Origin: a virus
Direction: 5' to 3' (one strand)
UHGV virus genome: UHGV-1600828
DNA length: 16,701 nucleotides
This document shows positions 1 through 16,701 of the stretch, one piece after another (position 1 is the first letter of the stretch; each line of letters begins with the position of its first letter). The translations under genes were made by a program, and so were the position numbers. The notes under the pieces were generated by a model. The model did no database searches. It worked only from the letters and a program-made list of their open reading frames with translations, and was not told the origin of the DNA.

Positions 1-48
1 AAAACACCGAAAGAGATAATTGAAAGGGGTGTTGCATTGACAGATTGA
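1..48 (+). CDS. 3' end of an upstream gene (partial; possibly tail tube or another tail structural protein)
   Basis: Frame 1 is open from the window edge to TGA at 46-48 (…KTPKEIIERGVALTD*). Position is immediately upstream of the tail assembly chaperone. Too short to assign a product. Confidence 0.3.
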   Translation, partial: KTPKEIIERGVALTD

Positions 49-98
49 ATCTACACGGTTGATCTTGAGTTCCACGGTGAAGAAGGGGATTACCAGTA

Positions 99-368
99 AT
101 GAAAGAGCTTGAGTTAAAGAAACCGATTACTGCTCATGGCGAGACACTCTCCGTACTTGAGTTTGATGAGCCCACCGGGAAAGATGTCCGCGAGCTGGGG
201 TATCCCTACCAGATGAATCAGGATGAGTCAGTCAGACTTCTGGCGCATGTGGTATCGAAATACATTGTGCGGCTGGCGAAAGTGCCGCAAAACTCTGTCG
301 ACCAGATGTCTCCGGCAGACCTGAATGCAGCGGCGTGGCTTGTGGCCGGTTTTTTCCTCCAGGCCTGA
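99..368 (+). CDS. Tail assembly chaperone (Mu gp41-like / P2 gpE-like), 89 aa
   Basis: ATG at 99 with AAGGGG upstream. Small acidic protein directly upstream of the tape measure gene. Carries a slippery heptamer near its 3' end. Family assigned from position and architecture. Confidence 0.7.
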   Translation: MKELELKKPITAHGETLSVLEFDEPTGKDVRELGYPYQMNQDESVRLLAHVVSKYIVRLAKVPQNSVDQMSPADLNAAAWLVAGFFLQA

Positions 369-517
369 CGGCTGAATACCTCACTGATCGCTTCTTTGAC
401 TGCGCCAGTTACTGGCGCATTAATCCTTTCGAATTGCTGAATATGCCGATCAGTGAAATTCCCTTGCTGGTCAGTCAGGCAAACAGGATAGAGCAGGAGA
501 AACGCACACATGGCTGA
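335..517 (+). CDS. -1 frame extension of the tail assembly chaperone (predicted fusion product 99..517 via slip at 350-356)
   Basis: Open -1 frame from the slippery site to TGA at 515-517. Its own ATG at 335 has no convincing RBS, so independent translation is unlikely. Arrangement mirrors lambda G/GT and P2 E/E'. Confidence 0.55.
   Translation: MACGRFFPPGLTAEYLTDRFFDCASYWRINPFELLNMPISEIPLLVSQANRIEQEKRTHG
350..356 (+). other. Candidate -1 programmed ribosomal frameshift site T_TTT_TTC
   Basis: Zero-frame codons GGT TTT TTC (348-356) contain a canonical X_XXY_YYZ heptamer. The -1 frame is exactly the frame of ORF 335..517, which ends at 517 overlapping the tape measure start at 510. Confidence 0.6.
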
Positions 518-2342
518 ATTTGAGCTTAAGGCGTTGATCACCGGTGTCGACAGACTTTCTCCCGCGCTGTCGAAAATGCAAAAGAAAATCCGGGGATTTA
601 AACGCCAGGCGGAAGAAGCATCACAGGGTGGGCTGGCGCTTGGTGGCGGACTGGCAGCGGGTCTGACGCTTTCCCTGAAATCTTATGCCGATCAGGAAAA
701 CGCCGCCACCGGGCTGAAAGTCGCCATGATGGATGCGAACGGCGAGGTCGGAAAGAGCTTTCAGGACATCAATAAACTGGCTATTGGCCTGGGTAACCAG
801 CTACCCGGTACAACGGCTGATTTCCAGAACATGATGCAGATGCTGGTGCGTCAGGGGATCCCGGCAGAAAATATTCTTGGCGGTGTGGGTAAAGCGACAG
901 CTTATCTTGCGGTACAACTGAAAAAAACACCGGAAGCGGCTGCTGAGTTTGCTGCAAAGATGCAGGATGCTACCGGAACGGCGTCAGAAGACATGATGGG
1001 GCTGTTCGACACTATCCAGAAGGCGTTTTATCTGGGCGTTGACGATACCAACATGTTGTCCTTCTTCACTAAAACCAGTTCTGTTCTGAAGATGGTGAAC
1101 AAGGACGGTCTTCAGGCTGCACAGAGCCTTGCCCCCATCAGCGTCATGATGGATCAGATGGGGATGAACGGGGAGTCGGCAGGTAATGCCCTGCGAAAAG
1201 TTATCCAGTCCGGATTAAGCGTTAAGAAAATCAGGGACGTTAATAAAGTTATGGCCCGCCAGAAACTCGGGGTACAGCTCGATTTTACTGACGGCAAAGG
1301 GAGTTTTGGCGGTCTTGATAACATGTTCAGGCAACTGGCAAAGCTGCGAAAACTGACCGACGTTAAGCGAACCGGTGTACTTAAGGCAATATTTGGTGAT
1401 GATGCCGAAACCCTTCAGGTGGTCAATGCTCTGATCGATAAAGGAAAGGATGGTTACGATCAGATCCAGCAGAAGATGAATAAACAGGCCAGCCTGAATA
1501 AACGTGTTCAGGCCCAGCTTGGTACGCTGTCCAACCTGTGGGAGGCAATGACGGGGACCGCAACTAACGGCCTTGCGGCTATTGGCGGCGCATTTTCTGG
1601 TGACGTCAAAAATATCACGCAATGGCTGGGGGAGTTAGGGGAAAAATTCACGAAGTTTGCGGATGAAAATCCCCGGGTTATTCGCGGCGTCGTCGGGCTT
1701 GCTGCCGGTCTTGCGATTCTGAAACTGGGATTGATGGGCGTGGGCAGTGCCATCAGTATCGTCAGCAGGATCATGTCGATGACGCCGATTGGCATGATTG
1801 CGACGGCGATTGCCCTGGCTGCGGGATTAATTATCACTAACTGGGATGTTGTCGGACCTTATTTTAAGAAGCTCTGGGAAACCATTAGTCCTTATTTTGA
1901 GGCTGGCTGGGAACTTCTGAAGAAGGTTTTTGCCTGGTCGCCGCTGGGGATGGTGATCAATAACTGGGGACCGGTTGTTAAGTGGTTTCAGGATATGTGG
2001 GATAAGCTGAAGCCGATTATTGAATGGTTTACCGACAGTTCCGGTGACACGGTCGATGCCATTAACTCGGCGCAGTGGGGCGCGGGTGCTTATGATGCTT
2101 ATGGGACGGGAATACCGCCACGGGGATACACTCCTTATCCGGAGGTGGATCCGGCTCAGGCAAACAACGCCTCCGGTGCCACAGGTCCGAATCCCTTCAT
2201 GATTAATAAAGCTACCGCGCCAAAAGTTGATGGTGAGATCAAGGTATCATTTATAAATATGCCACCAGGTATGCGGGTTACGGAAACACGCTCCAGTGGC
2301 ATTGATATAAATCACGATGTTGGCTATACCCGATTTTGGTAG
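510..2342 (+). CDS. Phage tail tape measure protein, 610 aa
   Basis: ATG at 510 with AGGAGA upstream. Long Gly/Ala-rich protein with a hydrophobic segment (…GVVGLAAGLAILKLGLMGVGSAISIV…). Sits between the chaperone/frameshift gene and the baseplate genes. Confidence 0.85.
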   Translation: MAEFELKALITGVDRLSPALSKMQKKIRGFKRQAEEASQGGLALGGGLAAGLTLSLKSYADQENAATGLKVAMMDANGEVGKSFQDINKLAIGLGNQLPGTTADFQNMMQMLVRQGIPAENILGGVGKATAYLAVQLKKTPEAAAEFAAKMQDATGTASEDMMGLFDTIQKAFYLGVDDTNMLSFFTKTSSVLKMVNKDGLQAAQSLAPISVMMDQMGMNGESAGNALRKVIQSGLSVKKIRDVNKVMARQKLGVQLDFTDGKGSFGGLDNMFRQLAKLRKLTDVKRTGVLKAIFGDDAETLQVVNALIDKGKDGYDQIQQKMNKQASLNKRVQAQLGTLSNLWEAMTGTATNGLAAIGGAFSGDVKNITQWLGELGEKFTKFADENPRVIRGVVGLAAGLAILKLGLMGVGSAISIVSRIMSMTPIGMIATAIALAAGLIITNWDVVGPYFKKLWETISPYFEAGWELLKKVFAWSPLGMVINNWGPVVKWFQDMWDKLKPIIEWFTDSSGDTVDAINSAQWGAGAYDAYGTGIPPRGYTPYPEVDPAQANNASGATGPNPFMINKATAPKVDGEIKVSFINMPPGMRVTETRSSGIDINHDVGYTRFW

Positions 2343-2370
2343 CCAGGATTCCCCTCACAGGTATTGCTGG

Positions 2371-2398
2371 TTGTAAGTCATAAATAGAGTGATAGAAT
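2371..2398 (+). promoter_or_regulatory. Candidate sigma70-type promoter for the moron (TTGTAA -16 nt- TAGAAT)
   Basis: -35-like TTGTAA at 2371-2376 and -10-like TAGAAT at 2393-2398 with a 16-nt spacer, in the AT-rich gap after the tape measure stop. Pattern match only. Confidence 0.3.
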
Positions 2399-2433
2399 TA
2401 ATGCACATTTAGAAAAATGTTAATAGGCGAAAA

Positions 2434-2964
2434 ATGAAAGGCTATATCACAGCAAGTGTAATTCTTGGAGCAGCGGCTATTTTTTCATCTCTCATAATCT
2501 CTGGCAACATCTCCTTTAAAGATGAACATATTATTCAGTTATCTGGAGGAGCCATAAAACTTGGTGATGTTTATAAAGAAAATAAATTGATAAGTGCAAA
2601 GATTATTTTTCCAGATAATCAGGGTGAACAGATTCTTGTTGTCGACGGCAATCCTGAAAACTTTAAGGAGGATTTTCAGGAGAAATTAAATAAAGTAATA
2701 AAAACTTTAAATGCGTCAAAGAAAAAAGATGAAGAGAAAGTTAGCCTGGATAATTTAAGTGTTATTGAAGAGTCTAAACTAGAGCTCGTTTCTGCGGTGC
2801 GTTACTCTGCTCAGTATGTTCCTATGTTTACTCTGACGCTGGACAAAAAAGAAATTACCATGCCTAAAAATACGGTAATATTTCCATTTGCCAGCGATGA
2901 AACAGCTAAGTATTTAAATGAACAACAGCAAAAGTATAAAGATTCGTTGTTTCTGACTCGCTAA
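2434..2964 (+). CDS. Moron-encoded membrane-anchored or secreted protein of unknown function, 176 aa
   Basis: AT-rich ORF inserted between GC-rich tail genes. N-terminal hydrophobic stretch (MKGYITASVILGAAAIFSSLIISG) followed by a Lys/Glu-rich body. Has its own promoter-like and terminator-like signals. No recognisable catalytic motif. Confidence 0.6.
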   Translation: MKGYITASVILGAAAIFSSLIISGNISFKDEHIIQLSGGAIKLGDVYKENKLISAKIIFPDNQGEQILVVDGNPENFKEDFQEKLNKVIKTLNASKKKDEEKVSLDNLSVIEESKLELVSAVRYSAQYVPMFTLTLDKKEITMPKNTVIFPFASDETAKYLNEQQQKYKDSLFLTR

Positions 2965-2983
2965 TTAATAAAATTCATTACAA

Positions 2984-3010
2984 GGCCACCTTCTAATAGG
3001 TGGCTTTTTA
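2984..3010 (+). terminator. Rho-independent terminator-like hairpin after the moron
   Basis: Stem GCCACC (2985-2990) / GGTGGC (2999-3004), 8-nt loop, then TTTTT (3005-3009). Confidence 0.6.
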
Positions 3011-3025
3011 ATTTTCGGAGTATAT

Positions 3026-4354
3026 ATGACGTGGAAAGACAGGCTTCAGGACGCGTCATTTCGCGGCGTGCCGTTTAAGGTTGAAGAAGAAAGTGCGGGA
3101 ACCGGTCGCCGTGTGGAAACACATGAATACCCGAACCGCGACAAACCCTATACCGAAGACCTGGGGAAAATCACTTTTCGCCCGTCCATCACGGCTTATG
3201 TGGTGGGAGATGACTGCTTTGACCAGCGCGATCGCCTGATTGAAGCGCTGAATAAACCAGGTCCCGGCACGCTTGTCCACCCGACATATGGTGAGCTGAA
3301 AGTCTGTGTTGACGGGGAAGTTCGGGTCAGCACATCGAAAAGTGAAGGGCGTATTGTCCGCTTTGACCTGAAGTTTGTCGAAGCAGGAGAACTCTCTTAC
3401 CCCACATCAGGTGCGGCGACGGCGCAGACGCTGATGTCATCCTGTTCTGCACTGGATGACTGCATCAGTGACAGCTTCAGCGGTTTCAGTATCGATGGTG
3501 TGGCGGATTTCGTGCAGAACGACGTTATCGGTAATGCCAGCATAATGCTGGGGTATGTTTCTGATGCGATGAAAGTGGTGGATTCTGCCGTATCGGATGC
3601 CGCCAGGCTGTTGCAGGGGGATATCTCGGTACTTCTGCCGCCGCCATCGTCAGGCAAAAATTTCGTTGAGCAGGTGCAGAAAATGTGGCGTACCGGGAAA
3701 CGCCTTTATGGTAACGCCAGCGACCTGGTCACCATGATCAAAACGCTTTCTGGTGTCAGCCTCGGCAGCGATTTGCAACCGCGCGGCGTCTGGAAAACGG
3801 ACAGTAAAACCACCGCCACAGCGACGCAGCAGCGTAACATGGTTGCCAGCACCCTTCGTACGACTGCAATCAGCGAAGCGGCGTATGCCGTTACCCGATT
3901 GCCTGCGCCAACAACTTCTGCGGTGATGCAGAATGCCGCAGTGGGGCAGTCAACAACACCCGCGCAGAGCTCCGGCTGGCCTGCCGTCACGCATCCGGTG
4001 CTGAACAATGCACCGGCGGTGAAAAACACGGTTGACCTGCCAACGTGGGAAGAACTGACCGACATTCGCGACACACTGAATACGGCAATTGATAAGGAGT
4101 TGTCCCGTACAACCAGTGATGCGCTGTTTCTGGCTCTGCGCCGGGTGAAAGCAGATCTGAATGCGGATATCAACACGCGCCTTGAACAGTCTGCTCGGAT
4201 CATTCAGCGCACGCCGGATGAGGTTTTACCCGCGCTGGTGCTGGCGGCGACCTGGTTTGATAACGCGGCGCGTGACGCGGACATTATCCGGCGTAATGCC
4301 ATTACGCATCCCGGCTTTGTGCCGGTAATCCCTCTGAAGGTGCCAGTGCAATGA
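3026..4354 (+). CDS. DNA circularization protein (Mu N/gp43-like), 442 aa
   Basis: ATG at 3026 with GGAG upstream. N-terminus (MTWKDRLQDASFRGVPFKVEEE…HEYP…) matches recalled Mu N-family N-terminal domain. Position after the tape measure; ATGA overlap with the next gene. Confidence 0.8.
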   Translation: MTWKDRLQDASFRGVPFKVEEESAGTGRRVETHEYPNRDKPYTEDLGKITFRPSITAYVVGDDCFDQRDRLIEALNKPGPGTLVHPTYGELKVCVDGEVRVSTSKSEGRIVRFDLKFVEAGELSYPTSGAATAQTLMSSCSALDDCISDSFSGFSIDGVADFVQNDVIGNASIMLGYVSDAMKVVDSAVSDAARLLQGDISVLLPPPSSGKNFVEQVQKMWRTGKRLYGNASDLVTMIKTLSGVSLGSDLQPRGVWKTDSKTTATATQQRNMVASTLRTTAISEAAYAVTRLPAPTTSAVMQNAAVGQSTTPAQSSGWPAVTHPVLNNAPAVKNTVDLPTWEELTDIRDTLNTAIDKELSRTTSDALFLALRRVKADLNADINTRLEQSARIIQRTPDEVLPALVLAATWFDNAARDADIIRRNAITHPGFVPVIPLKVPVQ

Positions 4355-5430
4355 ACGACAATGTCACGCTACGGGTAAATGGCCGGGAGTGGAATGGCTG
4401 GACATCGGTGCGCATCGGTGCCGGTATTGAACGGCTGGCGCGGGATTTCAGCGTGGAGATCACCCGCCAGTGGCCGGGAGATGAGGGTATCACCACGCTT
4501 CAGCCGCGCATTAAAAATGGTTCAAAAGTGGAAGTGCTGATTGGTGATGAGCTGGTGATCACCGGCTGGGTGGAGGCGACCCCCGTTCGTTACGATGCCC
4601 GTTCGGTCAGCACCGGTATTGCCGGACGTAGTCTGACTGCTGACCTGATTGACTGTGCAGCCGAACCGACACAGTTTAACGGACGATCGCTGGTACAGAT
4701 TGCGCAGGCGCTTGCTGCGCCTTTCGGCATTGAGGTGGTGAACAGCGATGCGCCGTCGGGTGTTATTCCGGATGTCCAGCCTGATCACGGTGAAACGGTG
4801 ATCGAGGTGATCAACAAAATACTCGGTCAGCAGCAGGCGCTGGCTTATGACGACCCGCACGGCAGGCTGGTGATTGGTGGTATTGGCTCAACGCGGGCAC
4901 ATACCGCGCTGGTACTTGGGGAAAACATCCTTTCCTGTGATACGGAGAAGAGTATCCGGGAGCGGTTTTCAGTTTACCAGGTGGCGGGGCAGCGTGCCGG
5001 AAACGACGATGATTTCGGTGAGGCCACCACCACCGCGCTGCGGGCCCGCACAGAGGATGCATTTATTGCCCGTTACCGTCCGATGTATATCAGGCAGACA
5101 GGGCAGGCTACGGGGGCAGGCTGTATTGCGCGTGCTGACTTTGAAGCCCGACAACGGGCGGCGCGGACGGATGAAACCACCTATGTGGTGCAGGGCTGGC
5201 GACAGGGTAACGGTACGCTGTGGCAGCCCAACCAGCGGGTGATTGTCTTCGATCCGGTCTGTGGTTTCGACAATACCGAACTGCTTGTCTCGGAAGTCAC
5301 GTTTACTCAGGACCAGAATGGCACCCTGACGGAAATCCGTGTCGGCCCACCTGATGCTTATCTGCCTGAACCCGAAGCCCCCGGCGCGCGGAAAAAGAAA
5401 AAAACCAGAGTACAGGAGGACCCGTTCTGA
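4351..5430 (+). CDS. Baseplate hub protein (Mu P/gp44-like; P2 gpD-like), 359 aa
   Basis: Start overlaps the upstream stop (ATGA). Family assigned from position in the conserved Mu-type baseplate gene order. Confidence 0.8.
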   Translation: MNDNVTLRVNGREWNGWTSVRIGAGIERLARDFSVEITRQWPGDEGITTLQPRIKNGSKVEVLIGDELVITGWVEATPVRYDARSVSTGIAGRSLTADLIDCAAEPTQFNGRSLVQIAQALAAPFGIEVVNSDAPSGVIPDVQPDHGETVIEVINKILGQQQALAYDDPHGRLVIGGIGSTRAHTALVLGENILSCDTEKSIRERFSVYQVAGQRAGNDDDFGEATTTALRARTEDAFIARYRPMYIRQTGQATGAGCIARADFEARQRAARTDETTYVVQGWRQGNGTLWQPNQRVIVFDPVCGFDNTELLVSEVTFTQDQNGTLTEIRVGPPDAYLPEPEAPGARKKKKTRVQEDPF

Positions 5431-5978
5431 TGAAGGCGATTGAAACCATACAGCGACAACTCCTCGGCCTGATTGGGCGGGCGGTGGTGAAAAGCATCAG
5501 TGCCGCCACGAAATGTCAGACCGTGGATGTGTCCCTGATTGCCGGTGAACCCAAAGCCGGGGTTGAACATCTTGAACCCTACGGTTTTACCGCAAGGGCA
5601 AACAGCGGTGCGGAAGCGGTGGTGTTGTTTCCGGATGGTGACCGTTCTCATGCGGTGGTTGTTACGGTGTCGGACCGACGCTACCGCCTGAAAGGGCTGC
5701 AGACGGGTGAGGTGGCTGTCTATGACGATCAGGGGCAGTCCGTGACGCTGACCCGGGCGGGGATCGTGGTGGATGGTGCAGGTAAAACGATCACGTTTCG
5801 CAATGCGCCTAAGGCTCGTTTTGAAATGGACCTGGAAGTGACCGGACAGGTGAAAGACCTGTGCGACTCCAGCGGCACCACCATGTCAGCGATGCGGCTT
5901 GCCTATAACGGGCATCGTCACAGAGAGAACGGTCAGGGCAGTAACACCGACAAACCTGATAAAGCGATGGAGGCATGA
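5430..5978 (+). CDS. Baseplate spike/assembly protein V-like (Mu gp45-like), 182 aa
   Basis: TGATG overlap with the upstream gene. Size and position typical of gpV-like spike proteins. Confidence 0.8.
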   Translation: MKAIETIQRQLLGLIGRAVVKSISAATKCQTVDVSLIAGEPKAGVEHLEPYGFTARANSGAEAVVLFPDGDRSHAVVVTVSDRRYRLKGLQTGEVAVYDDQGQSVTLTRAGIVVDGAGKTITFRNAPKARFEMDLEVTGQVKDLCDSSGTTMSAMRLAYNGHRHRENGQGSNTDKPDKAMEA

Positions 5979-6403
5979 TGGAACTGTGGCTGACGGTGAA
6001 CGGTAAACGCACCTGTGCCAGCGCACCGATGGATCCGCTGACCCGTGCCGTGGTGATTTCCCTGTTCACCTGGCGGCGGGCTGAACCTGATGACAATGCC
6101 GACGTCCCGATGGGATGGTGGGGGGATACCTGGCCTGCGGTACAGAATGACCGTTACGGCTCCCGACTGTGGCTGCTTCAGCGCAGCAAACTGACCAATC
6201 AGCTGGTGCAGACGGTAAGGGGGTATATCCGCGAATGCCTGCAATGGATGATTGATGACGGCGTGGTGTCCCGTATTGATCTGGATATCCGCCGCACCGG
6301 GATTAATGAACTGGGTAACAGTATCACTCTCTGGCGTCGTGACGGACCGGTAATGATTTCTTTTGATGATCTGTGGAGTGCGATAACGCATGGCGGACAG
6401 TGA
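5975..6403 (+). CDS. Baseplate wedge protein (Mu gp46-like / gpW/gp25-like), 142 aa
   Basis: ATGA overlap with the upstream gene. Small protein between the spike gene and the J-like gene. Confidence 0.75.
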   Translation: MMELWLTVNGKRTCASAPMDPLTRAVVISLFTWRRAEPDDNADVPMGWWGDTWPAVQNDRYGSRLWLLQRSKLTNQLVQTVRGYIRECLQWMIDDGVVSRIDLDIRRTGINELGNSITLWRRDGPVMISFDDLWSAITHGGQ

Positions 6404-7448
6404 ATTTCAGCGCCCGACGCTGGCAGAAAATATCAGTATGCTCCGTAACGATTTATTCGCCAGGCTGGACGTCAGCGACACGCTCCGGCGCATGGATGAA
6501 GACGTGCGGGCAAAGGTGTATGCGGCGGCGCTGCATACGGTTTACGGTTACATCGATTATCTGGCAATGAACATGCTGCCTGACCTGTGCGATGAGTCCT
6601 GGCTGGCGCGACATGCTGCGATGAAACGGTGTCCGCGCAAGGGAGCCACGGCTGCCAGTGGGTATATGCGCTGGGAAGGTGTCAGCGATGGCCTGAAGGT
6701 GACCGCCGGGAGTGTTATTCAGCGCGATGACCTGGTGCAGTACACGACAACTGACGATGCAACCAGCTCCGGTGGTGTCCTGCGCGTGCCGATCGCCTGC
6801 TCAAGTGCAGGTGCGGTCGGTAACGCTGACGACGGTACGGCATTAATCCTGGTCACGCCGGTGAATGGTCTGCCGTCTTCCGGTGTGGCTGACACCCTGA
6901 CAGGCGGATTTGATACTGAAGAGCTGGAAACGTGGCGCGCCCGCGTCATTGAGCGGTATTACTGGACGCCGCAGGGCGGGGCTGACGGGGACTATGTTGT
7001 CTGGGCTAAAGAAGTGCCCGGCATTACCCGCGCATGGACATACCGTCACTGGATGGGAACGGGAACTGTCGGTGTGATGATTGCCAGCAGTGACCTGATT
7101 AATCCCATTCCGGAAGAATCAACGGAAACGGCGGCAAGACAACATATCGAGCCACTGGCCCCGGTGGCAGGCTCTGATTTGTATGTGTTTAGGCCGGTGG
7201 CACATACGGTGGATTTTCATATCCGCGTGACGCCGGACACACCGGAAATACGGGCTGCCATCACCGCGGAGTTGCGTTCGTTCCTGCTGCGTGATGGTTA
7301 TCCGCAGGGAGAACTGAAGGTATCGCGTATCAGTGAGGCGATTTCCGGTGCGAACGGGGAATACAGCCATCAGTTGCTTGCACCGACAGACAATATCTCC
7401 ATTGCAAAAAATGAACTGGCGGTTCTGGGGACGATTTCATGGACGTGA
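6390..7448 (+). CDS. Baseplate J-like protein (Mu gp47-like), 352 aa
   Basis: Overlaps both neighbours (translational coupling). Size and position typical of baseplate J-family proteins. Confidence 0.8.
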
Positions 7449-8023
7449 CAAACGATGATTACATCCGTCTGTTGTCGGCACTGTTGCCCCCCGGTCCGGC
7501 GTGGTCAGCCAGCGATCCGGCGATTGCCGGTGCGGCACCGTCATTAACCCGTGTTCATCAGCGTGCGGATGCCCTGATGCGGGAGCTGGATCCGCGCACC
7601 ACCACTGAACTGATAAACCGCTGGGAGCGTCTGTGCGGCCTGCCGGATGAATGTATTCCGGCAGGGACGCAGACCCTTCGCCAGCGTCAGCAACGGCTGG
7701 ATGCGAAGGTTAATCTGGCGGGCGGCATCAATGAGGATTTTTACCTTGCACAGCTTGCTGCCCTGGGCAGACCAGATGCCAACATCACGCGATACGACAA
7801 AAGCACGTTCACCTGCTCATCGGTCTGTACTGACGCGGTGAATGCGCCGGAATGGCGGTATTACTGGCAGGTCAACATGCCAGCCGCCACAAACACCACC
7901 TGGATGACATGTGGCGATCCCTGTGATTCCGCGCTGCGTATCTGGGGCGACACCGTTGTCGAATGTGTGCTTAACAAACTCTGCCCGTCGCATACCTACG
8001 TAATTTTTAAATATCCGGAGTAA
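7439..8023 (+). CDS. Tail protein I-like (Mu gp48 / YmfQ-like), 194 aa
   Basis: Overlaps the J-like gene by 10 nt and lies immediately upstream of the tail fibre gene. Confidence 0.75.
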
Positions 8024-8026
8024 TCC

Positions 8027-8848
8027 ATGCATCGTATAGACACGAAAACCGCGCAGAAGGATAAGTTCGGCGCGGGTAAGAACGGTTTTACCCGTGGTAA
8101 CCCCCAGACCGGCACACCTGCCACCGATCTGGATGATGACTACTTTGACATGTTGCAGGAGGAACTTTGCAGTGTTGTGGAGGCATCCGGTGCCAGCCTA
8201 GAGAAGGGGCGGCATGACCAGCTGCTTACAGCGCTTCGTGCGCTGCTGTTAAGCCGCAAGAATCCGTTTGGCGATATCAAATCGGATGGCACGGTGAAAA
8301 CGGCTCTCGAAAACCTTGGTTTGGGAGAAGGTGCTCCAGCTATTGGCGTTCCGTTCTTCTGGCCGTCCGCCGCAATGCCAAATACTGTAATCGACAGTTG
8401 GTCCAGTATGGTGTTTTTGAAGTTCAACGGCGCGAAATTCTCTGCCACTGATTACCCTGTGCTGGCGAAAGTGTTTCCGGCGCTAGCATTACCTGACGCA
8501 CGGGGTGATTTCATTCGTATCTGGGATGATGGGCGCGGGATTGATGTCGGACGTACCCTACTTTCAGGGCAATCACACACAATTATGGATCATGCACACA
8601 ATATGGAATTGTGGACGGGGGACGGGCTTGCCGCAGGAAGTGCACGGGAAGGAGTAAACCCAGGAATACTGGCTACATACGGTGACGGGGGAATAGTTAA
8701 AACGGACGAACCCGGTCTTAAGGTGCCTTCCTCACTACGAGCTCTTAGCTCTCGTAGTGTTAAACGTTATGGTGAAATTAGTGGAAATGTAGATACAGAA
8801 ACCCGTCCACGAAATATTGCATTTAACTTTCTGGTGAGGGCTAAATAA
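8027..8848 (+). CDS. Tail fibre protein, 273 aa; constant N-terminal part (to ~aa 97) plus the currently expressed variable C-terminal part inside the invertible segment
   Basis: ATG at 8027. An invertase crossover site lies inside the coding sequence at 8304-8329 (…ALENLGLGE…). A silent alternative C-terminus on the minus strand shares the same GLGE junction. 1-nt overlap with the downstream assembly gene. Confidence 0.8.
8304..8329 (+). other. Left invertase crossover site (hix/gix/pix-like, 26 bp) inside the tail fibre gene
   Basis: CTCTCGAAAACC-TT-GGTTTGGGAGAA. Half-sites resemble the Hin-family TTCTC..AAAACC pattern around a 2-bp core (8316-8317). Its inverted partner is at 10177-10202. 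Confidence 0.6.
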
Positions 8849-9441
8849 TGATACCTGTTTTTGATGAAAATGGGCTGGCTACAGTGCCGGGCGATATGCG
8901 TTGTTTTTATTATAATGCAGTAACGTATGAATATACCGGCTGGTCTGATGAATATATTAATACTGGCGTAAGTATACCCGCCTGTTCCACTGGTATTGAC
9001 CCGGGCGAAAACATCCCGGGAAAAGTGGCAGTATTTACGGGTAAGGGATGGAGCCATGAAGAAGACCATCGCAATGAGACCGTTTACTCAACTGAAAATG
9101 GCGCAGCTGTTACAGTGGATTATATCGGTGCCATCAAAGACGGTTATGTCACGCTTTCACCGTTAACGCCATACGATAAATGGGATGGTGAGAAATGGGT
9201 GACGGATACCGAGGCACAGCATAGCGCCGCAGTAGAAGCGGCAGAAGCACAGCGCCAGTCGCTGATTGATGCTGCAATGGCTTCCATCAGTCTGATTCAA
9301 CTGAAATTACAGGCTGGGCGGAAGCTGACGCAGCCAGAAAACACCCGACTTAACGCTGTGCTGGATTACATTGACGCGGTGACGGCAACAGATACCAGCA
9401 CAGCGCCGGACGTCATCTGGCCTGAACTGCCGGAGGCGTAG
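8848..9441 (+). CDS. Tail fibre assembly protein (currently expressed copy), 197 aa
   Basis: 1-nt overlap with the fibre gene stop. Position and size typical of Tfa/Mu U-like chaperones. Confidence 0.75.
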   Translation: MIPVFDENGLATVPGDMRCFYYNAVTYEYTGWSDEYINTGVSIPACSTGIDPGENIPGKVAVFTGKGWSHEEDHRNETVYSTENGAAVTVDYIGAIKDGYVTLSPLTPYDKWDGEKWVTDTEAQHSAAVEAAEAQRQSLIDAAMASISLIQLKLQAGRKLTQPENTRLNAVLDYIDAVTATDTSTAPDVIWPELPEA

Positions 9442-9856
9442 ACCATTCAATATCTGGCGCACCGGAAGTATCGACCAGTTCCAGTGCGTCCAGATAATCC
9501 AGCCACAAATTATATTGCGCCAGTTCCTCACCTTTCAGACGACCAATTGATGCTTTACCTGGCCATTGTTTACTGTTTATGTATTCGTTGGCCTGGTTAA
9601 TCAATTGCTGCTTTTTAGTTTCGGCTGATGCAATTTGTTCTTCACGTGTTGGTGGAGGAATATCTGCCCATGCAGGCAGTCCATCCTCTCCGACACATCT
9701 GTATTTTCCTTCTGGTGGTGTATCATAGAAATATTCCCTGAAAATTACTTCGTCTATATCAACACCTTTTTCTTCAGGCCATTCACCTTTTTCAACATAA
9801 AGAGACTGAAGTTCGTAAGGATATGCCAGGTTGTTTACGTACAGATATTTCATCAT
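9413..9856 (-). CDS. Alternative tail fibre assembly protein (silent in this orientation), 147 aa
   Basis: Minus-strand ORF convergent with and overlapping the + strand assembly gene by 29 nt. Lies immediately downstream (minus sense) of the alternative fibre C-terminus. Confidence 0.7.
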   Translation of the reverse strand: MMKYLYVNNLAYPYELQSLYVEKGEWPEEKGVDIDEVIFREYFYDTPPEGKYRCVGEDGLPAWADIPPPTREEQIASAETKKQQLINQANEYINSKQWPGKASIGRLKGEELAQYNLWLDYLDALELVDTSGAPDIEWSTPPAVQAR

Positions 9857-10189
9857 TACCAGCCCTTAGCGAAAAACGCACCACCTTCAAGACCATAATT
9901 GCAGTGAGCTATGAAGCCGGTAGTGCTCCAGTTGGTCGCCCCCCACATATTCCCGCCCCCGAAACCACCATCGCACACAATTACAATGCCCGGTGTCTGT
10001 GTAAATGGAATCGGGAATGAAACATTGGCGGATACAGGCCCGTGTTCACCAGGAAAACTAATTCGTCCCCACTGTTCAATTGAACCATCTGGCATTTTTC
10101 GCCAGCCTGAACCTGATGCATATGATGACATATCAGGTATCTGATTTTCCCCTGTTCCCACATTCCGTTTTGCCGCTTCTCCCAAACCA
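9856..10189 (-). CDS. Alternative tail fibre variable C-terminal segment (promoterless and startless; expressed only after inversion)
   Basis: Minus-strand frame reads …[19 protein letters not shown]… through the right crossover site. The GLGE junction matches the + strand fibre at the left site. The ORF-track start at 10230 lies outside the segment and is probably not used. Confidence 0.65.
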
Positions 10190-10202
10190 ACGTTTATGAA
10201 AA
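10177..10202 (-). other. Right invertase crossover site (inverted partner of 8304-8329)
   Basis: Plus strand TTCTCCCAAACC-AA-CGTTTATGAAAA. Its reverse complement shares GGTTTGGGAGAA with the left site. About 55 bp upstream of the invertase start. Confidence 0.6.
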
Positions 10203-10256
10203 TGCAGAAATAACGAGCAAATGGCATCATTCCTGCTTTTGTCAGGGAGATCCACC

Positions 10257-10811
10257 ATGCTTATTGGCTATGTACGCGTATCAACAAATGACCAGAACAC
10301 CGATCTACAACGTAATGCGTTGAACTGTGTAGGATGTGAACTGATTTTTGAAGACAAGATAAGCGGTACGAAGTCCGAAAGGCCCGGACTGAAAAAACTG
10401 CTCAGGACATTATCGGCAGGTGACACTCTGGTTGTCTGGAAGCTGGACAGGTTAGGGCGCAGTATGCGGCATCTTGTTACGCTGATAGAAGAGTTGCGCC
10501 AGCGTGGCGTGAATTTCCGAAGCCTGACTGACAGTATTGATACCAGTACCCCAATGGGCCGTTTCTTTTTTCATGTCATGGGTGCCCTGGCTGAAATGGA
10601 ACGAGAACTGATTGTTGAACGAACAAAAGCTGGACTGGAAGCTGCTCGCGCACAGGGACGAATTGGTGGACGTCGTCCCAAACTTACACCAGAACAATGG
10701 GCGCAGGCCGGGCGATTAATTGCATCAGGCGTTCCTCGCCAGAAGGTGGCGATCATCTATGATGTTGGTATATCGACACTGTATAAGAAGTTTCCGGTCG
10801 GAGATAAATGA
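10257..10811 (+). CDS. Site-specific DNA invertase, serine recombinase of the Hin/Gin/Pin/Cin family, 184 aa
   Basis: ATG at 10257 preceded by GGGAGA. N-terminus [18 protein letters not shown] with catalytic Ser in VRVSTNDQ, and a C-terminal helix-turn-helix region (…GRRPKLT…STLYKK…) match recalled Gin/Hin sequences. ORF-track start at 10221 adds 12 unlikely residues. Confidence 0.9.
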
Positions 10812-10850
10812 AACCGTAGCACGTCGTATGCAAGAAGATCGTGCTGCGGT
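10793..10850 (+). repeat. Imperfect direct repeat copy 1 (invertase 3' end plus downstream hairpin)
   Basis: …CCGGTCGG…GAAACCGTAGCACGTCGTATGCAAGAAGATCGTGCTGCGG. Contains a dyad CCGTAGCACG / CGTGCTGCGG. Similar to 11820-11870 at roughly 80% by eye, with indels. Confidence 0.55.
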
Positions 10851-10871
10851 TTATGCTTATCACTTAAAGAC

Positions 10872-11741
<870 letters not shown>

Positions 11742-11819
11742 CTAACCCTTTGAATTTACATAGCGCAAAAAGATACCTTTCCTCATAATGTGAGCTAATT
11801 TTATGTTTCGTTTGATGAT

Positions 11820-11870
11820 CGGGTCGGTCTCGAAACCCGTAGCCACGTCATATGCAAGAACGTGCTACGA
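11820..11870 (+). repeat. Imperfect direct repeat copy 2 (partner of 10793-10850), upstream of the GIY-YIG gene
   Basis: …CGGGTCGG…GAAACCCGTAGCCACGTCATATGCAAGAACGTGCTACGA, with the same dyad and central TATGCAAGAA as copy 1. Confidence 0.55.
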
Positions 11871-12083
11871 CTGGCTGGTGAACTTCCGATAGTGCGAGTA
11901 TTGAATGATTTCCAACTGTTATCGATTTTGCGTATTTTTTGCATGAGAGGATTTTTACCTCCTCCCACCGATCCTCCATGGCTTTACGCCAGTGTCTCTG
12001 GTCTGCTATGTGCCAAAAGTAGACATTGCTGACATAAAATATATGATTTGACCAACTACAACCGAAGAATAGTCCAATACATC

Positions 12084-12112
12084 TTGGGTCTACATCCAAC
12101 TAGTTATAGAAT
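12084..12112 (+). promoter_or_regulatory. Candidate promoter for the 12150 gene (TTGGGT -17 nt- TAGAAT)
   Basis: -35-like TTGGGT at 12084-12089 and -10-like TAGAAT at 12107-12112. Pattern match only. Confidence 0.25.
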
Positions 12113-12149
12113 CCCGAGTATACATGTTAGTTTTGGACATTCTAATCAC

Positions 12150-12569
12150 ATGAAATATTGCTACCTGATAATTTTAAGCTTGACTATTTCTTCTGCTCAG
12201 GCTGAGACATTTCCCGCCAAGCTAACCTGTAATACGGGTGAACAAATTACTCTTAAAGTTACTGGTCCAGAGCAGCGACTGATCTACACTTCTTCACTCT
12301 ATGGAACATTCCATGGATATCTCGATGTATTTAAAGGGTTATCACCTGAGCGTCAATATGAGGTACTTGCCAATATTCATGGAATAGCTCGATATAGGGA
12401 CAGCCCGTTACATTTTACTCTCCTAATGAAACGAACCAATGGTGAGATGGATAATGGCTCAATTATCTATCGATATACCTACCTGAAAGACGAGCAACTG
12501 ATTGATGAAGAAGGACATTGCAGTCCGATAAAAGATGGCGGATTTATTGAGGGGAGCAAAAGTTACTAA
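12150..12569 (+). CDS. Small secreted/periplasmic protein of unknown function, 139 aa with predicted signal peptide
   Basis: ORF-track start at 12048 is a TTG. First ATG at 12150 gives MKYCYLIILSLTISSAQA|ETFP…, a typical Sec signal peptide with an AQA cleavage motif. Two Cys in the mature part. No strong SD. Confidence 0.5.
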   Translation: MKYCYLIILSLTISSAQAETFPAKLTCNTGEQITLKVTGPEQRLIYTSSLYGTFHGYLDVFKGLSPERQYEVLANIHGIARYRDSPLHFTLLMKRTNGEMDNGSIIYRYTYLKDEQLIDEEGHCSPIKDGGFIEGSKSY

Positions 12570-12884
12570 GGCCAAGCGTATAGTTATCGGTATGCTTACC
12601 GTTTGCAGACCCCACGGCGCTCAGGCAGCCCGCTCCGTGCCAATAGCAGGCATTACTATGGTCTGTTCCGTAACAGTCATTTTTACCAAAGTATATGGTT
12701 AGAACTATGCCGAAAATGCCCTCATACCATAATTAGAACTAACAATTAATTTTTTAAATTAAAATAGTTTAAAGAGTCATTTTTAATCACTTATTTATCG
12801 TGCTTATAGCTCGAAAGATACACCTTATCATCATCCCCTGTTACAATGTAGGGAGTAGGTCAATAAGATTAGAAGGAGATTTAA

Positions 12885-14351
12885 GTGAAAAAAATCAGTG
12901 ACGAACAAATTAATATCGAGGCTCAATCAGGATATAGACCATGGACTATAGATTCTGGTATCGGATTGCTTCCCTTTTCAGAATTAGGTGATCGAGAATT
13001 TGAGTTGCTATGTTATTTGTTAGTAAAGAACGAAATTGAAGATGGAAAGCATAAAAATATATCCTCAATATCTTTAATGCAAGGAGTTTCTGAAAGAGGA
13101 CGCGACTGCGTGCTATACCATAACGGTGTTGTAAGTGGTTTAATACAATGTAAAAAAATGCAAGGTAGAATAACTAGACCGCAAGCATTAAGAGAAATAA
13201 TTAAATTTTTATTGTTTTCCATTATTGATAATAGTTTGCTTCCCGCTCCTGATTGTTTCGAATATAAGTTGTATGTATCAAATGACATCGCTGAAACTAC
13301 AAACTCACTAATTCATTCTTACTCAACCGAAGTTGAGGTGGAAATAAAGTCTGATACTATCAGTAAGTATATAAAAGATGTTGTATCTGAATACGAGTCA
13401 TTCAAAATTTTTGAAAACAGCCTACCAATTAGTAAAGTTATTGATCTTTTGAGACGGATAAATGTAACCGCATCAAATGCAACAGATTTAACCTTGCGAG
13501 TTCATAAGTATGATTCATTGTTATCATTGTTTTTTAATGTAAAAACTGTAATCGACTTAGAATCTGCAGATAAAGTTATACGTAACGCGCTTGATGACTA
13601 TGGTTTAAAATACTTGACCGATGAAGACTTAAAACAACTTCAAATTCGCATTTCAAATACTAAAGAAGAAAATCGAATAAATTTAGGTTTTGTGGATTTC
13701 TTTGGTTATAACAAAGAGTTTTTTAAATCCTTGAAAGGCGAGCCATTTAAACAAGTGATAGAAGCGGTTGCGTCGGTAACATTATCATTAGATAAGTATT
13801 TAATGGAATTCATAAATAGTAAAATCAATGAGCTAGTTTTTGAAAACGTCACAATAAAATTATTAAATCCAGGGAGGATTCACCCTTTCAGTGTGGGCGT
13901 GGTGGCACCTTACCTATTTCAGAGACTGTCCATTAAAGTCGTCTCAAGAAAGTTGCCAACAGAGTTAGTCACCAAATTTTATGAACAAGCATCTCTGTCC
14001 AAAAAGGAATTAATCGACTCGATAGCAATACAGCTCTTTGAAACAAGCGAAAGAGTTATGAAAGGAGATTTCAGTCAGTTAGTGGGAAATCCAGAAGACA
14101 TACAGTTTAAAAAGAGAATATTCACTCATATACATAATGGATTCAACAGTATAGAAGATGCAAAAACTACTTTTTCTCGAGACATCCAGATTATAATGCC
14201 AACATTAGATTTTATAGAAGAAAAAATAGGTGAGCTATTACAAGAAGAGCGTACTGTGGTAATAAAAGACGCCTCTTTTTTGGATAATGATGATGAGATT
14301 AAGAAAATAGCAAAAACGCTGAGTATGATCGAACCCAATCCAGGCGCATAG
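12885..14351 (+). CDS. 488-aa protein: N-terminal Mrr/restriction-endonuclease-like (PD-(D/E)xK-type) motif plus large uncharacterised C-terminal domain; candidate defence protein
   Basis: GTG start at 12885 with AAGGAGA RBS 6 nt upstream. N-terminal …REFELLCYLL…GVSERGRDCVL…GLIQCKKM… resembles the recalled Mrr-catalytic pattern (E … D … QxK). Remaining ~380 aa are Lys/Glu/Ile-rich with no motif recognised. Confidence 0.7.
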   Translation: MKKISDEQINIEAQSGYRPWTIDSGIGLLPFSELGDREFELLCYLLVKNEIEDGKHKNISSISLMQGVSERGRDCVLYHNGVVSGLIQCKKMQGRITRPQALREIIKFLLFSIIDNSLLPAPDCFEYKLYVSNDIAETTNSLIHSYSTEVEVEIKSDTISKYIKDVVSEYESFKIFENSLPISKVIDLLRRINVTASNATDLTLRVHKYDSLLSLFFNVKTVIDLESADKVIRNALDDYGLKYLTDEDLKQLQIRISNTKEENRINLGFVDFFGYNKEFFKSLKGEPFKQVIEAVASVTLSLDKYLMEFINSKINELVFENVTIKLLNPGRIHPFSVGVVAPYLFQRLSIKVVSRKLPTELVTKFYEQASLSKKELIDSIAIQLFETSERVMKGDFSQLVGNPEDIQFKKRIFTHIHNGFNSIEDAKTTFSRDIQIIMPTLDFIEEKIGELLQEERTVVIKDASFLDNDDEIKKIAKTLSMIEPNPGA

Positions 14352-14387
14352 AATAACTGTAGTTTTGGTATTTTTATTTTTAGTAGC

Positions 14388-14413
14388 TGTGTTAGTGTAA
14401 TTGCACTAACACA
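14388..14413. repeat. Perfect 10-bp-stem inverted repeat (CTGTGTTAGTG-taattg-CACTAACACA)
   Basis: Stem 14388-14397 pairs with 14404-14413 around a 6-nt loop. Not followed by a U-run on either strand, so not a canonical intrinsic terminator. Confidence 0.5.
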
Positions 14414-14417
14414 CTCC

Positions 14418-14470
14418 TTGAGCTGCTCCCCGTTGCTTAGGACACTTCAATGTTAGTCATGAAGTAGTGA
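14418..14470 (+). repeat. ~50-bp imperfect direct repeat, copy A (partner at 16647-16701)
   Basis: TTGAGCTGCTCCCCGTTGCTTAGGACACTTCAATGTTAGTCATG… aligns with TTGACCTGCTCCCCGTTGATTAGTACACCCCGATGTTAGTAATG… at the window end, roughly 80% identical by eye. Confidence 0.6.
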
Positions 14471-14745
14471 ACTTCCGCTCATCGCTCATAACAGACATAA
14501 ACTTCAGTTATGGCATAAAGGTATGCATGCTGGGTGGGGAAAGTATGAAGGAAAAGAAGACTGCTGCGCCGTTTGTCGTCACGTTTATCTTCATTGGCTA
14601 TGCAAGTCGTAATACAAGGTGGGACAAAACTGAGACACATAAGGCCTCGCAATGGCTTGCAAGGCTTTACATGTTTTGATGTGGTGGGACGTGTGAGCGC
14701 AGTGTTGATGGGGTAATGCTTTGAATTAGAAGTGGATTCTTATAA

Positions 14746-14790
14746 TTCGTAATGCGAAGGTCGTAGGTTCGACTCCTATTATCGGCACCA
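14746..14790 (+). other. 3' fragment (~45 nt) of tRNA-Thr(CGU) (thrW-like); likely prophage att junction (attR-type remnant)
   Basis: TTCGTAATGCGAAGGTCGTAGGTTCGACTCCTATTATCGGCACCA: anticodon-loop remnant reading CGT, T-arm GTAGG-TTCGACT-CCTAT, 3' acceptor strand TATCGGC, discriminator A and CCA. Upstream sequence cannot form the 5' acceptor, D-arm or anticodon stem, so it is not an intact tRNA. Matches the recalled E. coli thrW 3' end. Confidence 0.7.
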
Positions 14791-15254
14791 TCTTTTCTCG
14801 TAAAATCATCAAGTTACTATTGCAGTATTTTGCTTTGTTCAACACTAATGTGCAATTTTGCGCGTTGTAGGTGTGGCAAAATTGTGGCAAAGCTAATTGG
14901 TCAGCATTTGCATCATTACGCTAAACAAACTACTTCCTTATAAACGTAATGTGTTGACCTTATCGATGCGTTGCATGAAAGACAGTTTAGTGATGAAAAA
15001 TCTTATAAATTAACAGCTTAAATACATTATCCGATAGAGCTAAGTGCCAGAAAGGGACACTCAGGTTACATAACAATGAGTGATACAGTTCACGTAGTGA
15101 AGGTACTATGCCTAGGTGTTTGATTACACTTTGATCATTGATGATACGCTCATGAAGGTATTACTTTCCTGTAATGAGCAGGTAGGTAACGATGTCGAAC
15201 TAAATGAATTTATAGTAAACTTTGCAACAAGAGAACAAGGGAGTATGAGGGGTT

Positions 15255-16241
15255 ATGGCTACTGCAGAGCAGATCAAAGCTTTATTGAAAAGCCACGTTG
15301 ATCGTGATGATCAGCGTTTCTTTTCTATTGCTTTGCAGGTGGCAGCTAAGGAAGCAAGGCAAGGTCATCATAAGCTTGCTAATGATATAAAAAACTTAGT
15401 TGATAAAAATCAGAAAACAACGAGTTCTGTAGGTTTAGTTGAAAAACGACTTACACCATTTGTTAAGCAGCCTGATGGTGATCTTAAGGGGTTACTTGAG
15501 CAAACGAACAAGCCAGTACATCTTCAAGATCTGGTGATTTCTGGAAGCGTTAGGGAAAGATTGAATCAGGTTCTGCTTGAACAAAAACAGAAAGATAAAC
15601 TTTCTGAGTTTGGGCTTATTCCAAGAAGAAAAATTCTTTTCACTGGTCCTCCCGGTACTGGTAAGACAATGTCCGCATCAGTCATTGCTACAGAGTTAAA
15701 GCTACCACTTTATACAGTCGTCTTAGATAATCTAATCACTCGCTATATGGGTGAAACTGCAGCTAAGCTGCGTTTAATTTTTGACCACATACGGCAAACA
15801 AGAGCTGTATATTTTTTTGACGAGTTCGATGCTATAGGAACTCAGCGTGGCGCTCAGAATGACGTTGGAGAAATTCGTAGGGTCTTAAATTCTTTTTTAA
15901 TGTTTGTAGAGCAGGATGATTCTGAGAGCATAGTTTTAGCTGCAACCAATCATCCAGAGCTTTTAGATCGCGCCTTATATAGACGATTTGACGATATTAT
16001 ACCGTTCACAAGGCCTGAGGATAATCTAATCAGGAATCTTATTGAACAGAGACTCGCTGTCTTTGACCTCGGTAATTTATTTTGGAGTGAGATCATTGAT
16101 AGTGCTTCAGGTCTAAGTGCAGCGGAGATCACGCGAGCAAGTGAAGATGCTGCCAAAGAATCAGTGCTTTATAATGCAAACAATATTACAACCGATTTGT
16201 TAGTAAAGGCTATAAAGCGTAGGCAAGAAAGTAGACAATAA
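15255..16241 (+). CDS. Classic-clade AAA+ ATPase, 328 aa
   Basis: Walker A GPPGTGKT, Walker B VYFFDEFD, sensor-1/second region of homology LAATNHPELLDRALYRRFD with an Arg-finger-like RR. ~120-aa N-terminal non-ATPase region. GAGGGG RBS-like upstream. Confidence 0.8.
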   Translation: MATAEQIKALLKSHVDRDDQRFFSIALQVAAKEARQGHHKLANDIKNLVDKNQKTTSSVGLVEKRLTPFVKQPDGDLKGLLEQTNKPVHLQDLVISGSVRERLNQVLLEQKQKDKLSEFGLIPRRKILFTGPPGTGKTMSASVIATELKLPLYTVVLDNLITRYMGETAAKLRLIFDHIRQTRAVYFFDEFDAIGTQRGAQNDVGEIRRVLNSFLMFVEQDDSESIVLAATNHPELLDRALYRRFDDIIPFTRPEDNLIRNLIEQRLAVFDLGNLFWSEIIDSASGLSAAEITRASEDAAKESVLYNANNITTDLLVKAIKRRQESRQ

Positions 16242-16249
16242 GGGATGAA

Positions 16250-16669
16250 ATGACTACCAACAAGAGGCATATTTTATTAAACGGCTATGTTTCCCCCGAA
16301 AACTATCGCTCTAGGAGCAATGGTCGTAGTCCCCAAGTCCCAGCTCGTGATCGAGCGGTACATGGTATATCATTACTAAATCAGTATAGCCGTATATTGA
16401 ATCATTATGATGAAAGACCGAGGCTTCCCCCTGTTACTGATGAAAAAGGGATTTATGTTAGGCTAATCAGTTTTGAACAATGCGATCTTCCTATAGATAA
16501 AATCGATAATACTTATTTCAAGCTTTGTTCTTTAGTTAAATCAAATAATCGTGAAACTGCGATTATATACATTAATGAAAATGACAGAACTAAATTCACT
16601 AAAAAAATAAATGACTATTTGAATCCATCGAAGGATGGTATCGAGTTTGACCTGCTCCCCGTTGATTAG
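16250..16669 (+). CDS. Hypothetical protein, 139 aa, co-operonic with the AAA+ ATPase
   Basis: ATG 8 nt after the ATPase stop with AAGGGA RBS, suggesting co-transcription and coupling. No recognisable motif. Its 3' end lies inside repeat copy B. Confidence 0.6.
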   Translation: MTTNKRHILLNGYVSPENYRSRSNGRSPQVPARDRAVHGISLLNQYSRILNHYDERPRLPPVTDEKGIYVRLISFEQCDLPIDKIDNTYFKLCSLVKSNNRETAIIYINENDRTKFTKKINDYLNPSKDGIEFDLLPVD

Positions 16670-16701
16670 TACACCCCGATGTTAGTAATGTCTTCATAAG
16701 C
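16647..16701 (+). repeat. ~50-bp imperfect direct repeat, copy B (partner at 14418-14470), truncated by the window edge
   Basis: Overlaps the last codons and stop of the 139-aa gene (…FDLLPVD*). Aligns with copy A. Confidence 0.6.

What the first reader, a model, noticed from the sequence alone, without database searches (positions are those of the whole stretch)
2343..3010. AT-rich moron with own promoter-like and terminator-like signals between tape measure and DNA-circularization genes
In Mu-type tail modules these two genes are normally adjacent. Here a 176-aa ORF with visibly lower GC, a promoter-like TTGTAA/TAGAAT pair and a clean hairpin-plus-T-run terminator is inserted. The protein has an N-terminal hydrophobic anchor or signal and a charged body, which is typical of lysogenic-conversion or superinfection-exclusion morons. 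The terminator sits inside the late tail operon, so downstream tail genes need read-through or a separate promoter.
Basis: partly seen in the sequence, partly recalled or inferred. Interest (0 to 1): 0.55.

Follow-up and report, generated by a model that had tools for sequence, protein, structure and literature searches.

The report
Envelope-protein moron in prophage tail operon
A small, AT-rich extra gene wedged between two tail genes of an E. coli prophage is a genuine mobile "moron" that encodes an uncharacterised membrane-anchored, periplasm-facing protein, most plausibly used to keep other phages out; this is a common kind of prophage cargo, and its function has not been tested.

Summary
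Window 2343-3010 is a 668-bp cassette of 34% GC, against 52-54% in the flanks. It carries one 176-aa ORF (2434-2964), a sigma-70-like site (2371-2398) and a strong hairpin plus T-run (2982-3016). It sits between the tape-measure and DNA-circularization genes of an SfV-like prophage.

SfV and about 57% of sampled comparable E. coli loci have only a 45-60 bp spacer at this position. About 22% carry this cassette and about 22% carry other low-GC cargo genes, mostly envelope proteins. The slot is therefore a cargo hotspot.

The protein belongs to an uncharacterised family (PHROG 5485, no Pfam). It has an N-terminal membrane helix predicted N-in/C-out and a roughly 150-aa alpha/beta periplasmic domain. 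The AF2 model is confident (pLDDT 90.7) and matches no solved structure.

Relatives sit in the same slot in prophages of five genera. Others lie in the Q-holin slot of a lambdoid prophage and in small integrative islands. A remote relative is a lipoprotein of a virulent Pseudomonas phage. This excludes a tail structural role.

Moron status is well supported. A superinfection-exclusion role is inferred, not shown. The terminator is not special to the moron, because empty sites carry one too. This is a new member of a known kind, of modest interest.

The parts
510..2342 (+). Tail tape measure gene (left flank of the slot)
   Evidence: ORF. Annotated as tape measure in SfV and in E. coli genomes. 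Orthologues carry Pfam PhageMin_Tail.
2343..3010 (+). Moron cassette: AT-rich insert relative to empty-site relatives
   Evidence: GC profile. Junction alignments to SfV and to an E. coli empty site. No match to any deposited phage.
2371..2398 (+). Sigma-70 promoter-like site TTGTAA-16-TAGAAT with TG extension (candidate moron promoter)
   Evidence: 9 of 12 matches plus TG, but the number of such sites is not above chance. The position is roughly conserved in an alignment with Leclercia and Lelliottia upstream regions. Function not shown.
2425..2429 (+). Shine-Dalgarno-like AGGCG. Its AGG core lies 6 nt upstream of the ATG.
   Evidence: Read directly from the sequence.
2434..2964 (+). 176-aa ORF X, member of PHROG 5485. 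Residues 5-23 (nt 2446-2502) form the membrane helix and residues 24-176 (nt 2503-2961) the predicted periplasmic alpha/beta domain.
   Evidence: phrog_5485, E 3.8e-108, full length. 78 representative clusters at E <= 0.001, of which about 60 are full-length. AF2 pLDDT 90.7. Topology statistics.
2982..3016 (+). Intrinsic-terminator-like hairpin (2982-3007) plus T-run
   Evidence: (-17.3 kcal/mol, z -4.8). An equivalent hairpin is present in all orthologous and alternative cassettes and in empty sites.
3026..4354 (+). DNA circularization (Mu N-like) gene, right flank. Its conserved CGGAGT.TAT ribosome-binding region (3010-3025) marks the right recombination boundary.

Best explanation
The cassette is an autonomous accessory gene (a moron) carried in a cargo hotspot of SfV-like prophages, between the tape-measure and DNA-circularization genes.

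Its product is a bitopic inner-membrane protein. A short positively charged N-terminus stays in the cytoplasm, one helix (residues 5-23) spans the membrane, and a roughly 150-residue alpha/beta domain faces the periplasm.

The most likely role is protection of the lysogen at the envelope, by interfering with the periplasmic or inner-membrane stage of genome delivery by other phages. This would be superinfection exclusion of the kind shown for HK97 gp15, P1 Sim and T4 Sp/Imm. It is probably transcribed from its own promoter in the repressed prophage, and certainly also as part of the antiterminated late transcript during lytic growth. It ends at its own intrinsic terminator.

Shown here: the insert status, the hotspot, the mobility between slots, the real and conserved protein family, and the single N-terminal hydrophobic helix with N-in charge bias.

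Inferred: periplasmic location, promoter activity in the lysogen, and the anti-phage function.
For: Insert status. The cassette is absent from SfV-type isolated phages and from all deposited phages. It is present in 179 of 5,426 E. coli genomes.

Hotspot. A sample taken evenly down the hit list gave 46 loci with both flanks. Of these, 26 were empty, 10 carried X and 10 carried other cargo. The other cargo comprises:
- a 164-aa signal-peptide protein;
- a 225-aa lipoprotein;
- membrane-anchored OB-fold proteins on the opposite strand;
- a PH-domain protein.
All have 31-42% GC.

Mobility. Relatives of 33-53% identity occupy the same slot in Citrobacter, Leclercia, Edwardsiella and Lonsdalea prophages. 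A 32% relative sits in the classical Q-holin moron slot of a lambdoid Citrobacter prophage. Relatives of 23% identity lie in small integrative islands next to other exported proteins. A Lelliottia copy survives alone beside icd, together with a remnant of the tape-measure 3' end.

Spread within E. coli. In 80 IMG/VR loci the cassette is less diverged (median 99.8%) than its flanks (97.2% and 96.3%).

Divergence between genera. X diverges faster (41-56% identity) than DNA circularization, gpP, gp45 and baseplate J (65-83%). It does not track the tape-measure type.

Protein. 60 of 61 members have one N-terminal hydrophobic helix and no second one. The N flank is more positive than the C flank in 58 of 61. 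The AF2 model is confident.

Remote relative. A probable remote homologue in the virulent Pseudomonas phage ventosus replaces the helix with an LLTGC lipobox, so the domain is again envelope-tethered. Its presence in a virulent phage argues for a phage-centred rather than a host-physiology role.

Other cargo in the same prophage includes the known defence genes PD-T4-3 and IetA.

Precedent. HK97 gp15 is a tail-operon moron encoding an inner-membrane exclusion protein (PMC3594210).
Against: There are no expression data.

The promoter-like site is not above chance by count. Comparable sites are not found by the same scan upstream of the Leclercia, Lonsdalea or lambdoid Citrobacter copies. DNA of 34% GC in E. 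coli is typically silenced by H-NS (own knowledge).

The N-terminal segment could instead be a cleaved signal peptide. The protein would then be soluble in the periplasm rather than anchored.

Envelope-targeted morons also include serum-resistance, adhesion and immunity functions, which the data do not exclude.
Confidence: 0.45

Rival explanations
1. Lysogenic-conversion or fitness factor unrelated to phages. The periplasm-facing protein would alter envelope physiology. Examples are serum or stress resistance as with lambda Bor, or orphan immunity against a periplasm-acting toxin such as a colicin M-type bacteriocin or a T6SS effector.
For: The predicted location and size are those of many periplasmic immunity and conversion proteins (own knowledge). 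The hotspot collects exported proteins of several unrelated folds. A Lelliottia copy is retained after the prophage decayed. In SfV itself the other cargo region holds gtr O-antigen conversion genes.
Against: A probable remote homologue occurs in a virulent phage that never lysogenises. Apart from the Lelliottia copy, a prophage remnant beside icd, every family member examined lies on a phage or a small integrative island. There is no similarity to any known immunity or conversion family.
Confidence: 0.25
2. Lytic-cycle accessory of the carrier phage. The gene would be expressed only with the late tail operon. It could protect infected cells from secondary adsorption or lysis from without, prevent progeny from injecting into debris, or assist periplasmic steps of its own entry or exit.
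For: The gene is co-oriented with and embedded in the late operon in every SfV-like locus. The promoter is not reliably conserved. The remote homologue is in a virulent phage. In the lambdoid prophage the relative lies directly downstream of Q, where transcription is late.
Against: The gene is dispensable for the phage type, since most relatives and all isolated SfV-like phages lack it. Copies on integrative islands and the Lelliottia remnant have no lytic cycle to serve. The Lelliottia copy has its own promoter-like site and terminator.
Confidence: 0.2
3. Tail structural or assembly component, for example a chaperone or baseplate accessory specific to this tape-measure type.
For: Its position is inside the tail module, on the same strand, in five genera.
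Against: About 57% of sampled E. coli loci with both flanks, and SfV, SfI, SfII and SfIV, have no gene here. The same slot carries unrelated genes, some on the opposite strand. Near-identical X (85%) goes with tape measures only 41% identical. Family members lie outside tail modules. A membrane anchor is not expected for a cytoplasmically assembled tail part.
Confidence: 0.04
4. Non-functional hitch-hiking DNA: an AT-rich remnant with a chance ORF.
For: No function or known domain was found.
Against: There are 78 representative clusters at E <= 0.001. Apart from about 18 fragments of 34-139 aa, they have conserved length (166-286 aa) and motifs. The AF2 model has pLDDT 90.7. The ORF is intact and over 99% conserved in about 180 E. 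coli genomes and 80 viral contigs.
Confidence: 0.03

Closest known systems
HK97 gene 15 moron (gp15 superinfection exclusion protein; Juhala et al. 2000; Cumby et al. 2012; PMC3594210)
   Same: A single extra gene inside a tail operon next to the tape-measure gene, with its own promoter and terminator signals and deviating GC. The product is a small single-pass inner-membrane protein. It is the founding example of the moron concept.
   Different: The slot differs (tail chaperone | tape measure in a siphovirus, against tape measure | DNA circularization in a contractile-tail phage). gp15 is a YebO-family protein described in PMC3594210 as a small inner-membrane protein, and from my own knowledge it has essentially no ectodomain. 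X has a 150-aa periplasmic domain and no YebO or other Pfam match. Exclusion has been shown for gp15 and not for X.
Periplasm-acting exclusion proteins of myoviruses: P1 Sim and T4 Sp/Imm (own knowledge; SIE review PMC11436027)
   Same: Small exported or membrane-anchored proteins that block a step between adsorption and DNA entry. This is the mechanism proposed for X.
   Different: No sequence or fold similarity was detected. These proteins are encoded elsewhere in their genomes. The comparison is functional analogy only.
Phage lipoprotein exclusion factors: T5 Llp, phi80/N15 Cor, lambda Bor (own knowledge; PMC3594210)
   Same: Envelope-tethered products of accessory phage genes. One alternative occupant of this same slot is a lipoprotein, and the remote ventosus homologue of X is a lipoprotein.
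   Different: X has no Cys and no lipobox. No sequence similarity.
PHROG 5485 / 34391 (unknown function)
   Same: X matches phrog_5485 end to end (E 3.8e-108) and phrog_34391 over residues 1-106. This is the family it belongs to.
   Different: The PHROG carries no annotation. The wider family, its topology, fold model and genomic slots described here are not in that entry.
Cargo hotspots of P2-like phages and P4-like satellites (Rousset et al. 2022, cited in PMC10884400; moron positions of P2-like phages, PMC3573123)
   Same: A fixed intergenic position in a conserved phage module that holds interchangeable, low-GC accessory genes, many of them defensive.
   Different: The phage group and position differ. 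Cargo here is dominated by single small exported proteins rather than by recognised multi-gene defence systems.

Membership tests
Moron (Juhala et al. 2000; definition restated in PMC3594210) | Extra DNA relative to otherwise collinear related phages | tested here: met
   SfV has 45 bp and an E. coli empty site 60 bp where the window has 683 bp. In a sample, 26 of 46 loci with both flanks were empty.
Moron (Juhala et al. 2000; definition restated in PMC3594210) | Base composition different from surrounding genes | tested here: met
   GC 0.343 against 0.52 and 0.54. GC3 0.30 against 0.56 and 0.60. Orthologues in other genera are also 35-37% GC, so low GC is a stable property of the gene and not only a sign of recent arrival.
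Moron (Juhala et al. 2000; definition restated in PMC3594210) | Own promoter | tested here: inconclusive
   TTGTAA-16-TAGAAT plus TG lies at 2371-2398, but the count of such sites equals the chance expectation. The position is roughly conserved. The same scan finds none upstream of the Leclercia, Lonsdalea or lambdoid Citrobacter copies.
Moron (Juhala et al. 2000; definition restated in PMC3594210) | Own terminator | tested here: met
   The hairpin plus T-run has z -4.8. Each same-strand cassette carries a different hairpin sequence at the same place. A group II intron has inserted directly after the orthologous terminator in L019. Caveat: empty sites also have a terminator-like hairpin.
Moron (Juhala et al. 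2000; definition restated in PMC3594210) | Expressed from the repressed prophage | not testable with these tools
   Needs transcriptome or 5'-end data from a lysogen. No paper mentioning the protein was found.
PHROG 5485 | Full-length match to the family profile | tested here: met
   E 3.8e-108, residues 1-176 on profile positions 1-176.
HK97 gp15 / YebO family | Sequence match to the YebO profile (Pfam) | tested here: not met
   Zero Pfam families at E <= 10. None of 61 family members matches it. That Pfam holds a YebO model is from my own knowledge.
T4 Imm / Sp, and defence systems catalogued in PADLOC 2.0 | Sequence match to the respective profiles | tested here: not met
   No Pfam, NCBIfam or PADLOC match. 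PHROGs gives only families of unknown function, plus a weak 'endonuclease' hit at E 0.014 that I disregard.
Phage lipoprotein exclusion factors (Llp, Cor, Bor) | Lipobox with invariant Cys after the signal sequence | tested here: not met
   No cysteine in X. 43 of the 61 members have no Cys, and none has a lipobox after the helix.
Tail structural or assembly protein of the SfV/Mu-type tail | Present in all phages with this tail module and confined to it | tested here: not met
   Absent from SfV, SfI, SfII, SfIV and from most E. coli loci. Present after Q in a lambdoid prophage and on integrative islands.
Superinfection exclusion proteins (functional class) | Envelope location | tested here: inconclusive
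   One N-terminal hydrophobic helix with an N-in charge bias in 58 of 61 members. The AF2 model has helix 2-23 followed by a globular domain. This is a prediction only, and a cleavable signal peptide is not excluded.
Superinfection exclusion proteins (functional class) | Blocks infection after adsorption without repressor immunity | not testable with these tools
   Requires plating, adsorption and DNA-entry assays.

The most novel reading that the evidence does not exclude
X is the founding member of a previously unrecognised, widespread family of periplasm-facing anti-phage proteins. The fold has no solved relative and the membrane tether is interchangeable (transmembrane helix or lipid anchor). 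The family would block genome delivery by contractile-tail or other phages. The tape-measure | DNA-circularization junction of SfV-like prophages would then be a dedicated hotspot for such envelope-level exclusion genes.
Probability: 0.25. Interest if true: 0.6.

Novelty: new member of a known kind. Interest (0 to 1): 0.38.

Why it matters
Morons are a main route by which prophages change their hosts, yet most encode proteins of unknown function. This one is common, occurring in about 3% of complete E. coli genomes, including ETEC H10407. It belongs to a family found across Enterobacterales prophages, islands in marine gammaproteobacteria and a virulent Pseudomonas phage, and it has a confident predicted fold with no solved relative.

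The work also defines a cargo hotspot in a very common prophage type. About 20% of complete E. coli genomes carry one or both flanking sequences. The interchangeable occupants are mostly exported proteins, which gives a ready-made candidate list for envelope-level phage exclusion or lysogenic conversion.

If the protein is an exclusion factor, it would affect phage-therapy host-range prediction for E. coli. If not, it remains one more uncharacterised accessory gene.

Tried and rejected
Searches that found nothing useful:
- Pfam, NCBIfam and PADLOC gave nothing for X. Pfam gave nothing consistent for 61 family members.
- A PDB sequence-profile search returned only noise.
- Foldseek against afdb50 was unavailable.
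- blastn and tblastn of the cassette against 50,697 phage records found no match. The same held for the lambdoid-slot relative P0126.
- tblastn against plasmids found only phage-sized, non-mobilizable E. coli records. There were no conjugative plasmids, so an entry-exclusion link was dropped.
- The search for related loci with the deep alignment failed for lack of conserved stretches. The genome-contig scan with the shallow alignment returned a single Edwardsiella locus.
- Literature searches for WP_000679479, phrog_5485 and a tape-measure/DNA-circulation hotspot found nothing specific.
- Rfam on the cassette gave only sub-threshold attenuator-like hits that reflect the terminator hairpin.

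Ideas rejected:
- Tail structural component (see the membership test).
- Lipoprotein, because X has no Cys.
- Nuclease, because the only support is phrog_15137 at E 0.014.
- Tai or Tab tail-assembly blockers, which as I understand them are cytoplasmic proteins encoded elsewhere. No similarity was seen and X is predicted to be exported.
- SNIPE-type membrane nuclease, for which X has no nuclease domain.
- The alternative cargo genes as diverged homologues of X. The profile search was negative.
Full report
**What is in the sequence**

The window is the tail half of an SfV/SfI/SfII-like prophage of E. coli, with a Mu-type contractile tail. It aligns at about 97% to those Shigella phages over the tail genes.

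Between the tape-measure gene (510-2342) and the DNA-circularization gene (3026-4354) lie 683 bp. These hold a single ORF, 2434-2964, of 176 aa. No other ORF of at least 50 aa lies on either strand.

GC drops to 0.33-0.35 across the insert, from 0.48-0.55 on either side. The gene has GC 0.343 and GC3 0.30, against GC3 of 0.56 and 0.60 in its neighbours.

It reads TTGTAA, 16 nt, TAGAAT, and is preceded by TG. The scan finds three such sites in 1.8 kb against 2.9 expected, so this match is not evidence on its own. An AGG lies 6 nt upstream of the ATG.

The hairpin at 2982-3007, followed by TTTTTAATTTT, folds at -17.3 kcal/mol. Its z-score is -4.8, and none of 200 shuffles folds as well.

**It is an insert, and the site is a hotspot**

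SfV has 45 bp between the two genes as annotated in its record. An E. coli empty site has 60 bp. Homology between filled and empty sites ends at the tape-measure stop codon and resumes in the T-run and the CGGAGT.TAT ribosome-binding region of the next gene.

The cassette has no match in 50,697 deposited phage genomes, by blastn or by tblastn.

Among 5,426 complete E. coli genomes, 1,092 have one or both flanking sequences and 179 carry the cassette. Identity of the cassette is at least 99% in all records but one.

I sampled 60 rows evenly down that hit list, and 46 had both flanks:
- 26 were empty (581-bp span), including the sampled O157:H7 strains.
- 10 carried this cassette.
- 10 carried something else.

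I retrieved five of the alternative loci. They hold these occupants:
- a 125-aa PH-domain protein;
- a 164-aa protein with a cleavable-looking signal peptide;
- a 225-aa lipoprotein with an LLGGC lipobox;
- two OB-fold proteins on the opposite strand, the 148-aa form having an N-terminal membrane helix.

All have 31-42% GC, and none is related to X. The junction is therefore a cargo hotspot, and most of its occupants are exported proteins.

**The terminator is a property of the site, not of the moron**

Every same-strand cassette ends in a GC-rich hairpin plus T-run directly before CGGAGT.TAT-ATG, although the hairpin sequences differ between cassettes. Empty sites have one too (CCCACTCCGGTGGGATTTTTT). 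The opposite-strand OB-fold cassettes place a hairpin immediately after the tape-measure stop codon.

A terminator-like structure therefore separates these two tail genes in every configuration. Read-through is a general need of this phage group. It is presumably met by the Q antiterminator, which these phages encode (SfIV: PMC3851460). That Q-modified polymerase ignores intrinsic terminators is established lambdoid biology.

One Citrobacter locus gives an independent hint that the hairpin is a genuine terminator motif. A group II intron starts (GTGCGCC) directly after the T-run of the orthologous hairpin. From my own knowledge, this is the habit of terminator-homing class C introns.

**The protein family**

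X matches PHROG 5485 (unknown function) end to end, and nothing in Pfam, NCBIfam or PADLOC.

A word-indexed search found only about 25 relatives. An exhaustive profile search found 78 representative clusters at E <= 0.001. About 60 of them are full-length, mostly 166-203 aa, and the rest are fragments. None of 61 members has a consistent Pfam domain.

Named members come from E. coli, Citrobacter, Leclercia, Lelliottia, Edwardsiella, Mangrovibacter and Lonsdalea. More distantly, they come from Alkanindiges and marine Pseudomonas-like genomes.

Sixty of 61 members have one N-terminal hydrophobic helix and no second one. The N-terminal flank carries mean net charge +2, and the 15 residues after the helix carry -0.7. 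The N side is the more positive in 58 of 61, which by the positive-inside rule predicts N-in, C-out. X has no cysteine, so it is not a lipoprotein. I could not exclude signal-peptidase cleavage after ISG (residues 22-24). In either case the body would be periplasmic.

With 15 sequences the AF2 model was poor (pLDDT 63.8). With 61 sequences it reached pLDDT 90.7, with these elements:
- helix 2-23;
- a beta-hairpin at 33-42;
- strands 46-58 and 67-72;
- helix 74-93;
- strands 114-126 and 132-143;
- helix 149-171.

The only convincing structural neighbour was in BFVD: a "lipoprotein" of the virulent Pseudomonas phage ventosus (E 1.8e-6, probability 1.0, TM-score 0.55/0.65). I located it as CNR37_00111. 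It has an LLTGC lipobox, the family's ...II.T....V..G.V..E motif after the anchor, and the family's FSYLK-type C-terminus. hhalign against the family gives 66% probability, E 5.6e-5. I treat it as a probable remote homologue whose tether is a lipid rather than a helix.

**Where the family lives**

Relatives sit in exactly the tape-measure | X | DNA-circularization slot in several genera:
- Citrobacter (51-52% identity);
- Leclercia (53%);
- Edwardsiella (41%);
- Lonsdalea (33%), where X is followed by two more small genes before the terminator.

The family is not tied to tails:
- A 32% relative in Citrobacter lies between the Q antiterminator and the holin of a lambdoid prophage, the classical moron position.
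- Relatives of 23% identity lie on small integrative islands (serine recombinase, or integrase plus DUF5906 primase), next to other exported or membrane proteins.
- A Lelliottia copy stands alone beside icd, still preceded by a remnant of the tape-measure 3' end. It has its own promoter-like site and terminator.

In 80 IMG/VR contigs that carry the E. coli-type gene, all 77 loci with both flanks present carry the expected flanking genes, directly adjacent in 74. The other three are cut by a contig end. The cassette is less diverged (median 99.8%) than its flanks (97.2% and 96.3%), as expected if it spread recently by recombination across already diverged backbones.

Between genera the reverse holds. 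X is 41-56% identical, while DNA circularization, gpP, gp45 and baseplate J are 65-83% identical. X does not track the tape-measure type: Leclercia L002 and contig L008 share 85% X but only 41% tape measure.

Orthologues in all these hosts keep 35-37% GC. Low GC is therefore a stable trait of the gene, not simply a timestamp of arrival.

**Interpretation**

These data meet the structural criteria for a moron as restated in PMC3594210: extra DNA, deviant composition, and its own terminator. The promoter criterion is inconclusive and lysogen expression is untestable here. The data exclude a structural tail role.

For mechanism I commit to an envelope-level anti-phage (superinfection exclusion) function. 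I give it about 0.4 on its own, and 0.45 for the combined statement as worded in the best explanation. The reasons are:
- the predicted periplasm-facing, membrane-tethered architecture;
- restriction of the family to phages and small mobile islands;
- a probable homologue in a virulent phage, which argues against a pure host-fitness role;
- faster divergence than neighbouring genes;
- a slot populated by other exported proteins;
- known defence genes (PD-T4-3, IetA) elsewhere in this prophage;
- the precedent of HK97 gp15, a tail-operon moron that encodes an inner-membrane exclusion protein.

None of this is direct evidence. The rivals are a phage-unrelated conversion or immunity factor, and a late-expressed lytic accessory. 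Both remain live, and I score them at 0.25 and 0.2.

**Comparison with what is known**

X works like, at most, HK97 gp15, P1 Sim or T4 Sp. It is not a member of any of those families, because no sequence or fold match was found. It is a member of PHROG 5485.

The hotspot resembles the moron positions of P2-like phages (PMC3573123) and the P2/P4 defence hotspots, but in a different phage group. I found no paper that mentions the protein or the hotspot, though the library is incomplete.

**Verdict**

It is a new member of a well-known kind of element, carrying an uncharacterised but apparently widespread envelope protein. The interest is modest. The most useful products are the definition of the family and of the cargo hotspot, both of which are directly testable.

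Noticed in passing
window 10872-11696 (- strand): A 273-aa GIY-YIG protein matches the PADLOC model for the anti-phage system PD-T4-3 (E 2.8e-140) and Pfam LEM-3_GIY-YIG. It sits just past the invertible tail-fibre segment, where SfV carries its gtr O-antigen genes.
   Followed up: partly
window 15255-16241 (+) and 16250-16669 (+): A 328-aa AAA ATPase matches IetA of the IetAS defence system (PADLOC E 5.5e-77). The next ORF is only 139 aa and matches nothing, so the expected IetS protease partner is not evident within the window.
   Followed up: partly
window 12885-14351 (+): A 488-aa ORF lies in a region of about 32% GC with no Pfam or PADLOC match. It is another unexplained low-GC cargo gene near the prophage end.
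   Followed up: partly
window 8027-10811: Invertible tail-fibre module. It has a Pin-like serine invertase (10221-10811), tail-fibre assembly genes on both strands (8848-9441 +, 9413-9856 -) and a gp53-like fibre C-terminus on the minus strand (9856-10230). This implies host-range switching by inversion.
   Followed up: no
E. coli loci L023-L027 (the slot equivalent to window 2343-3010): The same intergenic slot holds at least five other cargo genes in other E. coli strains: a PH-domain protein, a signal-peptide protein, a lipoprotein, and two OB-fold proteins on the opposite strand. All are low in GC, and each has its own hairpin terminator.
   Followed up: yes
L019 8567-10480 (Citrobacter prophage): A group II intron is inserted immediately after the T-run of the terminator of the X orthologue, before the DNA-circularization gene. 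Rfam finds D1-D4 and D5/6 elements, the ORFs carry RVT_1 plus GIIM, and the 5' end reads GTGCGCC.
   Followed up: yes
L002-L006, L008 (Leclercia-type prophages), about 10013-11820: Two extra genes (503-520 aa and 94 aa, no Pfam match) lie between the DNA-circularization gene and the gpP baseplate gene. They suggest a second cargo slot in this tail module.
   Followed up: no
Plasmid records CP088862.1 (35.4 kb), NZ_CP081716.1 (37.7 kb), NZ_CP148394.1 (19 kb), NZ_CP146678.1 (64 kb): The X gene occurs on phage-sized, non-mobilizable 'plasmids' of E. coli assemblies. These may be excised circular copies of the carrier prophage, which would mean it is active.
   Followed up: no
window 510-2342 compared with L002/L020: The tape-measure gene is mosaic. 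Two types only about 38% identical are combined with otherwise 65-83% identical downstream tail genes. This indicates recombination at or near the cargo slot.
   Followed up: partly
L007 7880-8000 (Lelliottia chromosome, downstream of icd): A stand-alone copy of the family is preceded by a short remnant resembling the 3' end of a tape-measure gene. A DinI gene lies about 7 kb away. It appears to be the last survivor of a decayed prophage at the icd attachment region.
   Followed up: partly

Follow-up and report, generated by a model that had tools for sequence, protein, structure and literature searches.

A Pin/pix-type tail-fibre inversion switch in the Mu-like tail module of a prophage

The window, that is, the whole stretch of 16,701 nucleotides of the virus genome UHGV-1600828 that was analysed, carries the long-known Pin/P-segment switch of E. 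coli, an already described system that is a close relative of the Mu G segment. We are almost certain that it operates as a site-specific inversion switch of the Pin/pix kind, a member of the Din family (Hin/Gin/Cin/Pin), set in the Mu-like tail module of a prophage; none of the observations spoke against this. The gene order was baseplate J/gp47, gp48 (YmfQ), fibre, tfa, tfa', fibre', invertase, and the following features were assigned.

8027-8848, + strand: tail-fibre gene in its current assembly, 273 aa, from ORF and translation
8304-8329, - strand: left crossover site, pixL, reading TTCTCCCAAACC AA GGTTTTCGAGAG on the - strand, core dinucleotide at 8316-8317
8317-10189, no strand: invertible segment (P-segment type), 1873 bp core to core
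8848-9441, + strand: tail-fibre assembly chaperone A, cognate to variable part A, 197 aa, Pfam Caudo_TAP 1.2e-27
9413-9856, - strand: tail-fibre assembly chaperone B, cognate to variable part B, 147 aa, Pfam Caudo_TAP 6e-32
9856-10190, - strand: alternative fibre C-terminus B with a gp53-like C domain, presently unfused to the constant part
10177-10202, + strand: right crossover site, pixR, reading TTCTCCCAAACC AA CGTTTATGAAAA, core dinucleotide at 10189-10190
10257-10811, + strand: pin, which encodes a small serine DNA invertase of 184 aa (Pfam Resolvase 2.9e-52, HTH_7 4.8e-13)
10275-10346, no strand: presumed recombinational (Fis) enhancer inside the 5' end of pin, placed by homology only

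Crossover sites, fibre cassettes and invertase

The initial annotation had proposed two inverted 26-bp Hin-family-like sites at 8304-8329 and 10177-10202; these coordinates were borne out, and both sites fit the family consensus. On the + strand the left site reads CTCTCGAAAACCTTGGTTTGGGAGAA, and the reverse complement of the right site reads TTTTCATAAACGTTGGTTTGGGAGAA. The two 26-mers match at 21 of 26 positions, with the inner half and the core identical, and a repeat finder picked up the two as an inverted repeat of 20 nt (8311-8330 and 10176-10195, 95% complementary). On the + strand, 8316-8317 reads TT and 10189-10190 reads AA, which is the same core in inverted orientation. The Din-family consensus pattern gave two matches in the whole 16.7-kb window, both of them these sites, where 0.01 were expected by chance. 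The arrangement characteristic of the Din family, two inverted 26-bp dix-consensus sites with the same asymmetric central dinucleotide, was thus found. A third site with shufflon-like multiple inversions was rejected, as the window holds only these two. Comparison with the gix, hix and pix literature, which the initial annotation had recommended, identified the sites base for base: at 26 of 26 positions they are identical to pixL and pixR, both in the E. coli K-12 e14 sequence and as published (PMC3241671, Table 3). Most of the IMG/VR loci with a Pin at least 86% identical (n = 80) carry both sites, inverted and 1.6-2.1 kb apart. Of these 80 loci, 74 have a near-invariant right site, located -79 to -81 relative to the ATG of the invertase; the remaining 6 have none, in some cases because the contig ends.

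Between the sites, a segment of ~1.87 kb had been described that carries a fibre tip and assembly gene on the + strand and an alternative pair on the - strand. ORFs and Pfam assignments agree with this description, as the segment contains two convergent sets, each consisting of a fibre C-terminus and a tail-fibre-assembly gene. The 273-aa fibre is composed of a constant N-terminus (aa 1-101) and variable C-terminus A; the latter resembles StfE and shows a weak tail-collar motif (Pfam Collar 0.0027, under that family's cutoff). The protein matched PHROG tail-fibre families at 2e-68. Over residues 1-103 the fibre shares 99% identity with K-12 StfP, and for tip A the identity to K-12 StfE is 42%. 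Chaperone A matched PHROG 105 at 5.6e-83 and is 63% identical to K-12 TfaE, and chaperone B is 58% identical to K-12 TfaP. The 29-nt overlap noted earlier between the convergent assembly genes lies at 9413-9441 and is likewise present in the K-12 e14 tfa pair. An inverted repeat at 9360-9377 and 9486-9503 was considered as a bidirectional terminator and discarded; it corresponds to the LDYIDA/LDYLDA motif of the convergent homologous tfa genes. The remaining short direct and inverted repeats of the window resemble chance matches.

Tip B (Pfam Gp53-like_C 1.3e-7) belongs to an ORF that is open to an ATG at 10230 via an 18-codon leader, the first 13 codons of which (10230-10191) lie outside the segment. 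Leader and tip B together give a product of 124 aa. The leader ATG, outside the segment, is kept in all of the ~80 related loci, and the leader peptide varies. BLASTP of tip B against the K-12 e14 proteins, including the StfP tip, gave no match at E <= 1e-3. A good Shine-Dalgarno sequence is not evident for the - strand ORF, where AGGA abuts the ATG, and a promoter and terminator scan of 7300-11000 yielded 5 promoter-like sites with 4.9 expected, which is chance level. At that level the scan speaks neither for nor against a pin promoter or the initial annotation's description of the - strand pair as promoterless. Translation confirmed that both fibre variants meet the constant N-terminus at a GLGE motif encoded across the site: A and B each join it at ...ENLGLGE, encoded by the inner half-site GGTTTGGGAGAA. 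In the flipped sibling 0H24, the fused fibre of constant part and tip B is annotated as a complete 207-aa CDS. As in Mu G-type switches, either of two C-termini can continue a single constant N-terminus in frame, the join lying at the site; each C-terminus has its own Caudo_TAP chaperone behind it, and the switch stands directly after baseplate gp47/gp48. The fibre tips are exchangeable alleles. Judged from reading-frame continuity, the + strand variant (tip A with chaperone A) would be in the expressed position, and the fibre genes are probably transcribed from the upstream late operon.

The invertase gene starts 54 nt to the right of the segment's right site, with ATG 10257 as the likely start rather than ATG 10221, and is annotated as pinE in RefSeq. 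Its product matches K-12 PinE at 174 of 185 compared positions, stop codon included (94% identity). Alignment to Mu Gin (structures 3UJ3 and 4M6F) is full length, with E = 1.9e-93 for 3UJ3 and an identity of ~80% estimated from the alignment by eye. Pin contains S9, R42, K46, K47, R50, Q150, R153, and L154. The residues specific to Fis/enhancer-dependent invertases are K47, K/R48, K/R51, Q151, R154, and L155 in Hin numbering (PMC3798978), and all of them are present in Pin as K46, K47, R50, Q150, R153, and L154, the offset of +1 having been taken from the 1HCR alignment. With a catalytic N-terminal domain carrying the nucleophilic Ser9 and a C-terminal HTH, the protein is a small serine recombinase. 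Sites identical to pixL and pixR and an invertase orthologous to PinE place the locus in the Pin/P-segment (e14) type.

The presumed enhancer was placed with the help of the P1 record, where the Cin enhancer is annotated at cin nt 19-90. The corresponding stretch of pin holds two G-N13-C 15-mers: GTATCAACAAATGAC, shared unchanged by pin and gin, and GTGTAGGATGTGAAC. Synonymous divergence in pin codons 1-35 was 0.20 versus 0.30 elsewhere, a modest depression that is not corrected for phylogeny and is compatible with an enhancer without proving one. The two candidate Fis 15-mers are 49 bp apart; the spacing of the Fis cores in Hin is 48 bp, and because of this difference the exact Fis cores are left unclaimed. 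Inversion by Pin probably depends on Fis and the enhancer.

Orientation in public genomes and proposed mechanism

The initial annotation had named the finding of only one orientation as an outcome that would speak against the switch. Public genomes were searched with the locus and with an in-silico inverted version of it. That outcome was not seen. Across 3001 nt, records matching at 99.9-100% identity exist for each orientation: 7 complete E. coli records have that of the window and 9 the flipped one, eight of which matched the inverted construct at 100% and one at 99.9%. Opposite orientations were also found among isolates sharing ST and serotype, namely 0H23/25/26 versus 0H15/18/24 in one group and CX05/15 versus CX04/07/21 in another (strain groups from PMC11169474). 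Over 31 kb, the meat-plant isolates 0H26 and 0H24 differ by the inversion (8311-10195) and a single 1-nt gap; their colinear blocks end at window position 8330 and resume at 10176. Even within the CX15 assembly both forms occur, one in the chromosome and the other in an unpolished linear contig, 18.4 kb long, that covers this region again. The breakpoints fall within 8316-8330 each time, inside the 26-bp sites. The sibling genomes are thus indirect but strong evidence of actual inversion with crossover inside the sites. Window positions 54-14791 are 100% identical to the copy in strains found in both orientations, and from these near-identical relatives we infer that the switch is active in the window's own strain as well.

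In the mechanism that we propose, Pin dimers would bind both inverted 26-bp pix sites and, together with host Fis bound to the enhancer in the pin 5' end, would assemble an invertasome on supercoiled DNA. Ser9 would then make its cuts in both sites at the AA/TT dinucleotide in the centre (8316-8317 and 10189-10190). The junctions place the crossover within 8316-8330, and the exact cut is probably at the central dinucleotide. Rotation of one half by 180 degrees and religation would flip the 1873 bp, so that the constant N-terminus, which comprises aa 1-101 with GLGE at its end and has its coding sequence reaching up to the site, continues in frame into one or the other of two unrelated tips. 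A clonal population would in this way contain two fibre types, each tip with its own assembly chaperone. Inversion of the e14 P segment has been measured in cultures (PMC4272514; PMC12529663). By homology with Mu and P1, the two tips probably differ in receptor specificity, and the switch would then affect host range.

Host element and alternative readings

The element has a Mu-like tail and baseplate module, with HK97-type head genes in sibling strains, and ends at a tRNA-Thr fragment. Searches of the whole window with Rfam (gathering thresholds) and ARAGORN found nothing. Membership in e14 itself, the cryptic lambdoid prophage at icd, was considered and rejected on account of the Mu-like tail and baseplate, PD-T4-3 in place of mcrA, and the tRNA-Thr end; what the window shows is a P region of the e14 type carried by another and fuller prophage. 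Window positions 1-53 are one end of an IS30 that lies within the tail tube gene. Among the complete RefSeq E. coli genomes none covers positions 1-110, and the IS30/tail tube junction (34-75) had no exact match among the genome contigs searched. Because IS30 interrupts the tail tube gene, virion production in the window's strain is doubtful; there the fibre might not be incorporated into virions at all, and transcription of the late operon may be affected. A further IS-like junction was seen near 16648. The switch is flanked by the defence genes PD-T4-3 (10872-11696) and IetA (15255-16241).

It is possible, but in our judgement unlikely, that the host has adopted the switch as an anti-phage device in which free fibre-tip proteins mask outer-membrane receptors and block the adsorption of other phages. 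With virions no longer formed by the prophage, selection would then favour making such free tips, among them the - strand product that begins at ATG 10230. Inversion of the K-12 P segment is reported to yield the chimeras StfP2 and StfE2, of which StfE2 reportedly lowers T2 adsorption (PMC12529663), and the window has the equivalent "inverted" layout, with an StfE-like tip on the StfP N-terminus and the tip in the StfP slot behind the leader. The equivalent K-12 chimera was reported as produced in the same 2025 paper (PMC12529663). Preservation of the - strand leader ATG across the ~80 related loci despite the variable leader peptide would fit such a role, as would the IS30-interrupted tail tube gene in this strain and the flanking PD-T4-3 and IetA. 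However, tip B, with no BLASTP match (E <= 1e-3) among the K-12 e14 proteins, has no link to T2 or to any particular receptor. The - strand ORF has neither an evident promoter nor a good Shine-Dalgarno sequence, and the conserved TGGCATCAT may have been preserved for the pin promoter or leader and not as a start codon. In addition, the receptor-masking claim in K-12 is the work of one laboratory, and the classical virion role suffices in apparently complete prophages with the same module, such as that of 0H26.

A frozen relic, in which the anatomy is intact and inversion has stopped or is without consequence in the decaying prophage of this strain, is still less probable. IS30 in the tail tube gene at the left window edge and the IS-like junction near 16648 are consistent with decay, and such modules do persist in defective elements, as in K-12 e14. 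Yet pin, both sites, and the four cassette genes are intact, and the DNA from 54 to 14791 is shared without a difference with strains in both orientations. The defective e14 of K-12 itself inverts readily in culture (PMC4272514), with ~30% inverted in the wild type (PMC12529663).

RecA-dependent recombination between short inverted repeats, or assembly error, without any role of Pin, has a negligible chance of explaining the orientation differences among isolates: the arms do share 15 identical bases within the 20-nt inverted repeat and the additional contig of CX15, built from long reads, is unpolished and has frameshifts, but repeats of 15-20 bp are too short for efficient RecA recombination, they are exactly the published Pin substrates, the breakpoints lie inside the 26-bp sites every time, the same flip occurred independently in two lineages and in the unrelated strains D2 and CAVP776, and the flipped form is present in nine polished chromosomes or contigs.

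Read as a Pin/pix inversion switch, the locus offers little that is new: it represents a textbook phase-variation system in a clean form with every part intact. It also illustrates that the activity of an invertible segment can be demonstrated from public assemblies alone, here through isolates of the same ST and serotype that differ by this inversion and through one assembly with both forms. In annotation pipelines the cassette that is silent is called "hypothetical" or "pseudogene", labels that change with the orientation. The sole forward-looking angle is the recent claim that cryptic-prophage inversions act in phage defence, for which this locus is a reasonable second test case. We consider it rather improbable that in the IS30-damaged prophage the switch toggles free fibre-tip proteins, with leader plus tip B (124 aa) masking a surface receptor and blocking the adsorption of some other phage. 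If true, the single K-12 report on StfE2 and T2 would become one case within a wider family of interchangeable tips, located in a defence neighbourhood with PD-T4-3 and IetA(S).

Comparison with known systems

The e14 P segment, reportedly described by Plasterk and van de Putte in 1985 and by Mehta et al. in 2004, is the nearest known system. It shares with the window both 26-bp sites, a Pin of 94% identity, a fibre N-terminus that is 99% identical to StfP, the order ymfQ-stf-tfa / tfa'-stf' / pin, the 29-nt tfa overlap, and the leader ORF to the right of pixR. The cassette alleles differ, with tip A at 42% to StfE, tip B without a BLASTP match, and the chaperones at 58-63%. The segment is 1873 bp here versus ~1827 bp in K-12 e14 (core to core, from site coordinates), and its orientation in the window is opposite to that in the MG1655 reference. 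The element of the window has a full Mu-like tail/baseplate module and finishes with a tRNA-Thr fragment; e14, in contrast, is a stump located at icd. The gene after pin is PD-T4-3 here and mcrA in e14.

The Mu G segment is colinear (gp47-gp48-S(c+v)-U-U'-S'v-gin) and has the dix consensus in common with the window sites. One candidate enhancer 15-mer is identical, and the Mu S' ORF also begins just outside the segment. The Mu segment is larger (~3 kb), its constant part has ~169 aa compared with 101 aa here, and the Mu tips are much larger. The core dinucleotide is GA in Mu gix and AA in the window sites. Host-range switching has been experimentally established for Mu, whereas for the window prophage it is read from homology.

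The P1 C segment with Cin and cix and the Min system of p15B share the recombinase family and the tail-fibre logic, and the inner half-sites of p15B mix (TTCCCCCAAACC AA CGTTT) resemble pixR. In P1, however, cin lies on the other side of its own segment, with cixL at the cin 3' end, and p15B undergoes multiple overlapping inversions among six sites, compared with only two sites in the window. Salmonella Hin/hix shares the invertase subfamily, the conserved Fis- and enhancer-contact residues, and 26-bp sites with an AA core. Hin flips a promoter and acts as an on/off and alternative flagellin switch without exchange of C-terminal coding segments, in contrast to the window, where two fibre C-termini are exchanged behind one constant N-terminus.

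Crossover sites and genes of the invertible segment

The initial annotation had proposed, from the sequence alone, an invertible tail-fibre host-range switch. The following features were assigned in and around the segment, in which tip B denotes the alternative fibre C-terminus and tip A the one joined to the constant N-terminus in the window.

Features of the invertible segment and its flanks
6390-7448, Mu-type Baseplate_J gene, upstream of the fibre gene (Pfam/PHROGs)
7439-8023, Mu Gp48/YmfQ baseplate gene, upstream of the fibre gene (Pfam/PHROGs)
8027-8848, + strand, tail fibre ORF, 273 aa (ORF list, translation, Pfam and PHROGs)
8848-9441, + strand, tail-fibre assembly chaperone, 197 aa (ORF; Caudo_TAP in Pfam and PHROGs)
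9413-9856, - strand, tail-fibre assembly chaperone, 147 aa (ORF; Caudo_TAP in Pfam and PHROGs)
9856-10230, - strand, tip B ORF with Gp53-like C-terminal domain (ORF, translation, Pfam/PHROGs)
10257-10811, + strand, invertase gene pin, 184 aa, Resolvase and HTH_7, probable start at ATG 10257 (ORF, Pfam/PHROGs)

When 10177-10202 is reverse-complemented, 21 of its 26 bases equal those of 8304-8329. The two sites are identical throughout the inner half and the core and for one base more; the five mismatches fall in the outer half-sites, one of them at 8315 next to the core. The pair was the top inverted repeat of the repeat finder, and the Din-family consensus pattern matched only these two sites in 16.7 kb (0.01 matches expected by chance). 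In the published orientation the sites read TTCTCCCAAACC AA GGTTTTCGAGAG and TTCTCCCAAACC AA CGTTTATGAAAA. A comparison with published gix/hix/pix sites had been suggested, and it gave an exact match to pixL and pixR (Table 3 of PMC3241671) as well as to the two K-12 e14 sites, of which one lies in stfP/ycfK and the other upstream of pinE. G-L-G-E is encoded by the inner half-site GGTTTGGGAGAA, so that both fibre C-termini run on in frame from ...ALENLGLGE. ORFs, translations, and repeats thus bore out every element of the initial observation: the site positions, the four genes, the GLGE join, and the 29-nt overlap of the chaperone genes (9413-9441).

The encoded proteins were compared with those of the K-12 e14 P segment. 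Invertase and PinE agree at 174 of the 185 positions compared (counting the stop codon), and the alignment of the invertase with the Mu Gin structures is full-length (E = 1.9e-93). Identity to StfP is 99% over fibre residues 1-103; tip A shares 42% with StfE, and one chaperone shares 63% with TfaE, the other 58% with TfaP. For tip B, no BLASTP match (E <= 1e-3) was obtained among the K-12 e14 proteins, the StfP tip included. Together with the pix-identical sites, these matches identify the Pin/P-segment system, here with different cassette alleles. The feature is the already known Pin/pix system of the Din invertase family, and its cassette alleles are variant but already catalogued.

The baseplate genes have a GC content of about 0.55-0.60, and parts of the segment drop to 0.40-0.49. 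Near 9400 the GC skew switches sign, as would be expected of cassettes that are convergent and exchanged horizontally. An 18-nt inverted repeat (9360-9377/9486-9503, 83% complementary) spans the 3' ends of the convergent tfa genes. It was rejected as a terminator; it is the C-terminal LDYIDA/LDYLDA motif common to both tfa genes, read on opposite strands.

Orientation of the segment in sibling genomes

A flipped sequence was made in silico by inverting 8316-10190, and all complete RefSeq E. coli genomes were searched. The window orientation was found in 7 records (0H23, 0H25, 0H26, CX05, CX15, VREC0761, and ECONIH4) over 3001 nt at 99.9-100% identity, and the flipped form in 9 (0H15, 0H18, 0H24, CX04, CX07, CX21, D2, CAVP776, and a second CX15 contig). 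Public assemblies of sibling strains therefore answer the question of both orientations raised by the initial annotation and support its interpretation as an invertible, here already known, tail-fibre switch. Both orientations occur within the 0H strains, one ST399 O154:H12 meat-plant group, and within the CX strains, one ST635 O10:H25 group (PMC11169474). Over 31 kb, only two differences separate 0H26 from 0H24, a single 1-nt gap and the inverted interval 8311-10195 of the window; colinear blocks stop at 8330 and restart at 10176. Because position 8315 is among the five differences of the outer half-sites, the crossover is confined to 8316-8330, an interval that takes in the core dinucleotide 8316-8317.

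The CX15 chromosome has the window orientation. NZ_CP081745.1 (related locus L002; CX15 'plasmid unnamed5', 18,368 bp, linear) repeats the prophage/island region of the chromosome with a flipped segment; it is unpolished and frameshift-ridden. This contig is not a plasmid; it is a duplicate, an assembly by-product of orientation heterogeneity. On the simplest reading, both orientations were present in the sequenced CX15 culture. Inversion of the K-12 e14 segment has likewise been shown in culture (PMC4272514; PMC12529663).

The module was also surveyed in 80 IMG/VR loci encoding Pin at >=86% identity. A near-invariant right site lies 79-81 nt before the pin ATG in 74 of them; it was not seen in the other 6, where in some the contig ends. 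Further upstream comes the left site, inverted, at a distance of 1.6-2.1 kb in most loci; a few have it at about 3.3-3.5 kb. The Pin module is thus common, with variable cassette lengths. The pix-like sites are direct in two IMG/VR loci (L034 and L065), and two others (L026 and L057) have two pixR-type sites without the pixL-type outer half. The four may represent degenerate or rearranged forms of the module or belong to multi-site systems.

Invertase, enhancer, and silent cassette

As expected from its homologues Hin, Gin, and Cin, Pin would bind both pix sites as dimers, Fis would occupy an enhancer located within the first part of the pin gene, at its 5' end, and an invertasome would assemble on supercoiled DNA. 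Ser9 would then make a staggered cut in the AA/TT core, and one half would turn 180 degrees before the ends are religated. The requirement for Fis, the precise place of the cut, and the effect on phenotype are inferences. Catalytic Ser9 and Arg42 are present in Pin. Specific residues of Fis/enhancer-dependent invertases are Hin K47, K/R48, K/R51, Q151, R154, and L155 (PMC3798978), and the corresponding Pin residues are all present (K46, K47, R50, Q150, R153, and L154). The Cin enhancer is annotated at cin nt 19-90 in the P1 GenBank record, and homology with P1 places a candidate enhancer at 10275-10346. Two G-N13-C 15-mers lie in it, one of them GTATCAACAAATGAC, which pin shares with gin. Synonymous divergence among 65 distinct pin genes was 0.20 in codons 1-35 versus 0.30 in the rest, a weak indication of an overlapping DNA signal.

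The initial annotation called the - strand cassette promoterless, which is not established. Its short leader ORF (10177-10230) starts at ATG 10230, just outside the segment to the right of pixR, and reads into it, so that the silent cassette always has a start codon. All ~80 IMG/VR Pin loci retain this ATG (+ strand, TGGCATCAT), and the leader peptide varies. In K-12, the corresponding chimera StfE2 is reported to be produced upon inversion and to block T2 adsorption (PMC12529663, 2025). A similar anti-phage role, as a rival or additional function of the switch, is improbable here: BLASTP found no similarity between tip B and the K-12 tip, and no signal for expression of the tip B ORF was seen. 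The locus is a clean worked example of the known Pin/pix switch, and the defence hypothesis could be tested on it as a second case.

Prophage context and comparison with known systems

Window 1-53 is an IS30 end, matching the ends of IS30 copies and not the prophage (junction 53/54). The element went into the tail tube gene, 46 nt short of its stop codon; 0H26 has this gene intact. The junction had no match in complete RefSeq E. coli genomes or genome_contigs. Because IS30 interrupts this gene, the prophage is probably defective in the window's strain. Tail assembly may fail in that strain, and a polar effect of the insertion could extend to the late operon from which the fibre gene must be transcribed.

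Beside pin, a - strand gene (10872-11696) encodes a GIY-YIG protein matching the PADLOC anti-phage defence model PD-T4-3 (E = 2.7e-140). Two cargo ORFs follow, 12048-12569 (173 aa) and 12885-14351 (488 aa), with no significant Pfam, PHROG, or PADLOC match (best, LmuA/WYL, E ~0.004); their neighbourhood is defence-rich. A 3' fragment of tRNA-Thr (...GGTTCGACTCCTATTATCGGCACCA) at 14767-14791 is presumably the prophage att repeat; a complete tRNA was not found in the window. Downstream lies an IetA island in the window versus a CP4-like island (ykfI/yafW) in sibling strains, so islands at tRNA-Thr are arranged differently. Next to the gene for the IetA-type AAA ATPase (15255-16241, PADLOC 5.5e-77) comes a 139-aa ORF (16250-16669); at this position other genomes annotate an S8 peptidase or a hypothetical protein (IetS-like). 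Genomes with the IetA island match only to 16647 (junction near 16647/16648). Because the last ~54 bases match a genome carrying ISSen4 at that place, an IS may disrupt the IetA partner gene.

Membership in the e14 element itself was rejected on prophage context, the gene after pin, and the element end. In sibling strains the module instead belongs to a prophage that has HK97-type head genes and whose Mu-like tail is complete, and the window element ends at the tRNA-Thr fragment. In e14, mcrA lies beside pinE, whereas here the PD-T4-3 gene occupies this slot; the position beside the invertase therefore looks like a defence-cargo slot. The window orientation is opposite to that of the P segment in the MG1655 reference. 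Gene order is colinear with gp47-gp48-S-U-U'-S'-gin of phage Mu, in which the S' ORF also begins outside the G segment, like the - strand ORF here.

Follow-up and report, generated by a model that had tools for sequence, protein, structure and literature searches.

Does the pair of similar sequences near the right end of this DNA delimit a mobile unit and, if it does not, why are the two copies alike? An earlier note on the window, by which we mean the whole 16,701-nt stretch analysed here (UHGV virus genome UHGV-1600828), had read two copies of a direct repeat of about 50 bp, copy A and copy B, as the limits of a cassette-like unit. A repeat search returned a single repeat family in the window, aligning 14418-14461 with 16647-16690 over 44 nt at 84% identity. 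On recounting, 37 of 44 positions matched (41 of 55 over the full span first proposed), the likeness fading after about base 44. The best 44-nt windows in 20 first-order Markov sequences used as random controls contained 28-32 matches, and the binomial expectation over all position pairs is 5e-8. The repeat pair is thus real, chance being excluded by these figures. The features discussed below are collected in Table 1.

Table 1. Coordinates of the features considered in the window
Feature	Position	Strand	Remarks
PD-T4-3 (LEM-3-like GIY-YIG) defence gene	10872..11696	-	first cargo gene after the Pin invertase; PADLOC 2.8e-140; Pfam LEM-3_GIY-YIG
R-type half-element relic	11982..12053	-	arm GTGCCAAAAGTAGAC; decayed tip near 12053; upstream of the 139-aa cargo gene
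139-aa cargo gene	12150..12569	+	between two minus-strand relics; RefSeq CDS in L003
Weak R-type half-element relic	12601..12679	-	arm and shortened repeat; tip near 12679, facing the 488-aa gene
488-aa cargo gene	12885..14351	+	bordered by copy A; exact protein always in this prophage end
Perfect 10-bp-stem hairpin	14388..14413	.	end of the 488-aa gene; belongs to the cargo, not to the repeat
Copy A in context (L-type half-element)	14418..14501	+	IS-type repeat 14419-14461, spacer 14462-14468, arm GAACTTCCGCTCATCGCTCATAACAGAC 14469-14496
Conserved prophage-end module	14502..14744	+	similar on its left to the lambda b region immediately to the left of tI/attP; from about 14620 on, attP arm as in phages integrating at thrW
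3' 46 nt of tRNA-Thr (thrW)	14745..14790	+	attR core of the left-hand prophage; tRNA-Thr matches in prophage-free genomes begin here
ietA	15255..16241	+	AAA ATPase partner of ietS; PADLOC IetA 5.5e-77; Pfam AAA 1.8e-29
Truncated ietS (S8 peptidase)	16250..16669	+	codons 1-132 genuine (to 16647); last 6 codons and stop from the IS tip
Copy B: IS left terminal inverted repeat and leader	16648..16701	+	repeat 16648-16690 (43 nt, tip TGACC) and 11-nt leader; ISSen4-family IS3-type; cut by the window end

By its sequence, copy B is the left end of an ISSen4-like, 1.2-kb insertion sequence (IS) of the IS3 family, inserted in ietS of an IetA/IetS defence pair. Members of the IS3 family are marked by terminal inverted repeats of the form TG...CA, by overlapping orfA and orfB with a programmed -1 frameshift, by a DDE transposase and by target duplications of 3-5 bp. 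Copy B, the left end of which reads TGACCTGCTCCCC..., is 100% identical to the left end of copies annotated as 'IS3-like element ISSen4 family transposase' in two loci (L001 and L005), and matched profiles with E 5e-8 and E 1e-11, the latter with a profile of 13 relatives that contained no window sequences. The source contig, a metagenome assembly of 16,821 bp (ENA ERZ27334011, k115_42828), continues for 120 nt beyond the window, into orfA of the IS, and then ends; the start of orfA past the window reads ATGAAGAAGCGTTTTTCCGACGAACAG; ATGAAGAAGCGTTTTTCCGAC....

We searched 14300-16701 against 5,426 complete E. coli genomes. In many of them, tRNA-Thr is followed by genes for an AAA ATPase and then an S8 peptidase, and every match to an intact gene stops at 16647. 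E. coli LR-33 (L001) alone matches to the window end, with an ISSen4-family copy at another site of the same peptidase gene. This IS copy, 1221 bp long, starts TGACCTGCTCCCCGTTGATTAG... and ends ...GGGGGCAGGTCA, is flanked by the 4-bp duplication CTGT, and its left and right terminal repeats match at 33 of 43 positions. The last 55 nt of the window are identical to the left end of this IS and to that of a copy in E. coli C, where the copy-B repeat has matches at about 20 sites; per genome, the identical copy-B sequence is found as IS ends at up to 20 sites. IS copies with identical ends are annotated as 'programmed frameshift' ISSen4-family transposase. The ISSen4-family IS belongs to the IS3 family and, in our reading of OrfA and of the 4-bp duplication, to the IS407 group.

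Intact IetS has 829 aa (PADLOC IetS model match 2.9e-34), and in IS-free genomes ietS runs about 2 kb past 16647. The 139-codon open reading frame (ORF) does overlap copy B, as the earlier note had it; the gene end 'DLLPVD*' that was read there, and with it the '139-aa gene', is an insertion artefact, since the intact homologues stop at 16647 and the contig enters the orfA of the IS, so that the broken ietS frame is read into the IS tip. The element of copy B starts at 16648, the first T (16647) being part of the interrupted ietS. Copy B very probably goes back to a plain copy-out, paste-in insertion of a full-length IS, which broke ietS and inactivated the IetA/IetS pair. The right end of this IS, and with it any target duplication, falls outside the 16,821-bp contig; a complete IS at this place would be expected to add about 1.17 kb, to have the same right end as in L001 and to be followed by a 4-bp AGTT duplication and by ietS from ...CCCTAGAAATC. 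Assemblies typically stop at repeats, and the break at the contig end is attributed to the IS being one. This reading removes a false cassette, describes an IetAS system knocked out by an IS and explains the end of the contig.

The DNA between the copies was then read against its context. The window is the end of a prophage at thrW, then ietAS: tail fibres, the Pin invertase and the cargo genes are followed by the attP arm, attR and ietAS, and in prophage-free genomes ietAS abuts thrW. The tRNA-Thr fragment reported between the copies was confirmed as a 46-nt 3' piece, and ARAGORN found no whole tRNA there. Upstream of it, 14620-14791 matches the attP regions of P22, SfV, SfI and SfIV, and 14457-14611 matches lambda 27308-27464, just left of tI and the attP P arm. 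The segment 14469-14744 is present in about 4100 of the 5,426 E. coli genomes, at attR-proximal prophage ends at thrW, icd and att-lambda and at the ompT-envY end of the DLP12 region. The interval 14418-16647 crosses the prophage/ietAS junction, with the attP arm, the thrW attR, ietA and the truncated ietS, and is not a unit; with copy B an IS end besides, the two copies do not delimit a cassette. They recall the attL/attR duplications of tRNA-integrating elements in that a genuine attR, the thrW 3' fragment, lies between them, but the repeat itself is not an att sequence, lies 325 bp from the core and has an IS end for a partner. A search with Rfam over 12000-16701 gave nothing relevant.

Several minor features were noted in this region. 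After the attR tRNA fragment (window 14791 onward; L003, L048-L057), the same prophage end is followed by ietAS, by a CP4-6-like CbtA/CbeA island, by IS66 or by a P4-type integrase island; thrW is a multi-occupancy integration site. Within the prophage-end module, a small hydrophobic ORF (14527-14679; 44-50 aa, MKEKKTAAPFVVTFIFIGY...) has a conserved counterpart in the lambda b region, where it is unannotated, and some assemblies call it as a gene of 50 aa. The P22/SfV-type attP arm contains a terminator-like hairpin of 9 pairs (14644-14665, minus strand), placed where the circular phage would be expected to have a tI/sib-like element downstream of int.

As judged by alignment and profile matches, copy A is homologous to IS left ends from the exact IS tip onward, and the same half-element is found beside unrelated cargo in P2-like, P4-like and lambdoid elements. 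The plan of the half-element is a tip, a 43-nt repeat, a spacer and an arm GAACTTCCGCTC.TCGCTCA. Copy A was found by nhmmer with a profile of 13 relatives devoid of window sequence (E 4e-18) and with one of 7 halves of the opposite type (E 6e-6). It matches the IS left repeat at 36 of 43 positions, differing at 7, and retains the TGA tip; among the relatives, identity to the IS repeat reaches 39/43 (L044 against an IS remnant in L047). Repeats of the copy-A type are nearer to the IS left end than to the right one, and their likeness to the IS goes no further than the inner edge of the repeat, the sequences differing from base 44 onward. Upstream of the TGA tip the 13 relatives have nothing in common, their sequences being unrelated as far as the tip itself.

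The exact sequence of copy A is single-copy and confined in E. coli to about 30 genomes, in each of which it follows the 488-aa gene in the same prophage; no phage record contained it, and its weaker matches in E. coli are IS left ends. Copy A and the ISSen4-family IS thus have in common a 43-nt terminal repeat starting at the same tip, whereas copy A has no transposase gene after it and no matching right end in the window. Since no second, right repeat is recognisable in the window, the half-element here is not a complete element. No full IS with a left end closer to copy A was found. Two local candidates were rejected: a 12-nt inverted match at 12851-12862, as a partner of copy A, goes no further than its 12 nt, with about 3 of the kind to be expected from chance alone, and a minus-strand mini-ORF across the arm ('MSEERKF') is not conserved past residue 7.

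The hairpin reported beside copy A, with its 10-bp stem, is present, and a cargo-side hairpin before the half-element is also found in L046 and in lambda. One locus (L010:5304-6640) has an unrelated IS2 in the loop of this hairpin, with a deletion of everything up to rclA, copy A and attR included; it was considered, and rejected, as an 'occupied' copy A site. In two other genomes, an IS110-family ISEsa2 is inserted at the same point of the arm, between GTGAACTTCCG and CTCATCGC (window 14479/14480; L002:3534-4772 and L011:4909-6147), and a third genome has an IS110-family copy directly after the half-element (L044:4155-5150). The arm looks like a specific IS110-type target.

The earlier note had suggested looking for the repeat beside different cargo elsewhere. 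Sequences of the copy-A type are indeed so placed; the cargo is to the left, where the window has the 488-aa gene, and not to the right. The broader idea of a repeat bordering swappable cargo holds for copy A only, in relation to the gene on its left, and copy A does sit at a cargo-exchange boundary. In the window, two relics on the opposite strand lie upstream. With seven R-type halves and no window sequence in the profile, nhmmer matched the left-hand relic at 12035-11994 (minus strand, E 5e-6) and the right-hand relic, on the window alone, at 12659-12622 (E 1.2e-4); in the latter, TAGTAATGCCTGCTATTGGCACGGAGCGG resembles the right half of L029 by eye. Because of these weak opposite-strand relics at about 12053 and 12679, a better candidate for a cassette is the stretch 12680-14418, in which the 488-aa gene and its hairpin are enclosed by the weak tip at about 12679 and the tip of copy A at 14419. 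In L008, a prophage end at the icd site has the same left flank (window 11853-12015) and the same right arm (from 14474) with a different gene between them. The 488-aa protein had no Pfam, PADLOC or PHROG match, and the 139-aa protein encoded between the relics had none in Pfam or PADLOC and one marginal PHROG match, to a family of unknown function (E 0.006). A composite-transposon origin of the 488-aa gene was rejected, since the identical protein was found in no other context. A second, degenerate arm-like motif, GGTGAACTTCCGATAGTGCGAG, is present at 11866-11900, within a partial 'capsid protein' pseudogene (RefSeq, L003); this annotation may be spurious there.

The half-element could be followed into other genomes. 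Two diverged solo relatives, one from E. coli NCTC9113 (L004) and the other from Chimaeribacter (L015, where a P4-alpha-like primase is adjacent), have the IS-like 43 nt of copy A followed by the motif GAACTTCCG.TC.TCGCTCA, and lie after an unrelated SEC-C gene. A scan of IMG/VR for the arm motif gave 24 loci, about one third of which have a sequence of the type TTGA.CTGCTCCCCGTTGATTAA...ATG.TAGTAATG upstream of the motif, at a fixed distance. In E. coli, the median copy number is one place per genome (three subtypes). Complete versions, made of a left repeat, spacer, arm, loop, complementary arm and right repeat, occur at L029:7381-7561 and L025:2034-2196. Both fold with paired termini, with z -3.1 against shuffles for L029 and a less clear z -1.65 for L025. 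The direct repeats flanking them are of 5 bp, TCAAC in L029 and GTTGA in L025 (one base out of register), whereas the IS itself makes 4 bp. Their anatomy is that of a small non-autonomous IS derivative. No empty site was found for the half-element family.

The usual layout is a minus-strand half, the cargo and a plus-strand half; the tips face the cargo, and so does the tip of each surviving IS-type repeat. Profile matches in opposite orientation flank cargo in the window, with E 5e-6, 4e-18 and, on the window alone, 1e-4, as they do in L004, L006, L015, L018, L020, L026, L029, L036, L040, L041 and L042. Paired opposite halves bracket cargo in at least 12 loci, including SEC-C, fun(Z) and lambda ea31-ea59; the cargo of L026 is, in our reading of two N-termini only, a candidate Gabija-like pair. 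The P2 Z/fun locus between G and FI is bracketed in L018, L029, L036, L041, P2 and P2-EC53; in P2 (L043), the profile match is on the left only and the right arm was read from the sequence. P4-like satellites with bracketing halves are L015 and L020. Single right-hand units follow McrBC (L044, where only that unit was detected), a CBS-domain gene (L045) and an ATPase-HNH pair by intE at icd (L046). Borders consisting of arms only also exist, for instance in L008, and the lambda b region keeps the arm only. In a lambda lysogen (L006), ea31-ea59 (HNH endonuclease and AAA ATPase) lies between weak half-element relics at 19-58 and 3004-3039 (E 6e-4 and 1e-6); the lambda b region may be a cargo slot, since ea31-ea59 is so bracketed.

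The likeness of the two copies in the window is very probably explained by their both being terminal inverted repeats of the ISSen4 lineage of IS3-family IS, which makes them homologous, and by separate events: copy B is the working left end of an IS in ietS, and copy A a transposase-less relic heading a conserved half-element at the edge of the cargo. The pairing itself is ordinary; the copies come from separate events and do not act together. We weighed four other readings. The earlier note had offered tandem integration, that is, two related elements head to tail at thrW, each with the repeat about 300 bp before its own tRNA fragment. The prophage is truly at thrW, CP4-6-like and P4-type integrase islands follow the tRNA fragment in other genomes, and the satellite L015 has a copy-A-type unit a few hundred bp before a tRNA/tmRNA-like 3' end (by eye; ARAGORN calls nothing there). 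But where a second tRNA-Thr fragment had been predicted beyond 16701, the source contig reads IS orfA, with no att sequence and no approach to a second tRNA; the IS-free gene goes on for 2 kb, and the copy-B sequence recurs at up to 20 sites per genome as IS ends. No tandem elements with a common end sequence were thus found, and we regard this arrangement as extremely improbable.

Only slightly less improbable is the second suggestion of the note, that both copies are 3' ends of homologous genes (...LLPV.*) left after cassette replacement. Among the relatives, changes are concentrated at every third base of the frame CTG CTC CCC GTT, and all four proline codons are seen. Against this, the frame is open for 17-73 codons in about 25 loci and is never part of a long gene, and such short frames led us to reject the plus-strand 'LLPVD*' reading. 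The frame of copy B arises from the insertion, and an IS that encodes a transposase has these 43 nt as its terminal repeat, with 33/43 identity to its own right end. Nor is copy A, with its 'ELLPVA*', a decayed gene end: its open stretch has just 34 codons, and no long ORF ends in this way in any of about 25 relatives. A composite mobile unit, in which the relic repeat at 14419 and the IS right end beyond the window are used together to make an interval of about 3.4 kb transposable, deserves about as little credence. Its orientation fits (a left-type repeat on the left, the IS right end on the right) and the relic keeps its TGA tip; no complete E. coli genome has both copies together, however, protein look-up led to just two contigs with this junction, the source itself and a similar place, 7 of 43 positions in the relic are unlike the IS repeat, and there is no sign of the block having moved. 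Chance similarity of the copies has a negligible probability, given the figures above and the finding of both copies by independent profiles.

To return to the two IS-derived ends, copy A is the 43-nt IS-type repeat at the head of a half-element (repeat, spacer and palindromic arm) that is fixed at the right cargo edge of the thrW prophage, just inside the attP arm. The half-elements may go back to a small palindromic derivative of such an IS, similar to a MITE, and may persist as common flanks where cargo is exchanged. With about one copy per genome and no empty site found, 'MITE-like relic' is what we infer rather than a demonstrated membership. MITEs and solo IS ends are likewise short, with IS-type terminal repeats and no transposase, and two relatives of copy A fold as long hairpins. 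In contrast to MITEs, the copy-A family is low-copy and consists mostly of halves with tips turned inward around cargo, not outward around a short core; inverted terminal repeats around a short core are absent at copy A and present only in the relatives L025 and L029.

The cargo next to the half-elements is variable and consists mostly of defence genes, in P2-like phages as in P4-like satellites and lambdoid prophages. That the half-elements serve as portable borders of defence-gene cassettes, across these elements and also e14-like prophages and a phage-plasmid, with cargo being swapped there, is a tentative proposal that we consider doubtful as it stands. Swapping could proceed by short-homology recombination between borders or by an ISSen4-type transposase acting in trans on the inward tips. 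Inside-out transposition would be expected to leave direct repeats of 3-5 bp beside the inward tips, and none was seen in 5 cassettes; recombination within common borders is therefore at least as likely as the transposase route. According to a recent survey, P2 and P4 hotspots have almost no transposable elements and the route of exchange with other elements is unclear, yet near-identical defence systems occur in unrelated elements (PMC13586616). Half-element borders would be missed by gene-based surveys because they carry no transposase gene. If the proposal, for which the evidence is distributional, is true, the borders would provide a searchable handle on how defence hotspots are refilled.

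Two known systems invite comparison. At the P2 Z locus, GenBank AJ512682 annotates a 'left inverted repeat' and a 'right inverted repeat'. The arm by copy A and the beginning of that right inverted repeat are homologous, and both kinds of border bracket horizontally acquired genes. The copy-A arm differs in being placed at a lambdoid-type prophage end beside attR and, as far as checked, the annotated P2 feature does not include the IS-type repeat that separates arm from cargo. Integron attC sites and gene cassettes also have imperfect palindromes around promoter-poor, swappable genes. This is a resemblance only, since here an integron integrase nearby and an attC core-site pattern are both lacking, and the repeat is of the DDE-transposon type; no IntI-type integrase was annotated in any locus inspected. 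The variable Z/fun locus of P2 has reportedly been treated by Nilsson, Karlsson and Haggard-Ljungquist (2004, Mol Biol Evol 21:1). Full-text literature searches for the sequence and for ISSen4 returned nothing on the copy-A element. The copy-A family adds to known kinds, namely IS relics and the border repeats of the P2 Z locus; any wider role is speculative.

Further to the left in the window, a 20-nt inverted repeat (8311-8330/10176-10195, 95% complementary, 1845 nt apart) surrounds oppositely oriented tail-fibre-assembly ORFs. A Pin/Gin-type serine invertase (10221-10811) adjoins this segment, which looks like an invertible host-range segment.

Follow-up and report, generated by a model that had tools for sequence, protein, structure and literature searches.

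A 46-nt thrW fragment as the attR core of an SfV/SfI-like Escherichia coli prophage and the thrW-side boundary of an IetAS-bearing CP4-6-type island

Phages SfI, SfII, SfV, SfX and P22 integrate into the tRNA gene thrW beside proA, and their cargo genes lie directly upstream of attP (PMC3636060). The att core of SfI has been printed, for attP, attL and attR alike, as the same 46 bases that are described here, and it is common to SfII, SfV, SfX and P22 (PMC3636060). As a general rule, a regenerated tRNA gene and a displaced fragment of it mark the ends of islands that reside in tRNA genes (PMC4383910). SfI has been shown experimentally to integrate into the attL of a resident SfX prophage, which contains an intact thrW, so that tandem arrays arise (PMC3306764), and thrW is a recognized integration hotspot (PMC7545054). 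Scars of tRNA fragments at att sites, the 46-bp core of the Sf phages and P22 and tandem occupancy of thrW are all on record (PMC3636060, PMC3306764, PMC4383910, PMC7545054). The att junction reported here is an ordinary attR scar of this kind, which is known biology and involves no new mechanism.

The junction was found in a 16,701-nt stretch of DNA catalogued as virus genome UHGV-1600828, which was analyzed at its full length and is called the window below (Table 1). Insertion-sequence ends, of IS30 on one side and ISSen4 on the other, bound the window, which is a metagenome contig, and neither thrW nor int nor the left two thirds of the prophage is within it. The same contig occurs in two ENA metagenome assemblies, ERZ27334011 (k115_42828) and ERZ28659374, in one of them with 16,821 nt. 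The IS30 end, which forms the left contig edge, sits in the tail-tube gene of the prophage about 45 nt before its stop codon, and with IS30 in this gene the prophage in the window genome may be rearranged or defective.

Table 1 Features of the window, with positions counted from its first base
Feature	Position	Strand	Content or basis
IS30, right end	1-55	+	Equals the last 55 nt of K-12 IS30A (L011 11208-11262); also identical to an ECONIH4 IS30 copy
Tail and baseplate module, SfV/SfI-like prophage (Mu-type tail)	56-8330	+	Tail assembly and start of tail fibre gene; PGAP annotation of identical prophages
Tape measure gene	510-2342	+	
DNA circularisation gene	3026-4354	+	
Baseplate genes	4351-8023	+	
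Pin-type invertible tail-fibre segment and pin invertase	8311-10811	+	Inverted repeats 8311-8330 and 10176-10195; pin 10221/10257-10811
PD-T4-3 (LEM-3-like GIY-YIG) anti-phage defence gene, first in slot	10872-11696	-	PADLOC PDLC04031 E=2.7e-140; Pfam LEM-3_GIY-YIG E=2.4e-14
139-aa hypothetical cargo gene	12150-12569	+	CDS in ECONIH4 and ENA contigs; mechanical ORF from 12048
488-aa cargo protein, candidate defence gene	12885-14351	+	N-terminal PD-(D/E)xK (Mrr/Cap4/LmuA-like) nuclease domain and uncharacterised helical C-terminal domain
P arm, phage side of attR	14620-14744	+	125 nt of Sf-phage attP homology; same as the attR left flank in VREC0761
att core	14745-14790	+	thrW nt 31-76, from the last base of the 5′ anticodon-stem strand through the anticodon loop (CGT), variable loop and T arm to the 3′ acceptor strand and CCA
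IetAS-bearing CP4-6-type island, left (thrW-proximal) end, non-coding leader	14791-15254	+	Identity to ECONIH4
ietA, AAA ATPase of IetAS defence system	15255-16241	+	PADLOC IetA E=5.5e-77; Pfam AAA E=1.8e-29
ietS, 5′ part, S8 subtilase	16250-16646	+	Stops after about 132 codons at the insertion sequence
ISSen4 (IS3 family), left end	16647-16701	+	Identical to the sequence immediately 5′ of the ISSen4 transposase gene in VREC0761 (L004 10570-10624); right contig edge

The att core comprises 46 nt and reads ATTCGTAATGCGAAGGTCGTAGGTTCGACTCCTATTATCGGCACCA. Compared with nucleotides 31-76 of the E. coli thrW gene for tRNA-Thr(CGU), it matched at 46 of 46 positions with zero substitutions. The references were intact tRNA-Thr(CGU) genes from three E. 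coli strains, VREC0761, ECONIH4 and K-12, and ARAGORN identified the VREC0761 gene as tRNA-Thr with anticodon CGT. An earlier interpretation made from the letters of the window (the sequence-only reading) had described a 45-nt 3′ fragment of this tRNA running from the anticodon loop to CCA. Its relation to thrW was borne out by the identity, and its start proved to be placed one base late: A14745 also matches thrW, so the core begins one base before 14746. T14791 is likewise common to the downstream flanks. At up to three mismatches the core pattern had a single match in the window and none in 200 shuffled sequences, and this shuffle test excludes a chance match of the core to thrW. Across the E. 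coli collection, copies of the core were found at 7,582 places in 5,017 genomes, with up to four copies per genome.

No 5′ half of the tRNA lies upstream of the core, in agreement with the sequence-only reading. The bases 5′ of the core, GAATTAGAAGTGGATTCTTATA, showed no resemblance to any part of the 5′ half of thrW, be it the D arm or the 5′ strands of the acceptor and anticodon stems; ARAGORN found no tRNA gene in the window, and an Rfam search of positions 14000-15400 (E≤1) found no tRNA. Two other Rfam matches at E≤1, mir-6 and sR19, were chance-level hits to eukaryotic RNAs and were discarded. The T arm and CCA of the fragment are intact and the fragment sits in non-coding DNA, as would suit a decayed tRNA pseudogene or a functional small RNA derived from a tRNA and encoded by the phage, either of them unconnected to integration. 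However, zero substitutions relative to thrW mean that there has been no decay, neither a tRNA nor an Rfam family was found, the folding of window 14700-14800 was not better than that of shuffled sequence (z = -0.70), and both the position and the sequence of the fragment coincide with experimentally mapped att cores (PMC3636060). An origin of this kind is highly improbable.

Window 14620-14791 was 96-98% identical to the P arm and core in the attP of SfI, SfII, SfIV and SfV, and about 83% identical to P22-like phages. A 70-aa mechanical ORF (14467-14679) that overlaps the start of the P arm had no family hits and is probably not a gene. In the SfI record JX509734, exactly these 46 bp are annotated as the attP core, and int follows after 14 nt. 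The fragment equals the published SfI att core letter for letter, and the proposal that it marks integration into the 3′ end of a tRNA gene stands. A four-way alignment, in which O denotes the core, gave P-O-B′ for the window, P-O-P′ for SfI attP, B-O-P′ for VREC0761 attL and B-O-B′ for ECONIH4 thrW, and every partner switch fell at the core edges. The homology to attP stops at the core, and the right flank equals the sequence that follows the intact thrW in ECONIH4. In terms of sequence, the fragment has all the features that would be expected of a thrW attR of the P22/Sf type.

The core doubles as the thrW-side boundary of the island on its right, IS30 and ISSen4 ends bound the contig, and insertion sequences abound around thrW in related strains. 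On these grounds the core could be the attL remnant of the island alone, with phage DNA brought alongside by an IS-mediated rearrangement or by homologous recombination. We consider this very unlikely, however. The P arm is unbroken up to base 14744 at the identity to Sf-phage attP given above, and the homology switches exactly at the core edges, as it does in lysogens with single occupancy and in the attR of SfI. Moreover, identity to thrW starts at A31, giving the 46 nt of the phage type and not the 49 nt (CGC plus the 46) seen at CP4-6-type island ends. We are highly confident that the fragment represents the 46-bp common core of an attR, that of a temperate myovirus of the SfV/SfI type integrated in thrW, and that this core stands in the middle of a tandem array in the order thrW, phage, core, island.

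Complete genomes supply the part of the arrangement that lies beyond the contig. At least seven complete E. coli chromosomes, among them VREC0761, ECONIH4 and 0H26, carry prophages with 100% identity to window 54-14791; all of these matches begin at window 54-56, and nearly all end at 14790-14792. In VREC0761 the order is proA, thrW, 14 nt, a tyrosine recombinase gene on the opposite strand, a lambdoid prophage of ~40 kb with an HK97-type head and a Mu-type tail, and the core; the integrase of this prophage is 99% identical to SfI Int. An attL with an intact thrW and an Int of the P22/Sf family was present in all the complete genomes examined that carry the same prophage, namely VREC0761, ECONIH4 (at its middle core) and B27. 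The sequence-only reading had placed the element on the left of the fragment, had taken the tail module and cargo genes for the distal end of a prophage and had called for an intact tRNA-Thr(CGU) gene with an adjacent integrase on the same replicon. All three points agree with the data: the P arm belongs to Sf-phage attP and the DNA leading up to it is that of E. coli prophages, the core lies ~40 kb from thrW-int in the identical prophages, and the order proA-thrW-int, with its 14-nt spacing, is seen in complete genomes carrying them. We infer that the source genome of the window retains an intact thrW and int as well.

The junction with the island also recurs. In B27 the order proA-thrW-int, 41 kb of prophage, P arm, core and IetA is the arrangement predicted for the window; its distal core differs from the window core by just a 1-nt deletion (GG to G), and an exact search for the core missed it. 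The junction of P arm, core and ietA is common to 11 complete genomes, among them B27 and VTB97584v. A metagenome contig in the style of MEGAHIT (ERZ27334011 k115_42828) corresponds to the window, and many E. coli genomes hold the core more than once, as counted above, which together raise the thought of a chimeric assembly joined at the 46-nt repeat. Such a chimera has a negligible probability: another, independent assembly (ERZ28659374) and these 11 complete genomes have the junction too, and the 46-47-nt repeat does not reach the k-mer length that the contig name implies. 1297KP and 19SZHZ886Rt have the phage alone at thrW, and its attR core adjoins the native yagP/paoD flank, which also follows the distal CP4-6 core in K-12. 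No complete genome in the collection carried the right part of the window and the cargo together at 100% identity, and the best shared junctions reached 95-98.6%.

From position 56 to 14791 the window consists of the right part of an SfV-like prophage, whose right end is base 14790. Its tail and baseplate module was 96.7-97.2% identical to those of SfII, SfI, SfV, SfIV and SKA5. Downstream, a 20-nt inverted repeat with 95% complementarity surrounds a 1.8-kb segment of tail-fibre and tail-fibre assembly genes. The adjoining invertase is annotated as pinE, a site-specific DNA recombinase, and has matches to Pfam Resolvase and HTH_7. The segment is a host-range switch of the Pin/Gin type; the Sf phages of Shigella are without it, and their homology ends at ~8330.

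The slot between pin and attP (~10850-14620) differs in content in each strain examined, and the GC content drops there from about 55% to 32-39%. It holds gtrABC in SfI, a type II restriction-modification system in B27, an HNH endonuclease in VTB97584v, a RES-domain protein (RES NAD+ phosphorylase) in 19SZHZ886Rt, an acyltransferase and three hypothetical proteins in 1297KP, and HTH/ImmA, BRO-N and AAA ATPase genes in H7, compared with PD-T4-3, a 139-aa ORF and a 488-aa ORF in the window. Serotype-converting phages of the Shigella type have O-antigen modification genes, gtrA-gtrB-gtr(type) or oac, directly before attP. No glycosyltransferase or acyltransferase matches were found in the window slot, where gtrABC sits in SfI. 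With gtrABC replaced, the window prophage is not a serotype-converting phage. PD-T4-3 follows directly after pin and is conserved in many relatives of the window prophage; its match spans profile positions 1-255 of 256 and is full-length. Family searches with the 139-aa ORF gave no match. For the 488-aa protein, Pfam, PHROGs, PADLOC and PDB yielded no significant sequence match, and its nuclease domain was recognized only by fold comparison. Among its homologues, one is cargo in a P2-like prophage and another lies in a small integrase island, settings that would fit a role in defence. The slot behaves as a hotspot for cargo and defence genes. We propose tentatively, with slightly less than even confidence, that the slot is a hypervariable anti-phage defence hotspot of SfV-like prophages in thrW and that the 488-aa protein is an undescribed single-gene defence system.

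To the right of the core, the window belongs to a different element. Over its 1903 nt, window 14745-16647 was 100% identical to DNA of ECONIH4. There the core belongs to an intact thrW, and the DNA behind it opens a 43.9-kb island ending at a second core. The ATPase operon is the thrW-proximal end of a separate island, which in ECONIH4 is of the CP4-6 type; of the two origins offered for it by the sequence-only reading, host-flanking island DNA or an older tandem element, it is the latter that the ECONIH4 locus upholds. The genes for the IetA ATPase and the IetS protease are adjacent, which places the pair among IetAS systems. Identity to the 829-aa S8 peptidase gene of ECONIH4 ends at about 16646-16647, and this intact ietS orthologue matched PADLOC IetS (2.9e-34) and Pfam Peptidase_S8 (4.3e-54). 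In the window, ISSen4 cuts ietS and thereby creates a 139-aa fusion ORF (16250-16669). Judged from this truncation, the IetAS system is probably inactive in the window genome.

The thrW locus of ECONIH4 has three copies of the core in direct orientation (L005 982-1027 and 44906-44981; L006 7572-7617). Their order is intact thrW, the 43.9-kb island, the second core, the same SfV-like prophage (100% identical), the third core, an IS66 element and CP4-6-like genes (ykfI, yafW). The island holds ietAS, remnants of conjugation genes, a sucrose operon and many insertion sequences. Its integrase, encoded about 110 nt from the second core, is 89% identical to K-12 IntF and showed no significant similarity to the Int proteins of the Sf phages and P22 (best E = 0.22). 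PGAP lists the integrase gene (L005 1139-2533) as a pseudogene with an 'internal stop'. The 89% identity to IntF begins at an internal Met, aligned with IntF residue 26, and the stop precedes this Met, so that the gene may be intact. CP4-6 of K-12 has the same layout from thrW to intF and core, with intF at the thrW-distal end. The terminal repeat of CP4-6 and the middle core of ECONIH4 share 49 nt with thrW (CGC plus the 46), compared with the 46-nt phage-type left boundary of the window core, where identity begins at A31. The phage, island and CP4-6 flanks share a short motif behind the core, TAAAATCA..AAGTTAC. The left flank of the island was considered as a relic of a phage P′ arm, and blastn-short gave only chance words of 8-10 nt. 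In several strains the island in thrW contains a second copy of ysgD-corA between IS1 elements, in a form resembling a composite transposon (L002 9219-12430; L005 34074-37285; L012 1240-4451).

Taken as a whole, window 14745-14790 is a displaced 3′ tRNA fragment that serves the phage as attR and also bounds the right-hand island on its thrW side. The following course of events would produce it. The phage attP carries a replacement copy of thrW nt 31-76, and a tyrosine integrase of the P22/Sf family would exchange strands within the block of identity to thrW, presumably in the anticodon-loop region of the core by analogy with other integrases that target tRNA genes. After integration, the phage-borne copy would complete thrW at attL, beside int, and the gene's own 3′ part would be displaced by ~40 kb to the cargo end of the prophage as attR. 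In the lineage of the window, thrW would already have held a CP4-6-type (IntF) island starting with ietAS before the phage arrived. This would explain why the displaced core adjoins the left end of the island and not core-genome DNA.

As in the SfI-SfX arrays (PMC3306764), the element nearest to thrW would be the newer one. On this rule we infer that in the window lineage the phage arrived after the IetAS island, and that ECONIH4 would have acquired a CP4-6-like element, then the phage and then the IetAS island. ECONIH4 has both elements of the window in the opposite order, so their acquisitions are dated differently in the two lineages.

The analysis fixes the right end of the prophage precisely at base 14790 and assigns the IetAS genes to a different and older element, which is of use for annotation and for the history of the thrW hotspot. 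Its forward value lies only in the variable cargo slot beside attP as a place to seek new defence genes.

Compared with the serotype-converting Sf phages of Shigella flexneri and with Salmonella phage P22, the window has the same 46-nt core, and in both the cargo genes lie directly upstream of attP. In contrast, gtrABC is missing from the window prophage and its slot is occupied by PD-T4-3, the 139-aa ORF and the 488-aa nuclease-like protein, and the Pin invertible segment is present at the point where the homology to Sf phages stops (~8330). The flanks differ too: B′ in the window is another island and the host is E. coli, whereas the att flank of the Sf phages is yaiC or yagP. A close parallel to the array is the tandem SfI-SfX lysogen of S. 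flexneri (PMC3306764), in which, as presumably in the window, a thrW phage entered a regenerated thrW, a middle core was formed and the newer element is nearest to thrW. The resident element in that lysogen is a phage, whereas in the window it is a CP4-6-type island, which in ECONIH4 has an integrase of the IntF type at its far end. The window island shares its thrW site with CP4-6 of K-12, and its version in ECONIH4 ends with an IntF-type integrase and a 49-nt copy of the core. The thrW-proximal genes are ietA-ietS in the window island, of which the window holds 1.86 kb, whereas they are ykfI-yafW in CP4-6.

Follow-up and report, generated by a model that had tools for sequence, protein, structure and literature searches.

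Layout of the locus at the end of the prophage

The window, a stretch of 16,701 nucleotides from the virus genome UHGV-1600828, ends in a short region that lies outside the phage gene modules and contains two co-oriented open reading frames (ORFs) downstream of a tRNA gene fragment. The first ORF encodes an AAA+ ATPase, and the second, of 139 codons, runs into an insertion sequence (IS) that extends to the end of the window. The features of this region are as follows.

14745–14790, plus strand: thrW 3' fragment, the terminal 46 nt of a tRNA-Thr gene; attR core and left boundary of the ietAS island.
14791–15254, plus strand: non-coding leader, presumed promoter region of ietA; 100% identical to the thrW–ietA interval of Escherichia coli ECONIH4.
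15255–16241, plus strand: ietA, 328 aa, ATG start, intact; classic-clade AAA+ ATPase, the antitoxin/ATPase component of IetAS.
16242–16249, plus strand: 8-nt spacer between ietA and the 139-aa ORF, carrying the Shine-Dalgarno (SD)-like sequence of ietS.
16250–16647, plus strand: ietS', a fragment of 398 nt (132 2/3 codons) from the 5' end of the 829-codon gene of an S8 peptidase, without its catalytic domain.
16250–16669, plus strand: the 139-aa ORF, ATG start; 133 ietS codons followed by 6 IS codons.
16648–16701, plus strand: left end of an ISSen4-like IS (IRL and the bases that follow); the window ends inside this element.

The original prediction had described two co-oriented ORFs 8 nt apart, each with its own ribosome-binding site, in an AT-rich region, and this description holds. 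The start of ietA is preceded by two SD-like purine runs in the sequence (GAGGGG and AAGGGAG), and the SD-like AAGGGA before the 139-aa ORF overlaps the ietA stop codon. The GC content of the region is 0.38–0.41, compared with 0.52–0.61 in the phage tail genes of the window. The two reading frames, ietA and the ietS stump, are probably co-transcribed, and ietA itself is presumably expressed. Since a simple promoter scan of the window gave no convincing sigma-70 candidate upstream of ietA, the ietA promoter is placed only presumptively within 14791–15254. Some terminator-like matches fall inside genes and are probably noise arising from the AT-rich sequence. No Rfam RNA family was found in the neighbourhood of the locus, and ARAGORN detected no complete tRNA in the window.

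The integration-site remnant that was proposed next to the two ORFs is real. Positions 14745–14790 are exactly the last 46 nt of tRNA-Thr thrW of ECONIH4 (6001–6046 of the tRNA at 5971–6046 in the extracted locus), and ietA starts 464 nt downstream of this fragment. The right arm of a prophage makes up the remainder of the window; its tail module is 97% identical to those of the Shigella serotype-converting phages SfV, SfII and SfI. Phages of this type integrate at thrW via a 46-bp core. The prophage end consists of a Pin/Gin-type invertase with an invertible fibre segment, three AT-rich moron genes, a solitary 43-mer resembling an IS end, and the 46-nt thrW fragment, which represents the attR of an SfV/SfII-like prophage. 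Because the prophage ends at attR and ietAS lies outside it, ietAS is part of a neighbouring island and not phage cargo.

The locus was compared by megablast with 5,426 complete E. coli genomes. Downstream of an intact thrW, ECONIH4 encodes the same ATPase (WP_001460375.1) and, after it, an 829-aa S8 family peptidase (WP_020244573.1). The island in other strains likewise comes directly after an intact thrW, and it carries a HigA-family antitoxin gene and P-type conjugation remnants (traJ, trbJ and trbL'); thrW adjoins ietAS in every examined locus that still retains thrW. ECONIH4 carries the same prophage end on the far side of the island, at a distance of about 80 kb, and there too the 46-nt core follows it; this arrangement shows the tandem accretion of elements at thrW.

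The ATPase and its truncated partner

The ietA product matches the PADLOC IetA profile (PDLC02196) with an E-value of 5.5e-77 and 257.7 bits over residues 2–325 of 328, and Pfam AAA with an E-value of 1.8e-29. It is 100% identical to the RefSeq protein WP_001460375.1, and shares 50% identity over 324 aa with the Ti-plasmid IetA, both proteins being 328 aa long; the Ti plasmid compared here is pTiEML4, which is probably equal to pTiC58, judging by its length (214,233 bp) and its protein accessions. About 120 residues at the N-terminus had been thought to match no family. As the IetA profile spans residues 2–325, this region belongs to a known family after all, and its motifs are conserved among 81 homologues. 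A search of PDB sequences identified no relative of the N-terminal domain.

The Walker A, Walker B and second-region-of-homology motifs, which had been predicted to be intact, were all located. They comprise GPPGTGKT (residues 131–138), VYFFDE (185–190) and the arginines of YRRF (243–246), respectively, and a sensor-1 TN is present at 231–232. All four are conserved in the alignment of 81 IetA sequences. A pore-loop-1-like YMG is located at 164–166, of which only MG is conserved in the same alignment and the tyrosine is not. From its sequence, IetA is composed of a family-specific N-terminal domain of about 100 aa and a CDC48/FtsH/PAN-like ATPase module. With its motifs present, the ATPase looks catalytically intact.

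The second ORF had been taken for a 139-aa protein of no recognizable family. Indeed, the ORF alone has no significant match in Pfam, PADLOC or NCBIfam, including any to IetS or Peptidase_S8. Since these profile searches were empty, its identity emerged only from the comparison with intact loci. Residues 1–133 are identical (133/133) to the N-terminus of the 829-aa S8 peptidase WP_020244573.1, after which the two sequences diverge; the final six codons (DLLPVD) and the stop codon are IS sequence (22 nt, 16648–16669). Read in this way, the 139-aa ORF is a chimera of the ietS 5' end and the IS, and not a genuine gene product.

The intact partner WP_020244573.1 is a typical member of the effector family, matching PADLOC IetS with an E-value of 2.9e-34 and Pfam Peptidase_S8 at residues 269–615 with an E-value of 4.3e-54. 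The catalytic triad of D276, H316 and S549 is conserved among 49 full-length IetS homologues, and all three residues lie past the break, which falls at residue 133. Intact IetS of E. coli (829 aa) and the Ti-plasmid S8 peptidase (836 aa) are 35% identical end to end, residues 7–133 included. An IetAS locus is expected to have a complete, co-directional S8 gene downstream of the ATPase gene, with the Asp/His/Ser triad in the effector; the window has only codons 1–133 of 829 and none of the triad. No solved structure matches the IetS sequence in a search of PDB sequences, and the AlphaFold models predicted from single sequences for the 133-aa stump (pLDDT 44) and a neighbouring 488-aa ORF (pLDDT 33) were too poor for a fold search.

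A homologue search with the 133-aa stump returned six short fragments only, a result that reflects an apparent word-index bias toward short proteins. Two of these six were inspected. One, in Salmonella, is a contig-end partial at proA–thrW, and the other, in Yersinia hibernica, is an IS-flanked fragment. On the evidence of these two, the short database "proteins" that match the IetS N-terminus are artefacts like the 139-aa ORF.

The break itself is sharply defined. The DNA is 100% identical to the intact ECONIH4 locus from 14745 to 16647, where the identity ends, and from 16648 the window reads TGACCTGCTCCCCGTTGATTAGTACACC... The following 54 nt (16648–16701) are identical (54/54) to positions 1–54 of a 1,221-bp IS in E. 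coli LR-33 (7817–9037 of the extracted locus), annotated in RefSeq as an IS3-like element of the ISSen4 family. The LR-33 element has terminal inverted repeats, reading TGACCTGC... at the left and ...GGGGGCAGGTCA at the right, two ORFs of 97 aa and 297 aa, and a 4-bp target duplication (CTGT). The window holds 54 nt of its own IS copy; this copy's right end and target duplication fall beyond position 16701, and so would any surviving 3' part of ietS, which an outward promoter carried by the IS might express. The ISSen4-type insertion in the ietS of LR-33 lies after the position equivalent to 16435 of the window, and the two insertions are independent since their positions in ietS differ. The exact ietS/IS junction of the window had no match in species-representative genomes, and was absent from all of the 5,426 complete E. 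coli genomes searched.

A composite transposon around ietA, which a direct repeat (14419–14461 and 16648–16690) might suggest, was rejected. At 84% identity, the left copy matches the IS end only imperfectly; it is not followed by IS sequence, and it forms part of the prophage end in other genomes, where this end lies apart from ietAS. ECONIH4 has the prophage-end interval 10800–14750 at 100% identity, some 80 kb from its own ietAS.

Conservation of the pair and its decay in E. coli

A scan of one genome per species yielded more than 532 loci with IetA relatives, of which the best 80 (49–76% identical) were kept. These 80 loci are distributed among Gamma-, Beta- and Alphaproteobacteria, cyanobacteria, Bacteroidota, Acidobacteriota, Planctomycetota, Myxococcota and Frankia. 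Immediately after the IetA gene and in the same orientation, 74 of the best 80 loci encode an IetS homologue; the figure becomes 74 of 77 informative loci if we exclude three where the flank is shorter than 520 nt. The remaining three have a UvrD-like helicase, a DUF6932 protein, or a ParE-like protein and an unknown protein as neighbours. The spacing between the two genes is mostly 6–65 nt in the 74 related loci. The original prediction had asked whether the pair stays together across genomes. It does so as IetA with a full-length IetS, but not as IetA with a protein of about 139 aa, as the short homologues examined are all contig-end partials or IS truncations. IetA relatives also occur in 496 plasmid records, one of which is an Agrobacterium tumefaciens Ti plasmid of 214,233 bp.

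Within E. coli, the locus is found in 34 of 5,426 complete genomes (0.6%) and is always chromosomal. It is uninterrupted in about 22 of them, which carry an identical ietA followed by an intact ietS. The lesions that affect ietS alone are listed by strain below.

14EC047 and 14EC017: IS1A.
730V1: IS903B.
TUM2820: ISKpn26.
LR-33: ISSen4 and IS3.
2013C-4991 and HCP5S3_I4: 1-nt deletions.
ET881: an apparent 3' truncation.

In B27 and in DAM, ANT and VTB97584v, IS1-associated deletions removed ietS together with part of ietA. None of the 34 genomes with an ietAS locus combines an intact ietS with a broken ietA. The lesions confined to ietS represent at least eight independent events (the seven tabulated and the window insertion), with the reservation that the 1-nt deletions may be assembly errors. 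If lesions were distributed by gene length, we calculate that eight of eight single-gene lesions would fall in ietS with a chance of (2490/3477)^8, or about 0.07. The lesion pattern fits a decay in which the toxin is lost first, although it is suggestive only. Repeated breakage of ietS with survival of ietA would also fit a cost of carrying a toxic protease.

Function, alternatives and relation to known systems

The observations above make it very likely that the locus is a degraded copy of the known IetAS/SgiAT system, in which ietA is intact and ietS has been cut by an ISSen4-like IS, and that it occupies the left edge, beside thrW, of a small E. coli island acquired horizontally. The original prediction could not assign the pair to a named system from the sequence alone, a limit overcome by the profile searches, which give IetAS (SgiAT); its expectation that cargo of the defence or toxin type would lie beside the integration site proved right.

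In the pairs of pTiC58 and SGI1, the S8 protease acts as toxin and the AAA-ATPase as antitoxin, and the toxin gene never occurs unaccompanied by that of the antitoxin (PMC5006074). Phage protection by IetAS works through abortive infection, for which YosG of SPbeta can be the trigger (10.1101/2022.08.27.505566). Defence by IetAS needs the protease activity, the construction of ietA mutants proved impossible, and how the system acts against phages "remains unknown" (PMC13069673). By analogy with these homologues, which are 35–50% identical, IetS of the intact thrW-locus system would be a toxic effector neutralised by IetA, and a phage protein would unleash the toxicity, leading to abortive infection. 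The CDC48/FtsH/PAN-like module and its pore-loop motif suggest that IetA is a ring-shaped, substrate-threading remodelling ATPase, which probably keeps IetS inactive until a phage cue appears.

In the window, the IS would separate the catalytic domain of IetS from its promoter, start codon and N-terminal region. The locus could at best make IetA and a non-catalytic stump, which would leave an orphan antitoxin gene. With the catalytic domain detached from promoter and start codon, the locus is expected to be neither toxic nor defensive, and since defence requires protease activity (PMC13069673) and the protease domain is missing, this copy cannot defend. The window locus is thus almost certainly inactive, both as a toxin and as a defence system.

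Three other explanations of the locus were weighed. If the two ORFs formed a genuine operon, in which the AAA+ ATPase is joined by a bona fide 139-aa partner of unknown family, the locus could represent an undescribed defence or toxin system. Both ORFs are present with an 8-nt spacing and SD-like sequences, and the second lacks significant profile matches, as such a system would require. This interpretation is nevertheless highly improbable, and already refuted by the sequence comparisons, given the composition of the ORF, with residues 1–133 taken from the N-terminus of an 829-aa S8 peptidase and its last six codons and stop from an IS end, given the nature of the other short homologues (the Salmonella contig-end partial and the IS-flanked Yersinia fragment), and given that the partner of IetA across phyla is a protease of about 830 aa. 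Still less credible, to the point of being negligible, is the idea that the ATPase is not IetA and belongs to housekeeping or to another system, as an unfoldase of the FtsH/PAN/CDC48 type or a CBASS-type TRIP13. Residues 105–314 do resemble the D2 domain of CDC48/p97 (E-value about 1e-43 against PDB), PAN and FtsH are also similar (about 1e-27), and PADLOC TRIP13 is matched with an E-value of 7.7e-14. However, these matches cover the ATPase module only and are all far below curated cutoffs, and the TRIP13 score of 49.8 bits compares with 257.7 bits for IetA over the full length. In addition, the locus encodes no protease, HORMA or CD-NTase partner, and the gene occurs in just 0.6% of E. coli genomes, on an AT-rich island. 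The FtsH/PAN/CDC48 and TRIP13 identities were ruled out on score and coverage.

The third alternative accepts the ATPase as IetA and concerns its fate. An orphan IetA, with or without the IetS stump, might be retained by selection, either for anti-addiction against IetAS-bearing plasmids and islands or for a role independent of IetS. The complete conservation of ietA and its untouched upstream region are compatible with retention, as is the record of at least eight independent ietS-only lesions with ietA never disrupted while ietS is intact. GenBank contains 412 SgiA-like antitoxins against 187 SgiT toxins (PMC5006074), and, with 496 plasmid records, pairs of the IetAS type are common on conjugative plasmids. 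On the other hand, the lesion bias is not statistically significant when gene length is considered (about 0.07), recent IS insertions spare the neighbouring gene by default, and some of the 1-nt deletions are possibly assembly errors. The plasmid-encoded IetA and IetS are only about 46% identical, which makes cross-neutralisation of a plasmid IetS doubtful. Selective retention of the orphan is thus unlikely, and we prefer to regard the window locus as an IetAS copy broken by an IS.

The locus illustrates how a gene truncated by an IS can be mistaken for one encoding a new small partner protein. A defence caller run automatically would correctly report no IetAS here, since the effector is absent; a lone ietA is not to be counted as a working defence system. 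The molecular mechanism of IetAS is unsolved in the literature (PMC13069673); for that question a broken copy offers a poor entry point, and intact alleles such as that of ECONIH4 are better suited. The significance of this copy goes little beyond correct annotation, with a modest interest at the population level.

Among the known systems, the founding member is IetAS of pTiC58, consisting of the serine protease IetS and the AAA-ATPase IetA. Gene order and orientation are the same in the E. coli locus; the window copy differs in that its ietS is cut at codon 133 and in that the locus occupies a chromosomal thrW site instead of a Ti plasmid. SgiAT (S026/S025) of Salmonella Genomic Island 1 resembles the thrW locus in being an island-borne enterobacterial pair with the ATPase gene followed by the protease gene. 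Its proteins are 50% and 36% identical to pTiC58 IetA and IetS, respectively (PMC5006074), identities that are the same as for the E. coli thrW pair. SgiAT is found at trmE with a 20-bp gap between its genes, whereas the window locus is found at thrW with an 8-bp gap and is disrupted; the two are set apart by these features. A derivation of the pair as a copy of SGI1 sgiAT was ruled out by the different spacing and insertion site.

The anti-phage IetAS was reportedly described by Gao et al. in 2020, and homologues from Bacillus cereus m1293 and E. coli ECOR52 are said to have been tested later. The PADLOC IetA and IetS profiles of this system match both the window ATPase and the intact E. coli partner. 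The corresponding NCBIfam models give lower scores: the ietA product reaches 221.6 bits against IteA_antiphage (NF042959), below the whole-protein cutoff of 510 bits, and the intact E. coli IetS 38.8 bits against IteS_antiphage (NF042956), below the cutoff of 900 bits. As its scores are below these cutoffs, the thrW variant represents a different branch from the anti-phage exemplar. The Ti-plasmid founder pair fails the same two models as well (198.8 bits and no match, respectively), so the models describe a narrow sub-branch and not the family. A further relative, ietHAS (Liu-DS4), consists of IetAS and an SNF2 helicase (PMC13069673). The IetA and IetS modules are common to both, whereas no helicase gene lies beside the window ietA, upstream of which there are only the thrW fragment and the prophage end.

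At a greater distance, IetA shares with the D2 domain of CDC48/p97, FtsH and PAN an ATPase module with Walker A and B, YMG, sensor-1 and second-region arginines. It differs from these unfoldases in its single ATPase domain, its unique N-terminal domain of about 100 aa, and the lack of a fused protease or transmembrane part. The pair at the thrW locus is of an already known kind, degraded in the window.

Lesions in ietS and neighbours of IetA homologues

The ietAS pair, an AAA+ ATPase gene (ietA) followed by an S8 protease gene (ietS), also lies at thrW in other E. coli strains (loci L002, L003 and L085–L090), where independent ietS lesions are found in at least seven lineages. These comprise insertions of IS1A, IS903B, ISKpn26 and ISSen4 together with IS3, two deletions of a single nucleotide, and one gene truncated at its 3' end. 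Disruption of ietA on its own was never seen among these loci. Separately, an IS1-mediated rearrangement joins the ietAS island to corA in several IS1-rich strains.

Three IetA homologues (∼50% identical), drawn from the best 80 in a scan of one genome per species, have no S8 protease as the next gene downstream. The downstream genes, in coordinates of each locus, are:

L072, 6313–8382: UvrD-like helicase
L078, 6005–6583: DUF6932 protein
L080, 6037–7693: ParE-like small protein and an unknown 433-aa ORF

These three loci may represent effector swapping in the IetA family.

The prophage end ahead of attR

Two moron-type genes and a 488-aa ORF separate the DNA invertase gene of the SfV-like prophage from attR:

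10872–11696, − strand: LEM-3-like GIY-YIG nuclease-domain protein (Pfam PF22945, E = 2.4e-14; PHROG 5356)
12048–12569, + strand: 173-aa ORF, no family match
12885–14351, + strand: 488-aa ORF at the prophage's moron end, shortly ahead of attR; G+C content ∼33%

The first two genes occupy the slot where SfV/SfII-type phages bear O-antigen modification genes. The 488-aa ORF has no match in Pfam, NCBIfam, PHROGs or the PDB, and its identical locus in the complete E. coli genome ECONIH4 is annotated as a hypothetical protein (WP_000723924.1). Its sole signal is a weak LmuA-like PADLOC match (E = 0.0036, residues 36–181), and an N-terminal RGRDCVLY...GLIQCKK motif is PD-(D/E)xK-like in appearance. 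The single-sequence AlphaFold model (pLDDT 33) was not usable. We regard this ORF as a candidate gene for defence, or for a nuclease, carried by the prophage.

Between this ORF and attR, a 43-nt stretch (14419–14461) shares 84% identity with the terminal repeat at the left end of the ISSen4-like element that cuts ietS at 16648, and lies in the same orientation as that IS end. No more IS sequence was found after the 43-mer, and the prophage-end interval that includes it (10800–14750) recurs with 100% identity in other E. coli genomes. The 43-mer may be the scar of an IS, or it may act as an attractor for IS3-family elements.

Tail-fibre switch and accretion of elements at thrW

The region 8027–10811 is an invertible tail-fibre switch, in which two oppositely oriented gene sets face each other and the fibre segment is flanked by 20-nt inverted repeats (8311–8330 and 10176–10195; 95% complementary):

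8027–9441, + strand: fibre and assembly genes
9413–10230, − strand: alternative assembly gene and fibre C-terminus
10221–10811, after the fibre segment: Pin/Gin-type DNA invertase (PHROG 125, E = 2.5e-97)

In ECONIH4, the same prophage end is located ∼80 kb from thrW, past the ietAS island, and again terminates in the 46-nt thrW core; this indicates that mobile elements accreted in tandem at thrW. The tail module of the prophage (1–10800), which encodes the tape measure, a Mu N-like DNA circulation protein, baseplate and fibres, is ∼97% identical to those of Shigella phages SfV, SfII and SfI, and likewise to those of E. coli phages SKA5 and vB_EcoM-689R6.
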